This document shows positions 1 through 64,000 of a stretch of DNA of 64,000 nucleotides, piece by piece. Position 1 is the first letter of the stretch, and each line of letters opens with the position of its first letter. Position numbers and translations under genes: made by a program. The notes beneath the pieces were generated by a model, which was not told where the DNA came from, searched no databases, and worked only from the letters and a program-made list of their open reading frames with translations. This stretch comes from Candidatus Omnitrophota bacterium (GTDB lineage: Bacteria; Omnitrophota; Gorgyraeia; Gygaellales; Profunditerraquicolaceae), in assembly GCA_026387335.1 (NCBI GenBank), contig JAPLLX010000004.1, positions 255,045 to 319,044 on the forward strand. Reading direction: 5' to 3'.

Positions 1-655
1 GCTCTTTTTCTAACTCGGTATATTCTTCGTTGAGCTGAGCAAACTCGGCCTTAGGGACCCACTCGCTTATTTTTTCTTTTTTATTAAATTCCGTAATCTT
101 AGCTTCGTGAGCCTTAATCTCCTGAAGATGTTTTTCGATCTGATGTTTTTGTATCTCTATTTGTTCGGACTTCTCCCGGATGGTGTCTTCCAACTCCTTA
201 ATCCTGTTATTCAGCTCTCTTACGTCGCGCACGGCATTTACATTCTTGGTAAATTCACTCTGCAGCTCTTTTTCTTTTACGCCAAAGCTTTTTTTCAGCT
301 CGGCGTTTTCCGCCTTAACTTTATTCAGCATCTCCTCGGAGGTAGCCACCCACTCCTGCCTGCGCTTTAATTCTTGCTCCAGTTGCTCGTGTTTATTTAT
401 TGCCTCCTGAAACTGGGCCTTCTCTTTTTCATATTCGGATTTAGCCTTTTCAGCATCCACCTTTATGCTCTTGATTTCTTCCTCTAACCTTAATATTTTC
501 TTCTCTTTTAATTCGGACATGGGGCCATCCGCGGTAAGCCCGGCTTTCTTCTTGGCCTTCGGCGCTTGGCCCTGGCTCCCGGTAGAAAAGACCGAAAGGA
601 GGGCGTAGATAACCAGTCCCACTCCTGATACAAAGAGTATTATTATTAAAATCAT
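1..655 (-). CDS. membrane-anchored coiled-coil protein, N-terminus complete (ATG at 655-653), 3' end runs off the window
   Basis: Own minus-strand translation: MILIIILFVSGVGLVIYALL (TM helix), then more than 190 aa of K/E-rich coiled-coil-like sequence with no stop down to position 1. Absent from the ORF track only because it is truncated by the window edge. Confidence 0.45.
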   Translation of the reverse strand, partial: MILIIILFVSGVGLVIYALLSVFSTGSQGQAPKAKKKAGLTADGPMSELKEKKILRLEEEIKSIKVDAEKAKSEYEKEKAQFQEAINKHEQLEQELKRRQEWVATSEEMLNKVKAENAELKKSFGVKEKELQSEFTKNVNAVRDVRELNNRIKELEDTIREKSEQIEIQKHQIEKHLQEIKAHEAKITEFNKKEKISEWVPKAEFAQLNEEYTELEKE

Positions 656-661
656 TTTAGA

Positions 662-1972
662 TCATCCTTGAGCCTTGCGTAACTTATCCAGGCGCTCTTT
701 AATTTTTGCTTCATACCCTATTTGCGTCGGCTCATAGTAACGGACCCTTTTCCGGGTATACTTTTGTTTCACGTAATGGCCCGGATAATCATGGGCATAT
801 TTATAACCCTTACCGTGCCCCAGGGCTTCCTCGTCCAAAGAAGCATCTTTAAGATGGTCCGGAACATCCTGAACCTTTTTATTCTCTATATCTTGTAAGG
901 CTTTGTCAATCGCTAAATAGCTGGCGTTGGATTTTGGCGCGCAGGAAACATAAATTACCGCCTGAGCCAAAGGAATACGCGCTTCAGGCAGGCCTACAAA
1001 TTCCGCGATTTGTAATGCGGCGTTGGCTAACACCAAAGCCAGCGGATCGGCATTACCTACATCCTCGGCTGCCAGGATACAGACCCGGCGGGCTATAAAC
1101 CTGGGGTCTTCTCCGGAATAAAGCATTTTCGCCATCCAGTAAATGGCCGCGTCCGGGTCAGAGCCGCGCATAGACTTAATGAAGGCGGAAGCGGTATCGT
1201 AATGGCCGTCTTCATCTTTATCATAGACAACAGCTTTTTTCTGAATGGATTCCTGGGCTACCTCTAAATTAAAATTAATATACCCATCCTTGGATTTAGG
1301 CGTGGTTAAAACCCCTACCTCCAAAGCGTTAAGGGCGCGCCGGGCGTCGCCTTCAGAAGTTTTAGCTAGAAACTCCAGGGCTTGCTTATCCGCGTTAACC
1401 TTTAAGTTGCCTAATCCCCGCTCTTTGTCTTTTAGCGCGGAATTTAAAATAACTAAAACTTCATTCTCTTTGAGGGATTTTAATTCACAGACCAGCGAGC
1501 GGGAAAGCAGCGGGGCAGCGAGAGAGAAAAAGGGATTATGGACAGTGGCTCCGATTAATATGGGATTGCCGTCTTCTACATCCGGCAAGAGAACATCCTG
1601 CTGGGCCTTGTTAAAACGGTGGATCTCGTCGATAAAAAGGATGGTTTTTTGTCCGGAATTCGACTCTCTTTGTTTTGCCGCCGAGATTACCTTCCTTAAT
1701 TCCTCGACATTAGAAGTAGTGGCGTTAATAGATATGTAATGCGCTTTAGTCAGGTTGGCGACGCACCAGGCCAGGGAGGTCTTCCCCACTCCCGGCGGGC
1801 CAAACAAAATCAAGGAGCTTAAACGGTCTGCCTCTATCGCCCGGCGCAGGAGCTTACCCTTGCCCAAAATATGGCTCTGGCCCCTAAATTCATCCAGGGT
1901 TTTTGGCCGCATGCGCACAGCCAGGGGTAATTTACTTAAGTCGGTTTTTTTGTCTTCAATAAAAAAGTCCAT
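662..1972 (-). CDS. rarA: replication-associated recombination protein A (AAA+ ATPase RarA/MgsA)
   Basis: Walker A LFGPPGVGKTSLA, Walker B ILFIDEIHRFNKAQQD, conserved MgsA C-terminal region; 436 aa. Confidence 0.9.
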   Translation of the reverse strand: MDFFIEDKKTDLSKLPLAVRMRPKTLDEFRGQSHILGKGKLLRRAIEADRLSSLILFGPPGVGKTSLAWCVANLTKAHYISINATTSNVEELRKVISAAKQRESNSGQKTILFIDEIHRFNKAQQDVLLPDVEDGNPILIGATVHNPFFSLAAPLLSRSLVCELKSLKENEVLVILNSALKDKERGLGNLKVNADKQALEFLAKTSEGDARRALNALEVGVLTTPKSKDGYINFNLEVAQESIQKKAVVYDKDEDGHYDTASAFIKSMRGSDPDAAIYWMAKMLYSGEDPRFIARRVCILAAEDVGNADPLALVLANAALQIAEFVGLPEARIPLAQAVIYVSCAPKSNASYLAIDKALQDIENKKVQDVPDHLKDASLDEEALGHGKGYKYAHDYPGHYVKQKYTRKRVRYYEPTQIGYEAKIKERLDKLRKAQG

Positions 1973-2168
1973 AAAATGAAAATCCCCGCGTAAGTGCCGT
2001 TGGAATGAATAGTCTGAACCATTTGCTTTCAGGTGGGCGCCCTATTGGGCTCCCTTGAAATTAGTGTTGGTTCAACAATTATCAAATTTCCAACGAGCAC
2101 TGCAGGGATATCTAAAAGAACGTTTCTTTCCAATTAAAAGTATAGCACATACCGCAGGAAAATCAAGA

Positions 2169-4187
2169 TTACCTCATCTTGACCCCAAAGGTTTGCATAA
2201 GCGTCCCGCAAAGTAAATCCTGAATCGGTTGAATCTCTTTCTCGGTCAAAGTGCGTTCATTAGAACTATAGAAACAGGATAAAGTTAACCCCCTAAAGCC
2301 CGCGGGTATCTGCTTACCTTTATAATAATCCGTGATCCGGATATCGTTTAATAAGGGCTGGCCCTTCTGTCTTAATGCCAATAGTATATCTTTTACTGAA
2401 AGATCGTCTTTTAAAACAAAACTGATATCCCTGGTGATACCGGGATACTTAGGAAGTGGCGTAAATTTCTTATCCGGCCGGACAAAGGAAAAGAGTTTAT
2501 CCAGTGAAACCTCAAGCGCGAAAACTTCCCGGTTCTTTATGTTCAACCCCTCCAGCGCTTTAGGGCTAAGGCCTAACATTAAACCTACTTTTTCATTTTG
2601 GATACGGATTGCGCAGTTTAAGGCGCCTTGGTTATTAAATTCATAGCCCTGAATACCCAACCTAAGGAAGATTGTTTCTAATATACCTTTTAGATTGAGC
2701 AAACCTGCCTCATCCTTGACTAAACCCTGCTCAAGCAGAAAAGAATTTGTGCCGCTTAAGGCTAAACCTAAAACAAGCTCTTCTTTTGGCTTGGTTTCAC
2801 CGAGGAAGATATTGCCGATTTCGAAAATAGAAACATAATCCTGCTTCTGATTAATATTAAAGCTGACCGCCCGGCCCAATCCGGGTATAAGGGTAGGCCT
2901 GAGGATCTCCTGGTCCTGGCTTAAAGGATTCAGGATCTCTATGGGTTTAGTTAGATTCAGGTCTAAATTATTTAATACCGCCTTATCCAAGAGGCTATAA
3001 GTAGCTACCTCATTTACTCCTAAACCAACCAGAATCGCTTTGATAGCGGAAACCAAATCCCTTTTCTCTCTTACGGTTATCTCGGGTTTTACCGCCGGCT
3101 GGCTAGCCGGAATATTATCATAACCAAAAACCCGGGCCACCTCTTCAATCAAATCCACCTGCAGCTTTATATCCTGCCTAAAAGACGGAACCCCTACTTT
3201 AAAAACTTCCTTGGATTTTTGTCTGACCTTAAACCCCAACCCGCAGAGAATCTGTTTAATCTTAGGCCGCGTTATCTTTACCCCTAATATCTTGGCAACA
3301 TAAACTGTGTCTAAATCCACCCGTATTTCTTTGGGCTTGGTTAACCCACTAGATAAAAATAAAATATCTCCTCCCCCGCAAATTTCTTGGATTAACTGCG
3401 CTGCTCGGAGAGAAGCTTTTTCGACTATAGTTAAATCTACCCCCCGCTCAAACCTGTAACTTGCTTCGCTCTGTAAACCCAGCGCCTGCCTGCCGCGACG
3501 GACCACCACCGGATCAAAAATCGCAGCCTCTAATAAAACATTCCGGGTACTGGTAGTAACTTCAGTCTCTTTACCGCCCATGACTCCGGCAATAGCCACC
3601 GGTTTATTTCTATCGGCAATAACCAAAACCTTGCTTTTTAAATTTCTCTCTTCTTCATCTATGGCCAATAACTTCTCGCTATCTTTCGCCCGGCGCACGA
3701 TTATTTTATCCTGGCTCAGCTTATCCAGGTCAAAGGCGTGCAATGGCTCGCCCAATTCAAATAATACATAATTTGTGATATCCACGACATTATTCACGCT
3801 GCGGCAACCAATCAGTTCCAACCTTTTTCTTAGCCATTCCGGCGAGGGGGCCACCCGCACATTTCTGATTATCCTTGCGCTATAAAGAGGGCAATCTTTC
3901 TTATCTTCAATTTCAATTTTAAAATTGCCTTTGGCTGACCGGACTTTGCCTTTTGGATTCTGGATTTTAAGTTTTGTATTTGTTATCGCGGCTATTTCCC
4001 GGGCCACGCCTAAAACACTTAACCAATCCGGCCGGTTAGGGGTAATTTCGATCTCTAAAACAAAATCCCCGGCCTTTTCTTCCAAGGCTACTACCTCTAA
4101 TCCGGCCATGGTCAATTTAGCGGCCAGTTCTTTAGCCGGTATTTTAATATCTACAAAGTCCTTTAGCCAATTATAGGTTATTTTCAT
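2169..4187 (-). CDS. pheT: phenylalanine--tRNA ligase beta subunit
   Basis: MKITYNWLKDFVD N-terminus, 672 aa, directly downstream of pheS. Confidence 0.93.
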   Translation of the reverse strand: MKITYNWLKDFVDIKIPAKELAAKLTMAGLEVVALEEKAGDFVLEIEITPNRPDWLSVLGVAREIAAITNTKLKIQNPKGKVRSAKGNFKIEIEDKKDCPLYSARIIRNVRVAPSPEWLRKRLELIGCRSVNNVVDITNYVLFELGEPLHAFDLDKLSQDKIIVRRAKDSEKLLAIDEEERNLKSKVLVIADRNKPVAIAGVMGGKETEVTTSTRNVLLEAAIFDPVVVRRGRQALGLQSEASYRFERGVDLTIVEKASLRAAQLIQEICGGGDILFLSSGLTKPKEIRVDLDTVYVAKILGVKITRPKIKQILCGLGFKVRQKSKEVFKVGVPSFRQDIKLQVDLIEEVARVFGYDNIPASQPAVKPEITVREKRDLVSAIKAILVGLGVNEVATYSLLDKAVLNNLDLNLTKPIEILNPLSQDQEILRPTLIPGLGRAVSFNINQKQDYVSIFEIGNIFLGETKPKEELVLGLALSGTNSFLLEQGLVKDEAGLLNLKGILETIFLRLGIQGYEFNNQGALNCAIRIQNEKVGLMLGLSPKALEGLNIKNREVFALEVSLDKLFSFVRPDKKFTPLPKYPGITRDISFVLKDDLSVKDILLALRQKGQPLLNDIRITDYYKGKQIPAGFRGLTLSCFYSSNERTLTEKEIQPIQDLLCGTLMQTFGVKMR

Positions 4188-4188
4188 T

Positions 4189-5202
4189 TTAGAATTGTTT
4201 CAAAAACCTGAGGTCATTCTCAAAAAATAATCTTATATCGTTGATACCGTATTTAAGCATGGCTATCCTTTCTACCCCCAGGCCAAAGGCAAACCCCGTA
4301 TATTTTTTAGCATCAATCCCCACATGTTTAAAAACATGCGGGTGGATCATGCCTGAACCCAGAATTTCCAGCCAGCCCTTTCTTCCGCAAACAGAACAAC
4401 CCTTACCTTTACAGATTATGCAGGATATATCTACTTCTGCCGAAGGCTCGGTAAAAGGGAAAAAGTGCGGGCGAAAACGCATATTTATGGTATTGCCAAA
4501 AATAGCCTTAGCGAATTTTTCCAAAACGCCCTTGAGGTCAGAAAACTTTATCCCCGCGTCTACCATAAAACCTTCTATCTGATGAAACATAAAAGAGTGC
4601 GAGGCGTCCACCGCGTCAGGCCTGTACACCCGGCCAGGGACCACTATCGCTAACGGCGGTTTACGCTCTTGCATCGCGCGCACCTGCACCGGAGAGGTAT
4701 GGCTGCGCAAAAGTAATTTAGCGTAATCTTTAAGGTAAAAAGTATCAAATGCCTCCCGGGAAGGATGTTCCAGCGGTATATTTAATCCGGTAAAATTATT
4801 ATATTCGGTTTCTATCTCCGGGCCGTCGACAATAGAAAAACCTAGGCGGCTGAATATGGAGCAGATTTCATCGGTTATTTGGGTAACCGGATGCAAGTGG
4901 CCTAAGCCTTGAGCAATGCCGGGCATGCCAATATCAAAAGAAGTGTAGGTTGTATTTTCGGATTGAACAGAAAGAGTCTTTTGCTTATCTTCAACTAGCG
5001 CCAGCAGCCTGTTCTTAAGCGAGTTAACCTGCTGGCCAAACGCGGCCCGTTCATCTTTAGATAAAGACGGTATGGTGCTGGTCAATTCGGCGATTACCCC
5101 TTTTCTTCCTAAATATTTCAGGCGGAATTCTTCCAGTCCTTCAGAGGAATGCACGCCCTGAATATCCAGGTCTATCTGGGTAGAAATAGCGTTAATATCC
5201 AT
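4189..5202 (-). CDS. pheS: phenylalanine--tRNA ligase alpha subunit
   Basis: Class II aaRS motifs (FRPHFFPFTEPS, GSGMIHP), 337 aa, pheS-pheT adjacency. Confidence 0.93.
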   Translation of the reverse strand: MDINAISTQIDLDIQGVHSSEGLEEFRLKYLGRKGVIAELTSTIPSLSKDERAAFGQQVNSLKNRLLALVEDKQKTLSVQSENTTYTSFDIGMPGIAQGLGHLHPVTQITDEICSIFSRLGFSIVDGPEIETEYNNFTGLNIPLEHPSREAFDTFYLKDYAKLLLRSHTSPVQVRAMQERKPPLAIVVPGRVYRPDAVDASHSFMFHQIEGFMVDAGIKFSDLKGVLEKFAKAIFGNTINMRFRPHFFPFTEPSAEVDISCIICKGKGCSVCGRKGWLEILGSGMIHPHVFKHVGIDAKKYTGFAFGLGVERIAMLKYGINDIRLFFENDLRFLKQF

Positions 5203-5205
5203 AAC

Positions 5206-5553
5206 TTATTTTTTGGCCAGGCTGACTATTTTCTTAAAAGCCGCGTTATCTCTCACTGCCAAATCCGCTAAAATCTTGCGGTCCAGGTTTATTTTGGCTT
5301 TTTTAAGCCCATTCATAAAAACGCTGTAACTTAGGCCTTCGGCGCGGGCCGCAGCGTTAATCCGCGCGATCCAAAGGGCGCGTATCTCTCTTTTTTTATT
5401 GCGCCTGTCGCGATAAGCGTATTTTAATGCATGTAGAAGGGCGCGGCGGGCCTGCTGGAACTGCTTGGACCTATCTCCAAAAAAACCTTTAGCCTTTTTT
5501 AATACTCTCTTCTTTCTTCTGCGTGTAGCTGTGCTGTGTTTAATCTTGGCCAT
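5206..5553 (-). CDS. rplT: 50S ribosomal protein L20
   Basis: [26 protein letters not shown]... is canonical L20. The true start is taken at the internal ATG (5553), preceded by a GGAGA SD. The ORF-track N-terminal extension overlaps a palindromic element. Confidence 0.9.
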
Positions 5554-5570
5554 TGTATCTCCTTTTAAAT

Positions 5571-5634
5571 AAATAGGGACAGCGACCATTTTTCTCTTCT
5601 AGGCGACCAAGAAAAATGGTCGCTGTCCCTATTT
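5571..5634. repeat. family A palindromic element, copy 1. Perfect 25-bp inverted repeat AAATAGGGACAGCGACCATTTTTCT ... AGAAAAATGGTCGCTGTCCCTATTT with 14-nt centre, centre in flipped orientation
   Basis: Seen directly; near-identical copies at 26448, 56866, 59328 and 61776. Fills the rpmI-rplT intergenic space. Confidence 0.9.
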
Positions 5635-5635
5635 A

Positions 5636-5836
5636 TTAACCATACGGTAACATCCGCTTAAGGTATTTTGTTTCTTTTTTGTTATCTAAAATATCTCTTT
5701 TTCTCAACTTCCTGATCCTCTTCATCTTCTTGCTGGAAGCAAGATGGCTCTTGCCGCCGCGAGAATATTTGATCTTACCTCTTTTGGTAAGCTTGAATCT
5801 TTTGGAAACACTTTTTTTGGTTTTTAATTTTCCCAT
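5636..5836 (-). CDS. rpmI: 50S ribosomal protein L35
   Basis: MGKLKTKKSVSKRFKLTKRGKIKYSRGGKSHL is typical L35; 66 aa. Confidence 0.9.
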   Translation of the reverse strand: MGKLKTKKSVSKRFKLTKRGKIKYSRGGKSHLASSKKMKRIRKLRKRDILDNKKETKYLKRMLPYG

Positions 5837-5850
5837 TTTTATCCTTTCAA

Positions 5851-6366
5851 CTATTTGGGCGCCACTACAAAAGACATAATTCTGCCTTCCATCATTGGCG
5901 GCTTCTCCACCTGTCCGTCGGTTTGCACATCCTGAATGAATTTATCTAAAACCTTTCTTCCTAAGTCCACATGCTCCATCTGCCTTCTGCGGAAAAAAAG
6001 GTTGATCCTGACTTTATCTTTTTTCTTTAAAAAACTAACCGCCTGTTTTACTTTGGTCTCAAAGTCATGGTCGTCAATATTAGGCTTTAGCCGGATCTCT
6101 TTCAACTTACCCTGCTTCTGGTGTTTCTTGGCCTCGCGCTCCTTCTTCTCCTCGTCGTATTTAAATTTACTGTAGTCAACTATGCGGCAGACCGGAGGAT
6201 TGGCGGAAGGCGCGACCTCCACTAAATCCAACTCCGACTGATTGGCTAAATCTAAAGCCCTTTGTATTGCCATTACCCCTAATTGATTACCGTCCGGGCC
6301 GACAACCCTGACCTGCGGAACCCTGATCCTATCGTTAGTGCGGATAAACTTTTTTATAGCAACCAC
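5851..6366 (-). CDS. infC: translation initiation factor IF-3
   Basis: VRVVGPDGNQLGVM...PPVCRIVDYSKFKYDE matches IF-3; infC-rpmI-rplT operon order. Confidence 0.9.
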   Translation of the reverse strand: MVAIKKFIRTNDRIRVPQVRVVGPDGNQLGVMAIQRALDLANQSELDLVEVAPSANPPVCRIVDYSKFKYDEEKKEREAKKHQKQGKLKEIRLKPNIDDHDFETKVKQAVSFLKKKDKVRINLFFRRRQMEHVDLGRKVLDKFIQDVQTDGQVEKPPMMEGRIMSFVVAPK

Positions 6367-6383
6367 CTCCTCTTTCTTGTTGG

Positions 6384-8117
6384 TTAAACAACTTTATCTT
6401 CTATTTCCTTTTTAGCCTTATTTATAAATTCATCCAGGCTCATTGTGCCCAGGTTCCCCTGGCCTTTTTTTCTTAACGCGACCGCGCCAGTTTTTTCCTC
6501 GCGCTCCCCCACCACCAGGCAATAAGGGACTTTGCTTAGCTCGGCATTGCGTATTCTTTTATCTAAGGTTTCATTGCGGCTATCTACTTCCACGCGGATA
6601 CCTTCAAGTTTGAGGGCTTGCTCTATTTTGGCGGCGTAATCCATCACCGTATCTTTAATCGGAATGACCAATACCTGCACCGGCGCCAGCCATAAAGGCA
6701 GATCCCCGTTATAATGCTCGACCAAGGCTCCCACAAAACGCTCCAGGCTCCCCAAGAGAACCCGGTGCAGCATTATTGGTTGCCGCTCTTTCCCTTCCTT
6801 ATCAATATAGGCTAAATTAAACCTCTTGGGAAGAGCAAAGTCGCATTGTATGGTGGCGCATTGCCAGGATCTTTTTAAGGCATCTTTTAATTTTATATCG
6901 ATCTTTGGCCCGTAAAAAGCTCCGTCCCCTTCATTAATATCATAGGCCAGGCCTTTTTCTTTCAGGGCCTCTTCCAGCGCTTGGGTCGCCAATTTCCAAT
7001 CTTCTTCTGAGCCGATATATTTTTCCGGCCGGGTGCTTAATTCAATGCTCACGTCATTGAACCCAAAGACTTTCATCGTCTCAAAAACAAAATCAATGAC
7101 TGCTTTTATCTCCGGCTTCAATTGCTCCGGCAAACAAAAAATATGGGCATCATCCTGGGTAAACCCGCGCACGCGTAAGAGCCCGTGTAAAACCCCGGCT
7201 TTTTCCCGGCGGTAAACTGTCCCCAACTCAAAATAGCGGATCGGTAAATCTTTGTAGCTTCTGGTCTTGGATTTATAAATTAAAATATGGCCCGGACAAT
7301 TCATCGGCTTTAAAACATATTCCTGTTCATCTACTTTGAGAGTAAACATATTATCTTTGTAGTAATCGTAGTGGCCGCTGGTCTTCCATAAGCCCGCCTG
7401 CATAATATGCGGAGTAATGACGATTGCGTAGCCGCGCTTAAGATGTTCTTTCCTTTCATAATCCTCAATAATAGTGCGTAAGAGCGCGCCTTTGGGATGA
7501 TAAAATACTAACCCCGCCCCTGCTTCTTCATGATAAATATCAAAGAGCTCTAAGCTAGGGCCCAATTTTCTATGGTCGCGTAATTTGGCTTCCTCTAAAT
7601 TCTTTAAATGCTCATCCAGTTCTTTTTTGCTCTCAAAACAAGTTCCGTAAATCCTCTGGAGCATCGGATTTGTTTCTATACCGTGCCAATACGCTCCGGC
7701 AACGGATAACAATTTAAAGGCCTTGATTCCTCCGGTGGACTCAATATGCGGGCCGCGGCATAGATCCAGGAAATCCTTACCTGTCCTATAAATTGAGACT
7801 TTTGTCTCGGGCAAGGCGTTGATTAACTCTATTTTATAAGGCTCATCCAGCTTCTTAAATAAATCTAAGGCTGACTTTTTATCCAGCTCTTCCCGGATAA
7901 ATGGCTCGTCTTTGGTGATGATTTCGGCCATCTTCTTTTCAATCCTGGCTAAATCCTCGTCGGTAAAAGCATCTTTTTTGTCAAAGTCATAGTAGAACCC
8001 GTCCTCTATCGCCGGCCCAATGGCTAACTTTACATCGGGCCAAAGCTCTTTGACAGCTTCTGCCATTACATGGGAACAAGAATGTCTTAAAATTTCCAAA
8101 TTCATTTTATCGTTCAT
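6384..8117 (-). CDS. thrS: threonine--tRNA ligase (short form lacking the N-terminal TGS/N1 domain)
   Basis: LEILRHSCSHVMAEAVKELWPDVKLAIGPAIEDGFYYDF and class II core. The ORF-track start (8165) overlaps tRNA-Val, so the start is placed at the internal ATG at 8117. Confidence 0.88.
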   Translation of the reverse strand: MNDKMNLEILRHSCSHVMAEAVKELWPDVKLAIGPAIEDGFYYDFDKKDAFTDEDLARIEKKMAEIITKDEPFIREELDKKSALDLFKKLDEPYKIELINALPETKVSIYRTGKDFLDLCRGPHIESTGGIKAFKLLSVAGAYWHGIETNPMLQRIYGTCFESKKELDEHLKNLEEAKLRDHRKLGPSLELFDIYHEEAGAGLVFYHPKGALLRTIIEDYERKEHLKRGYAIVITPHIMQAGLWKTSGHYDYYKDNMFTLKVDEQEYVLKPMNCPGHILIYKSKTRSYKDLPIRYFELGTVYRREKAGVLHGLLRVRGFTQDDAHIFCLPEQLKPEIKAVIDFVFETMKVFGFNDVSIELSTRPEKYIGSEEDWKLATQALEEALKEKGLAYDINEGDGAFYGPKIDIKLKDALKRSWQCATIQCDFALPKRFNLAYIDKEGKERQPIMLHRVLLGSLERFVGALVEHYNGDLPLWLAPVQVLVIPIKDTVMDYAAKIEQALKLEGIRVEVDSRNETLDKRIRNAELSKVPYCLVVGEREEKTGAVALRKKGQGNLGTMSLDEFINKAKKEIEDKVV

Positions 8118-8125
8118 TTTCTTAA

Positions 8126-8202
8126 TGGTGGGCTCAAGTGGACTCGAACCACCGACCTTCTCCATGTCAAGGAGACACTCTAACCAGCTGAGCTATGAGC
8201 CC
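8126..8202 (-). tRNA. tRNA-Val (anticodon GAC), CCA encoded
   Basis: Hand-folded cloverleaf: acceptor GGGCTCA/TGAGCCC, anticodon stem TCTCC-TTGACAT-GGAGA, T-arm GGTGG-TTCGAGT-CCACT. Confidence 0.85.
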
Positions 8203-8206
8203 TCAA

Positions 8207-8290
8207 TGCCGGGAGAGGGACTTGAACCCACAAGGTCTTGCGACCGCGAGATTTTAAGTCTCGTGCGTTTGCCAATTTCGCCATCCCGGC
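8207..8290 (-). tRNA. tRNA-Leu (anticodon TAA), long variable arm, CCA not encoded
   Basis: Acceptor GCCGGGA/TCCCGGC, anticodon stem-loop CGAGA-CTTAAAA-TCTCG, variable arm GGTCGCAAGACC, T-loop TTCAAGT. One T-T mismatch in the T-stem. Confidence 0.75.
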
Positions 8291-8296
8291 GCAATT

Positions 8297-8971
8297 TTAA
8301 TTAACAATCGTTTTGCTTTTACTCCAGCCCCTTGGAGCAATACAACAGTTATGTGCTATCTTTGATTTTCTTTCTAAACCAAATGCGCCCTTATAATAAC
8401 AGTTCTTTAAAATGCCCGCTGCGGCTAGTTTACCATATTTCAAAGTATACAATTGGTGTATCCTGTGAGGACCAAAATCAGAATGTATTCTTCCCTTGCA
8501 TCCAGTTAAGTCTTCTATGCGTGACTCAAGCCATTTAATAAAAACTTTAGAGCCAGAGAAAATACGCAATGACCACTGCTCATGGTTATTGCTTGGATGT
8601 ATCCAACGCCGCAAGCAGCCATCTCCATCTATTATGCCTCTTAAAAAATCATTAAAGAATTCTTCTGGAATACTGAGCTTTTTTAACTTTAATGATTTGT
8701 TGGGTAAAAGACCGACTGATAATAAAAACTCGTACAAATTCTTATTCGCTATCTGTATGCGATAGGCCTGGTTAACATTGCCTTTATTCTTAATACCTAT
8801 CTTATTCACTAAACCCATGGATATTATAATCTTTGCCAGAAATTGCTTATCTGCCGAAGTTATGTCTATGTGCCTACCATCCTTGGCTAGGCACCCATCT
8901 GTTGTAATCAATCCTACCAGATACCAAAGGTTCGGTCCTGAAATGTGTAATTCTTTTCTATGTGCCGGCAT
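8297..8971 (-). CDS. free-standing LAGLIDADG homing endonuclease (two-motif monomeric type)
   Basis: Two LAGLIDADG motifs, LVGLITTDGCL and LRGIIDGDGCL, about 100 aa apart; 224 aa. Sits 6 nt from tRNA-Leu and 12 nt from tRNA-Cys. Confidence 0.8.
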   Translation of the reverse strand: MPAHRKELHISGPNLWYLVGLITTDGCLAKDGRHIDITSADKQFLAKIIISMGLVNKIGIKNKGNVNQAYRIQIANKNLYEFLLSVGLLPNKSLKLKKLSIPEEFFNDFLRGIIDGDGCLRRWIHPSNNHEQWSLRIFSGSKVFIKWLESRIEDLTGCKGRIHSDFGPHRIHQLYTLKYGKLAAAGILKNCYYKGAFGLERKSKIAHNCCIAPRGWSKSKTIVN

Positions 8972-8983
8972 TTTAATATTCTA

Positions 8984-9054
8984 GGCGCGGAGCGGAATCG
9001 AACCGCTGAATAACTGTTTTGCAGACAGTCGCCTTTCCTCTTGGCTACCGCGCC
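8984..9054 (-). tRNA. tRNA-Cys (anticodon GCA)
   Basis: Acceptor GGCGCGG/CCGCGCC, anticodon stem-loop ACTGT-CTGCAAA-ACAGT, T-arm GCGG-TTCGATT-CCGC; 71 nt, no CCA. Confidence 0.8.
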
Positions 9055-9059
9055 AAAAA

Positions 9060-9602
9060 TTAAACCCTTAACTTTACCTCTTTTACTATTAAGTCGATCT
9101 CTGCCAAGCAGCCGACGCCCGTAGCACCGCAAGCCAGTTTTCCTTTTCGGGGCCCGATAAATTTATAACCTAATGATTTTAATTTTCCGATATTGGCCTG
9201 GGTAATCTTATTATTATACATATTTTCATTCATCGCCGGTGCGATTAACACGGGAGCTTTGGAGGCGCATATCACGCAAGTCAACAAATCATCGCAAATA
9301 CCGCAGGCGATTTTAGCGATAATATTGGCGGTTGCCGGAGCAATAAGAATTAGATCCGCCTTTGTAGCTAAAGAGATATGCTCAATATTCCAGGCCTGCG
9401 GGCCTGCAAATAATCCCCGGTAAACTTTATTCCCGGAAAGGCTCTCAAAGACAACCGGCCTTATAAGTTCTTCCGATTCCGGTGTCTGGATTACAGTAAC
9501 CGAGCAGCCTTCGTCTCTTAGCCGGCGGATTATATCGCAGGCTTTATAAATCGCGATACTGGCAGTTACGCCTAAAACAATATTTTTAACTTTTGCCGCC
9601 AT
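9060..9602 (-). CDS. coaC: phosphopantothenoylcysteine decarboxylase (flavoprotein CoaC domain only, no CoaB ligase domain)
   Basis: IVLGVTASIAIYKACDIIRRLRDEG...LILIAPATANIIAKIACGICDDLL...APAMNENMY matches the CoaBC N-terminal half; 180 aa. Confidence 0.85.
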   Translation of the reverse strand: MAAKVKNIVLGVTASIAIYKACDIIRRLRDEGCSVTVIQTPESEELIRPVVFESLSGNKVYRGLFAGPQAWNIEHISLATKADLILIAPATANIIAKIACGICDDLLTCVICASKAPVLIAPAMNENMYNNKITQANIGKLKSLGYKFIGPRKGKLACGATGVGCLAEIDLIVKEVKLRV

Positions 9603-9605
9603 AAA

Positions 9606-9815
9606 TTATTCTTTTCCTTTTATTTTTTTAGCTTCGATCTTGCCAGCGGAAATTTCATGCAAGGCAACAGTAGAAGGCTTAATATTCGCTTTGTCGTCTA
9701 CAAGTTTGGGCTGTCCTTCGGCTATTTCTAATGCCCTCTTGGCCGCTAAATTTACCAGCTTATAAATTGATTTTTCGCTTTTATCCAGCATCTTCTCTCT
9801 TTCCATGTATCCCAT
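9606..9815 (-). CDS. rpoZ: DNA-directed RNA polymerase subunit omega
   Basis: SIYKLVNLAAKRALEI core; 69 aa; gmk-rpoZ adjacency. Confidence 0.85.
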   Translation of the reverse strand: MGYMEREKMLDKSEKSIYKLVNLAAKRALEIAEGQPKLVDDKANIKPSTVALHEISAGKIEAKKIKGKE

Positions 9816-9818
9816 TCC

Positions 9819-10433
9819 TTATCCCCCCGCTATTGTCTTAAAACCAATTTCCTTTAATATAATCTCCTTTAGCCTCCCTGCGCTTTGCGACAAATTTTCA
9901 TTTTTCAAAACGTAATCGTATCTACGGGAATTTCTCAGCTCATCCCGGGCAAGTTTAATCCTCTTATTTACTTCCTCCTGTTTGGTCTTAGAACAACGGC
10001 CCTCTATCCTCTTGCGCAGCTCTTTTATAGACGGAGGAATAACGAATATCGTTACGGCGCTGTGCGGATATAGCTTCTTTAGTTTAAGCGCGCCTTTCAA
10101 GTCCAGGCAAAGAGCAAGATGCTTACCCTCTTTTAACCTCGCCTCCAGAAAGTCTTTTTTAGTGCCGTAATAATAACCTAAATACCGGGTCCATTCAAGG
10201 ATTTTTTTACCTTTATTCAGACGGTGGAAATCTTGCGGCTTAATAAAAAAATAGTCTTTGGAATGACGTTCCCCTGAACGCTTGGCCCGGGTAGTTACGG
10301 ATACGGATTTAGCCAGCTTGCCCTTTAACAACCGGTTAGCCAGGAGCCGTTTAAGCAGCGTGGTCTTCCCTGACCCTGAAGGCCCGGAAATAATAAAGAT
10401 TAAACCCCGTTTTTTATTCGCGTTGTCTTTCAC
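9819..10433 (-). CDS. gmk: guanylate kinase
   Basis: P-loop ISGPSGSGKTTL, SVSVTTRAKRSGE; 204 aa. Confidence 0.9.
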   Translation of the reverse strand: MKDNANKKRGLIFIISGPSGSGKTTLLKRLLANRLLKGKLAKSVSVTTRAKRSGERHSKDYFFIKPQDFHRLNKGKKILEWTRYLGYYYGTKKDFLEARLKEGKHLALCLDLKGALKLKKLYPHSAVTIFVIPPSIKELRKRIEGRCSKTKQEEVNKRIKLARDELRNSRRYDYVLKNENLSQSAGRLKEIILKEIGFKTIAGG

Positions 10434-11260
10434 TACTCTATATTCTGCGCCTGTTCGCGGATTTTCTCAATCAAACTTTTCATTTTCAGGACCTGCGCGG
10501 ATACGCGGATATCAAAGGTCTTGGCAGCCAAAGTATTCGCCTCCCTCTGCATCTCCTGCGCGATAAAATCCAGCTCTTTTCCGACTGAGCCGCCTAGCGA
10601 AAGCTTGTTTTTAAAATTCCGGATATGAAAAACCAGCCTATCTATCTCTTCAGTCGTATCTGTCTCTTTTATAAAATTAGCCCGCTCTTCATCGCAGGTA
10701 AGCGCTTTTAGTTTCTCCTTTAGGGCAGTTTTCAGCCGCAGCTTGATGCCTACCAGCGTTTCTTTGAGTTCATCCGCTTGTTTGCGTAAATAACCCTGCA
10801 GGGCCCTTCCTTCTTTTAGCCGCGTCTTGGCTAAATTATTCACCGCTTCCTCTACGGCTATTTTTAATTTCGGCCAGATGCTTTCCGGAGAAACCCGCTC
10901 TTCCTCCAGGGCCAACACGCCGGGCAAATGGATCAGGGTATTGATATTTAACCTCTCTTCGATTCTAAATTCTTTCTTGATGCCGTCTATCTTCGCCAAA
11001 TATTTCTTCAACAAGGCTTTGTTAATAAAAACATCCCCCGCTCTCCTGCTGCTTATATTCAGGCTGCAGGTAACCCTGCCCCTTTTAATCCTGGACTCAA
11101 CAGCCTTTTTAATCCTCTCTTCCAGCGATAATGATCCCTCGGGTAGATGCAATAATATCTCCAGGAACTTATGGTTGGTGCTTCTTAATTCCACCGATAC
11201 TTTACCCAACGCTGGAATTATTGTTTCGTAACTTCCAAAACCGGTCATACTTTGAATCAT
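10433..11260 (-). CDS. yicC: YicC family stress-induced protein
   Basis: N-terminal MTGFGSYE..., 275 aa, conserved yicC-gmk-rpoZ neighbourhood. Confidence 0.8.
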   Translation of the reverse strand: MIQSMTGFGSYETIIPALGKVSVELRSTNHKFLEILLHLPEGSLSLEERIKKAVESRIKRGRVTCSLNISSRRAGDVFINKALLKKYLAKIDGIKKEFRIEERLNINTLIHLPGVLALEEERVSPESIWPKLKIAVEEAVNNLAKTRLKEGRALQGYLRKQADELKETLVGIKLRLKTALKEKLKALTCDEERANFIKETDTTEEIDRLVFHIRNFKNKLSLGGSVGKELDFIAQEMQREANTLAAKTFDIRVSAQVLKMKSLIEKIREQAQNIE

Positions 11261-11277
11261 TTTAATTATCCTCTTTT

Positions 11278-11781
11278 TTAAGCCCAGGTTTTCACTTTGT
11301 GTTCTTTGTATAAGAGTTCTTTCTGGGGATACAGCTCCACGATTATCTCTCCCGGCTCAAACCAAAGTTTTATCTCCCTGTTCGCTTCAGGCTCGTTTGA
11401 AGACACGTGGATAACATTTTCATAAACCCCCGACGTAGTGATGCGGCCATAAGATCCGCGTATGGAAGTAGGCTCTGCCTCTTCGGGATTAGTAGCACCG
11501 GCCAGCTCCCGGCATTTTTTTATCGCGTCCTCTCCCCAATAAACCAAAGCCAGCACCTTTTTCCGGTCATGGATTTCGCCTTGCAGGTATTTAACCAGCT
11601 CATTAAAAAAAGGCTTCTCTTTCAAATGCTTGTAATGCTCTTGGGCTAATTCCCGGGAAACGCGGACAATTTTAGCCGCGACAATTTCCAGCTTGGTCTC
11701 GGATAAACGGGTTAAAATATTCCCGGTCAGAGATTTTATAAGCCCGTCGGGTTTAATAAGAATTAATACTGCCTGCTCCAT
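11278..11781 (-). CDS. ndk: nucleoside diphosphate kinase
   Basis: LILIKPDG, GATNPEEAEPTSIRGSYG, active-site His in NVIHVSS, C-terminal REIKLWF. Confidence 0.75.
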   Translation of the reverse strand: MEQAVLILIKPDGLIKSLTGNILTRLSETKLEIVAAKIVRVSRELAQEHYKHLKEKPFFNELVKYLQGEIHDRKKVLALVYWGEDAIKKCRELAGATNPEEAEPTSIRGSYGRITTSGVYENVIHVSSNEPEANREIKLWFEPGEIIVELYPQKELLYKEHKVKTWA

Positions 11782-12629
11782 TATTTGTTACCTCCTCTTA
11801 TGATTTTAGCGATTCTTTCTAAATCTTCCTGCGAATAAAATTCAATAAAAATGTGCCCCCGTTTTTTCATTTTGCTTATTCTCACCTTGGTGGACAAGGC
11901 ATGCTGCAATTCTTCCTCCAGAACTGCCAGGAACGGCTCGCGGCCGGAAGAAACCCTGCGCCTTAGCCCCTTAGGCCTATGCGTCTTAATTAAATTTTCC
12001 AGCTCCCTTACCGAAAGCCCTTTGGAAATTATCTCCTGAGTGAGCCTGCGCTGGGTGTTCGCGTCTTCTATTTCCAGAAGGGCCCGGCCATGCGCAAAAG
12101 AAATACGGCCCTTTTTTAACTCTTCCTGTATTTCGTGCGGAAGCTTAAGCAAGCGTAAAGTGTTGGCAATGGTTGTCCGAGCCTTACCCATCGCCTCACT
12201 TATTTTCTCCTGAGTCACTTGAAATTTATCTATCAGATGCTGATAGGCGTGCGCCTCTTCAATAGGGTTTAAACTCTCTCTTTGGATATTTTCTATTAAG
12301 GCGTATTCCAAGGCATCCCGGTCGTCAACATCTTTAACAATAAGTGGTATCTCTTTTAGCCCCAACAAGTTACAAGCACGTAACCTTCTCTCGCCGGCAA
12401 TTAATTCATAATTATCGCCTCTTCTCCTGACTAAAAGAGGCTGGATTACTCCTTTTTCCTTGATGGATTGAGCCAGCTCTGCAATATGCTCTTGGTTAAA
12501 CTCTTCCCGGGGCTGAAAAGGATTAGGTTTTATCTGATCAGATTGGACATAAAGTATCTCATTTTTAGCAGCTGCTTCTTTTTCTGGGATTAACGCGGTA
12601 ATGCCTTTACCTAAGGCTTTTCTCTCCAT
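11781..12629 (-). CDS. parB: chromosome partitioning protein ParB/Spo0J
   Basis: ParB box QPREEFNQEHIAELAQSIKEKGVIQPLLVRR, HTH LTQEKISEAMGKARTTIANTLRLLKL. Confidence 0.9.
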   Translation of the reverse strand: MERKALGKGITALIPEKEAAAKNEILYVQSDQIKPNPFQPREEFNQEHIAELAQSIKEKGVIQPLLVRRRGDNYELIAGERRLRACNLLGLKEIPLIVKDVDDRDALEYALIENIQRESLNPIEEAHAYQHLIDKFQVTQEKISEAMGKARTTIANTLRLLKLPHEIQEELKKGRISFAHGRALLEIEDANTQRRLTQEIISKGLSVRELENLIKTHRPKGLRRRVSSGREPFLAVLEEELQHALSTKVRISKMKKRGHIFIEFYSQEDLERIAKIIRGGNK

Positions 12630-13426
12630 TAAGACTCTCCTTTTGATTTAGCTGAATCCGGATCTAAGGGTAACCCCATAATCTCCCGGCATAATTCTTG
12701 ATATTTCTGCGCCCCCAATGAATCTTTATCGTAAAGGTAAATCGGCTTGCCAAAACTCGGCGCCTCGGTCAAGCGGATGTTGCGCGGAATTACGGTAGTA
12801 TAAACTTTATCTTTGAAATGCTTCCTCACTTCTTGGATGACTTCCTTAGTCAGATTCGTCCTAAAGTCAGCCATGGTTAAAAGAACGCCTTCAATAGTAA
12901 GCTGGGGATTAATATTATCTCTCACCAGCTTAATGGTGTTATTCAGTTGCGATAATCCTTCTAAGGCGTAATATTCGCACTGCACCGGTATAAGGACTGA
13001 ATCAGCCGCGCAGAGGCCATTAATCGTAAGCAGGCTCAGCGACGGCGGAGAATCAATAATGATGAAGTCAAATTCGGATTTGACTTTTTCCAACGCTTTT
13101 TTTAGCCGGTATTCTCTACCCAAAGAGCCAACAAGTTCCACCTCTGCTCCGGTAAGGTCCAAATTGGATGGCGCGATTAAAAGGTTTGGGATTGCGGTAG
13201 GTTGAAGAACATCTTTAATGTCCAATTCTTCCAGAAGAACATGATAAGTACTTTTTACAACATTATGTTTATTCAGGCCGCTGCCGCTAGTGGTATTTGC
13301 TTGGGGATCTAAATCTATAAGCATAACTCTCTTGCCGGCAACAGCAAGATATACAGCAATATTAATCGCCGAGGTAGTTTTACCTGTTCCACCCTTCTGA
13401 TTACAGATTGTAATTATCTTACCCAT
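12629..13426 (-). CDS. parA: chromosome partitioning ATPase ParA/Soj
   Basis: Deviant Walker A NQKGGTGKTT; 265 aa; start overlaps the parB stop. Confidence 0.9.
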   Translation of the reverse strand: MGKIITICNQKGGTGKTTSAINIAVYLAVAGKRVMLIDLDPQANTTSGSGLNKHNVVKSTYHVLLEELDIKDVLQPTAIPNLLIAPSNLDLTGAEVELVGSLGREYRLKKALEKVKSEFDFIIIDSPPSLSLLTINGLCAADSVLIPVQCEYYALEGLSQLNNTIKLVRDNINPQLTIEGVLLTMADFRTNLTKEVIQEVRKHFKDKVYTTVIPRNIRLTEAPSFGKPIYLYDKDSLGAQKYQELCREIMGLPLDPDSAKSKGES

Positions 13427-13529
13427 TGGTATTTATATAGTTACAAATTGTTGGACGCGGAACAATCCAATTTGAGATGTCTATTTTTGATTAATCTTAT
13501 TATCTTAAATTTGCTGAGATTGTCAAGCA

Positions 13530-13721
13530 TTATTTGTCTTTAATCACACTTACGCGCACCATAGCTGGCTTTGCGCCGGGCATACCAAAAAGCCCCTTCT
13601 CTTCATCAGTAAGAATCTCTATTTTTACTTTATTGCGGGGAAGTTGCAATTGGTGAAGGGCCTTCTTAATCGCCTCTTCTACAGTATTACCTTCTATCTC
13701 TATGCTTTTTCTGCCGGTCAT
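13530..13721 (-). CDS. Jag/KhpB N-terminal domain protein (Jag_N only, lacks KH and R3H domains)
   Basis: IEIEGNTVEEAIKKALHQLQLPRNKVKIEIL...GLFGMPGAKPAMVRV matches the Jag N-domain; located after yidC as in the canonical locus; 63 aa. Confidence 0.6.
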   Translation of the reverse strand: MTGRKSIEIEGNTVEEAIKKALHQLQLPRNKVKIEILTDEEKGLFGMPGAKPAMVRVSVIKDK

Positions 13722-15241
13722 TTTGCCCTATTCATCCGGAGTTGGAATAACAACATAAGAATACTATTAATAAGCCAGTATAAAACTAGGCCAGAAGGCA
13801 TACGATAAAAGATAAAACCAAACATAACCGGCATAATAATAAGCATCATCTTTTGCTGTTCTGCGGAAGCTCCGCCGGATGCTGCTGAAGAAATCTTCTG
13901 CTGGAAGAACATACCGATAGCCATTATTATGGGTAAAATATTCAATTCATTACCTAATACCGGTAAAGATACCGGCAAGGTGAACAAGCGATCTGGTTCG
14001 GATAAATCCTTAATCCAGAGGAACTTGGCTCCTCTTAAAGCTACAGAGCGCATCAGAGCATTATACAAAGCAAAGAATATGGGCATTTGCAATATTAAGG
14101 GTAAGCATCCCCCAAAAGGATTAACCTTATGCAGTTTATAAAGTTCCATTATTTCTTTATTCATTTTCTGCGGGTTATCCTTATATTGCTTCCTAATCGC
14201 CTCTACTTTTGGCTGAATAGCCTGCATTTCCTTCATCGAGCGCATTTGTTTCAAGGAAAGCGGGTAAAGCAGTAAATAGACCAAGATACTTAAGATGATT
14301 ATGGCTAAACCCCAATTATGAAATAGGCGATATAAGAATTCCAGCGCCTGTAAAAGTATTTGCGAAATAAAGTCAAATGTTCCAAAATTGATAATACCGG
14401 CCCAATTTGGATTAACCTGGTTTATTGCTTTTAAGTCTTGGGGTCCCAGGTAAATATGAAATAAATGTCCAATCTGAGCTCCAGGTTGCAAAGTCAGAGC
14501 ATCTGTGCTTAACCCGACTTCAGATTCGACATTGCCAAGTTTTTTAATAAAACCGGAATAAGAATTACTTTCCGGCTCAACAATCAGACAAAAATAACGG
14601 TCTCTTAAACCCATTACTTTTAACTTATCTGATTTGTATTCTTTGGCTGCGGGCTTATGAAAAGATTTTTCTGGCGCGGAGAAATAGATATCTTGATAAC
14701 GGAGTTGCTCATTCTTGCTCGATAAATCCATAATTCCCAGAATAAGGGGGGAGTCGATGACAATGGGAGAGGAAGAAATATTTTGAATTTTAATCTGTAA
14801 GTCTAAGGCATAATTAGAGTTAGAGAATAAAAAATTCTTGGTGACCTTCTTTGCGCCATTCTGAGCAACAAAAGTAATTTCATTCTGGTTACTATTTACT
14901 TTTACATACTTTAGACTTCCATCATCAACCAAAAATCCCAATTTAAGAGGGAAGGGCTCATCGCGTTCCATTTTGAAAACTACTTTATTAATGGCGGCGC
15001 GCTGCTCATTAAAAAAGATCTCGGTATTCTTACGGCTTAGCTGAAGTAATGCCTGTTTCGGTTCTTCAACAGGCAGCCCCGGATTAACAATTTCTTGTTT
15101 AACCTGAACAGGTTCTTTTTGTTCCGTATAATTTGATGTAACTACTTTCTTATCAACTACTTGTGTCTTGGACACCAGGGCGGACCAACTCAACAAGACT
15201 ACCAAAGAAATTCCTATCGCCAGCAATAAACGTTTTTCCAT
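13718..15241 (-). CDS. yidC: membrane protein insertase YidC
   Basis: Periplasmic domain followed by the conserved TM core (PLSLKQMRSMKEMQAIQPKVEAIRKQYKDNPQKMNKEIMELYKLHKVNP); 507 aa. Confidence 0.9.
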   Translation of the reverse strand: MEKRLLLAIGISLVVLLSWSALVSKTQVVDKKVVTSNYTEQKEPVQVKQEIVNPGLPVEEPKQALLQLSRKNTEIFFNEQRAAINKVVFKMERDEPFPLKLGFLVDDGSLKYVKVNSNQNEITFVAQNGAKKVTKNFLFSNSNYALDLQIKIQNISSSPIVIDSPLILGIMDLSSKNEQLRYQDIYFSAPEKSFHKPAAKEYKSDKLKVMGLRDRYFCLIVEPESNSYSGFIKKLGNVESEVGLSTDALTLQPGAQIGHLFHIYLGPQDLKAINQVNPNWAGIINFGTFDFISQILLQALEFLYRLFHNWGLAIIILSILVYLLLYPLSLKQMRSMKEMQAIQPKVEAIRKQYKDNPQKMNKEIMELYKLHKVNPFGGCLPLILQMPIFFALYNALMRSVALRGAKFLWIKDLSEPDRLFTLPVSLPVLGNELNILPIIMAIGMFFQQKISSAASGGASAEQQKMMLIIMPVMFGFIFYRMPSGLVLYWLINSILMLLFQLRMNRAK

Positions 15242-15243
15242 AA

Positions 15244-15459
15244 TTACTCCAATGGATCATATCCGGATCTGCCGGAAAAAGGGTGACAGGCTAATAATCT
15301 CCTAGACCCCTTAAATGATCCTCTCCAAAATCCGTATTTTAAAATTGCCTGCCGGGTATATTCCGAACAGGAGGGACTGAAGCGGCAAGAGGCAGGTAAA
15401 TAGCCTCTTAAATACACCTGATAGGCCTTAATCAGGCCAAGTGACACCCGGGTTAACAT
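15244..15459 (-). CDS. yidD: membrane protein insertion efficiency factor YidD
   Basis: YQVYLRGYLPASCRFSPSCSEYTRQAILKYGFWRGSFKGSRRLLACHPF is a YidD signature; start overlaps the rpmH stop by 1 nt. Confidence 0.85.
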   Translation of the reverse strand: MLTRVSLGLIKAYQVYLRGYLPASCRFSPSCSEYTRQAILKYGFWRGSFKGSRRLLACHPFSGRSGYDPLE

Positions 15460-15596
15460 TAAATAGTAAGCCTTTTTCTGCCTTTTTGCCGGCGCCTGGC
15501 CAATAGCTTACGGCCGTTCTTAGTAGCCATCTTACTGCGAAACCCATGGCGTCTTTTCCCGACAATATTTGTGGGGGTCTTAAGATTTTTCTTCAT
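15459..15596 (-). CDS. rpmH: 50S ribosomal protein L34
   Basis: Own translation: [45 protein letters not shown] (45 aa), with a GGAGTAATA SD. Below the ORF-track size cutoff. Confidence 0.85.
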
Positions 15597-15883
15597 TATA
15601 TTACTCCTTAAACAAGCGCAAAACGCCAGAGGCAACGCTTGTTTACTCCGTGCTATGCACGGAGCTATTGTTATCTAGAATGGTTTTTAATTATAACATA
15701 AACGCTTTTGCCGTCAACCAGTAATTTGGCCGGCCAGGAGAATTGCGCACATTTATTCAGGAGTTATCCCCAATTCCGTCGGGAAAACCATCCCCGGGAT
15801 TAACGGAAACGCAACGCCCGGCTGTAATTTTTTTATGGCATTATTTTTTGCCCGTACTTTCTTTTGGGCGATCTTCTTTCTTA

Positions 15884-15961
15884 TTGACGCGCTGACAAAT
15901 TATTGTATAATGATTGACGTTTATCTTTTTTACTTGCAAGTTGTTTCGCTTCTGCTATAAT
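15884..15961 (+). promoter_or_regulatory. two tandem sigma70-type promoters upstream of dnaA (TTGACG-16-TATAAT at 15884-15911; TTGCAA-16-TATAAT at 15934-15961), in the putative oriC region
   Basis: Near-consensus -35/-10 hexamers with 16-nt spacers, seen directly, about 150 nt upstream of the dnaA ATG. Confidence 0.6.
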
Positions 15962-16108
15962 TATTGGACCGGAGAAGGAAACGGCCATAGAGAAGACCTG
16001 TTGGTAAGGGAATTTTAGGCAAAAATTTAGCCTAAGCTATATCCGCAAAGATGAATTTAGTTTCCACAGATTTATTCAAGGTGTTAATAAACTGTTAATA
16101 ACGAGAAA

Positions 16109-17449
16109 ATGGCTGAAATCACTCAAGCATGGAAACAGGTTCAGGACCAGATTCAAGAAGCCCTTGGCTTGACTATCTTTGAAACTTGGATTTTACCACT
16201 TAAGGCAATATCTCTGAACCAGGACTTATTGGTTTTAGAGGCGCCGGATACTTTCTTTAGGGACTGGGTGAAGAAAAATTACAGCTCAATCATTGAGAAC
16301 GCCTTTAGCGCGGCGGGGTTGGGAAAAATTAAAGTGGAGGTAGAAGCCAGTAGCGCGGTGAGCGCTGAACCCGACCGGGAACTACCGGCTAAAACCCTAA
16401 CCCAGGCTACCCGCGATAATCAGTACGGTTTAAACTTAAACAGCCGCTACACGTTTGACAATTTTGTTATCGGGCCTTCTAACCGGCATGCCCACGCCTA
16501 CTCTATAGCCGTGGCGGATTCTCTGGCCAAAACCTATAATCCCTTATTTATCTACGGCGGGGTGGGGTTAGGCAAAACTCATTTAATCCAGGCCATCTGC
16601 CATCAAATAAAAAATAAACTGGGAGACAGTTTAAAAATTGCCTACCTGCCATCGGAACAATTTACCAATGAGCTTATTAGCGCCATACAGCGCCACTCCA
16701 CAGCGGCTTTCCGGCAAAAATACCGGAACACCGACGTCCTAGTTATTGATGATGTGCATTTTTTTGGCGGGAAAGATTCTACCCAGGAAGAATTCTTTAA
16801 TACCTTTAACGTGTTATATGACGCGCACAAGCAAATAATTTTATCGTCGGATAGGCCGCCCAAGGAAATCGCGGATTTACAGGACCGGCTGGTTTCGCGT
16901 TTTGGCTGGGGGCTGACTACAGATATACAACCTCCGGACCTGGAAACGCGAGTGGCGATATTAAAGAAAAAAATTGAGCGCGAGCCGGTCTCTGTACCCG
17001 ACGACGTTATATTTTTTATTGCCCAGTTAATTAAAACTAATATCCGGGAGCTGGAAGGCGCTTTAGTCAGGACCATGGCTTATTCTTTAATGGAAGAAAA
17101 ACCCATAACTCTGAATTTAACCAAAGAGGTCCTGAAAGACCTCTTGAAAGAACCGAAGAAATTAATAACCGTGGATTTTATTCAACGCTGCGTTGCCGAA
17201 GACTTCGGTATTGCTTTGGCAGAACTCAAAGCCAAAAAAAGAAATAAGACAATAGTCTTACCTCGGCAAATAGCTATGTATTTAAGCAGGGAGTTAACGG
17301 ATCTATCCTTGCCTGAGATTGGCCAGTTTTTTGGCGGGAAAGACCACACAACAGTCTTGCATTCTTATAATAAAATAAAAGGGGAGTTGGGGGAGAACCC
17401 ATCCTTACAGGAAAAGGTAGAACGTATTATACAAATAGTCAAACATTAA
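16109..17449 (+). CDS. dnaA: chromosomal replication initiator DnaA
   Basis: AAA+ motifs [25 protein letters not shown]-terminal DNA-binding domain; 446 aa. Confidence 0.95.
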
Positions 17450-17593
17450 ACCCCCAGGTTATTCAAGGTTATTTTTTGTTTTAGTTATGTTGAGTTGGAG
17501 TAGGTTGGGGGGTTTTGAACAGGTTGGTAAGTATCTTATTACTACTGCTTTTTAAGTATTATATTAAATAATGAATAGTAAGGAGAAAGAAAA

Positions 17594-18685
17594 ATGAAAC
17601 TTAAGGTGGATAAAAGTATTTTATTGGGAGGGATACAAACCGTACAAAACGTAATCATAACTAAAGCTACCTTGCCCATATTATCCAATATTTTAATTGA
17701 GGCTCAAAGTAGTAGTTTAAGGCTTACAGCTACGGATTTAGATATTGGGATAAGCTGTGTAATACCTGTTGATGTCCAGGAACAGGGGGCGATCACTCTT
17801 CCAGCTAAAAGGTTTAGTGATATTATTAAAGAATTACCCGCGGATAGCGTTACTATAACCACTAAAAAAAATAACCAGGTTAATATTGAAACCGACTTAT
17901 GCCAGTTTAAAATTATGGGGTTAGCTAAAGAAGAGTTTCCTAAGTTGCCGGAATTTAAAGATAAAGAGGTTATCAAACTAGATCAGGCATTATTAAAAGG
18001 GGCCCTAACCCTGACTTCCTTTTCCGTCTCTATTGATGAATCGCGCTATATTTTAAACGGGATACTTTTTAAGGTCAATAAAAACAATCTGACCCTGGTG
18101 GCTACCGACGGTAAGAGGTTAGCGATTATGGAAAAGAAGTTAAACTCTAACCCGGAAAGAGATATTAGTATAATTGTGCCGGTGAAAACCATCCATGAAT
18201 TAAACCGGAATTTAAAAGAAAGCGGAGAGGTGTCTTTGGTGTTGGGAAGTAATCAGGTGTTGTTTGACTTAGGTAGCGTGATAGTGATTTCGCGCTTAAT
18301 CGAGGGCGAATTTCCGGACTACAAACAAGTGATTCCTGTAGCATCTGAAAATAAGGTGCGCCTGAATAAAGAGCAGTTTTTATTAGCGGTCAAAAGAGCG
18401 GCCTTATTATCTACGCCGGATTATCAAGCGGTCAAGTTTGAAGTTTTTAAGAATAAATTAGTGGTTTCTAAGTCTACTCCCGATGTAGGAGAATCGCGGG
18501 AAGAATTAGCGGTTGTCTATCAAGGGAAAGAGTTGGCCATAGGTTTTAATCCCTCTTATTTAATAGATGTTTTAAAAAACTTAAACGTTGAGGAGATAGA
18601 CCTGGAATTGACTGACGCGGAAAAACCCGGGGTTATCCGGATTAACGGATATGTTTATATTGTGTTGCCTATGCGCCTGAGTTAA
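17594..18685 (+). CDS. dnaN: DNA polymerase III beta sliding clamp
   Basis: 363 aa, three-domain clamp, dnaA-dnaN synteny. Confidence 0.93.
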   Translation: MKLKVDKSILLGGIQTVQNVIITKATLPILSNILIEAQSSSLRLTATDLDIGISCVIPVDVQEQGAITLPAKRFSDIIKELPADSVTITTKKNNQVNIETDLCQFKIMGLAKEEFPKLPEFKDKEVIKLDQALLKGALTLTSFSVSIDESRYILNGILFKVNKNNLTLVATDGKRLAIMEKKLNSNPERDISIIVPVKTIHELNRNLKESGEVSLVLGSNQVLFDLGSVIVISRLIEGEFPDYKQVIPVASENKVRLNKEQFLLAVKRAALLSTPDYQAVKFEVFKNKLVVSKSTPDVGESREELAVVYQGKELAIGFNPSYLIDVLKNLNVEEIDLELTDAEKPGVIRINGYVYIVLPMRLS

Positions 18686-18697
18686 CGCGCTCATTTA

Positions 18698-21432
<2,735 letters not shown>

Positions 21433-21433
21433 T

Positions 21434-23866
21434 ATGTATACCCGCAACGAAAAAATAATTCCGGTTTATATTGAGGACGAAGTTAAAGACTCTTATTTGA
21501 ATTACGCGATGAGCGTTATCGTAGGCCGGGCCCTGCCGGATGTCCGCGATGGGTTAAAGCCCGTGCATCGCCGAATTCTTTATGCCATGCAAGATCTTAA
21601 CCTGGAACACTCTAAACCTTATAAGAAATGCGCGCGTATCGTCGGTGAAACCATGGGTAAGTATCATCCGCATGGCGATGTGGCTATCTATGATACCCTG
21701 GTGCGTATGGCGCAGGATTTTTCTTTGCGTTACCCCTTAGTCGATGGTCAGGGCAACTTTGGTTCGGTTGATGGAGACGCAGCCGCGGCGATGCGTTATA
21801 CCGAGGCGCGCCTGGCCGCGGTTTCTGAAGAGATGCTCGGTGATATTGAAAAAGAAACCGTTAATTTTGGCCCGAACTTTGACTCTTCTTTAAAGGAGCC
21901 GTTACTTTTACCAGCGAGTTTACCGAATCTGTTAGTGAACGGTTCAAGCGGTATTGCCGTAGGCATGGCCACCAATATACCGCCGCATAATTTAAATGAA
22001 GTTTGCGACGCTATTATTTATCTACTGGATCATCCCGAGGCAGAGATTAAGGACCTGATGCGTTATATCAAGGGGCCGGATTTTCCTACCGGAGGGTTAA
22101 TCTGCGGCAAGGCGGGGATTAAAGACGCGTATACTACCGGAAGAGGCAAGTTACTCATACGTTCCCGGGCAACCGTAGAGCATCAAAAGAATGGCAAAGA
22201 TTTAATTATTATTACTGAAATTCCTTACCAGGCGCAGAAATCCGGGCTTATTGAAGCTATCGCGGCTTTGGTCGATGATAAAAAAATTGAAGGCATATCG
22301 GATATCCGCGATGAATCGGATAAGGACGGTATGCGCATTGTGGTTGAGCTTAAGCGCGATATTGAATCCCAGATTGTCTTGAATCAACTTTTTAAACATA
22401 CCCAGCTGGAAACTACCTTTGGCATTATTATGCTGGCCTTGGTGGATAACCGGCCCAAGGTGTTAAATCTACGCCAGGTCTTAGATTGTTATATCGAGCA
22501 TCGTAAGATTGTGATCCGCCGGCGCACCCAGTTTGAATTAGACAAGGCTTTAAGGAGGGCGCATATTTTAGAAGGTCTCAAGATAGCCCTTAAATTTATT
22601 GACCGGATTATTAAGGTAATCAAAACATCAAAGAGCGTGGAAGCGGCCAAAGTAAATTTAATGAAGGAGTTTGAGCTTTCGGAGTTGCAGTCGCAGGCGA
22701 TTCTGGAAATGCAGTTGCAGCGCTTAACCGCCTTAGAGCGCGATAAAATTGACGCGGAGTATGCCGAGCTTTTAAAGAAAATCGAGATCTGCCGGTCGAT
22801 TTTAGCTTCGGAGAAAAAAATCGAAGGGATCATTAAGGAAGAGCTGGAGAATTTAAAGAAAAAATACGGCGATGAAAGGCGTACGGATATAGTGGGTGAA
22901 GCAGAGGAGTTAGAGGTAGAGGATTTAATTGCCGAAGAGGACGTGGTGGTGACGATCAGCCACGGCGGTTACATTAAGCGGCTTCCCGTAGGTTCATACC
23001 GCAAGCAAAAACGCGGGGGCACCGGGGCAACCGGAGCGGAGTTAAAAGAGGAAGATTTTAGCGAGCATCTTTTTGTGGCTTCCACCAAAGATTACCTTTT
23101 GATTTTTACGGACAAGGGGCAGGTGCATTGGTTAAAGGTTTATGAGATACCCCAAGCTAGTCGCGTTTCTAAGGGGAAGGCTATTGTGAATCTGGTGCAG
23201 ATGGAGCAGGTAGCGAAAATCAGTTCTACTATCCCGGTCAAAGATTTTTCACCGGATAAATATTTGGTCATGGTGACTAAACTCGGGCAAATCAAGAAAA
23301 CTAAGTTAGAGGCTTATGGTAATCCGCGTAAAGGCGGGATTATCGGGATTACCCTGGATAAGGATGATGCTTTGATCGGCGTCGAAATGACCGACGGTAA
23401 GCAAGAATTACTGATCGGGACCCGGCAGGGCAAAGCGGTGAGATTTTCCGAAGAGAACGTGCGCGATATGGGTAGAGGCGCGCACGGGGTACGCGCGATA
23501 TCTCTGGGTAAAAAGGACGAAGTTATTGATATGGTTGTCCCCCAAAAAGATTCCACTATCCTTACAGTGACTAGTTTAGGCTTTGCCAAGCGCACAACTA
23601 TAGACGAATATCGTTTAACCAGCCGCGGCGGCAAAGGCGTGATTAACATTAAAGTCACCGCTAAGAATGGCGAGGCAGTAAATTTAAAAAGTGTAAATGA
23701 TAATGATGAGCTGATGGTCATTACCCAAAATGGTATATTTTTACGCTGCGCGATAAAAGATATCCGAGAAACCGGGCGCTCTGCCCAAGGCGTACGCCTG
23801 ATAAAGCTGCAGGCTAAAGACCGGGTTGCCTGTGTTGCTCCGGTAATTGCCGAAGAGGAAGAATAA
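21434..23866 (+). CDS. gyrA: DNA gyrase subunit A
   Basis: [28 protein letters not shown], active-site region, C-terminal beta-pinwheel repeats; 810 aa. Confidence 0.95.
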
Positions 23867-23872
23867 CCTTAC

Positions 23873-23947
23873 GACCCCGTCGTCTAGCCTGGTCTAGGAC
23901 AAGAGCTTTTCAAGCTCTCGACACGGGTTCAAATCCCGTCGGGGTCA
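23873..23947 (+). tRNA. tRNA-Glu (anticodon TTC)
   Basis: Acceptor GACCCCG/CGGGGTC, anticodon stem-loop AGAGC-TTTTCAA-GCTCT, T-arm ACGGG-TTCAAAT-CCCGT. Confidence 0.85.
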
Positions 23948-23957
23948 CTGAATAATT

Positions 23958-25796
23958 ATGTGCGGAATAGTCGGATACGTCGGAGAGAGGGAAGCTCAGG
24001 GTATTTTGTTAAGCGGCCTGAAGCGCCTAGAATACCGTGGTTACGACTCAAGCGGTATCGCCGTAATTAACTCTAAGAAAAGCGCCATATCCTTAAGAAA
24101 ATCTCCCGGCAAAATCAGCGCGTTAGAAAGGTTAGTCAAAGCCAGGCCCTTATCCGGCACTGTTGGTATAGCCCATACCCGTTGGGCGACGCACGGCGCT
24201 CCCACCCAGCCTAATGCCCATCCCCACCAGGATTGTCAAGGCGAGATCGCCCTGGTGCATAACGGGATTATTGAGAATTTTGAGATCCTCAAAAACCGCC
24301 TGATTAAAGAAGGCCATACCTTCCGCAGCCAGACAGACACCGAAGTAATCGTCCATTTAATCGAAAAGTTTTATAAGAATATTCCGCTGGAAGAAGCAGT
24401 GCGGCGCAGCCTTAAACTACTGGTGGGTTCTTTCGCCATCGGGGTTATTTCATCAAGAGAACCGGGAAAGTTAGTCGGAGCGCGTTCCGGCAGCCCTTTA
24501 ATTTTAGGTTTAGGTAAGAATGAGAATTTTCTCGCTTCGGATGCGCCCGCGGTTTTAGAGTCAACCAAAGAAATTGTCTTTCTAGATGAAAACGAAGTAG
24601 TGGTTTTAACCAAGGAGGGCTTTCAGGTTACGGATCTGGAAGGCAGGCCAAGCGCTAAAAAATCCGTACGCATTAATTGGGATATTACCCAGGCTCAGAA
24701 AAACGGCTTTGCGCATTTTATGTTGAAAGAAATCAATGAGCAGCCGAAAATCCTGGAAAGCCTGATAAATTCCAGGATCAACAGGGAATCCGGCAAGATA
24801 GATTTTGAAGAACAAAACATCCCTGAAGAAAAGCTTAAAAATATCAAAAATATATTTATCGTCGCCTGCGGCACAGCGTATCACGCCGGTTTGGTGGGAA
24901 AGTATGTTTTAGAATCCCTCTGCGCTATCCCGACACAGATAGACGTTTCCAGCGAATTCCGCTATCGCGAACTTTTAATCGGTCCGGATACCCTGGTTAT
25001 GGCCATAAGTCAGTCCGGAGAGACCGCGGATACCCTGGCCGGGGTAAGGGAGGCCAAAAAACACGGCGCCAGCGTAATCTCTATCTGCAATGTTTTAGGT
25101 TCGACTTTGACCCGCGAATCCGACGGTATAATTTATACGCACGCCGGCCCGGAAATCGGGGTGGCCTCGACCAAGGCTTATACCGCCCAGTTAACCGCCC
25201 TGTATTTATTCGCTTTTTATCTTGCCGGTATCAGAAACGTTCTTCCCTCGGCTAAAATCAGGAAATACCTGGATGACCTGCGCAAAATTCCCCACCAGCA
25301 GGAGTTAATTCTGAAAGAGCAAAATAATATTGCCAGGCTGGCTCGAAAACATTCGCATTTGGGCTCATTTTTGTATTTGGGTAGGAACATTAATTATCCT
25401 TCAGCCCTGGAAGGAGCGCTTAAACTGAAAGAGATCTCTTATATCCCCGCTGAAGGCTATGCCGCCGGAGAGATGAAGCATGGGCCCATTGCCTTAATTG
25501 ATGAGTACCGGGCGGTAGTTTGTATTGCTCCTGCCTCTAAAGTTTATGAAAAGATGGTCTCTAATATCCAGGAGATCCGCTCCCGGCACGGAAAAATTAT
25601 CGCTATTGCCAGCGTAGGGGACAAAGAAATTACGGAGTTAACCAAAGAAGTCATTTATATCCCTAAGTCCGAAGAATTATTCTCTCCTCTTTTAGTGGCT
25701 TTTCCCCTGCAGTTGATAGCTTACCACATTGCCGTAAAACGCGGCTGCGACGTGGACCAGCCGCGCAATTTAGCTAAGTCCGTAACCGTTGAGTAA
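23958..25796 (+). CDS. glmS: glutamine--fructose-6-phosphate aminotransferase
   Basis: N-terminal MCGIVGY, two SIS domains, C-terminal ...NLAKSVTVE; 612 aa. Confidence 0.95.
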   Translation: MCGIVGYVGEREAQGILLSGLKRLEYRGYDSSGIAVINSKKSAISLRKSPGKISALERLVKARPLSGTVGIAHTRWATHGAPTQPNAHPHQDCQGEIALVHNGIIENFEILKNRLIKEGHTFRSQTDTEVIVHLIEKFYKNIPLEEAVRRSLKLLVGSFAIGVISSREPGKLVGARSGSPLILGLGKNENFLASDAPAVLESTKEIVFLDENEVVVLTKEGFQVTDLEGRPSAKKSVRINWDITQAQKNGFAHFMLKEINEQPKILESLINSRINRESGKIDFEEQNIPEEKLKNIKNIFIVACGTAYHAGLVGKYVLESLCAIPTQIDVSSEFRYRELLIGPDTLVMAISQSGETADTLAGVREAKKHGASVISICNVLGSTLTRESDGIIYTHAGPEIGVASTKAYTAQLTALYLFAFYLAGIRNVLPSAKIRKYLDDLRKIPHQQELILKEQNNIARLARKHSHLGSFLYLGRNINYPSALEGALKLKEISYIPAEGYAAGEMKHGPIALIDEYRAVVCIAPASKVYEKMVSNIQEIRSRHGKIIAIASVGDKEITELTKEVIYIPKSEELFSPLLVAFPLQLIAYHIAVKRGCDVDQPRNLAKSVTVE

Positions 25797-26449
25797 TGCT
25801 TTATATAGTCGCTACCCCTATAGGTAATCTAAAGGACATAACCTTTCGCGCTATCGAAGTATTCAAGAGCGTGGATTTGATTGCCTGTGAAGATACCCGG
25901 CATACCAAGATCCTTCTGGATCACTATGGTATTACTAAGCCCACCACGAGTTTCTTTCAGCATAATAGATTTACCAAGGCCGAATATCTGCTCGGGCTTT
26001 TAAAAGAAGGCAAAAACGTGGCCCTTGTTTCGGATGCCGGCACGCCCGGGATACTGGATCCCGGGTATAATCTGATTAATCTGGCTATCAAGAACGCTAT
26101 AGAGCTGACTTTTATTCCGGGGCCCGCAGCTTTTGTCAACGCTTTGGTGCTTTCGGGAAAACCCGCCCACGAATTCTATTTTGCCGGTTTCCTGCCGAAT
26201 AAAAAAATATCCCGCAAGAATAAGCTGAAAGCGTTAAGCGGCTTAAAATGCACGGTTATTTGCTACGAATCGAGCCATCGCATCTTAGCCAGCCTGGAAG
26301 ATTTAGCGGATGTTTTTGGCGATAGGCAAATCGTGGTTGCCCGGGAATTAACCAAGAAATTTGAAGAAGTTATCCGTTCTACCCCCCAGTTGATCCAGGA
26401 GAAGCTGCGTAATTCTAAGCCCCGCGGGGAATTTGTAATTGTAATTTAA
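25796..26449 (+). CDS. rsmI: 16S rRNA (cytidine1402-2'-O)-methyltransferase RsmI (short, ends inside a palindromic element)
   Basis: LYIVATPIGNLKDIT...ACEDTRHT, tetrapyrrole-methylase fold; 217 aa, ends at ...PRGEFVIVI with the stop codon inside the element. Confidence 0.85.
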   Translation: MLYIVATPIGNLKDITFRAIEVFKSVDLIACEDTRHTKILLDHYGITKPTTSFFQHNRFTKAEYLLGLLKEGKNVALVSDAGTPGILDPGYNLINLAIKNAIELTFIPGPAAFVNALVLSGKPAHEFYFAGFLPNKKISRKNKLKALSGLKCTVICYESSHRILASLEDLADVFGDRQIVVARELTKKFEEVIRSTPQLIQEKLRNSKPRGEFVIVI

Positions 26450-26511
26450 ATAGGGACAGCGACCATTTTTCTTGGTCGCCTAGAAGAGAAAAATGGTCGC
26501 TGTCCCTATTT
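26448..26511. repeat. family A palindromic element, copy 2
   Basis: 25-bp perfect inverted repeat identical to the other copies; overlaps the rsmI stop codon. Confidence 0.9.
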
Positions 26512-26519
26512 ATTTAGCC

Positions 26520-26670
26520 TTGACAAGAGAGGCAGATATGCTATACTTAAACAAATTCAAGATAACCTTTAAGCCCAAGCCCTTGAGAGGCTGGCAAGGT
26601 GAATAAAATGAAAAAAATTGCTGTAAAAAGTAAAGGAAACCCAACTGCAAATCACGCGGTTGGGTTTTTT
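26520..26670 (+). promoter_or_regulatory. pyr operon leader: promoter TTGACA-16-TATACT (26520-26547), PyrR-binding-loop-like motif CCTTGAGAGGCTGGCAAGG (26581-26599), intrinsic terminator/attenuator AACCCAAC...GTTGGGTTTTTT (26638-26670)
   Basis: Motifs seen directly; the architecture matches the PyrR attenuation leaders of Gram-positive bacteria; immediately upstream of pyrR. Confidence 0.6.
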
Positions 26671-26687
26671 GTCGCGGAGGGCGTGCC

Positions 26688-27236
26688 TTGCTACCTATGA
26701 AAGAAAAAGCCAAGATATTAGATAAAGACGCGATTGCCAGAATCGCGACGCGTATCTCCCATGAAATAGTCGAGAAGAATAAAGGCGTAGAAAATCTCTG
26801 CCTTATTGGGATACGGAACCGCGGGGTTTATTTAGCCCAGCGTTTAGCCAAATGTATTAAAAATATTGAAGGCGCGGATATTCCTACCGGAGCGCTGGAT
26901 ATAACTTTATACCGGGATGATCTGGCCCTGGCTTCCGGCCAGCCATTGGTGCGTAAGACCGAAATAGATTTTGATATTAACGGTAAAAACCTGATTTTGG
27001 TGGATGATGTTTTATATACCGGGCGCACGGTAAGGGCGGCTTTGGATGCGTTGATTGACTTCGGCCGGCCAAAATCCATATCGCTGGCGGTTTTGATTGA
27101 CCGTGGCCACCGGGAATTGCCGATCCGGGCGGATTACGCCGGTAAAAATATCCCGACTTCCAAGGATGAAGCAGTAGAGGTGCGCCTGCAGGAGACTGAA
27201 GGCGTAGACGAAGTCGTAATTGTTGAGAAAAATTAA
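26688..27236 (+). CDS. pyrR: bifunctional pyrimidine operon regulator / uracil phosphoribosyltransferase PyrR (TTG start)
   Basis: PRTase motif [19 protein letters not shown]; 182 aa. Confidence 0.88.
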
Positions 27237-28187
27237 ATGGGTTGGATAAGAAAAGACTTGTTGGGGCTGGAAGAACTAAGTCAAGAAGAATTAGAGCTGA
27301 TTCTTTCTACCGCCGAGAGTTTTAAAGAGGTTTCTAGCCGCGAGATCAAGAAAGTTCCGGCGTTACGCGGCAAGACCGTGGTAAATTTATTCTACGAACC
27401 CTCCACGCGTACCCGTGTTTCCTTTGAGGTGGCTGCCAAAAGGCTCTCCGCCGACGTAATTAATATCGCTACCGAAACCTCAAGTGTCAAAAAGGGCGAG
27501 ACCCTTATTGATACCGGCAGGAATATTGAAGCGCTGAAAGCCGATATTATAGTTATGCGCCATAATTTTAGCGGCGCGGCAGTCATGCTCGCTCGTCACG
27601 TTAATTTAAGCGTAGTCAATGCCGGAGACGGCTGGCATGAACATCCTACCCAGGCCCTCCTGGATATTTTTACCTTAAAGGAAAAGCTGGGTAAGCTTGA
27701 GGGTTTGAACGTAAGCATAGTAGGAGATATCGCGCATTCGCGGGTAGCCCGCTCAAATATATGGGGGTTGACTAAATTGGGAGTCAAGGTCACTGTCTGC
27801 GCGCCCAAGATGCTTATTCCGGTGGCGATAGAAAAGATGGGCGTAGCGGTTACCAGCGATATAGATGAGGCCTTAAGAAACGCGGACGCCGTAAATGTCT
27901 TAAGGATGCAGTTTGAACGCGACGGAGAAACCGCGTTCCCTAAGCAGTTGGAATATTTCAAGGAGTTTGGGATCACGCAAGAGAGATTGAAGAAAGCCAA
28001 AAAAGATATTATCGTAATGCACCCGGGGCCGATAAACCGCGGGATCGAGATGTCTAGCGATGTGGCGGATGGGGCAAATTCGGTAATATTGGAGCAGGTC
28101 ACCAATGGTATCGCGGTGAGAATGGCGGTTTTATTTTTGGTAGCCCAAGCCAACGAAAAAATAAAAAACAATGAAGACTTTAATTAA
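27237..28187 (+). CDS. pyrB: aspartate carbamoyltransferase catalytic subunit
   Basis: STRTRVSFE carbamoyl-phosphate binding motif, HPGP; 316 aa. Confidence 0.92.
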   Translation: MGWIRKDLLGLEELSQEELELILSTAESFKEVSSREIKKVPALRGKTVVNLFYEPSTRTRVSFEVAAKRLSADVINIATETSSVKKGETLIDTGRNIEALKADIIVMRHNFSGAAVMLARHVNLSVVNAGDGWHEHPTQALLDIFTLKEKLGKLEGLNVSIVGDIAHSRVARSNIWGLTKLGVKVTVCAPKMLIPVAIEKMGVAVTSDIDEALRNADAVNVLRMQFERDGETAFPKQLEYFKEFGITQERLKKAKKDIIVMHPGPINRGIEMSSDVADGANSVILEQVTNGIAVRMAVLFLVAQANEKIKNNEDFN

Positions 28188-29448
28188 GGGCGGCAGAGTA
28201 GTCGACCCGGCGAATAAAATTGATGCGCTAATGGATATATTAGTGGAAGATTCTAAGATATCCAAAGTAGCTAAAAATATTCAAGGCGCAGCGGATAAGA
28301 TAATTGATGCGTCGGGCAAAATTGTTCTGCCGGGACTTGTAGATATGCATGTGCATTTGCGGGAGCCGGGCAGGGAAGATAAAGAAACAATCTGCAGCGG
28401 CTCAAAGGCTGCTTTAGCCGGCGGAGTGACTAGTGTCCTGGCCATGCCCAATACCTCTCCGGCAATAGACTCAAAAGAAAATATTAAAATTATAAAAACA
28501 GCTATCCAAAAAAGCGCCAAGGCCAATTGTTTCATCTGCGCCGCTATTACTAAAGGAAGGCTAGGAGAAGAGTTAAGCGATTTCGCCAGCCTTAAAAAAG
28601 AAGGCGCGATTGCCCTCTCTGATGACGGCTCGTCGGTAGATAAGGACGCCCTTATGCTGGAGGCGTTTAAGCAAGCCAAAAAAGAGGATATTCTGGTAAT
28701 CTGCCATAGCGAAGATAAAAAGCTGGCAGCTGGCGGGGTAGTAAATTTAGGTTTTACTTCTACGCGTCTGGGGTTGCGCGGCATATCAACCGAGTCAGAA
28801 TATAAAAGGGTTGAGCGCGACATAAGGTTAGCTAAAGAAACCGGCGCCAGGGTGCATATTGCCCACGTAAGCTGCCAAGAATCGCTGGAAATTATTGCCC
28901 GGGCCAAAAAAAATAAGGTCAGGGTTACCTGCGAGAGTGCGCCGCATTATTTTACTTTTAATGAAGAAGCGGTCTTAGGTTATGATCCTAATTTTAAAAT
29001 GAACCCGCCGCTACGCTCTAAAGAGGATATGTTGGCTATCCGTAAAGGTTTGGCCGACGGTTTAATAGACGTGATCGCCTCAGATCACGCTCCGCATACT
29101 GAAAATGAAAAGGATATTGAGTTTGAACGCGCGGAATGCGGGGTAATCGGCTTAGAAACCGAATTAGCCGCAGCTATCACAGAGTTGATAGGCAATAACT
29201 TATTGGACTGGAGTAAACTGGTCCTCAAAATGTCGTTAAATCCCAGCCGGATTTTAGGCCTGAATAAAGGGACATTAAGCGTCGGCGCTGACGCGGATAT
29301 TATAGTAGTTGACCCTGAAAGAGAATGGGTAGTAAAAAAAGAAAATTTCTATTCCAAGTCTAAAAACTCATCTTTTATCGGCCGTTCGCTTAAGGGTTTT
29401 GTAGAATACACGCTTTGCCAAGGTAAGGTGCACAAATGGAATTCATAG
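28171..29448 (+). CDS. pyrC: dihydroorotase
   Basis: LPGLVDMHVHLREPG metal-binding motif, DHAPH; 425 aa. Confidence 0.9.
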   Translation: MKTLIKGGRVVDPANKIDALMDILVEDSKISKVAKNIQGAADKIIDASGKIVLPGLVDMHVHLREPGREDKETICSGSKAALAGGVTSVLAMPNTSPAIDSKENIKIIKTAIQKSAKANCFICAAITKGRLGEELSDFASLKKEGAIALSDDGSSVDKDALMLEAFKQAKKEDILVICHSEDKKLAAGGVVNLGFTSTRLGLRGISTESEYKRVERDIRLAKETGARVHIAHVSCQESLEIIARAKKNKVRVTCESAPHYFTFNEEAVLGYDPNFKMNPPLRSKEDMLAIRKGLADGLIDVIASDHAPHTENEKDIEFERAECGVIGLETELAAAITELIGNNLLDWSKLVLKMSLNPSRILGLNKGTLSVGADADIIVVDPEREWVVKKENFYSKSKNSSFIGRSLKGFVEYTLCQGKVHKWNS

Positions 29449-31757
29449 CCGATTTTCATGTCCATTCTAAATACTCGCGGGCTACCAGCCGCAATATGGA
29501 TGTCAAGAATTTAAGCGAATGGGCGAAGTTAAAAGGAATCACCCTTATAGGCACGGGAGATTTTACGCATCATTTGTGGCTGGAAGAACTAAAACACACC
29601 TTAGAAGATTGCGGGAATGGGTTATACCAGCATAATGGGGTCTATTTTATCCTGACTGCCGAGGTAAGCAGCATATATTCCAAAAAAAATAAAACCTACC
29701 GCATACACAATGTCATCATCGCTCCATCATTTAAAACCGTGGATAAAATAAATGACAAACTCGGCCGGCTGGGCAACCTGGCCAGCGACGGAAGGCCTAT
29801 CTTAGGGCTGGATGCCGCAGAACTGGCGCGGATTGTCTTTGGTATTGATGAAAACTGTATACTTGTCCCCGGGCATATCTGGACGCCCTGGTTTTCCCTC
29901 TTTGGCTCTATGTCAGGGTTTGACAGGATAGAAGATTGCTTTGAAGAGCAGACACCGAAAATATTTGCTTTGGAAACGGGCCTGTCTTGTTATGATGAAA
30001 AAACAGAGGTTTTAACTGAAAATGGCTGGAAGAAGTTCCCTGAAGTCAGCTATTCCGATAAAATTTGCACTTTGAATATTAAGACCGATAGAATTGAATT
30101 TCAAATTCCGCAAAGAATTTCTAATTATATTTATAAAGGGAAAATGTATAAACTCAGAACTAAAAGAGTAGATTTATTGGTAACCCCTAATCATAAGCTA
30201 CTATATAGCCCCTGCGATTTTAGAAACCGTAAGCCTTATTCTTTGAAAGAAGCAGAAAAGTTATTTAATAAATCCAAAATATTGAAAAAAGACGGTATCT
30301 GGATTGGAGAGAAACCAAAATATTTTACACTACCCGAAGTTAAAATGCAGCATGGTAGTAGATATTATTCCGGATTTCGTAATAAAAAAGAAAATCGCTT
30401 ACCTCTAAAACCCTGGCTAAAGTTTTTTGGTTTCTGGCTTGCAGAGGGCTGGACTAGCGAAGGCAAAGAGGGTGATTACAACGTTTGTGTATGTAACAAT
30501 GATGAAAATTTACTTAATGAAATGAAACAACTTCTTGAGTGCTTCGGTTATAAAGCTTATAAACGAGGTAACTTGGTTCGGGTGAGAGATTTTCAGTTAT
30601 TTCATTATTTAAGACAGTTTGGTAAATGTTATGATAAATTTATTCCATTGAATATTAAATCTCTCTCGAAAGAATTGTTAGAGATTCTATTACAATACTA
30701 TATTAAAGGGGACGGGCATATTTACGGAAGATCTGGAAAGGGTTTATCGGCAACAACCACCTCAATTCGTTTGCGTGACGATTTACAGGAGATAGCCCTA
30801 AAAATAGGGATTTCTGCGTATTACAAATTAGGCCAGAAAAAAGGTACCCCATTTTCTTCGCCCAGCACAAAAAAGATATACAAACAAAGAAACGATGCCT
30901 GGATTATTTATTTTATAAGGCGGAATAAACCAATAATTTTACCCTCAACAATAAAAAAACATAATTATACAGAAAAATGGGTAGATTACGAAGGATGGGT
31001 TTTCTGCGTTACTGTTCCTAATCATGTAATTTATATTCGCAGAAACGGTATTCCTCTTTGGTGCGGTAATTCCGACCCAGCAATGAATTGGCGCTTGAGC
31101 GCTTTAGATAAGTTTACCTTAATTTCCAATAGTGATGCACATTCACCGCAAAAAATTGGACGTGAGGGCAATGTCTTTGACTGCGAGCTTGATTATAAAA
31201 CAATAAGAGAAGTTTTAAAGACAAAAGATAAGAAACGGTTTTTATACACCATAGAGTTTTTCCCGGAAGAGGGGAAGTATCATTTTGACGGGCACCGGCT
31301 TTGCGGTATCCGTTGGTCGCCGAAGGAAACAAAAGAACACGCTGGCAAGTGCCCAAAATGCGGTAAGCCGGTTACTGTCGGGGTAGTGAACCGTGTAGAA
31401 AAATTAGCCGATAGGCCGCAAGGTTTTAAGCCCGAGAACGCCATACCTTTTAAACATTTAATACCTTTGGATGAAATAATCGCCGATGCCAAAGGCGTAG
31501 GCAAAACCAGTGTTGCGGTAGAAAGAGATTACCGGAGTTGCCTGAGTAAATTTGGGACAGAGTTTGAAATCCTGATGGCTGCTCCCAAGCAGGATCTGCT
31601 TAAAGGTTTACCTCCTAAAGTTGCGGAGGGGGTTCTAAGAGTACGTGAAGGTAAAGTCGATATTCAGGCTGGCTACGATGGCGAATATGGAATAATCTCT
31701 ATCTTTGGGAAGGAAGAGCCTGGCCAGAAAAACGAAGAACAATTGAGTTTATTTTAA
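29436..31757 (+). CDS. endonuclease Q (EndoQ-like PHP-domain DNA nuclease) interrupted by an intein. Host protein is residues 1-184 plus 546-773 (412 aa).
   Basis: N-extein DFHVHSKYSRATS...LIGTGDFTHHLW...ETGLS; C-extein SDPAMNWR...LISNSDAHSP...CGIRWSPKETKEHAGKCPKCG (Zn-ribbon), as in archaeal EndoQ; 773 aa in total. Confidence 0.8.
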   Translation: MEFIADFHVHSKYSRATSRNMDVKNLSEWAKLKGITLIGTGDFTHHLWLEELKHTLEDCGNGLYQHNGVYFILTAEVSSIYSKKNKTYRIHNVIIAPSFKTVDKINDKLGRLGNLASDGRPILGLDAAELARIVFGIDENCILVPGHIWTPWFSLFGSMSGFDRIEDCFEEQTPKIFALETGLSCYDEKTEVLTENGWKKFPEVSYSDKICTLNIKTDRIEFQIPQRISNYIYKGKMYKLRTKRVDLLVTPNHKLLYSPCDFRNRKPYSLKEAEKLFNKSKILKKDGIWIGEKPKYFTLPEVKMQHGSRYYSGFRNKKENRLPLKPWLKFFGFWLAEGWTSEGKEGDYNVCVCNNDENLLNEMKQLLECFGYKAYKRGNLVRVRDFQLFHYLRQFGKCYDKFIPLNIKSLSKELLEILLQYYIKGDGHIYGRSGKGLSATTTSIRLRDDLQEIALKIGISAYYKLGQKKGTPFSSPSTKKIYKQRNDAWIIYFIRRNKPIILPSTIKKHNYTEKWVDYEGWVFCVTVPNHVIYIRRNGIPLWCGNSDPAMNWRLSALDKFTLISNSDAHSPQKIGREGNVFDCELDYKTIREVLKTKDKKRFLYTIEFFPEEGKYHFDGHRLCGIRWSPKETKEHAGKCPKCGKPVTVGVVNRVEKLADRPQGFKPENAIPFKHLIPLDEIIADAKGVGKTSVAVERDYRSCLSKFGTEFEILMAAPKQDLLKGLPPKVAEGVLRVREGKVDIQAGYDGEYGIISIFGKEEPGQKNEEQLSLF
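29988..31070 (+). mobile_element. intein (361 aa) with LAGLIDADG homing-endonuclease domain, inserted in the EndoQ ETGLS|SDP motif
   Basis: Block A CYDEKTEVLTENGW, block B VTPNHKLLY, DOD motifs FFGFWLAEGWTS and LLQYYIKGDGHIYG, block G VFCVTVPNHVIYIRRNGIPLWCGN followed by +1 Ser. Removing it restores a contiguous EndoQ motif. Confidence 0.8.
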
Positions 31758-31758
31758 C

Positions 31759-31830
31759 GCGCCTGTGGCCCAACGGATAGGGCGCCAGCCTCCGGAGCTG
31801 GATGTGACAGTTCAATTCTGTCCAGGCGCA
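31759..31830 (+). tRNA. tRNA-Arg (anticodon CCG)
   Basis: Acceptor GCGCCTG/CAGGCGC, anticodon stem-loop CCAGC-CTCCGGA-GCTGG, T-arm GACAG-TTCAATT-CTGTC; starts 2 nt after the EndoQ stop. Confidence 0.85.
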
Positions 31831-31854
31831 TAAGAATAGTCTATAAGGAGTAAT

Positions 31855-32313
31855 ATGAAGAAAGTTATAAGTGTGATTGGAGGTAGAAATTGTACGCCTG
31901 AAGTGGAGATAATTGCCCAAGAATTAGGCAAAAAACTCTCAAAAGTGGCGGATATACTCGTTTGTGGGGGTCTAAGTGGAGTAATGGAGGCGGTTTGCTC
32001 GGGTTTTAAGGCTGGCGGAGGCCTAACTATAGGCATTATACCAAGTTACAATAAAAATGACGCCAATAAGTTCGTAGATATAGCCTTGCCTACAGGATTA
32101 GGATTAGCCAGAAATGTTTTAGTAGTTAAGGCCGCGGATGTAGTTATTGCTTTAGCGGGAAGGGCAGGAACCCTTTCGGAAATTGCTTATTGTATTCAAT
32201 TCGGGATACCGGTGATTACCCTGAATTCCTGGGATATTCCCGGGGTAATGAAATTAGATTCTGTAGATGAAGTAGTCAATAAAGTCCGGGAGTTGTTAAA
32301 GAAGGAGCAGTAA
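31855..32313 (+). CDS. LOG/TIGR00725-family Rossmann-fold protein (lysine-decarboxylase-like / SLOG)
   Basis: ISVIGGRNCTPE...VCGGLSGVMEAVCSGFKAGGGLTIGIIP...ALAGRAGTLSE pattern; 152 aa. Confidence 0.6.
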   Translation: MKKVISVIGGRNCTPEVEIIAQELGKKLSKVADILVCGGLSGVMEAVCSGFKAGGGLTIGIIPSYNKNDANKFVDIALPTGLGLARNVLVVKAADVVIALAGRAGTLSEIAYCIQFGIPVITLNSWDIPGVMKLDSVDEVVNKVRELLKKEQ

Positions 32314-33113
32314 TGCCGGAACTGCCGGAAGTGGAAACCATAAAACGCGATCTGGAAAAAGTAATCGTAGGTAAGAAGATTACCGAGGTTTGCGTGCGGA
32401 ATCGCGCGATTATCCGGGAGCCGGCGGTTTCTGTTTTTAAGAAGGGTCTGGAAGGCGTAGTTATCAAAAATATCTTACGCCGGGCCAAAGTTTTGATATT
32501 CGAGTTATCTAACGGCAAATCCTTAGTAATGCACCTTAAGATGACCGGGCAATTAGTTTATCCCGGAGGAGGCAAGAAGAGCCGGGTAGCCTTTCATTTC
32601 TCCGACGGCAAAATCCTGGATTTTAACGACCAGAGGCTCTTTGCTGAATTGCGCCTGTTGGATGATTGGCGGACCTTGAAATTCATTCAAAGCCTCGGGC
32701 CTGAGCCAGCGGATTTAAGTTTAAAGCAGTTTAAAGATATGTTAAAGGGAAAGAAAACCCGGATTAAGCCGTTATTAATGGACCAGTCGTTTATTGCAGG
32801 TATAGGCAACATCTATGCTTCAGAAATTTTATTCCGCGCCAAAATCAATCCTGAGCGCCGGGCGAATGCATTGACGGATAAAGAAAAAGAATTGCTCTTT
32901 AAGGCAATCAGTGATATTTTGAATGCGGCTGTGCGCCACGCCGGCTCCTCCGTTGACGATTATGTGCGACTTTCCGGAGAAAAAGGCGGATACGTGAAAT
33001 ATCATAAAGTCTATGGACGGCAAGGTAAGGCCTGCTTAGTCTGTAAGGCAATAATTAAGAAAATTAATCAGGGAGGAAGAGGCACCTATTTTTGCCCCAG
33101 GTGCCAAAAGTAA
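32313..33113 (+). CDS. mutM: formamidopyrimidine-DNA glycosylase
   Basis: N-terminal MPELPEVET catalytic Pro2/Glu3, C-terminal zinc finger CLVCKAIIKKINQGGRGTYFCPRCQ; 266 aa. Confidence 0.92.
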   Translation: MPELPEVETIKRDLEKVIVGKKITEVCVRNRAIIREPAVSVFKKGLEGVVIKNILRRAKVLIFELSNGKSLVMHLKMTGQLVYPGGGKKSRVAFHFSDGKILDFNDQRLFAELRLLDDWRTLKFIQSLGPEPADLSLKQFKDMLKGKKTRIKPLLMDQSFIAGIGNIYASEILFRAKINPERRANALTDKEKELLFKAISDILNAAVRHAGSSVDDYVRLSGEKGGYVKYHKVYGRQGKACLVCKAIIKKINQGGRGTYFCPRCQK

Positions 33114-33116
33114 GGA

Positions 33117-33689
33117 ATGAAGAAAAGAATAAAGATTAACGGAACAATTATGGCTTTGGCCATTATCCTGGTCGTGCTCTTCCGGGAAGCATTTTTCCGC
33201 CCGAGCAATCCGGGGTGGCTGGAAAATTCTCTAAGGGTAATAGGGCTGCTGGCTATATTTTTGGGCCAGCTTATCCGCGTTTCAGCCAGAGGTTACAAAG
33301 CCGAGCATTCTAAGAATAGCCATGCTTTGATTGAAGGCGGGCCCTATAAAATTGTGCGTAATCCTATGTATCTGGGGATCCTTTTAATCGGGCTGGGCGT
33401 AGTGCTTATGCTTTTTAACTGGTGGGTAGTCCTGCTATTTCTGTTAATTTTTGCTAGCCGCTACTTCCCGTTAATACTTAGCGAAGAGAAGAAATTGCAG
33501 AATATGTTCCCCGGGACTTATGAGGCGTATTGTCGCCGGGTTCCCCGAATGATCCCGCGGCTCGCTAGTTTAATTAAGGAAAGCGGCAGGGAATATTTAC
33601 CGCTAAAACCAGTTTGGTTTAAAAAAGAGATCAACTCGATAATCCCGCTTTTAATATTAATTGTGGCGTTTTTTCTCTGGAGAAGATGA
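33117..33689 (+). CDS. isoprenylcysteine carboxyl methyltransferase (ICMT)/phospholipid methyltransferase family membrane protein
   Basis: Multiple TM helices, LIEGGPYKIVRNPMYLG motif; 190 aa. Confidence 0.65.
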   Translation: MKKRIKINGTIMALAIILVVLFREAFFRPSNPGWLENSLRVIGLLAIFLGQLIRVSARGYKAEHSKNSHALIEGGPYKIVRNPMYLGILLIGLGVVLMLFNWWVVLLFLLIFASRYFPLILSEEKKLQNMFPGTYEAYCRRVPRMIPRLASLIKESGREYLPLKPVWFKKEINSIIPLLILIVAFFLWRR

Positions 33690-34450
33690 AAAATTTTCAA
33701 CTAAAAGCAAAAATATTGGCGCAAACCAAAATAAAGGATAACTACTGGCATTGTGAATTCAGCGCTCCGCAAATCGCTAAAAATGCCCTGCCCGGACAAT
33801 TTATCAATATCCGGGTAAGCGCTAATTTTGACCCGCTTTTAAGAAGGCCGATTAGCCTACACGGAGTAAGCGCAGCCAAGGTAAAGATTGTTTATGAAGT
33901 AGTGGGTAAGGCCACAGAAATCTTAGTGCGCAAGAAAAAAGGCGAGTTTTTGGATATTATCGGGCCTTTGGGCAATGGTTTTGATCTTGGGATGCAGAAG
34001 GCAGAAGGCAGAAGGCAAATATTAGTAGCGGGAGGAATGGGTGTCGCTCCGCTGATGTTTCTGGCGGAAAAATTAAAAGTCCCCAGCCTAGTCTTGATTG
34101 GAGCAAAGACAAAAAAAGACTTGCTCTGTGTCCAAGAATTTAAAAAATTGGGTTGTAGCGTAAAGATTTCTACCGATGATGGTTCGCTGGGATTCAAAGG
34201 CAGGGTAACCGAGTTATTAAGGAATAACTTAACTAAAAGTTGCGCGCTATACGCCTGTGGGCTTAAGCCCATGCTTAAGGTAATTTCAGATATTGCAAAT
34301 GAATATAATATCCCGGCGCAGGTATCCTTAGAAGAACATATGAGTTGCGGAATTGGCGCATGTTTAGGTTGCGTAGTGAAAACAAAAGAAGGTTTAAAGC
34401 GGGTTTGTCAAGAAGGCCCGGTTTTTAAGGCGCAGGATTTAATCTGGTAA
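33686..34450 (+). CDS. pyrK: dihydroorotate dehydrogenase electron transfer subunit
   Basis: FAD/NAD-binding fold plus C-terminal 2Fe-2S Cys cluster (MSCGIGACLGCVV); 254 aa; followed by pyrD. Confidence 0.85.
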   Translation: MKNFQLKAKILAQTKIKDNYWHCEFSAPQIAKNALPGQFINIRVSANFDPLLRRPISLHGVSAAKVKIVYEVVGKATEILVRKKKGEFLDIIGPLGNGFDLGMQKAEGRRQILVAGGMGVAPLMFLAEKLKVPSLVLIGAKTKKDLLCVQEFKKLGCSVKISTDDGSLGFKGRVTELLRNNLTKSCALYACGLKPMLKVISDIANEYNIPAQVSLEEHMSCGIGACLGCVVKTKEGLKRVCQEGPVFKAQDLIW

Positions 34451-34451
34451 A

Positions 34452-35372
34452 ATGATGAAACCCAAAATTTCCGTAGAAATAGGCAAACTTAAATTAAATA
34501 ACCCGGTCATGGTGGCCTCGGGCACTTTTGGTTACGCCGAAGAATTTAAGGATTTTATGGATGTAAAAAAACTCGGCGCCATTGTTACTAAAACTTTAAC
34601 TTTAAAACCGCGTAAAGGTAATCCTATGCCGCGCACCTGTGAGACGGCCGCAGGCATGCTTAATTCCATCGGATTAGAGAATCCGGGTTTGGCAATTTTT
34701 ATCCGGGAGAAACTTCCTTTCTTAAAAAAGACAGGCGTCCCGATAATCATTAGTGTAGCTTCCGAAGAAAAACCCGAAGAATTCCTGGAGTTAGTCGCGC
34801 AACTAAATATCATTGAAGAAGTCGCGGCAATTGAATTGAACATTTCTTGCCCTAATATTCAAGGGAAGGAGAGCTTGATTGCGCAGGATCCCGCGGCTAC
34901 TTATAAAATCGTTCAAGAAGTGCGCAAAATTACCGGCAAAACGCTTATTACCAAGCTTTCTCCCAATGTTACTTCTATCGGTGATATTGCTCAGGCTGCC
35001 GAAGACGCAGGGAGCGACGCGGTGGCCTTAATTAATACCTTAAGCGCGATGAGTATAGATGTAGATAAGAGAAGGCCCAAGATTGCCGCCGGAATAGCGG
35101 GTTTAAGCGGACCGGCAATCCGGCCGGTAGCCGTAAAGATGGTCTGGGAAGTTTTTAATAAGGTGAAGATCCCGATTATCGGTATGGGCGGGATAATGGA
35201 TACCGCAAGCGCCCTGGAATTTATTATTGCCGGAGCCAGCGCGGTAAGCGTCGGAACAGCGAATTTTATTAATCCGGGGGTAAGCCTAGAAATAATAGCC
35301 GGCTTAAAAGAATACCTGGTTAAAAACAAAATCAGCGATATCCGGGAACTTATGGGAGCCTTGAAAATATGA
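34452..35372 (+). CDS. pyrD: dihydroorotate dehydrogenase catalytic subunit (class 1B)
   Basis: NPVMVASGTFGYAEEF, TIM-barrel DHOD motifs; 306 aa. Confidence 0.9.
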   Translation: MMKPKISVEIGKLKLNNPVMVASGTFGYAEEFKDFMDVKKLGAIVTKTLTLKPRKGNPMPRTCETAAGMLNSIGLENPGLAIFIREKLPFLKKTGVPIIISVASEEKPEEFLELVAQLNIIEEVAAIELNISCPNIQGKESLIAQDPAATYKIVQEVRKITGKTLITKLSPNVTSIGDIAQAAEDAGSDAVALINTLSAMSIDVDKRRPKIAAGIAGLSGPAIRPVAVKMVWEVFNKVKIPIIGMGGIMDTASALEFIIAGASAVSVGTANFINPGVSLEIIAGLKEYLVKNKISDIRELMGALKI

Positions 35373-36031
35373 AATCCGAAATAATTCTGGCTTTGGATGT
35401 GGATAGTTTTAGTAAGGCAAAATATTTTGTCAATAAACTTTATCCTAAGATAAAAATATTTAAAGTTGGTATGCAGCTTTATACCGCCCTAGGCCCAAAA
35501 ATAATCCAAATGATCCATAAAAAAGGGGCACAGGTTTTTCTGGACTTAAAATTTCTCGATATTCCCAACACCGTGGCTAAGGCAGTGCGCGAGGCTGTCC
35601 GGCATAAAGTTAAGATGCTCACTCTGCATATTTCCGGCGGTGAAGAGATGCTTAAGGCCGCGGTATCTGCCGCTAAAGATGAAGCCAAAAAACTAAAAAT
35701 TAAAAAACCCTTATTAATCGGAGTTACGGTTTTGACCAGTAAAAAAACTAATCCCAGCGCCGTACTTAGCCTGGCCAAGGCCGGAATTCAGTCTGGGTTA
35801 GACGGAGTGGTTTGCTCGGCGCAAGAAGCCCGCAACCTAAGAAACAAAATCAAAAGAAAATTTGTGATAGTTACTCCCGGGATCAGGTTCCAAGGAGTAG
35901 CCAAGAACGACCAAAAACGGACCGCTACTGTAGACGAGGCGATTAAATCCGGAAGTAATTTTTTAGTCATTGGTCGGCCGATATTAGAGGCCAAAGACCC
36001 GCTTAAGGCGGCTTTAGAATTGCTGCGCTAA
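35369..36031 (+). CDS. pyrF: orotidine 5'-phosphate decarboxylase
   Basis: IILALDV...VFLDLKFLDIPNTV catalytic motifs; 220 aa. Confidence 0.9.
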   Translation: MKSEIILALDVDSFSKAKYFVNKLYPKIKIFKVGMQLYTALGPKIIQMIHKKGAQVFLDLKFLDIPNTVAKAVREAVRHKVKMLTLHISGGEEMLKAAVSAAKDEAKKLKIKKPLLIGVTVLTSKKTNPSAVLSLAKAGIQSGLDGVVCSAQEARNLRNKIKRKFVIVTPGIRFQGVAKNDQKRTATVDEAIKSGSNFLVIGRPILEAKDPLKAALELLR

Positions 36032-36084
36032 CGCCCGAACATATAGGATTGTTCGGCGTGCACTTGTGTGCAAGGAGATAACCC

Positions 36085-36522
36085 ATGTTTAAAAAAATCG
36101 CAGTGTTTATTGCTTCCGTTATATTATTGGTGAATATTTGCGGTTGTGTCGCGTTAATAGCCGGAGGCGCGGCCGGAGGAGCCGGGACAGCGGTTTGGCT
36201 TTCCGGAAAAATGACCCAATATGTAAACGCTCCTCTGGAACAGGTCACCAAAGTTGCTAAAGACTCGCTGCAATCCCGCAATATGGCCATAATGACCAAA
36301 GAAGTTTCTTCTTCAGGGCATGACGTAGTGCAGATAAGAAGCAGAGAGGCCAGCGGTGAAAAAATCCGGATAGACATCCATAAGATTACCGAAACCAGGT
36401 CCCGCATTGAAGTGAGGGTGGGCACAATCGTCAGCAATAAGGAAGCAGCGGATAGGATCTTAAAAGGCATTACCGAACGGCTGCAGCTTTCCTCTCTTGC
36501 GGAACTTAAGCATTTAAGCTAA
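36085..36522 (+). CDS. lipoprotein of unknown function
   Basis: Lipobox LVNICGC after a signal peptide; 145 aa. Confidence 0.5.
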   Translation: MFKKIAVFIASVILLVNICGCVALIAGGAAGGAGTAVWLSGKMTQYVNAPLEQVTKVAKDSLQSRNMAIMTKEVSSSGHDVVQIRSREASGEKIRIDIHKITETRSRIEVRVGTIVSNKEAADRILKGITERLQLSSLAELKHLS

Positions 36523-36525
36523 AAT
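36497..36525 (+). promoter_or_regulatory. promoter for tRNA-Val (TTGCGG-17-TAAAAT)
   Basis: Seen directly; shares the ATTTAAGCTAAAAT -10 region with the tRNA-Asp promoter. Confidence 0.45.
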
Positions 36526-36547
36526 AGATAACTAATTAAATCTCATC

Positions 36548-36625
36548 GGGCGGTTGGCGCAATTGGTTAGCGCGCCTGATTTACATTCAGGAGGTTTACA
36601 GGTTCAAGTCCTGTACCGCCCACCA
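36548..36625 (+). tRNA. tRNA-Val (anticodon TAC), CCA encoded
   Basis: Acceptor GGGCGGT/ACCGCCC, anticodon stem-loop CCTGA-TTTACAT-TCAGG, T-arm ACAGG-TTCAAGT-CCTGT. Confidence 0.85.
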
Positions 36626-36646
36626 TGAATTTAGAAGAAAAACTTG

Positions 36647-36675
36647 TTGCAAGTTAGCTGTATTTAAGCTAAAAT
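36647..36675 (+). promoter_or_regulatory. promoter for tRNA-Asp (TTGCAA-17-TAAAAT)
   Basis: Seen directly. Confidence 0.45.
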
Positions 36676-36693
36676 TTACATCCTTATGTTCGT

Positions 36694-36772
36694 GGGGTCG
36701 TAGCTTAGCCTGGTTTAAAGCGCCTCCCTGTCACGGAGGAGATCGCGAGTCCGAATCTCGTCGGCCCCGCCA
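36694..36772 (+). tRNA. tRNA-Asp (anticodon GTC), CCA encoded
   Basis: Acceptor GGGGTCG/CGGCCCC (one G-U pair), anticodon stem-loop CCTCC-CTGTCAC-GGAGG, T-arm GCGAG-TCCGAAT-CTCGT. Confidence 0.8.
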
Positions 36773-36814
36773 CTTAAAATCCGCCTTTGGCGCAGCGCAG
36801 GATAGAGTAAAATT

Positions 36815-36842
36815 ACTCCGTAAGCACTTTACGGAGTTTTTT
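36815..36842 (+). terminator. intrinsic terminator after tRNA-Asp
   Basis: Hairpin ACTCCGTAA-gcactt-TTACGGAGT followed by TTTTTT. Confidence 0.6.
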
Positions 36843-36884
36843 ATTGTGGTACAATATAAACATTTAGAACTAAAAGGAGGAAAC

Positions 36885-37205
36885 ATGGCTACTATTGAAG
36901 ATTTCCGGAAATTAGAGTTAAAAATAGCTCAAATTAAAGAGGTTAACGAACATCCTAACGCGGAAAAACTTTTGGTCCTGACCGTGGATTTGGGGGATAA
37001 GACCAAGCAGGTAGTTGCCGGGATAAAAAATTTTTATACCAAAGAGACGCTTTTAGGTAAATATGTGGTGGTAGTAGATAATCTTGACCCCGCGGTTTTA
37101 AGGGGAGTAGAAAGCCAAGGGATGGTTTTGGCTGGTTCGGATGAGTCAGGTCTTACTATTATAATTCCCGAGAGGCCGTTAAAATTAGGGAGCGTAGTCA
37201 AGTGA
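36885..37205 (+). CDS. tRNA-binding domain protein (Trbp111/CsaA/EMAP-like OB-fold)
   Basis: KIAQIKEVNEHPNAEKLLVLTVDLGDKTKQVVAGIKNFY...VDNLDPAVLRGVESQGMVL is the Myf/tRNA-binding domain. Start taken at the ATG of MATIED; the ORF-track GTG start is at 36846. Confidence 0.75.
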   Translation: MATIEDFRKLELKIAQIKEVNEHPNAEKLLVLTVDLGDKTKQVVAGIKNFYTKETLLGKYVVVVDNLDPAVLRGVESQGMVLAGSDESGLTIIIPERPLKLGSVVK

Positions 37206-37708
37206 TCAAGCAATTTGTCCCGGAGGTCGCCTGCCTTAAATGCCAGGGCTGCTGCAGATTTAAGGAAATTGACTCAGTCTGGACGCCTTGCCTGTTAGAA
37301 GAAGAGGTCCAGGATCTACTGGATAAGGATATCCCCGCGGCGTATATAAATATGCAAAGAAAGATCCAGCCGGTCCCCAATCCTAAAGGAGAAGGGTTTC
37401 TCTGCGCTTTTCTAGAAAACCAGAGCAATAAATGCAAGATTTATAACCTGCGGCCTTTCGAGTGCCAGCTTTATCCTTTCCTGATTAACCTGCGGAATAA
37501 AAAAGTAGTGCTGACGGTAGATTTAAATTGTCCCTACATAAAAGAGGCTATTAATAAAAAGGAATTTAAGGAGTACGCGGAGTATTTAGCCGCTTACCTT
37601 AATTCCAAAGAGCAGTTAGAGATGTTGATGGATAACCCCCAGATTATCCAGGCCTATGAGGATGTTACGGATTTGATAGAACTTAAGTTTCCCGATGCGC
37701 CTAAATAA
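37202..37708 (+). CDS. YkgJ-family (UPF0153) Cys-cluster protein, putative Zn/Fe-S binding
   Basis: CLKCQGCCRF plus downstream CxxxxxC motifs; start overlaps the upstream stop by 4 nt; 168 aa. Confidence 0.6.
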   Translation: MIKQFVPEVACLKCQGCCRFKEIDSVWTPCLLEEEVQDLLDKDIPAAYINMQRKIQPVPNPKGEGFLCAFLENQSNKCKIYNLRPFECQLYPFLINLRNKKVVLTVDLNCPYIKEAINKKEFKEYAEYLAAYLNSKEQLEMLMDNPQIIQAYEDVTDLIELKFPDAPK

Positions 37709-38633
37709 ACTCTTCCTGCGCGATAAGAATAAATTTAGTTCTTATTTAAACCTGGAAAGACACGCGTTAGCGGTCTATGCCTTCGCCAATATTTATATCT
37801 GGAGAAGATTCTTTGATATACGCTGGGCGGAAATTGCCGGCAGTCTGTGCGTATTTTTTCAGGATAAGATAGGCTCTTTTTTATATATCCCGCCCTTAGG
37901 AAAAACCCGGGATCCGCAGGTAGTGCAGGAAAATTTCAAAATCCTGGAACGTTTGAATAAGAATCCGGAGTTTGCGCATATAGAAAATATTGAGGAGAAA
38001 GATAAAGGGTTTTACGAAGGCTTAGGGTTAGAATGCGCGTTTAAATCATATGATTATCTTTGCCGCAGAACGGAACTGGCGCAGTTACGCGGGAATAAAT
38101 TTAAATCTAAACGCTCCAGCTGCAATTTTTTTACCAAGCGCTACGATTTCAGTTACGCCAAGCTTACTTTAAAAGAGAGGGGTAGCTGTTTTAAATTATA
38201 TAACCTCTGGGCTCAACAGCGTAACTTGGGTAACCCGGATCATATTTATCAGGGTATGTTATCCGATAGCCGGGTTTCCTTAAAAGAAGCGTTGGTTAAT
38301 TACGCGGATTTAGGCTTTCAGGGTGCGGTAGTAAAAATAGATAAAGAGGTAAAGGGCTTTACTTTCGGGTTTCCTTTAAGCCCGGATACCTTTTGTATAT
38401 TATACGAGATAACCGATTTATCCGTAAAAGGCCTGGCCCAATTTATCTTCCGCTCCTTCGCCCAGGAACTTAAGAGTTACAAATATATTAATATAATGGA
38501 TGACTCTGGGCTAGAAAATTTAAAGAAAGTAAAATTATCGTATCACCCGGAGAAATTGGTTCCGGCGTATATTGCTAGAAGAAAACCAACTTCAGGGACG
38601 GTTCTCAACTCAAAGCAAAAGTGTCCCCATTAA
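37695..38633 (+). CDS. DUF2156 (MprF C-terminal-like, aminoacyl-tRNA-dependent transferase fold) stand-alone protein. The last 13 codons and the stop are supplied by a family B palindromic element.
   Basis: C-terminal NLKKVKLSYHPEKLVPAYIA resembles the MprF/LPG-synthase C-terminal motif GLxxFKxKFxPxWxPxY; 312 aa; overlaps the upstream gene by 14 nt. Confidence 0.6.
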   Translation: MRLNKLFLRDKNKFSSYLNLERHALAVYAFANIYIWRRFFDIRWAEIAGSLCVFFQDKIGSFLYIPPLGKTRDPQVVQENFKILERLNKNPEFAHIENIEEKDKGFYEGLGLECAFKSYDYLCRRTELAQLRGNKFKSKRSSCNFFTKRYDFSYAKLTLKERGSCFKLYNLWAQQRNLGNPDHIYQGMLSDSRVSLKEALVNYADLGFQGAVVKIDKEVKGFTFGFPLSPDTFCILYEITDLSVKGLAQFIFRSFAQELKSYKYINIMDDSGLENLKKVKLSYHPEKLVPAYIARRKPTSGTVLNSKQKCPH

Positions 38634-38668
38634 GGGGACACTTTAAGATTGGCTCGAGAACCGTCCCT
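38594..38668. repeat. family B palindromic element, copy 1. Nested inverted repeats: outer AGGGACGGTTCTC...GAGAACCGTCCCT, inner AAAGTGTCCCC-loop-GGGGACACTTT.
   Basis: Seen directly; the copy at 59969-60043 is its near-exact reverse complement. Confidence 0.9.
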
Positions 38669-38676
38669 AATCTGAT

Positions 38677-39522
38677 ATGAATATAGATGAAATAGAATTT
38701 GTAATTTTTGACACTGAAACCACCGGCCTTGATCCGTCTTCCGGGGATAGGATAGTGGAGTTGGCGGCTTTAAAATTTAAAGGCCTGGAAAAAATATCTG
38801 AGTTTCAGGCGTTGGTCAACCCGGGTAAGCCTGTATCCGAGGCAGCCTTTGCGGTCAATAAAATCAGCGCCGAGATGCTCAAAGACGCGCCCCAGCCCGA
38901 AACAGTAATCCCTAAATTTCTAGATTTTATTCAGGGTTCTTGCGTTTGTTCTTACAATGCCTGTTTTGACCTGGAATTTTTAAATAATGAATTAAAAGTT
39001 TTAAACCTGCCGGCGTTAAAAGATATCCTGATAATTGACGCGCTGAAGATGGCCAAGCGCGTTCTTCCGGGCTTAGAGCGTTACGCGCTCTGGTTTGTCG
39101 CGGATACCCTGGGTATAAAAATAAAGCAACAGCATCGGGCGTTCTCCGACGTAGAACTGACCTTAGCTGTCTTTAATAAATTAAAGGATATCCTTAAGAC
39201 CAAGGGCATAACAGATTTCAATAAATACCTTGGGTTATTTAGCGTTAATCCCGCGTTGCTGGAAAATATTAATAACCAAAAGATCGCCCAGATCCAGGAA
39301 GCTTTAAACTTAAGGGCGCAGATTAAAATTGAATATATTTCTGTTTCCAGCGCCCAGGTTACCCGGCGCGAGGTGGTCCCGAAAGAAATTAAACGCGAGA
39401 ACGGCAAAGACTATTTAGTGGGTTACTGCTGCCTGAAGCGCCAGGAGCGCTCGTTTCGGGTTGATAATATATTGCATATAGAGATCGTTAATGAAAACAC
39501 TGGAAATCAAGCTTCCTTTTAA
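38677..39522 (+). CDS. DnaQ-like DEDD 3'-5' exonuclease fused to a C-terminal WYL-like domain
   Basis: Exo I FVIFDTETTGL, Exo III HRAFSDVELT; C-terminal ~90 aa contain ERSFRVDNILHIEI, resembling the WYL motif. Confidence 0.7.
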   Translation: MNIDEIEFVIFDTETTGLDPSSGDRIVELAALKFKGLEKISEFQALVNPGKPVSEAAFAVNKISAEMLKDAPQPETVIPKFLDFIQGSCVCSYNACFDLEFLNNELKVLNLPALKDILIIDALKMAKRVLPGLERYALWFVADTLGIKIKQQHRAFSDVELTLAVFNKLKDILKTKGITDFNKYLGLFSVNPALLENINNQKIAQIQEALNLRAQIKIEYISVSSAQVTRREVVPKEIKRENGKDYLVGYCCLKRQERSFRVDNILHIEIVNENTGNQASF

Positions 39523-40564
39523 GCTTAAAAAATCGGTTTTGGCCTTAGGCCCGCAGACCAAGAATACGATTTGTTGGGCTAAGGCGGATAGAGCCTGGGT
39601 CAGTCCGCTACACGGAGATTTAAGTATACACAAAAGCCTATCTGATTTTGAAAGATGCGCAAAGTATTTTCTAAAAAAACGCCCTAAAATTATTGCCTGC
39701 GATTTACATCCGGAGTATCAGTCAACCCGCTACGCTTTTTCCCTACAGAATAGATACCTCATCCGGCCTATCCAACACCACCACGCCCATATCGCTTCCT
39801 GCATGGCGGAAAATGGGTTAAAGAACCAAAAGATAATCGGCGTAGCTTTTGACGGGACCGGCTTAGGCGTGGACAACACTATATGGGGAGCGGAATTTTT
39901 ACTCTGTGATTATAAAAATTTTTCCCGCGGGGCGCATTTAAAAGAAATCCCACTCGTGGGAGGAGAACGCGCCATATTAGAGCCGAGAAGGTTGGTGGCG
40001 GCCTGGCTTAATTTTGATCAGGCAATAGATAAAAAGCAGTTATTCCGGAAAATATACCTCTGCGGGATAAATTCTCCCTTAGCTAGCAGCATGGGCCGGT
40101 TATTTGATGCTGCCGGGAGCCTTATTTTAGGTAAAGAAAAAGCAAAATTTGAGGCAGAATTGGCGATTGAGCTGGAAAAACTAGCCGCCAAAAATTATCT
40201 TAAAACTGCAGGTTATAAGTTTAAAATTAGCAAATCCCCAGAGGGCTATATTTTAGACCCGTCCGGCATTTTTAAACAGATAGTCAGGGATTTAAAAGCG
40301 AAGAAACCCCGGGAGCAGATCGCCCAAAAGTTTCACGCGACAGTAGCGCAAATGATTTTAAAGACCTGTTTAATCTTAAGGCGGCAAAGTAAGATCAATA
40401 AGGTTGTTTTATCCGGAGGGGTATTCCAAAATAAACTTTTACTTAGTATCTGTTTAGACTTATTATATAAGCAAGGTTTTAAAGTTTTTACGCATCAGCA
40501 GTTGTCTTGTAATGACGCGGGCGTTTCTTTGGGACAGGCCGTTATTAGCGGCTATAGAGGTTAA
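39491..40564 (+). CDS. hypF: HypF-like carbamoyltransferase, Kae1/YgjD-like C-terminal domain only (no acylphosphatase, Zn-finger or YrdC domains)
   Basis: IQHHHAHIASCMAENG and VAFDGTGLGVDNTIWGAEFL are HypF Kae1-domain motifs; followed by hypC and hypD; only 357 aa. Confidence 0.7.
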   Translation: MKTLEIKLPFKLKKSVLALGPQTKNTICWAKADRAWVSPLHGDLSIHKSLSDFERCAKYFLKKRPKIIACDLHPEYQSTRYAFSLQNRYLIRPIQHHHAHIASCMAENGLKNQKIIGVAFDGTGLGVDNTIWGAEFLLCDYKNFSRGAHLKEIPLVGGERAILEPRRLVAAWLNFDQAIDKKQLFRKIYLCGINSPLASSMGRLFDAAGSLILGKEKAKFEAELAIELEKLAAKNYLKTAGYKFKISKSPEGYILDPSGIFKQIVRDLKAKKPREQIAQKFHATVAQMILKTCLILRRQSKINKVVLSGGVFQNKLLLSICLDLLYKQGFKVFTHQQLSCNDAGVSLGQAVISGYRG

Positions 40565-40567
40565 ACT

Positions 40568-40777
40568 ATGTGTTTAGGCATACCCATGAAGATCAGAAAG
40601 ATCAACGCTGATTTTGCCGAGGTTGAATCCGGTAGGCTCTTGCGTAATATCAATATCCAGATGCTCTCCGGGTTAAAATTGGGGGATTATGTCTTGGTTC
40701 ACGCCGGTTTTGCCATCCAAAAAGTTGACCCGGCCCGGGCCAAAGAAACTTTGAGGATAGTCGATGAAATACGTTGA
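40568..40777 (+). CDS. hypC: hydrogenase maturation factor HypC
   Basis: N-terminal MCLGIP, GDYVLVHAGFAIQKVD; 69 aa. Confidence 0.85.
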   Translation: MCLGIPMKIRKINADFAEVESGRLLRNINIQMLSGLKLGDYVLVHAGFAIQKVDPARAKETLRIVDEIR

Positions 40778-41852
40778 TGAATTCCGTTCTCCCCGGCTGG
40801 TTGAGAAAATCGCCGCTAAGATTACCGCGCTAAACCCCGGGAAGAATATTAATATTATGGAAGTCTGCGGAACGCATACGCATAATTTCTTCCGTTTCGG
40901 GTTAAATAAGCTCTTACCTAAAAATATAAGATTAATTTCCGGGCCGGGTTGCCCGGTTTGCGTAAGCCCGCAGGCCTACATTGATGCCGCTATTGAACTA
41001 GCCAAAAACAAAAATATCATTATCGCTACTTTCGGCGATATGCTGCGCATACCCGGAAGCGCGTCCAGCCTGGAAAAAGAAAAAGCGAAATCCGGAAACG
41101 TGGTTGTGGTATACTCTCCACTGGACGCGGTTAGATTGGCTGCCGCTAATCCGGATAAAAAAATAGTATTTTTAGCGGTAGGGTTTGAGACTACCGCTCC
41201 GGCAATAGCCTTAAGCGTCCTGGCCGCCAAAAATGGTAAGCTCAAGAATATCTCTTTTTTTTCCGCGTTAAAACTGATCCCGGCGGCTATTGCTTATTTA
41301 TTGCTGGATAAACGGCTTAAAATAGACGGCTTTTTGTGCCCCGGGCATGTCTCAGCAATCATCGGGACAAAAGATTACGCATTTATCCCGAAAAAATACC
41401 AGATAGCTTGTTGCGTTACGGGATTTGAGCCGGTGGATATTTTGGAAGGGGTATATATGATCCTTGAGCAGATAGTCCGGCATAAACCCTATGTCGCCAA
41501 TCAATATTTGCGCATAGTCACTAAGGCGGGGAATACAAAAGCCAAGAAAATAATGAAGAGGGTTTTTAAAATAAGCGATTCTAACTGGCGCGGTTTTGGG
41601 ATAATAGCGGATAGCGGCCTGGAGTTAAGAAAAGAATTTGCGAGCTTGAACACCGCGCAAGTTTTTCCTCTCCGCTTAAAGAGCAAATCAAAATTCGCCA
41701 GGCTTTGCAGATGCGCGGATATCTTAAAGGGGCTTATTTCCCCGACCAGCTGCTTATTGTTTGCTCGCCGCTGCAGACCGGATAGCCCAATAGGCCCGTG
41801 TATGGTTTCAAGTGAGGGCGCGTGTAATGCTTATTACAGGTTCAGGAACTAA
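40764..41852 (+). CDS. hypD: hydrogenase maturation factor HypD
   Basis: CGTHTH, GPGCPVCV, FETTAP motifs; 362 aa. Confidence 0.88.
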   Translation: MKYVDEFRSPRLVEKIAAKITALNPGKNINIMEVCGTHTHNFFRFGLNKLLPKNIRLISGPGCPVCVSPQAYIDAAIELAKNKNIIIATFGDMLRIPGSASSLEKEKAKSGNVVVVYSPLDAVRLAAANPDKKIVFLAVGFETTAPAIALSVLAAKNGKLKNISFFSALKLIPAAIAYLLLDKRLKIDGFLCPGHVSAIIGTKDYAFIPKKYQIACCVTGFEPVDILEGVYMILEQIVRHKPYVANQYLRIVTKAGNTKAKKIMKRVFKISDSNWRGFGIIADSGLELRKEFASLNTAQVFPLRLKSKSKFARLCRCADILKGLISPTSCLLFARRCRPDSPIGPCMVSSEGACNAYYRFRN

Positions 41853-41868
41853 GAAAGGTAACTAAGGT

Positions 41869-43839
41869 ATGCCTAAAAGCGACTATTTAGGAAAAGAAAA
41901 ACGCCGGTACGTACGTTTAGATACGGTCTTTCCGGTACAATTCTATTTGATTAGCCTTGATGGAAAAAGCACTTTATCCGCAGAGTTGCAGGGCTTTACT
42001 AACAATTTGAGTAAGGGCGGGATATGTTTGTCTGTGCATAACCTGGATTCCCAATCAGCGCAATTGCTCAAAGAACACAAGGCAAATATCTCTTTAATCA
42101 TAGATATACCTATTGCCAAAAAACCTATCCGCGCGGTAGCTTGCGCGGCCTGGTTAAAAGAAGATCTTACGAGCGGCAATAAATGTTACATCGGTCTGCA
42201 TTATGAGTTTATTGATAAGGCCGCTAATAGCAAGCTGATGCGTTATGCTTGGGGCAGGAAGTTATTTATCCCGGTTGCTTTAACGGCGATTATTTTATTA
42301 GGGTTGGTCCTGGCCTTAAACAGTTTTATAAATAATAAACTGGAAGAAGGGAATAGGGCTCTGGTCCGCAAGCTCGCCAGTGTTATCCAGGAGGCCGGTC
42401 TAGCCAAGCAAAAAATAAAGGATGTCAGCCAGGAGAAAGAAAGTTTACAGGGTCAGATCCAGGGGTTAGAGTCGCGGATTAAGGCAACCGAAGATGAGCG
42501 GGCTAAGTTTAAGGATAATACCAGCGTTGAAATCACCGAGCAATCCCGGAAGATATCGGAAAAATCCCAGAAGATAAATGAATTTAATATCTTGCTCCGG
42601 CAGTTATCTCAGGAAAAAGAGAGCCTTAAACAACAGCTGGCCTCGGTTAAGATCAAAGAGAGCGTTATATCCGAAGAGCTTTTTCTAATAGATAAAAAGA
42701 AAGCGACATTAGAAAAGGCGAATCTGGATAATATGTACCAATGGATAAAGGTGCATCAGAATCCGCGCACCGGGTTAGTCATGAGCTTTGAGGGTGACAG
42801 CGATATAAGCGAATGGGCGTTTATATATGACCAATCCCTGGCTGCGCAGGCTTTTACCAACTTCGGAGATTTTGAGCGCGCGCAAAAAATGCTGGATTTT
42901 TTTAGTAACAAGGCCAAGAGAAAAGACGGTTTATTGATGAACGCTTATTATGTTAATGACGGCACTCCCGCGGAATTTATAGTGCATAGCGGGCCCAACC
43001 TGTGGCTGGGTATTGCCATAGCCCAGTATACCCATAAGACTAAGGATAGAAAATATCTTAATCTGGCCGAAGATATCGCCGGAGGTATTATTAGCCTGCA
43101 GAACCAGGATAAAGACGGTGGCCTGCGCGGCGGCCCGAGCGTAGAGTGGTATGCTACGGAGCATAACCTGGATGCCTATGCGTTTTTTAATATGCTATAT
43201 AGCCTGACGAATAATCAAAAATATCTTGCTGCGCGCGATAAGATCCTTGGTTGGTTAGTCAAGCATACCTATGATAAAATGGATATACCGGTTAAACGCG
43301 GCAGGGGTGATTCCACTATAGCTACAGATACTTATGCCTGGTCGATTGCGGCTATAGGCCCACAGAAGCTCAAAGATTTAGGAATGAGCCCGGAGAGGAT
43401 TATGGAGTTTGCCGAAAATACCTGCGTAGCCGAGGTTGCTTATACCAAGCCCGATGGCCAGAGAGTCAGGATAAAGGGTTTTGATTTCGCGCCTCAAAAG
43501 CACGTGGCCCGCGGCGGGGTGGTTTCGTCAGAATGGACCGCGCAAATGGTCATTTCGTTTAAGATAATGGCGGATTATTACCTAAAGAAAGGAATGAGCG
43601 CTAAAGGGAATGATTATCAGCTGAAAGCGGATGAATACCTTTCTTCTTTAGGGAATATGATTATATCCAGCCCTTCTCCGTCGGGCCAGGGGGAGAGCTG
43701 CCTTCCTTACGCCAGCCAGGATTTCGTAGATACGGGGCACGGCTGGTTTACTCCCAAGGGTAAAGATACCGGTTCGGTTTCCGGGACCGCGTACACGATT
43801 TTCGCCTACTATAACTACAATCCCCTGGAATTTAAGTGA
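41869..43839 (+). CDS. PilZ-domain membrane protein with coiled coil and a C-terminal (alpha/alpha)-toroid-like domain
   Basis: N-terminal PilZ (RRYVRLDTVFPVQF ... DLSKGGICL), TM helix LFIPVALTAIILLGLVLAL, ~170 aa coiled coil, C-terminal ~330 aa domain (WAFIYDQSLAAQAF..., six-hairpin glycosidase-like); 656 aa. Confidence 0.55.
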   Translation: MPKSDYLGKEKRRYVRLDTVFPVQFYLISLDGKSTLSAELQGFTNNLSKGGICLSVHNLDSQSAQLLKEHKANISLIIDIPIAKKPIRAVACAAWLKEDLTSGNKCYIGLHYEFIDKAANSKLMRYAWGRKLFIPVALTAIILLGLVLALNSFINNKLEEGNRALVRKLASVIQEAGLAKQKIKDVSQEKESLQGQIQGLESRIKATEDERAKFKDNTSVEITEQSRKISEKSQKINEFNILLRQLSQEKESLKQQLASVKIKESVISEELFLIDKKKATLEKANLDNMYQWIKVHQNPRTGLVMSFEGDSDISEWAFIYDQSLAAQAFTNFGDFERAQKMLDFFSNKAKRKDGLLMNAYYVNDGTPAEFIVHSGPNLWLGIAIAQYTHKTKDRKYLNLAEDIAGGIISLQNQDKDGGLRGGPSVEWYATEHNLDAYAFFNMLYSLTNNQKYLAARDKILGWLVKHTYDKMDIPVKRGRGDSTIATDTYAWSIAAIGPQKLKDLGMSPERIMEFAENTCVAEVAYTKPDGQRVRIKGFDFAPQKHVARGGVVSSEWTAQMVISFKIMADYYLKKGMSAKGNDYQLKADEYLSSLGNMIISSPSPSGQGESCLPYASQDFVDTGHGWFTPKGKDTGSVSGTAYTIFAYYNYNPLEFK

Positions 43840-44474
43840 GAAACAGATTAGGCTTAATTTACAGTAAGCTGCATTCCCATTTCGGGCCGCAACATTGGTG
43901 GCCGGCAGAGAGCCCTTTTGAGGTCATGGTCGGCGCGATCCTTACCCAGAATACCAGCTGGCAAAATGTAGAGAAGGCGATAGCCAATTTAAAAAAACAC
44001 CAAGTATTAAACCCGCGTAAAATTTATAATTTACCGCAGGCTAAACTCGCTCGCTTAATACGCAGCACCGGCTACTATAATCTAAAAGCCAGGCGCCTGA
44101 AAGAGTTCTTGAAGTTTTTTATCAATGAATATGCTGCGAGCGTAAAAAAAATTTCTCAGGCCAAGTCCGGTTCTCTGCGTAAAGAGCTGCTTATGGTAAA
44201 AGGAATAGGCCCGGAAACAGCGGATTCAATCTTGCTTTATGCTTTAAACAAACCCGTTTTTGTCATTGACGCCTACACTAAAAGGATATTCTCCCGCCAT
44301 AAATTACTGCCGCCGGACTGCGCTTATCCGCAAGCGCAAGGTTTATTTATGTCGGGGTTAAAAAAGGACGCGCGATTATTTAATGAATACCACGCTCTTC
44401 TGGTAGCGTTGGCCAAAGCCTATTGCCGTAAGTCCAAACCCAAATGTTCTGTTTGCCCACTGGATTTTCTCTGA
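43836..44474 (+). CDS. HhH-GPD superfamily DNA glycosylase (endonuclease III-like)
   Basis: VMVGAILTQNTSWQNVEKAI, LMVKGIGPETADSILLYAL (HhH-GPD), C-terminal CRKSKPKCSVCP partial Cys cluster; 212 aa. Confidence 0.7.
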   Translation: MRNRLGLIYSKLHSHFGPQHWWPAESPFEVMVGAILTQNTSWQNVEKAIANLKKHQVLNPRKIYNLPQAKLARLIRSTGYYNLKARRLKEFLKFFINEYAASVKKISQAKSGSLRKELLMVKGIGPETADSILLYALNKPVFVIDAYTKRIFSRHKLLPPDCAYPQAQGLFMSGLKKDARLFNEYHALLVALAKAYCRKSKPKCSVCPLDFL

Positions 44475-44507
44475 TATTTTGTTATAATAAGATTAGAGTA
44501 ATTTAAG

Positions 44508-45614
44508 ATGATTAATAAAACACGCCTTATCAGTCTTACCCGTAAGCTTATCCGGATAAATTCTGAAAATCCTCTCCGTGATGAACGTAGAATAGCTGAG
44601 TTTGTGCAGGCCTATCTTAAAAGGCTAGGGTTTAAGACCAGGATTTATGAATTTAAGGCCAGGCGCTCTAACGTGGTGGCGTATTTAGAGAGCCCCGGAA
44701 GCAAGCATGCGTTGCTTATTACGCCGCACCTGGATACTGTCCCCGCCGGAAAGAATTGGAAATTCAATCCTTTTACGGGCAAGATAGCCAACGGCAGGAT
44801 TTACGGCTTAGGCGCGACCGATTGTAAAGGTAATCTGGCTTGCGCTATGGAAGCGATAAACAGCCTAGTTCAAGACGGAAGAGTTTTGGGTTATAACCTT
44901 ATATTTGCGGCTACTGCCGATGAAGAGAGCGGCTCAGGCTTAGGGTTGATCCCGCTTTTGGATAAGAAGATCTTAAAGCCCGACGCCGCGTTAGTCTTGG
45001 ACTGCGAAGATTTTGAAATCATTGTTGCGCAGAAAGGTCTTATACATCTTAAAGTTAAGATAGAGGGCAAAAGAGCTCACGGTGCCTATCCTCATCTGGG
45101 TACTAATGCCATTGACCTGGCCCTGGAAGTTATAAGACAGATAAAAAACTACAAAAAAAACCCTACGGTCAATGTTGGCACAATCAGGGGAGGAGATAAG
45201 GTGAATGTTGTGGCTGACTGGTGCGAATTTGAACTGGATTTCAGGTTCTTGCCGGGAATGCGGCCGAAAGATATAATAAGCCGGCTTAAAAGTATTTTAA
45301 AGAAATACACAAAAAAATACAAAATAGAAATTGCCGGGATCCAGCAGCCTTATCAAATATCCGAAAAGCACCCTTTAGTCGGTTATTTAAAAAAGGCGAT
45401 GGCCAGCCAAAAAATTACGCCGGCCATAGAAGGCTCCGCGGGAGCGACGGTAATCACCTTTTTTCAGCATAAAAACATTCCGGCAATCGCCTCGGGATTC
45501 GGCTCAAGCGGGCAGGCGCATACCCGTAATGAATATGTAAAGATTGATAATCTTTACCGGGGCGCGCAAGTTTTAGAAAAATTTCTTACGGACTATTTAT
45601 CAAAGGAGCGATGA
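44508..45614 (+). CDS. M20-family metallopeptidase (ArgE/DapE-type deacylase)
   Basis: HLDTVP, GATDCKGNLA, ATADEESGS metal-binding motifs; 368 aa. Confidence 0.8.
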   Translation: MINKTRLISLTRKLIRINSENPLRDERRIAEFVQAYLKRLGFKTRIYEFKARRSNVVAYLESPGSKHALLITPHLDTVPAGKNWKFNPFTGKIANGRIYGLGATDCKGNLACAMEAINSLVQDGRVLGYNLIFAATADEESGSGLGLIPLLDKKILKPDAALVLDCEDFEIIVAQKGLIHLKVKIEGKRAHGAYPHLGTNAIDLALEVIRQIKNYKKNPTVNVGTIRGGDKVNVVADWCEFELDFRFLPGMRPKDIISRLKSILKKYTKKYKIEIAGIQQPYQISEKHPLVGYLKKAMASQKITPAIEGSAGATVITFFQHKNIPAIASGFGSSGQAHTRNEYVKIDNLYRGAQVLEKFLTDYLSKER

Positions 45615-46582
45615 TGGAAGGGATTAAAATTCTTAAAAGGCCGCGCTTAAAAAAACCGTATCTTATTGTTGCTTGGCCGGGGATGGGAGAAGTAGCTTTT
45701 AAGGCCGCCTCTTACCTTGTAGAGCAATTAAAGGCGCAGGAGTTCGCTTCTATAAACCCTGAGGATTTCTTTTATCTGGCCGGAAGCGTAGTCAAGGATG
45801 GTTTATTAAACGTGCCGCTTCTTCCGGAGAGTAAATTTTATTTCTGGAAGAATAAAGAAGGCAAAAATGACCTGATTATCTTTTTAAGCAATGCCCAGCC
45901 GGATTTAGCCCGGGCGGAAAGCTATTCCAAGATAATTATCCAGGTAGCTAAGAATCTGAAGACGGAGAAGGTGATTAGTTTTGCTTCTATGCCCCTGGCT
46001 GTTGACCATACTCAGGATTCCGGAGTATGGTTTGCCGCTACTTCGCCGGATTTAAACAATAGCCTTAAAAAATTACATCTGAATAGTTTAAAAGAGGGCC
46101 AAATCAGCGGCATGAACGGTCTCTTTTTGGGTATGGCTAAGAGAGAGGGGCTGGAGGGCGTCTGCCTTTTAGGCGAAATCCCGCTTTATACCATTCAGAT
46201 TGAAAATCCTAAAGCATCTGCCGCCGTCCTAAGCGCCTTAGCCATGATCATAGGTATACATATTGAGACATCCGGACTTATCGCGCAGGCGCAGACTATG
46301 GAAGAAGAGATCAATAAACTTTTAGAATTTTTAAAACTCGCTCCCGCCGCCGCGCAGCCGATCGGCGAAGAGGATATAGAAAAAATAAAAAAGACCTTAA
46401 ACCAGCTTACCAAGCTGCCTGTTTCCATAAAGGAGAGAATAGAGCAGCTTTTCTCTGAGGCCAAGACAGAGATCTCCAAGGCCAGAGAGTTAAAAGTTGA
46501 GCTGGATAAGTGGAGTGTTTATAAAGAATATGAAGACAGGTTTCTGGATTTGTTTAAAAAGACCGGCGAAAAAAATAATTGA
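45611..46582 (+). CDS. PAC2-family (proteasome assembly chaperone 2-like) protein
   Basis: N-terminal KPYLIVAWPGMGEVAFKAASYLVEQL is typical of PAC2/DUF75; 323 aa. Confidence 0.55.
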   Translation: MMEGIKILKRPRLKKPYLIVAWPGMGEVAFKAASYLVEQLKAQEFASINPEDFFYLAGSVVKDGLLNVPLLPESKFYFWKNKEGKNDLIIFLSNAQPDLARAESYSKIIIQVAKNLKTEKVISFASMPLAVDHTQDSGVWFAATSPDLNNSLKKLHLNSLKEGQISGMNGLFLGMAKREGLEGVCLLGEIPLYTIQIENPKASAAVLSALAMIIGIHIETSGLIAQAQTMEEEINKLLEFLKLAPAAAQPIGEEDIEKIKKTLNQLTKLPVSIKERIEQLFSEAKTEISKARELKVELDKWSVYKEYEDRFLDLFKKTGEKNN

Positions 46583-47205
46583 TGGCTGAGAGCATAGAAG
46601 TAGTTTTGTTGGATTTAGGCAATGTCCTGGTTGATTTTGATTATAGAATCAGCGCTAAAAGAATTTCGCATTTTTGCGCCAAGTCCCCGGAAGATATCAT
46701 TAAACTCTTTTTTTCATCCGCGGCCACGCTTTCTTTTGAAAAGGGTGAGATCTCTCCTCAAGATTTTTTTGGCCAGGTCAAAGAGATGTTGGGTCTAAAA
46801 CTCTCTTACGAAGCCTTTGTCCCGATCTGGAACGAGGTTTTTTTCTTAAGCGCGAAAAACCGCGGTGTTTTTAGCCTGGTTAACTATTTAAGAGAGTATT
46901 ATAAGGTAGCCCTGATTTCTAATACCAATATTTTGCACTACGAGTATTTAAAAAAACATTTTCCCGTATTTAATATTTTTCATAATGTATTTGTATCCTG
47001 CGAATTAGGATTAATTAAGCCGGACCATTTGATTTATCAAAAAGTGCTCCAAACTCTGAATGTCCCGGCGCAGAGAGTATTTTATACCGACGATAGAATA
47101 GACCTGGTCCAAAGCGCTAAAGAATTGGGGATTAAGGCTTTTGTTTTTAGCGGAGTCCGGCGGCTTAAGGCCGATTTGTTAAGCTTGAATATTACCGTTA
47201 ACTAA
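46579..47205 (+). CDS. HAD-superfamily hydrolase
   Basis: Motif I LLDLGNVLVDFD, C-terminal motif IV region; 208 aa. Confidence 0.7.
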   Translation: MMAESIEVVLLDLGNVLVDFDYRISAKRISHFCAKSPEDIIKLFFSSAATLSFEKGEISPQDFFGQVKEMLGLKLSYEAFVPIWNEVFFLSAKNRGVFSLVNYLREYYKVALISNTNILHYEYLKKHFPVFNIFHNVFVSCELGLIKPDHLIYQKVLQTLNVPAQRVFYTDDRIDLVQSAKELGIKAFVFSGVRRLKADLLSLNITVN

Positions 47206-47206
47206 T

Positions 47207-48214
47207 ATGCTGACCAAAAGAATATTGCTTGGGCACGGAAGCGGCGGAAGACTGACCCATAACCTCATAAAAGAGGTCTTGCTTAAGAAGTTAAATAATC
47301 CCATCCTTAGGGAACTCTCCGATAGCGCCGTCATCGACTATAAAGAAAAAATCGCTTTTACCACGGATTCTTTTGTAGTCAGCCCGTTATTTTTCCCCGG
47401 CGGGGATATTGGAAAACTGGCGGTAACCGGCACGCTAAATGACCTGGTCATGCTGGGGGCTATCCCGGAGTATCTTTCTTTAGCTTTAATTATGGAAGAA
47501 GGGCTTGATCAGGCTATTTTAGAAAAGATAATTTCTTCCATATCTTTTTACGCCAAAAAATCCGGGGTCAGCATTGTTACCGGAGATACGAAAGTAGTAG
47601 AGAGAGGCGCCGTAGATAAATTATTTATCAACACCTCCGGGATAGGCCGGCTTGTATCCACGAAAAGGCTTTGTTTAAAAAATATCGCGCCGCGGGATTT
47701 AATCATCATCACCGGTAATATCGCCGAGCACGGCTTAAGCGTGTTGGCTAAAAGAAAGGAACTGGATTTAGGATTTAACATTAAAAGCGATTGCAATCCT
47801 TTAAACGGATTAATCATCCCGCTTTTAAAAAAATGCCCGGGAGTAAAATTTATGCGCGACCCCACCCGCGGAGGTGTCGCTACAACCTTAAATGAAGTCG
47901 CCGAGGGTACAAATCTGGGCGTAGTCATCAACGAGAAAGATATTCCGGTTTCCGCAAAGGTCAGGGTTGCCTGCGAGCTATTAGGCATAGACCCCTTATA
48001 TGTCGCTAACGAAGGAAAAGCGTTATTAGTGGTTGATCCTAAAGAGGCCGCTAGAATCGTCCGTTTTTTACGAAGGCACCCGTTAGGCCGCCGCTCAAAA
48101 ATCATCGGCGAAATAGTCAAAGAACCCCAGGGCAGGTTATTACTGCGTACTGTTTTTAACGCGGAACGCGTTTTAGATATGTTGACCGCGCAAACTTTAC
48201 CGAGGATATGTTAA
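47207..48214 (+). CDS. hypE: hydrogenase maturation carbamoyl dehydratase HypE
   Basis: LLGHGSGG N-terminus, PurM-like fold, C-terminal PRIC (the cysteine that carries the carbamoyl/cyano group); 335 aa. Confidence 0.88.
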   Translation: MLTKRILLGHGSGGRLTHNLIKEVLLKKLNNPILRELSDSAVIDYKEKIAFTTDSFVVSPLFFPGGDIGKLAVTGTLNDLVMLGAIPEYLSLALIMEEGLDQAILEKIISSISFYAKKSGVSIVTGDTKVVERGAVDKLFINTSGIGRLVSTKRLCLKNIAPRDLIIITGNIAEHGLSVLAKRKELDLGFNIKSDCNPLNGLIIPLLKKCPGVKFMRDPTRGGVATTLNEVAEGTNLGVVINEKDIPVSAKVRVACELLGIDPLYVANEGKALLVVDPKEAARIVRFLRRHPLGRRSKIIGEIVKEPQGRLLLRTVFNAERVLDMLTAQTLPRIC

Positions 48215-48215
48215 A

Positions 48216-48953
48216 ATGAAATCATCCAGATATATGCGGCGATTCTATCGTGATTGGGCCAAGGCCAAAGAACTTTATTCTACGCGGGTGACTGCGAAAG
48301 AAACAGACTTGCAGATTTTTACCAATAAGCCCTTAAAACCGGATTTTGTTGAAGAGAGGATACGCTCTTACCGCTGGGATATAGAAAATTACATCAACAA
48401 AGACCACCGCTTCCTTACCGCCTTAAAACCTATCCCCGTTGAAATCAACGCCGCCTTAATCGTAAAAGATATGAGCAAGCAGGCGCAAATGGCGAATGTC
48501 GGTCCGATGAGCACCGTTGCCGGAGCAATCGCCGAATTTCTGGGCAAGGATTTATTAAAAGCCGGATACAAAGAAGTGATTATAGAAAACGGAGGGGACA
48601 TCTTCTTAAAAACCCGTAAGACCCGTCGGGTCGGCGTATATGTGGGCCGTTCAAAATTGTGGAACAAGTTGCAGTTAGAGATAAAACCCAAAGATACGCC
48701 TTTAGGTATTTGCACGTCTTCGGGTACGATCGGCCATTCTTTAAGCTTTGGTTGCGCTGACAGCGTAGTGATTATTTCTAAGAGCGCTTCATTAGCTGAT
48801 GCCGTAGCTACCGCGACAGCTAACCGCATAAATTCTAAAGAAGATTTACAGAGGGCTTTGGACTTTGCGCGCTCCATTAAAGGAGTTTTAGGAGTAGTCA
48901 TTATTTTAAAGAATAATCTGATGACCTGGGGAAAGGTGGAATTTGTCCGTTAA
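48216..48953 (+). CDS. UPF0280/ApbE-like protein
   Basis: GPMSTVAGAIAEF...IENGGDIF resembles the ApbE FAD-transferase core; 245 aa. Confidence 0.5.
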   Translation: MKSSRYMRRFYRDWAKAKELYSTRVTAKETDLQIFTNKPLKPDFVEERIRSYRWDIENYINKDHRFLTALKPIPVEINAALIVKDMSKQAQMANVGPMSTVAGAIAEFLGKDLLKAGYKEVIIENGGDIFLKTRKTRRVGVYVGRSKLWNKLQLEIKPKDTPLGICTSSGTIGHSLSFGCADSVVIISKSASLADAVATATANRINSKEDLQRALDFARSIKGVLGVVIILKNNLMTWGKVEFVR

Positions 48954-49065
48954 ATTTCTTGACAAGTACAGTATATTGTGATAAAAAAACATTATAAATA
49001 CAATATTTAGCGTAATCTTTTAGGAGGTATTAAACTTAAATTGGAAAAATAGGCGTAAGTAGGAG

Positions 49066-49095
49066 GGCTCTTTAGCAGATTAAGAGCCTTTTTTT
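49066..49095 (+). terminator. intrinsic terminator-like hairpin 8 nt upstream of the Ddl-like operon start codon (possible attenuator)
   Basis: GGCTCTT-tagcagatt-AAGAGCC followed by TTTTTTT; a sigma70-like promoter TTGACA-16-ATAAAA lies at 48959-48986. Confidence 0.5.
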
Positions 49096-49103
49096 ATAAT
49101 AAT

Positions 49104-50090
49104 ATGAAAATAGTCGGATTAACCTACGATTTAAGGACAGATTACCAGTTTAAAGAAGGCGATCCTCTGGATGCCAACGCCGAATTTGACCATCCTTCAA
49201 CTATCGACGTTATTGCTGACGCCATTGCGGCCAACGGTTTTAAAGTAGAACGCATCGGGAATGCCGGAAATCTTCTGGATAAGATCTCTTCTTTAAAAGT
49301 AGATATAGTCTTTAATATTTCCGAAGGTCTTACCGGAAGGAACCGGGAATCACAGGTCCCTATTCTGCTGGAAATGGCCGGTATCCCATTTGTGGGAGCA
49401 GACGCCTTGACCCTGGGCCTGACTTTAGATAAGGTGATGGCCAAGAAGATTTTTATCTCCGAGAAGATTCCCACCCCGAAATTTTTTGAAGTCAGTTCGG
49501 TCGGCGAGCTGACCAATCTTAACCATCATAAGTTCCCGTTAATAGTCAAGCCGCGCTTTGAGGGTTCTTCCAAGGGTTTAAGCGAGAGTTCCCGGGTAGA
49601 AACCAGAGAAGAGTTGGCTAAGCAGGTTGAGTATGTTATAAGCGCCTATAAACAACCGGCATTAGTGGAAGAATTTATCTCCGGCCAGGAGTTCACCGTA
49701 GCTTTAGTCGGAAACGATCCGGTTGAAGTCCTTCCGATTGTCCAGATCAAGATTGACGGGAGGTTAAAATTAAACGACAAGTTCTATACTTTTGCCCGGA
49801 TCACTTCGGATAGATTAGAATATATCTGTCCCGCGAAGATCTCCAAGGAGTTAAAGAAAACAATCGACAAGTTGGCCCTAAAGACTTATAAGTCGGTAGA
49901 GTGCCGGGATTTCGGCCGGGTGGATTTCCGCGTGGATAATGAAGGCAATCCTTATGTCTTAGAGATTAACCCTCTGCCCTCACTTTCTACGGAAGATGTA
50001 TTTATGCTGTTGGCGAAAAATATCGGCATAACTTATGAGCAGATGATCGGGAAAATCTTAAACAGCGCGATCAAGAGGCATAATCTTTAA
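49104..50090 (+). CDS. D-alanine--D-alanine ligase family ATP-grasp enzyme (short, atypical), paralogue 1
   Basis: VDIVFNISEGLTGRNRESQVPILLEMAGIPFVGADALTLGLTLDKVMAKKIF aligns with the Ddl N-terminal/central domain; ATP-grasp C-domain ...EINPLPSL; 328 aa. Confidence 0.7.
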   Translation: MKIVGLTYDLRTDYQFKEGDPLDANAEFDHPSTIDVIADAIAANGFKVERIGNAGNLLDKISSLKVDIVFNISEGLTGRNRESQVPILLEMAGIPFVGADALTLGLTLDKVMAKKIFISEKIPTPKFFEVSSVGELTNLNHHKFPLIVKPRFEGSSKGLSESSRVETREELAKQVEYVISAYKQPALVEEFISGQEFTVALVGNDPVEVLPIVQIKIDGRLKLNDKFYTFARITSDRLEYICPAKISKELKKTIDKLALKTYKSVECRDFGRVDFRVDNEGNPYVLEINPLPSLSTEDVFMLLAKNIGITYEQMIGKILNSAIKRHNL

Positions 50091-50094
50091 TAAA

Positions 50095-51096
50095 ATGAAA
50101 ATAGCTTTGACTTATAACCTGAAGCAAAAAGACGAAAGCAAACCGGCGGATTATTTTTCGGAGTGCGACAGCGCGGATACGATCAACGCGATTACCAACG
50201 CTATCCGAAAAAAAGGCCATGATGTTGAAGCTATAGACGTGGAATACCCAAAGCTGCTCTCTTATTTCCGAAAAAATTCCGTGGATATGGTTTTTAATAT
50301 TGCCGAGGGCAAATCCGGGAAGTTCCGCGAATCGGAAGTGCCGGCAATCCTGGATTATCTGAATATCCCCTATACAGGCTCGGATACCTTCTCCCTAGCT
50401 TTAGCTTTAAATAAAGCCATTACCAAAAAAATCCTCAAAGCGGAAAATATCCCCACGCCGAATTTTCAACTTTTCATAAAAGGAAACGAAGAGCTGGATC
50501 CAGCGTTAAGGTTCCCATTAATAGTCAAGCCGAATTGCGAGGGTTCCGCCAAAGGTATCTCTAAGGCCAATGTGGTGAGTAATTCTAAGGACCTGTATAA
50601 GAGGGTGAGAGAGACGTTAGAAGTTTATAATCAGGAGGCCTTAGCCGAAGAATTTATTGAAGGCAAAGAGCTTACTGTCGGGATATTAGAAAACGGCAAG
50701 ACAAAAGCCCTGCCGATTTTAGAGATAGATTTCTCTACCTGTAAGAATAGCGGAGAATATTTTTATTCCTGGAAGATGAAGGAGTATCAGGGGGATAAAG
50801 ATCTAGGGTTAGTCCCGGCCTTTCATTGCCCGGCGCGGCTGGATAAAGATATTGAGGAGCGGGTTAAAGAAGTGGCGCTGAGGACTCACCGCGCGATTGG
50901 CTGCGCGGACATCTCGCGCACCGATATCCGTTTGGATAAATTTAATGTTCCGTATGTGTTAGAGATAAACCCCTTGCCGGGATTAGACCCCAAAGAATCC
51001 AACTTTCCGATTATGGCTTACGCCGCCGGGATGAAATATGAAGATCTTATTGAGGCAATAATCTTGAGCGCCTCAGAAAGGAAAGGGCTAAATTGA
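50095..51096 (+). CDS. D-alanine--D-alanine ligase family ATP-grasp enzyme, paralogue 2
   Basis: Same architecture as the upstream gene (VDMVFNIAEGKSGKFRESEVPAILDYLNIPYTGSD ... EINPLPGL); 333 aa. Confidence 0.7.
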   Translation: MKIALTYNLKQKDESKPADYFSECDSADTINAITNAIRKKGHDVEAIDVEYPKLLSYFRKNSVDMVFNIAEGKSGKFRESEVPAILDYLNIPYTGSDTFSLALALNKAITKKILKAENIPTPNFQLFIKGNEELDPALRFPLIVKPNCEGSAKGISKANVVSNSKDLYKRVRETLEVYNQEALAEEFIEGKELTVGILENGKTKALPILEIDFSTCKNSGEYFYSWKMKEYQGDKDLGLVPAFHCPARLDKDIEERVKEVALRTHRAIGCADISRTDIRLDKFNVPYVLEINPLPGLDPKESNFPIMAYAAGMKYEDLIEAIILSASERKGLN

Positions 51097-52280
51097 GTAA
51101 CGTACAGGCAATTGAAAACCAGAAATTGCAGCAGGAGAGTTCTCCTGTAGTACGCAGTACCAAGAAACCGCGCGATTATCAGCAGATAGCAATTTATAAA
51201 GATGTCAATCCTCTGGATTGGGAAGATTGGCATTGGCAGATAAAAAACAGGATTTGTTCTAAAGATATTTTAGCGCAGATTATAAATTTAACTCCCGATG
51301 AGGAGAAAGGTATTGATAAGGCCAAAGGAAGATTATCCATGGCCATAACTCCTTATTGGGGAACGTTGCTTGATCCGGAAGACGCCGATTGCCCTCTAAG
51401 GCGCCAGGCTGTCCCGGTGGTCCAGGAATTAATGATTTCTCCCCATGAAATGACTGATCCTTGCGCGGAAGACCGGGATTCTCCGGCCCCGCACCTGGTG
51501 CATCGTTACCCGGACAGGGTTCTATTATTGGCTACAGACCACTGCGCAATGTACTGCCGCCACTGCACGCGCCGGCGCCTGGTCGGAGACCATGGAGAAA
51601 AAGATTCTAATTCTCCGGATAGGTTTGATGCCGCTATAGAATATATAAAAGCTAACCGTAAAATAAGGGACGTGTTAATATCCGGAGGCGACCCGTTAAC
51701 CCTGGAAGACGAGGAATTGGATGATCTGCTCGGAAAAATCCGCTCTATATCCCACATAGAATTCTTACGGCTGGGTACGCGCATACCCGTCACGCTTCCG
51801 CAGCGCATTACGGAAAACTTGGTGAATATAATGAAAAAATATTCGCCGCTTTGGGTAAGCATTCATTTTAACCATCCGAAAGAGATAACCAAACGCGCTA
51901 AGATCGCCTGCGATATGTTAGCGGAAGCCGGGATTCCTTTGGGCAGCCAGACTGTGCTTTTAAAAGGGATTAACGACCGGCCGTATATAATGAAAAAACT
52001 GGTCCACGAATTACTGCAGATTAGAGTCAGGCCGTATTATATTTATCAATGCGATCCTGTGCGGGGGACCCAGCATTTCCGGACCCCGGTTGCCGTCGGG
52101 ATCAATATTATGGAAAAATTACGCGGGCATACTTCCGGCTACGCTGTCCCGACTTATGTCATTGACGGTCCGGGAGGCGGCGGGAAAATACCCGTCGGGC
52201 CGAATTATATTCTTTCCCAGGCCAAGGGAAAGTACGTCCTGCGTAACTACAAAGGCAAGATCTATACCTACCTGGAATAA
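51093..52280 (+). CDS. kamA: lysine 2,3-aminomutase family radical SAM enzyme (KamA/EpmB-like)
   Basis: CAMYCRHCTRRR radical-SAM cluster motif in KamA context, PLP-binding region; 395 aa; start overlaps the upstream stop. Confidence 0.8.
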   Translation: MSNVQAIENQKLQQESSPVVRSTKKPRDYQQIAIYKDVNPLDWEDWHWQIKNRICSKDILAQIINLTPDEEKGIDKAKGRLSMAITPYWGTLLDPEDADCPLRRQAVPVVQELMISPHEMTDPCAEDRDSPAPHLVHRYPDRVLLLATDHCAMYCRHCTRRRLVGDHGEKDSNSPDRFDAAIEYIKANRKIRDVLISGGDPLTLEDEELDDLLGKIRSISHIEFLRLGTRIPVTLPQRITENLVNIMKKYSPLWVSIHFNHPKEITKRAKIACDMLAEAGIPLGSQTVLLKGINDRPYIMKKLVHELLQIRVRPYYIYQCDPVRGTQHFRTPVAVGINIMEKLRGHTSGYAVPTYVIDGPGGGGKIPVGPNYILSQAKGKYVLRNYKGKIYTYLE

Positions 52281-52334
52281 ACTGTTCGTTTTTTGTCCAT
52301 TAATCTTAGGAATCTCTTCGGAGAGTAGAGAGCT

Positions 52335-54290
52335 ATGGATGTCAGGAATAAACGAAATTTTATCCTTTTAGGGCATGCTCAGTCCGGCAAGACCACACTC
52401 GCGGAGAGCATGCTTTATTTCTCTAAGGCCACCACCCGTAAAGGCAAAGTTGAAGATGGGACGACTGTCAGTGACTACAGCTTTGACGAGATAGAAAAGA
52501 AAAATTCCATCAATTTAAGCCTGCTCTTTTGTGAATATCAGGGTAACCAGATCCAGATTGTGGATACACCCGGTTACGCGGATTTCTTCGGTGAGGTTGT
52601 CGCCGGGGCCCGCGCGGTAGATAGCGCTCTTATTGTGGTGGACGCCACAGCCGGTGTCCAGGTAGGGACTGAGCGCGCCTGGGATATCGCCCAGGAAAAT
52701 AACCTTCCCTGCATGATTTTTATCAATAAGATGGATAAAGAAGGCGCGGATGTGAATAAGGTTTTAGCGGACCTAAAATCCAGCCTTTCCAAAAATTGCG
52801 TAATCATAGAATCTTTGGAAGACCCGCTTTTAATGGAAGCAATCGCTGAGAGCGACGACAGCCTTTTGGAAAAATACCTGGCGGTTTTAAGGCTCTCCCT
52901 GGAAGAGATAAAAAGCGGTCTGGCTCAGGCAGTTATGCAACGTAAGCTCTTCCCCGTTGTGGTTGGTTCGGCGCTTACCGATAAAGGGATTAAAGATTTG
53001 CTGGACGATGTTTTACAATATCTGCCCAGTCCTCTGGATAGGGCTCCCGTAATAGCGGATAATCCGTTAAAAACGGGTGAGAAAAAAGAAGTTATTTTAA
53101 AAGAAGAGGCGTCTTTCTCAGCGTTTGTCTTTAAGAATATTTCAGACCCTTTTGTCGGCCAGCTTACGTTGTTGCGCGTTTTTTCCGGCATGCTTGCGGC
53201 AAATTCGGGTTTTTACAACGTAAGCCGCAGTCTTAAAGAAAGAATAGGACCGATATATTTTCTGCAGGGCAAGGGTGAACGCCAAGTGGACAGCGCGCAT
53301 TGCGGGGATATTGTCGCTATCGCTAAATTAAAGAATACGGGAGTCTCGGATTCGCTGGCGCAGGAAAAAGAGCAGTTTTTATTTGAGCCGATTGTTTTCC
53401 CCGAGCCGGCGATATCAGCGTCGGTCAAGCCCAAATCCCGCGAGGACGAAGAAAAAATTTCTGACGCCTTGCATAAACTGGCGGCGGAAGACCATACGTT
53501 CGGGGTCAGGCACGACCCGCAGACCAAAGAGTTGGTTGTTTCCGGGCTGGGCGACTTGCACTTAGCGGTTATGGTCGGCAGGATGAAAAAAAGATTTAAT
53601 GTCGCGGTGGATTTAGGCACGCCGAAAGTATCCTATAAAGAGACGATCTCTAAAAGCGCTAAGGTGCAGGGTAAATTCAAGCGCCAATCCGGCGGTCGCG
53701 GCCAATACGGAGATTGCTGGTTAGAGGTAAGCCCTTTAGGACGGGGCAAGGGCCTGGAGTTCGTAGATAAGATAGTCGGAGGGGCAATACCGCGCAATTT
53801 TATTCCTTCGGTGGAAAAAGGCGTGCGCCAGGCTTCCTTAGAAGGCGCGGTCGCGGGTTACCCCATTGAAGATATCCGGGTGACTTTAGTTGACGGTTCA
53901 TACCATGAGGTGGACTCTTCGGATATGGCTTTTCAAATCGCCGGGGCGATGGCTTTACGCAAGGCGGTTATGGAAGCCGGCCCGGTATTATTAGAGCCGA
54001 TAATGGATATTGAGATATATATTCCGGAAGAATGCCTGGGAACGATTTCCGGAGATATTAATTCCCGCCGGGGCAGGATCATGGGTATGGAGATAAAAGG
54101 CAAACAACAGGTAGTCAAAGTGCAGGCGCCGCTAGCGGAGATGTTTAAGTACGCCAATGACCTGCGTTCAATAACCGCGGGCAAAGGCTCTTACACAATG
54201 CGTTTTTCGCATTACGAAGAAGTGCCGCATAAGTTTGCCGCATCAATAATCACTCAATATCAAGCCACCAAAAAACAGGAAGAACAATAA
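52335..54290 (+). CDS. elongation factor G paralogue with Tyr in place of the switch II catalytic His
   Basis: G1 GHAQSGKTTL, G3 DTPGYADF (canonical DxPGHxDF), G4 NKMD; full five-domain EF-G length of 651 aa. Confidence 0.75.
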   Translation: MDVRNKRNFILLGHAQSGKTTLAESMLYFSKATTRKGKVEDGTTVSDYSFDEIEKKNSINLSLLFCEYQGNQIQIVDTPGYADFFGEVVAGARAVDSALIVVDATAGVQVGTERAWDIAQENNLPCMIFINKMDKEGADVNKVLADLKSSLSKNCVIIESLEDPLLMEAIAESDDSLLEKYLAVLRLSLEEIKSGLAQAVMQRKLFPVVVGSALTDKGIKDLLDDVLQYLPSPLDRAPVIADNPLKTGEKKEVILKEEASFSAFVFKNISDPFVGQLTLLRVFSGMLAANSGFYNVSRSLKERIGPIYFLQGKGERQVDSAHCGDIVAIAKLKNTGVSDSLAQEKEQFLFEPIVFPEPAISASVKPKSREDEEKISDALHKLAAEDHTFGVRHDPQTKELVVSGLGDLHLAVMVGRMKKRFNVAVDLGTPKVSYKETISKSAKVQGKFKRQSGGRGQYGDCWLEVSPLGRGKGLEFVDKIVGGAIPRNFIPSVEKGVRQASLEGAVAGYPIEDIRVTLVDGSYHEVDSSDMAFQIAGAMALRKAVMEAGPVLLEPIMDIEIYIPEECLGTISGDINSRRGRIMGMEIKGKQQVVKVQAPLAEMFKYANDLRSITAGKGSYTMRFSHYEEVPHKFAASIITQYQATKKQEEQ

Positions 54291-54308
54291 GATAAGGAGT
54301 AGTGTATA

Positions 54309-55010
54309 GTGAAGATTAGTGTAATCGGACTGCCCGGCTTAAACCCCGGAAAACATAATATTAAGGATTCTCGTCTTGATCAAGTGGATAGCATAACTAA
54401 AGCCAAGAAGAGGACCTACATTCAAGTTGAAGTCGTTTCCGAAAACGGGGCAATAGACGCGGACGCGATTTTAGTCGTCAAAAATTCATCCTCGGACGTA
54501 ATCTTAAAAGACCTGGAATTTGTGGAGACGCGGCTGGCGCGGGCCACCGAGGAAGCGGAAAAGAATTTATTTAACAAACTAAAGGGCATACTGGAAAAAG
54601 AGGAATTTATCTCCCGCGCGGCTTTAAACCCCGACGAGAAAAAAGAATTGGTTAAATACGGTTTACTTAGCGCTAAACCGGTTATTGTCGCTAGCGAGCA
54701 AGACCTGGAAGACCAAAACAGTTTATTACTCAGGGCCTTAAAAGAGGGAGGCTTTCTGAGCTTTTTTACAACCGGCGAAAAAGAGACCCGGGCCTGGCTT
54801 ATAAGATGTGGAGATACTGCCTGGGTCGCTTCGGGCGCGATACATTCGGATATACAGCAGGGTTTTATCCGGGCCGAAATTATCGCTTTCCAGGATTTTA
54901 TGGAATGCGGTGGTGAATCCAAGGCTAAGCAGGCGGGTAAAATGCGCCTTGAGCCCAAAGAATACATCATGCAGGACTGTGATCTGGCAAACTTTCGGTT
55001 TAATAAATAG
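54309..55010 (+). CDS. YchF/Obg-like ATPase paralogue with degenerate P-loop and truncated G domain but intact C-terminal TGS domain
   Basis: N-terminal ISVIGLPGLNPGKHN versus canonical GIVGLPNVGKST; DSRLDQVDSI aligns with YchF DPRLDQLAEI; C-terminal TGEKETRAWLIRCGDTAWVASGAIHSDIQQGFIRAEI...GKMRLEPKEYIMQDCDLANFRFN matches the YchF TGS domain; 233 aa versus about 360 for YchF. Confidence 0.65.
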   Translation: MKISVIGLPGLNPGKHNIKDSRLDQVDSITKAKKRTYIQVEVVSENGAIDADAILVVKNSSSDVILKDLEFVETRLARATEEAEKNLFNKLKGILEKEEFISRAALNPDEKKELVKYGLLSAKPVIVASEQDLEDQNSLLLRALKEGGFLSFFTTGEKETRAWLIRCGDTAWVASGAIHSDIQQGFIRAEIIAFQDFMECGGESKAKQAGKMRLEPKEYIMQDCDLANFRFNK

Positions 55011-55022
55011 GGAGAGATTATA

Positions 55023-56537
55023 ATGGTGAAGATTAAACGGGCGTTGATCAGCGTATCGGATAAAACAGGAATATTAGATTTCGCGAAAGAGTTAAATAAA
55101 TTCGGCGTGGAAATCCTCTCTACGGGTGGCACGGCAAAATTATTGCGCGAAAATAATATTCCGGTAAAAGAAGTATCCGAATATACGGGATTTCCGGAGA
55201 TGCTTGACGGCCGGGTTAAAACGCTGCATCCCAAAATACACGGCGGGCTTCTGGCTTTGCGGGATAACCCCGAGCATATGGCTACGCTCAAAGATCATGG
55301 TATCGGTTTAATCGATATGGTAGCGGTAAATCTTTATCCGTTTGAAAAAACCACCCAAAAACCCGGGGTAGCGATAGAAGAGGTGATTGAAAATATTGAT
55401 ATCGGCGGGCCGTCCATGCTGCGCTCCGCCGCTAAAAATCACCGCTCAGTAGCGGTTATCTGTAATCCGGGAAGGTACCCCCAGGTCATCGAAGAATTAA
55501 AGAAAAATAACGGCTGCCTGCCGGATAGCCTTTTACGCGATTTAGGCATTGAAGTTTTTAGCCGCACATCCCAATACGATGGAGCGATATTTGCGTATCT
55601 TAACAAATGGAATAACGGCTCTAAAACAGCAGCAATAGGCATTTTCCCCGATACGCTTACTTTATCTTTTGAAAAAATTCAGGATTTACGTTACGGCGAG
55701 AATCCCCATCAAAAAGCAGCCTTCTACAAAGAAAAAGGGAAGTCGGTAGGGTTGATAAACCTTAAGCAATTACAGGGTAAAGAGTTATCTTTTAATAATA
55801 TATTGGATTTAAATGCCGCTTTGGAATTAGTGCGGGAATTCAGCCAACCAGCTGCGGTAATCGTCAAACATAATAATCCCTGCGGAGTGGCTGAAGATAA
55901 AACTCTGGAAAAAGCATTTTTATACGCCTGGAAGTGTGACCCGCTCTCCGCTTTCGGCGGAATTGTCGCTTTAAACCGTAAGCTGGATTTAAAAACCGCT
56001 AAAGTGATAGCTAAAAGTGGATTCTTAGAATGTATTATCGCTCCCGGGTTTGAACAGGAAACGCTAGAGTTATTTAAAGAAAAAAAGAATTTACGCATTT
56101 TGGAATTTTATGGCTTAGAGCCGATAAACGAGCCGGAGTTTAAACGCGTAAGCGGCGGGTTGTTACTCCAGGATAAAGATTTGGCGACCCTGGATTTAAA
56201 TAACCTGAAAGTGGTTACTAAAAGAAAGCCGACCAAGCAAGAGATGACTAGTTTGATTTTTGGTTGGAAAGTAGCCAAGCATGTAAAATCCAACGCCATT
56301 ATTTTAACCAAGGGGACTAGGGCCGTCGGCATCGGCGCGGGGCAGATGTCCCGGGTGGATTCAGTTATGATTGCTAAGAAAAAATCCGGCAAGTTAAGCG
56401 CCAATTCCTGTTTAGCTTCCGACGCCTTCTTCCCTAAGCCGGACGCTATTTCCTGGGCCCATAAAGCCGGCGCTAAAGCGATAATCCAGCCCGGCGGCTC
56501 AATCGCCGACCAGAATCCAGGCCTGCGACAAATATAA
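55023..56537 (+). CDS. purH: bifunctional AICAR formyltransferase / IMP cyclohydrolase
   Basis: MGS-like N-terminal domain (ALISVSDKTGI) plus AICARFT domain; 504 aa. Confidence 0.92.
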   Translation: MVKIKRALISVSDKTGILDFAKELNKFGVEILSTGGTAKLLRENNIPVKEVSEYTGFPEMLDGRVKTLHPKIHGGLLALRDNPEHMATLKDHGIGLIDMVAVNLYPFEKTTQKPGVAIEEVIENIDIGGPSMLRSAAKNHRSVAVICNPGRYPQVIEELKKNNGCLPDSLLRDLGIEVFSRTSQYDGAIFAYLNKWNNGSKTAAIGIFPDTLTLSFEKIQDLRYGENPHQKAAFYKEKGKSVGLINLKQLQGKELSFNNILDLNAALELVREFSQPAAVIVKHNNPCGVAEDKTLEKAFLYAWKCDPLSAFGGIVALNRKLDLKTAKVIAKSGFLECIIAPGFEQETLELFKEKKNLRILEFYGLEPINEPEFKRVSGGLLLQDKDLATLDLNNLKVVTKRKPTKQEMTSLIFGWKVAKHVKSNAIILTKGTRAVGIGAGQMSRVDSVMIAKKKSGKLSANSCLASDAFFPKPDAISWAHKAGAKAIIQPGGSIADQNPGLRQI

Positions 56538-56584
56538 AATCGCCATGGTTACTACCGGCATAAGGCACTTCAGGCACTAATGAA

Positions 56585-57958
56585 ATGTCCTACCCAGAAG
56601 CTCTCCGATACCTGGAATCTTTTGTCAACTACGAAAAGTTTTCCAGCTACCCTTATCAAGAAGCCTTAAACTTAAAACGCGTTCAGGGTTTTTTAAATTT
56701 AGTCAAGAATCCCGAGCGTTCCTTAAGATTTATCCACGTAGCCGGAACAAAAGGCAAAGGCTCAACCTGCGCTTTTATTACCTATATATTAAGGGAAGCC
56801 GGGTTTAAAACCGGCTTATATACTTCTCCGCACCTAATTGATTTTAGAGAACGCATCAGGATTTTAAATAGGGACAGCGACCATTTTTCTTGGTCGCATA
56901 GACAGAAAAATGGTCGCTGTCCCTATTTAAGTGACTTTGAAGGAATGATCTCTAAGCGCAAACTGGCCAGCTTAGTGGATAGATTAAAACCCGCGCTAGA
57001 AAAATATAACCGCGTTTCAATTTACGGCGCGCTTTCCTTTTTTGAAATATGCACAGTTTTAGCTTTTATGTATTTCAAAGACGAAGGGGTAGACTTAGCG
57101 GTTTTAGAGACCGGATTAGGCGGGAGGCTGGACGCCACTAATATTGTTGAGCCTAAAGTGTGCGTTCTTACCCCCATAAGTTATGAGCATATGGATAAAT
57201 TAGGTCATACCTTAAAGAAGATAGCGGCGGAGAAAGCCGGGATTATTAAAAGAAATTCAATTGTTATTTCCGCGCCGCAAGTGAAAGAAGCAGGAAGAGT
57301 TATCAGTGATAAATGTAAGCAAGAAAATGCCAAACTATTCCTGGTAGGAAAAGATATAAAATATAGCGGCTCGGAGAATAAATTCAGAGTCACTACCCCT
57401 TACGCAGACTACAAAGATTTAAAGATAAGATTATGCGGCCGGCATCAAGTGCTGAACGCCGCAATGGCCCTGGCCGCAGTTAGCGCTCTCGGTAAGTGTA
57501 ATATCAAAGTCCGGATTGATTCTATCAAGAAAGGGCTCTATAATACTTTATGGCCGGGTAGATGCGAGGTCGTGGCTAAAAATCCTCTCATAATCCTGGA
57601 TGGCGCGCAAAACGCCGCTTCGGCAAAGGTTTTAAAAAAAGCGGTTCAAGAAAGGTTTCGTTACCGCAAGCTTATCCTTATACTCGGAGTTTCTAACGAT
57701 AAAGATATAAAAGGGATCGCGGATGAGCTTTATGCTTTAGCCGGTACAGTTATATTAACCAAAGCGAATAATTCGCGCGCAACTGATCCGAGAATCCTCG
57801 CCGGATATTTTAGAAAAAAAGATAAATATATCACTAATGGCCTAGCCGAAGCTAAAATATTGGCCCAGAAGCTGGCTAAAAAGGAAGACCTGATATTAGT
57901 TACCGGCTCTCTTTTTGTGGTAGGCGAATTCAAAAATGATAAATCACGACTTAACTGA
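56585..57958 (+). CDS. folC: folylpolyglutamate synthase / dihydrofolate synthase carrying an in-frame 21-codon palindromic-element insertion
   Basis: Mur-ligase P-loop HVAGTKGKGST, SPHLIDFRERIRI, LETGLGGRLDATNIV; the insertion [21 protein letters not shown] is encoded by a family A element. Confidence 0.85.
   Translation: MSYPEALRYLESFVNYEKFSSYPYQEALNLKRVQGFLNLVKNPERSLRFIHVAGTKGKGSTCAFITYILREAGFKTGLYTSPHLIDFRERIRILNRDSDHFSWSHRQKNGRCPYLSDFEGMISKRKLASLVDRLKPALEKYNRVSIYGALSFFEICTVLAFMYFKDEGVDLAVLETGLGGRLDATNIVEPKVCVLTPISYEHMDKLGHTLKKIAAEKAGIIKRNSIVISAPQVKEAGRVISDKCKQENAKLFLVGKDIKYSGSENKFRVTTPYADYKDLKIRLCGRHQVLNAAMALAAVSALGKCNIKVRIDSIKKGLYNTLWPGRCEVVAKNPLIILDGAQNAASAKVLKKAVQERFRYRKLILILGVSNDKDIKGIADELYALAGTVILTKANNSRATDPRILAGYFRKKDKYITNGLAEAKILAQKLAKKEDLILVTGSLFVVGEFKNDKSRLN
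56866..56928. repeat. family A palindromic element, copy 3, inside the folC coding sequence (63 bp, in frame)
   Basis: Perfect 25-bp inverted repeat identical to the intergenic copies. Confidence 0.9.
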
Positions 57959-59318
57959 TACAATCGCGGCGATTGCCACCCCTGTCGGTGAGGGCGGGAT
58001 AGGGATAGTGCGTATTAGCGGTAAGCTGGCGTTAGCTATCGCGGATAAGATATTTATTTCTCCCGCCGGAAAATTACCATCAACGCTTAAAACTTATACT
58101 ACGCATTATGGGACAATCGTCAAGGGCAAAAAGGTGATTGATGAAGTCATCCTTACGATTATGCGCTCCCCCAAGTCTTACACAAGAGAAGATATAGTTG
58201 AAATAAATTGCCACGGCGGAATAGTCGCTTTGCGGGGAGTGCTGGACCTGGTTTTAGCCAGCGGCGCGCGTATGGCTAGGCCGGGAGAATTTACCAAACG
58301 CGCGTTTCTAAACGGCAGGATTGATCTTACTCAGGCCGAGGCGGTCTTAGATATAATCCGGGCTAAAACCGATTCCGCTTTAAAGACGGGAATTGAGCAG
58401 CTAAAAGGCTCGCTCTCTAAGCAGATAAATAAATACAGGGAACTTTTATTAAACATACTCGCGCAATTAGAGGCAGGTATTGATTTTCCGGAAGAGTTAG
58501 TTTCTACGGAGGATTTAAAAACCATATCCAGAAAACTAGATGAGGTTCATAATGGCTTGGAGGGGTTGATTAAAGATTCCCGCCTGGCCAGGATATTACG
58601 CGAAGGAATACATGTGGTTATCTGCGGAAAACCCAACGTCGGAAAATCATCCCTTTTAAACGCGCTGCTTAAAGAGGAGCGCTCAATAGTCACTCCTATT
58701 GCCGGGACTACCCGCGACACGATAGAAGAGGTAATAGATATTCAAGGAATACCGGTTAGGATAGTGGATACTGCCGGGATATTGGAGCCGCGGGATTTAG
58801 TGGAAAAAGAAGCGGTCAAGCGCTCAAAGGAACAGATTGCCGCTGCGGATTTAATAATTATTTTATTTGACGCTAGCAAGAAGCTCTCCCCGGAAGACCT
58901 CTTTCTTATCCGGAAATTAAAGAAAAAAAAGGTTATCGCTTTAATAAATAAGTCCGACCTTAAGCAGAAAATTGAAAAAGGAAGGTTAGAAAAGATATTT
59001 AAGAGCGTAGTAGATATATCGGCTAAAAAACTGATCAATATAGATCTTTTGGAAAAGGCTATCGCGGATTTAGTTTACGGCGGCTCAGTTGCCCAGGCTG
59101 AATCATTACTGGTGGCTAATTTAAGGCACAGAAATATGATTCAAAAGGCGAAGATTATTATTGCGCAAGCCCGCGAATCGTTAGATAATAGCTTGCCAGC
59201 GGAATTTATTGCTCAGGATTTAAAAGAGGCGTTAGGGCATCTGGATGAAGTATCCGGCAGGAAGTTTTCCGAGGATTTATTGGATAAGATATTCTCGGAA
59301 TTTTGTATCGGTAAATAA
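57936..59318 (+). CDS. mnmE: tRNA modification GTPase MnmE/TrmE
   Basis: N-terminal TIAAIATP, G-domain GKPNVGKSSLLNAL, C-terminal CIGK; 460 aa. Confidence 0.92.
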   Translation: MINHDLTDTIAAIATPVGEGGIGIVRISGKLALAIADKIFISPAGKLPSTLKTYTTHYGTIVKGKKVIDEVILTIMRSPKSYTREDIVEINCHGGIVALRGVLDLVLASGARMARPGEFTKRAFLNGRIDLTQAEAVLDIIRAKTDSALKTGIEQLKGSLSKQINKYRELLLNILAQLEAGIDFPEELVSTEDLKTISRKLDEVHNGLEGLIKDSRLARILREGIHVVICGKPNVGKSSLLNALLKEERSIVTPIAGTTRDTIEEVIDIQGIPVRIVDTAGILEPRDLVEKEAVKRSKEQIAAADLIIILFDASKKLSPEDLFLIRKLKKKKVIALINKSDLKQKIEKGRLEKIFKSVVDISAKKLINIDLLEKAIADLVYGGSVAQAESLLVANLRHRNMIQKAKIIIAQARESLDNSLPAEFIAQDLKEALGHLDEVSGRKFSEDLLDKIFSEFCIGK

Positions 59319-59327
59319 ATAGGATAT

Positions 59328-59390
59328 AAATAGGGACAGCGACCATTTTTCTTGGTCGCCTAGACAGAAAAACGGTCGCTGTCCCTATTT
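59328..59390. repeat. family A palindromic element, copy 4 (mnmE-folE intergenic)
   Basis: Inverted repeat with one arm mismatch (ATGG/ACGG). Confidence 0.9.
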
Positions 59391-59404
59391 AATCAGGGAG
59401 AATT

Positions 59405-59962
59405 ATGAATAAGAAAAAGATTGAGAGAGCAGTGTACGATATATTGGAAGCGATAGGCGAGAACCCGAAGAAAAAGGACCTTCTGGAAACTCCTAAGCGC
59501 GTAGCTGAAATGTACGAAGAAATATTTTCCGGTATCAAGCAGGACCCCGAGAAAGAGTTAGAAGTTATTTTAGACCAGAAACATCATGAAATCATCCTAC
59601 TTAAAGGAATACCTCTCTACTCGATCTGCGAACATCATTTGCTTCCTTTTGTGGGTAAGGCCAGCATAGCTTATATCCCTAAGAGTGGCCGGGTTACGGG
59701 TTTGAGTAAATTAGCCCGGGTGGTAGATATTTTAGCCCACCGGCCGCAAGTACAGGAGCGCCTGACTACCCAGATAGCCGAGATTATTATGTCTAAATTA
59801 AGGCCCTTAGGGGTAATGGTGGTTATTGAGGCTGAACATATGTGCATGTCTTTGCGCGGAGTAAGGAAACCCGGGACGCTTACCATTACCTCAGCCGTGC
59901 GCGGTATATTTAAAGAGAATGAAAAGACGCGCTCAGAGGCCTTAGCTTTGATTAAATCTTAG
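59405..59962 (+). CDS. folE: GTP cyclohydrolase I
   Basis: [10 protein letters not shown] zinc-binding motif; 185 aa. Confidence 0.92.
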
Positions 59963-59968
59963 AATCTT

Positions 59969-60043
59969 AGGGACGGTTCTCAAGCCAATCTCAAAGTGTC
60001 CCCTAACAGGGGACACTTTTGCTTTGAGTTGAGAACCGTCCCT
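59969..60043. repeat. family B palindromic element, copy 2 (reverse orientation relative to copy 1)
   Basis: AGGGACGGTTCTCAAGCCAATCTCAAAGTGTCCCCTAACAGGGGACACTTTTGCTTTGAGTTGAGAACCGTCCCT; preceded by the tandem direct 8-mer AATCTTAGAATCTTAG. Confidence 0.9.
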
Positions 60044-60061
60044 GACTGATGGAGGAATATT

Positions 60062-60400
60062 ATGACGCATAAAAGCCAAGGTAAGTCATCACTAGGGATG
60101 GAAGCCAATATTGCCGCGCTCTTAAGCTACCTTTTGGGTTTTGTCTCCGGGATAATCTTTTACGCTTTAGAGAAAGAAAATAAGTTTGTGCGTTTCCACG
60201 CGATGCAATCGATCGTGGTTTTCGCGTTTTTATTTGTTTTAAACATGGTCGTAAAACTCTTACCTTTAATAGGTTGGACCATCTCCACTCTTTTGGGCAT
60301 AATAGGCATAGTCATCTGGGTTCTCCTTATGGTTAAAGCCTACAACGGAGAATATTTCAAACTGCCGGTTGCCGGAGAGATTGCCGAGAAAAACTCCTAA
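60062..60400 (+). CDS. DUF4870-family small membrane protein
   Basis: ANIAALLSYLLGFVSGIIFYALEKENKFVRFHAMQSIVVF pattern; 112 aa. Confidence 0.55.
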   Translation: MTHKSQGKSSLGMEANIAALLSYLLGFVSGIIFYALEKENKFVRFHAMQSIVVFAFLFVLNMVVKLLPLIGWTISTLLGIIGIVIWVLLMVKAYNGEYFKLPVAGEIAEKNS

Positions 60401-60518
60401 AGAAAGCGCTTTCTAAAACACTGGATATTCCCTTGAAACCCGTAGGAATCAAGGGCATACTAGTAATGCATAGTCAAACAGGCCATTATGCCTGCGCCAG
60501 ACAGGAGAGCGTTAACCG

Positions 60519-60860
60519 ATGCCCGGTAATTATCCTCAAGAAAAAAGGAAGCTAGTCCGTTTTCTCATCACTATACCCTTAAAACACATTAAGATCAGCA
60601 TGAGAAGTTTTAACTCCTCCTGCACTCATGACATAAGCGCGCAAGGCGTAGGCCTGATCACTCCCGAGGAGCTTCCCGTAAATACCCCTTTAATTTTATG
60701 CCTTAAGATTCCGGATAACGGAGAAGAGATATCTTTAGAGGCAGAGGTAGTCTGGTCAACGCGAATGTCTTCTGAGCAATACCGCTCCGGCCTTAAGCTT
60801 AAAAATAATCCGATCAAACCCATCCCCCTCGTATTAAGGACAATTTATTCCAAATTATAA
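60519..60860 (+). CDS. PilZ domain protein (c-di-GMP receptor-like)
   Basis: RKLVRF...DISAQGVGL PilZ signature; 113 aa. Confidence 0.6.
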   Translation: MPGNYPQEKRKLVRFLITIPLKHIKISMRSFNSSCTHDISAQGVGLITPEELPVNTPLILCLKIPDNGEEISLEAEVVWSTRMSSEQYRSGLKLKNNPIKPIPLVLRTIYSKL

Positions 60861-60935
60861 TCTTGATTGACATACCCCGCTGGAAGTAGTATCATATCTT
60901 TAATCGTCTAACTGACCCAATAATAAAAAACTAAG

Positions 60936-61751
60936 ATGACCAAAATTAAAACTCAAGTTTCCATAATCCTCGCGGTTATATTCCTGTCGGGTTGCGCCTG
61001 CTATAGTTTTAAAAAAGGCGAGTCTCCCTACAATAACGGTTTTGTAGCCTCAAGATACGGCAGAGTACTTCCTGAATATACCATCGGTAAAGACAATTCT
61101 GTCCCGGATGAAGCGGTAGCTAAGGAACGCTTCAAAAGGCGTAGGATTGAAGTCGAGGCTTATTATAAAAAAATGGGTTATATTAAAAACCGCTTTAGAC
61201 AGATGTTTATTGACCCGCCTTTTTTTATGATTCAGGCTGTATCCGGTGTGTTCTATATGCCATCAGTAGCTATCAATGATTACAAATATAATCACGATGC
61301 CGCATATAAAGAGAAGATAGACAAACAGGAAGATGCTGAGTATAGGGCTGAAAAAGAGCGGCTCAGGGTTTTAAAGGAGAAACTAAACTCTTACATTCAG
61401 AATGATTTACAGAAAGAAACGCCCGCAGTCGCGCCAACCGCAGAACCGGTTAAAAAAGAATCTTTGCCACCGGAAAAGGCCAAGCCAGTTGTTAGTGAAG
61501 AAGCTCTTGCGCCTAAGGCCGTAGAAGCTCCTGCCAAGGAAGTGGCTGCGAAGATTCCTAACGCGGTTATCGTTGCTAAACCCCTGAAAGGGGTTTCGCC
61601 TTTAACTGTGCAATTTTACGGTTCTAAATCTTCTTCTCCCAACGGCAGGATAATCTCTTATCTTTGGGATTTTGGCGACGGAGATACCTCTACAAAGAAG
61701 AATCCTATGAATACCTACTGGAGCACAACCTACGGCTCGCGTAAACATTGA
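60936..61751 (+). CDS. lipoprotein with Pro/Ala/Lys-rich linker and a C-terminally truncated PKD domain
   Basis: Lipobox LSGCA; PKD-like LTVQFYGSKSSSPNGRIISYLWDFGDGDTSTKKNPMNTY then stops mid-domain, 25 nt before a family A element; 271 aa. Confidence 0.5.
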   Translation: MTKIKTQVSIILAVIFLSGCACYSFKKGESPYNNGFVASRYGRVLPEYTIGKDNSVPDEAVAKERFKRRRIEVEAYYKKMGYIKNRFRQMFIDPPFFMIQAVSGVFYMPSVAINDYKYNHDAAYKEKIDKQEDAEYRAEKERLRVLKEKLNSYIQNDLQKETPAVAPTAEPVKKESLPPEKAKPVVSEEALAPKAVEAPAKEVAAKIPNAVIVAKPLKGVSPLTVQFYGSKSSSPNGRIISYLWDFGDGDTSTKKNPMNTYWSTTYGSRKH

Positions 61752-61775
61752 AGTACTTTCAAAATAAAACTCTTT

Positions 61776-61836
61776 AAATAGGGACAGCGACCGTTTTTTG
61801 TCTATGCGACCAAAAAAACGGTCGCTGTCCCTATTT
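61776..61836. repeat. family A palindromic element, copy 5 (variant arms ...CCGTTTTTT)
   Basis: Seen directly. Confidence 0.85.
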
Positions 61837-62114
61837 AATTCGATTTTTGAGTTTTAGCTGAAATAAAAGATATTGTAAATATTAGGGATACGTCAAAACC
61901 GCCTCTTACTTTCAAAACCCCGAAAATAGCTATTTTTAGCAAAATAAACCCTTCAAATTTATCAAATCCCAAAAATCTCCGCTTCCGACGGAAAAATCAA
62001 AGATTTTACTTGACAAAATGTATAATATGCTTTATCATTTGTTATTATATTATAGTACTTACTATAATACACTATATACTGCTATTTGTTCTGCATTTAA
62101 AAAAAGGAGCACTA

Positions 62115-62345
62115 ATGAACAAAACCTTAATCTCACCTATTGAAATCAGTAAAAAATACAACATCTCCTATCAAACAATAAATTATTACACTAATCTGGG
62201 TTTATTAAAAGTGCGCCGGCGCGAAGGAAATAACCGGTTGTATAACAACAGGGAAGTGCGCTCGGGGTTAAGCAGGATAACGAAATTAAAGAGCCAGGGT
62301 TATTCCTTGCATCTTATCCGCGGGATTGTCATGAAAGAACAATGA
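62115..62345 (+). CDS. MerR-like HTH transcriptional regulator (short)
   Basis: ISPIEISKKYNISYQTINYYTNLGLL resembles the MerR N-terminal HTH. Start placed at the internal ATG (MNKTLIS); the ORF-track start at 62010 adds an implausible hydrophobic leader. Confidence 0.5.
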   Translation: MNKTLISPIEISKKYNISYQTINYYTNLGLLKVRRREGNNRLYNNREVRSGLSRITKLKSQGYSLHLIRGIVMKEQ

Positions 62346-63166
62346 GCTATTACTCGGTATTAGGCCTGAATAAAGAACCTTTTTCCACCAGCCCCGACCC
62401 GGAGTTTTTCTACGAGTCCAACGAGCATAAAGCCTGTCTCCTGCGGGTATTGGTAGAAATACGGCTGCGCCGGGGCTTAAGCGTTATTTTAGGAGATGTA
62501 GGCGTTGGTAAGACCACACTTTCACGTAAGCTTTTTCAGATGCTTAAAGAAAGACCGGATATACTTTTTTATATGGTGTTGGACCCGACTACCCCCAACG
62601 AAGAACTATTTCTGGAGTCATTAGTGCGGACGTTTAATATCCAGGATGAGCTCAAAACTTCACCCAGCATACTGGATTATAAAGAGGCGATCAAAAAATT
62701 TCTTTTTCAAAAAGGCGTAGAGGAAAATAAAACAATAGTTTTTGTTATAGACGAAGCCCAAAAACTTAATCCGGCTGCTTTGGAGATGCTACGCGTTTTA
62801 TTAAATTATGAGACTAATGAATATAAATTATTGCAGCTGGTTTTATTCTCGCAGATGGAGCTTTTGCCCCGGATAAAAGAGATTAAAAACTTTTTTGACC
62901 GGATAGTGCTTAAATATGTTATTAACCCTCTGGATGAAAAAGAGACCAGGGACATGATTAATTTTCGGTTGCAGCAGTCGGGCTTTAACTCAGAGCTGAA
63001 ACTCTTTACCGATGAGGCAATTAGCGAGATCCATCATTATAGCCAGGGTTACCCGCGCAGGATCAACCTGATTTGCCATAACGCGCTAAGGAATCTGATC
63101 ACCTCTAACCGGACAGTGATCGACGCTACCTTAGTGCGGGACCTGATAGCCAGGAGCGCAGTATAA
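62342..63166 (+). CDS. ExeA/GspA/MshM-type AAA+ ATPase of type II secretion / type IV pilus systems
   Basis: Walker A LGDVGVGKTTL, Walker B IVFVIDEAQ; 274 aa. Confidence 0.7.
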   Translation: MSYYSVLGLNKEPFSTSPDPEFFYESNEHKACLLRVLVEIRLRRGLSVILGDVGVGKTTLSRKLFQMLKERPDILFYMVLDPTTPNEELFLESLVRTFNIQDELKTSPSILDYKEAIKKFLFQKGVEENKTIVFVIDEAQKLNPAALEMLRVLLNYETNEYKLLQLVLFSQMELLPRIKEIKNFFDRIVLKYVINPLDEKETRDMINFRLQQSGFNSELKLFTDEAISEIHHYSQGYPRRINLICHNALRNLITSNRTVIDATLVRDLIARSAV

Positions 63167-63168
63167 CA

Positions 63169-63825
63169 ATGGATAAAGGGACCTCCGACGAAAGACTGCT
63201 TAAATTGATTGAAGGTGGCGCCGCGGGCGAAGCTAAACGCAAACAAAATATCGGCATAAGCCCTAAAAAATCATTCTCCGAGCTTATGCAGACGTCTAAA
63301 TTTAATCTAAGTTTGAAGGCGATTAAGGAGTTTAAACCCAATATCGTCGTCCTGAATAAAGGGTTAATGGTGTTGGCGGCAATAGTCACGGTCATACTGA
63401 TCTATAGCCTTTTTAGCGGGCCGGTCTTTTCAGCCTCTAATGCAGCATATTTTACTTCTGCCGATGTCTCTGCCGTAGCCAAACAATTATCCGCGAAAGA
63501 AAATCCGGGTTTGCTCCGCAAAAATATATTAAGCCAGGACATTAAGCGGAATGTTTTCCTGGCTCCGGGAACCAAGCTCACCTCGCTTACAGAAGCCGCC
63601 TCCGCCAATGTAACCGAGGTCGCTAAAGACCTAAAATTAGTGGGGATTATCTGGTCAGCTAACCCGGAGGTAATGATCGAATACGGAAAAGATTCCCGGA
63701 CCTATACCTTAAAGAAAGGGGATTCTTTTAACGGAGATCAATTTAAGGTTAAAGATGTTGCGCGTAACTTTGCGGTCTTAGAAGTTTCTATTGACGGTAG
63801 AGTAAACGAGTATGTGTTAAGATGA
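63169..63825 (+). CDS. bitopic membrane protein, possible GspB/PilP-like partner of the ExeA ATPase
   Basis: Single TM helix LMVLAAIVTVILIYSLF, C-terminal beta-rich domain; 218 aa; sits between the ATPase and the secretin. Confidence 0.4.
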   Translation: MDKGTSDERLLKLIEGGAAGEAKRKQNIGISPKKSFSELMQTSKFNLSLKAIKEFKPNIVVLNKGLMVLAAIVTVILIYSLFSGPVFSASNAAYFTSADVSAVAKQLSAKENPGLLRKNILSQDIKRNVFLAPGTKLTSLTEAASANVTEVAKDLKLVGIIWSANPEVMIEYGKDSRTYTLKKGDSFNGDQFKVKDVARNFAVLEVSIDGRVNEYVLR

Positions 63826-64000
63826 GCCGGCTGCGTTCTTTCTTTATATTTACGGTCATCTGTTTATTGAGTTTTAACTTCCTGTTGGCCCAGGACGCTA
63901 AAGAAGCTAAAATGAACGAACTACTGGAAAAACCTCTGCCAACAGAAGAAAAAAAGATTTCGCTGGATTTAAAAGGCATAGACATCAATGAGCTCTTTAA
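63822..64000 (+). CDS. secretin (PilQ/GspD-like) N-terminus, partial
   Basis: Own translation: MSRLRSFFIFTVICLLSFNFLLAQ (signal peptide) ... KISLDLKGIDINELF (secretin N-terminal motif); runs off the window. Confidence 0.45.
   Translation, partial: MSRLRSFFIFTVICLLSFNFLLAQDAKEAKMNELLEKPLPTEEKKISLDLKGIDINELF

Follow-up and report, generated by a model that had tools for sequence, protein, structure and literature searches.

Five palindromes dispersed through a 64-kb stretch of Omnitrophota DNA (the whole stretch analysed, called the window below) are probably non-autonomous, MITE-like dimers of terminal inverted repeats (TIRs) that derive from a RAYT/TIRYT mobile unit of ~0.75 kb and were moved in trans. 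The same ends enclose a transposase gene in many other genomes, elements of intermediate size connect the two forms, and the corresponding sites in close relatives are empty.

The palindromes measure 67–71 bp, have arms of 26–28 nt and lie in a window with a G+C content of 43.8%. An earlier note on this DNA had located five copies, and all are present within 3 nt of the positions that it gave, in the gene contexts that it described (rpmI-rplT, the rsmI stop, folC, mnmE-folE and a PKD gene). Its description of the arms as perfectly complementary holds for four copies and fails for the focal one. Units and arms are as follows.

Copy 1, 5566–5635, minus strand: 70-nt unit, TAAATAGGG...CCCTATTTATTTA in the minus-strand reading, directly 3′ of the rpmI stop codon and 5′ of the rplT ribosome-binding site; arms 5568–5595 and 5610–5637 (28 nt, 100% complementary).
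Copy 2, 26447–26516, plus strand: 70-nt unit, 100% identical to copy 1, with a TTGACA...TATACT promoter-like site downstream, then pyrR; arms 26447–26472 and 26487–26512 (26 nt, 100% complementary).
Copy 3, 56863–56931, plus strand: 69-nt unit, in frame within folC; arms 56864–56890 and 56904–56930 (27 nt, 100% complementary).
Copy 4 (focal), 59319–59389, plus strand: 71-nt unit, inserted cleanly 3′ of the mnmE stop (AAATAA) and 5′ of the TAATCAGG that precedes folE; arms 59327–59352 and 59366–59391 (26 nt, 96% complementary, one A.C mismatch).
Copy 5, 61773–61841, minus strand: 67–69-nt unit, 3′ of the PKD-domain gene; arms 61774–61799 and 61813–61838 (26 nt, 100% complementary).

A search of the window for the 20-mer TTTAAATAGGGACAGCGACC with up to 3 mismatches returned 10 matches, two per copy, and none in 100 shuffles. 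The exact 10-mer ATAGGGACAG occurs in the window only in the ten arms, so that solo or decayed copies are absent from it. Because the opening three bases vary among copies (TTT, AAT, TAT), the true arm start is (T)AAATAGGG. The arms enclose a centre of 13–14 nt with GGTCGC, common to all five copies as GGTCGC[C/A]TAGA..., which occurs in both orientations as had been noted earlier, copies 1 and 5 being inverted relative to copies 2–4. Over a 70-nt block that includes an asymmetric TTTA tail, identity between copies 1 and 2 is 100%, while that between copies 3 and 4 is 97%; the greatest divergence is seen in copy 5, with G/C for A/T at position 21 of both arms and a shorter centre. Unit boundaries vary by a few nucleotides among copies, and part of the terminus is often repeated at one end (TTTA follows copies 1 and 2; the 9–10-nt ATAGGATAT lies left of the palindrome of copy 4).

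We predicted the RNA folds of the full hairpins at −42 to −47 kcal/mol (z = −11.6 to −14.6), and the alternative pairing between arm and centre that the earlier note had raised does form a hairpin when folded as DNA, at a predicted −7.4 kcal/mol. Taken alone, an arm (AAATAGGGACAGCGACCATTTTT) is not self-complementary and lacks GTAG. No Rfam family matched at the window elements (all families, gathering thresholds).

We next turn to the ends in other genomes. In a collection of species-representative genomes, the 17-mer AAATAGGGACAGCGACC was present in more than 118 stretches, which is a lower bound. Labelled by record title, the matches listed include ~36 stretches from Omnitrophota (~22 MAGs), 17 from Planctomycetota (including Kuenenia and Scalindua), 19 from Nitrospirota/Thermodesulfovibrionia, 14 from Desulfobacterota-type ‘delta’ MAGs and 8 from Clostridia MAGs, with single or few matches from Elusimicrobia, Desantisbacteria, Firestonebacteria, WOR-3, Aerophobetes, Armatimonadetes and Chloroflexi, and with one actinomycete MAG and one Aenigmatarchaeota MAG. 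The end sequence recurs under more than 12 taxonomic labels, mostly of uncultivated bacteria. Taxonomic labels of MAGs can be wrong on short contigs; several matches come from contigs between 60 kb and 1.7 Mb long, and mis-binning is thus unlikely as a general explanation. The 11-kb contig with the Aenigmatarchaeota label (L034) holds three decayed copies of the transposase unit and reflects either cross-domain spread or mis-binning.

We also considered whether single 17-mer matches could be chance, since ~70 chance matches are estimated for this 596-Gb collection. Among the matches listed, the 17-mer is followed by R-T-T-T-T (T at 94–97% for the first two T positions) and preceded by A/T in 92%, so that the end consensus reads W-AAATAGGGACAGCGACC-R-TTTT. 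Bases beyond the searched 17-mer are conserved, and nearly all listed matches are therefore homologous and not chance; the few that look like chance are L001, L011, L022 and L111. In the literature searched, we found no mention of the end sequence. An extra CTATTT lies within 25 nt of the end in 17.8% of end flanks across phyla, compared to a background of 1.3%. Partial tandem reiterations of the terminal (C)CTATTT are seen, for example, at L085, L075, L077 and L006 and at 59319–59336 of the window, and such reiterations may be excision footprints or the result of end slippage. Several solo ends in Nitrospirota and Desulfobacterota-type MAGs (L003 at 2823, L037, L087, L106 and L069) adjoin a multi-copy motif, GCCCGCAACGGCAGATAAC, followed by a hairpin; this repeat had no Rfam match and is probably REP-like and unrelated, with common landing sites.

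The listed 17-mer matches contain nine inverted pairs of ends, with 724–776 bp between arm starts, at eight loci. A 220–222-aa open reading frame (ORF) lies between the ends and was read or matched at full length in L032, L010, L097, L046, L081, L110 and L040, while in L006 the match covered only a C-terminal remnant of the transposase. With a constant layout, the full unit runs from one end to a TTGAC(A) −35-like box, through ~40 nt to the ATG, and from the stop codon through ~5–20 nt to the inverted end. A full-length unit from Omnitrophota (L043, 6443–6459) has at its 5′ end the same 27 nt as the arms in the window. At this locus, a pair of ends ~1.5 kb apart (4918–6459) encloses the Y1 transposase gene together with a 249-aa ORF, which has a KxDG motif and a weak RNA_ligase Pfam match (24 bits, below cutoff) and may be a passenger gene.

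To avoid the bias of a search by DNA motif, 80 metagenome loci were fetched by the protein alone (53–68% identity), of which 77 were testable. An end with up to 3 mismatches lies within 130 nt upstream of the gene in 58 of the 77 loci and within 90 nt downstream in 62. Inverted ends of 22–28 nt, mostly ~725–780 bp apart, flank the gene in 8 pattern-found loci and in 48 protein-found elements; in the latter the spacing is 721–817 bp. In the protein-found loci, ATAGGGACAG is invariant and the inner hexamer is variable (GCGACC, GCGACT, GCGCCT, GCGCCC, GACACC, GATACC). The hexamer is the same at both ends in 36 of 48 elements, where 12.2 would be expected and none of 2000 shuffles gave more than 23; both ends of an element thus vary together.

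The protein between the ends is, by its sequence profile and modelled fold, a RAYT-like Y1 HUH tyrosine transposase. Pfam Y1_Tnp matches at 56–59 bits (cutoff 23), the best NCBIfam model is REP_Tyr_transpos at 65–74 bits (below its cutoff of 80), and the IS200 model scores 23–26 bits (cutoff 55). The conserved motifs are NHVH, HLWQGRF and RY[VI]ENNP, and a Pfam search found no HTH-type domain in the C-terminal part. A single transposase sequence had no match in the PDB; a 20-sequence profile was required to match 4ER8 (E. coli TnpA-REP, E = 7e-6), with NHVH, WQGRF and YxxNNP aligned. Among known folds, an AlphaFold model (pLDDT 90.4) is matched best by 4ER8 (E = 3e-8, target TM 0.75) and next by the TnpA proteins of IS608 and ISDra2. 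A full-length homologue on a P. aeruginosa plasmid (33% identical, YIELNP/NHVH) lies between 37-nt ends, ATAAAGGGGACAGAT.TATTTTCCC, and one on a plasmid of Rhodospirillum rubrum has TTAAAAGGGGTCAGACCCC at its flanks; both pairs of ends contain GGGGWSAS, as GGGGACAG and GGGGTCAG, respectively, a motif known from TIRYT ends (PMC3733652; PMC6006769). No relatives of the transposase were found on viral contigs. The earlier note had proposed a search for a cognate IS200/IS605 TnpA or RAYT gene, and a RAYT-like gene does lie between the same ends in many other genomes; none was detected by tblastn in the 64-kb window (best E = 1.3).

Short and full forms are connected by intermediates. The listed matches include 29 short dimers with unrelated centres, 10 elements of intermediate size and 82 solo ends. 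In L062, L034 and L084, remnants of the 5′ and/or 3′ coding sequence persist between the ends of partly deleted elements that measure 138–242 bp. These deletion intermediates bridge the full element and the short dimers and identify the window copies as MITE-like end dimers. Dimers and full units belong to one family.

We then compared filled sites in the window to orthologous sites in relatives. The main relative (ENA ERZ27250635, contig k141_943217; loci L119 of 21.3 kb and L203 of 5.3 kb) is syntenic with the window at 94.5–96.5% DNA identity. All four testable sites are empty in relatives of 95–96.5% DNA identity; an empty-site comparator was also sought for copy 2, and none was found. A search for the end sequence found no copy in the 21.3 kb of L119, and the part of L203 that was inspected directly, the rpmI-rplT spacer, is without the element; across the regions that match these two loci, the window has four copies. 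At mnmE-folE (copy 4), the site is empty in L119, which is 96.5% identical, and the 71-nt insertion is clean, with unambiguous boundaries and no target duplication. At rpmI-rplT (copy 1), the site is empty in L204–L206 (95.7% identical, GGTTAA/AAAGGAG), and the insert is the 70-nt block common to copy 2, with a 1-nt placement ambiguity and again no target duplication. Both clean insertions are at A/T-rich sites that contain TAA. The earlier suggestion that TTTAAA is the target is therefore abandoned, as TAAA belongs to the element itself.

The two other testable insertions replaced target DNA. In folC (copy 3), the 69-nt element stands in place of 36 nt of the relative, which encode a variable loop of 11–12 residues, and the reading frame is kept. 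More distant homologues have loops similar to that of the relative (TPKTKKIISGA), and the window's folC state is thus derived; for the same reason, the empty folC site is unlikely to reflect deletion of an ancestral element. After the PKD gene (copy 5), the element replaced ~118 nt of the relative; these ~118 nt were considered as a possible repeat in their own right, and they are not one in the sequences compared. With four of four testable sites empty, the elements arrived recently, in agreement with the recent mobility that the earlier note had read from the near-identity of the copies.

Some of the same intervals carry other repeats and changes. The exact rpmI-rplT spacer that holds copy 1 contains another palindrome of ~45 nt in the relative (L203, 2444–2478; ACACCCCGCGC..GCGCGGGTGT), and the gap between stop codon and ribosome-binding site is a repeated landing site. 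A second palindromic family of 79 nt occurs in the window at 38592–38670 and 59967–60045 (AGGGACGGTTCTCAA...GTGTCCCC/GGGGACAC...GAGAACCGTCCCT), where its two copies are 94% complementary to each other and contain a GGGGWSAS-type motif, GGGGACAC. The copy after folE is apparently common to L119 and would therefore be older than the burst of TIR dimers. The PKD gene (60936–61751 in the window, 14248–15273 in L119) encodes a protein of 271 aa in the window and one of 341 aa in the relative, a gap that comes from length changes in its internal repeat region and a 59-nt deletion near its 3′ end, apart from the element insertion.

A mechanism can be proposed for such dimers. The window elements keep only two full ends (26–28 nt) and a 13–14-nt centre, and the TIRYT would be supplied in trans, from elsewhere in the genome or from a gene since lost. 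The TIRYT would bind the stem of the paired ends in single-stranded DNA, which would take the form of a very stable hairpin in the miniature and of a panhandle in the full element. It would cut near the A/T-rich foot via a covalent tyrosine-DNA intermediate, and the unit would be rejoined at A/T-rich sites, often beside TAA stop codons. We infer this trans-acting binding, cutting and rejoining by homology to TnpA-REP and to IS608 TnpA. To our knowledge, no TIRYT has been shown biochemically to move anything, and TIRYTs are without experimental characterization.

Precise HUH ‘peel and paste’ does not predict that an insertion replaces part of its target, as happened in folC (36 nt) and after the PKD gene (~118 nt). 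Since tyrosine chemistry predicts neither replaced targets nor ragged boundaries, we give some weight to a different mechanism, in which another enzyme (a DDE transposase or recombinase) acts on double-stranded TIRs, or break repair or template switching captures hairpins, and the Y1 gene is a passenger. Terminal inverted repeats are a classic hallmark of DDE transposons and not of Y1 elements, and the architecture of the ends thus agrees with this mechanism, as do the imprecise boundaries, the replacement at two of four sites and the footprint-like stutter of the ends (17.8% against 1.3%). However, no ORF other than the Y1 gene lies between the ends of the full-length units read, the end spacing of the 48 protein-found units has room for one such gene, and no other transposase is nearby. 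DDE elements also normally make a target duplication, whereas the clean sites have none. We therefore consider a different enzyme or a repair-mediated capture improbable, though it merits consideration.

Alternatively, the palindromes could be structural or regulatory elements selected by the host, such as bidirectional terminators, mRNA stabilizers or RNase III sites, rather than selfish DNA. Their hairpin energies would suit such a role, as would the position of four of five copies at gene ends and the combination of a G+C-rich stem, an A/T-rich foot and a U-rich tail. Several observations oppose it. The orthologous sites are empty in relatives of 95–96.5% identity, and a transposase gene lies between the same ends elsewhere. 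One copy is intragenic and another separates rpmI from rplT, two co-transcribed genes between which termination would do harm. Neither orientation nor distance to the gene is fixed, and a simple terminator scan of 55000–64000 flagged none of the three copies there. Host selection thus has a low probability as the explanation of these elements.

The neighbouring genes encode L35 and L20, a TP_methylase (RsmI-like), a Mur-ligase (FolC), MnmE and GTP cyclohydrolase I, and a PKD protein. A TAA stop codon is adjoined or supplied by three of five copies; in rsmI, the TAA (26447–26449) is formed by the opening three bases of copy 2. In folC, the reading frame passes through the element, which contains no stop in that frame and encodes ~23 residues. 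In-frame intragenic copies are rare (one of the five window copies and one of 46 short dimers examined), and on these counts we rejected frequent in-frame intragenic insertion as a property of the family. The effects on the host, namely strong hairpins in operon transcripts, one supplied stop codon and one in-frame swap of a FolC loop, look incidental. Mechanical ORF calls start inside the element (ATGGTCGCTGTCCCTAT, read as MVAVPI...) or run through it (..RDSDQF..), as at 5553–5589 of the window, at L032 5395 and at the N-terminus of P0186, and give database proteins spurious N-terminal extensions (MVAVPI...). The window also contains a 6S RNA gene (1979–2111, minus strand; Rfam, 64 bits) and a 773-aa ORF (29436–31757, plus strand) whose same-strain copy has a weak LAGLIDADG_3 match and which possibly contains an intein.

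It could also be argued that each copy is the separate remnant of an inserted full-length element and that the miniature itself never moved, for which the deletion intermediates of many sizes in other genomes provide a precedent. Independent deletions would leave different junctions, but the five copies have one common centre and two of them an asymmetric 70-nt identity, indicating that the miniature was copied as a unit and not made five times; we regard separate remnants as very unlikely. An artefact of assembly or a chimera can be dismissed almost entirely: palindromes do break assemblies, and in a Logan assembly made independently for this strain (L122, 99.97% identity) a contig indeed begins inside the right arm of copy 2, but this start shows the same junction and thus that the element is real, the five copies each lie in a different unique context, the folC insertion is present in the NCBI protein MCX5695944.1 (100% identical FolC), and the family is found in hundreds of unrelated assemblies. 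A regular array, which the earlier note had named beside an artefact as a reason to discard its reading, and any CRISPR-like organization are equally at odds with the data, as the spacings range from 2.4 to 30 kb and the contexts are unrelated.

We compared the family of TIR dimers and full units to known systems. RAYT-like genes with long terminal inverted repeats, and not GTAG REPs, have been named TIRtrons or TIRYTs; GGGGWSAS is found in many of their ends, which are also present elsewhere alone, as dimers or in groups (Di Nocera et al. 2013, PMC3733652). Most TIRYTs have been placed in TnpA-Y1 subclass 2.1 (NHVH, W[EQ], YIELNP, ~238 aa), to which they are considered probably equal and which has been equated with RAYT Group 1 of Bertels (Quentin et al. 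2018, PMC6006769). Group 1 is reported to have only modest flanking 16-mer counts, hints of horizontal transfer and a presence on plasmids (Bertels et al. 2017, PMC5581495).

The elements described here have in common with TIRtrons and TIRYTs a RAYT-like Y1 HUH protein of ~220–240 aa with NHVH, a Y...NP motif and a C-terminal extension; a gene placed between long terminal inverted repeats instead of GTAG hairpins; GGGGWSAS in the ends, at 7/8 positions in the window (AGGGACAG) and at 8/8 in the end variants of L019, L059, L125, L132, L141 and L191 (GGGGACAG); and ends that are also scattered singly and as dimers (of which the 64 kb contain five). Four of the five defining features of a TIRYT are thus found, and for the fifth, a cognate gene in the same genome, the 64-kb window has none. 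They differ in the Y motif, which is Y[VI]ENNP here instead of YIELNP or Y[IV]HLNP and is nearer to that of subclass 2.4, with WQ as the W motif, and in a C-terminal part in which no HTH-type Pfam domain was detected. A further difference is the ATAGGGACAG-invariant end across proteins of 53–68% identity and many phylum-level labels, a breadth of end conservation that we did not find in the literature searched.

REPIN/RAYT systems (Bertels & Rainey 2011, PMC3116915) are similar in their inverted doublets, long hairpins, non-coding and mostly intergenic dispersal, and a Y1 gene with the same flanks, and the cognate protein's best structural match is 4ER8. In contrast, the elements here have no GT[AG]G tag, their single arms are not palindromic, REP_Tyr_transpos scores below cutoff, and they look horizontally spread instead of single-copy and vertical; in our reading of the 4ER8 alignment, the GTAG-recognizing residues E100, H101 and R104 (PMC6006769) appear unconserved. 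On these features, their precise class is that of TIR dimers of a TIRYT/TIRtron, and GTAG-type REP/REPIN membership was rejected. The ‘double-foot’ REPs of subclass 2.4 (PMC6006769), compared by description, also have a YIxNNP motif, a tag and its complement at both feet (here ATAG...CTAT), a stem that opens with three G-C pairs and reported in-frame gene insertions, but the tag here is ATAG and not GT[AG]G, and the protein has 220 aa compared to a median of 194.

The family differs from IS200/IS605 elements, with which it has the Y1 HUH fold and the absence of target-site duplication in common, in that those carry subterminal hairpins and no terminal inverted repeats. The inverted-repeat ends, together with the score of the IS200 model, exclude IS200/IS605 membership. 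Substrates of REP and IS200/IS605 systems are hairpins, while a single end here is not. MITE features are present in the terminal inverted repeats, the lack of coding capacity, a length below 300 bp and the internal deletion of an autonomous element; target-site duplication is absent at the two clean empty/filled pairs, which fits a Y1 rather than a DDE mechanism. The earlier note had offered MITE and RPE-like as options, and the MITE option is borne out by the same ends, the intermediates and the empty sites. RPEs are longer than the 67–71-bp units of the window. A Rickettsia RPE likewise is a palindromic repeat that sits in frame in a housekeeping gene and adds a peptide segment, but this in-frame habit is the only likeness and here concerns a single copy; RPEs are unrelated in sequence, are tagged with CGTC (PMC3733652), which is absent here, and have no dedicated transposase, so that RPE membership was rejected.

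It is possible, although we put this forward only tentatively and doubt it more than we favour it, that the elements belong to an active, horizontally spreading family of ~0.75-kb autonomous units whose Y1 transposase acts on the paired TIR stem and not on REP hairpins. Its ends of 22–28 bp would have remained nearly unchanged across Omnitrophota, Planctomycetota (anammox), Nitrospirota, Desulfobacterota, Clostridia and candidate phyla, it would have produced a burst of dimers in this lineage, and it would insert without duplication, at times with target replacement, leaving ‘footprints’ at the ends. If so, an active horizontal family would contradict the idea that RAYT-type genes are domesticated transposases, present in single copy and inherited vertically.

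This kind of element is known but barely studied, and is documented here for Omnitrophota as short perfect dimers with a common centre, in a pattern like that of a MITE burst. The weight of the finding rests mainly on the breadth of end conservation, on the lineage-specific burst with its natural empty sites and on the in-frame replacement of a FolC loop. The palindromes break metagenome assemblies, and many of the cognate genes lie on ~1-kb contigs. With more than 8000 database relatives of the cognate protein, 70-nt hairpin substrates and natural pairs of empty and filled sites, the family offers a concrete and abundant test system for Y1 transposases of the TIRYT type. In Omnitrophota and other uncultivated lineages, these elements can give housekeeping genes stop codons or new peptide loops.
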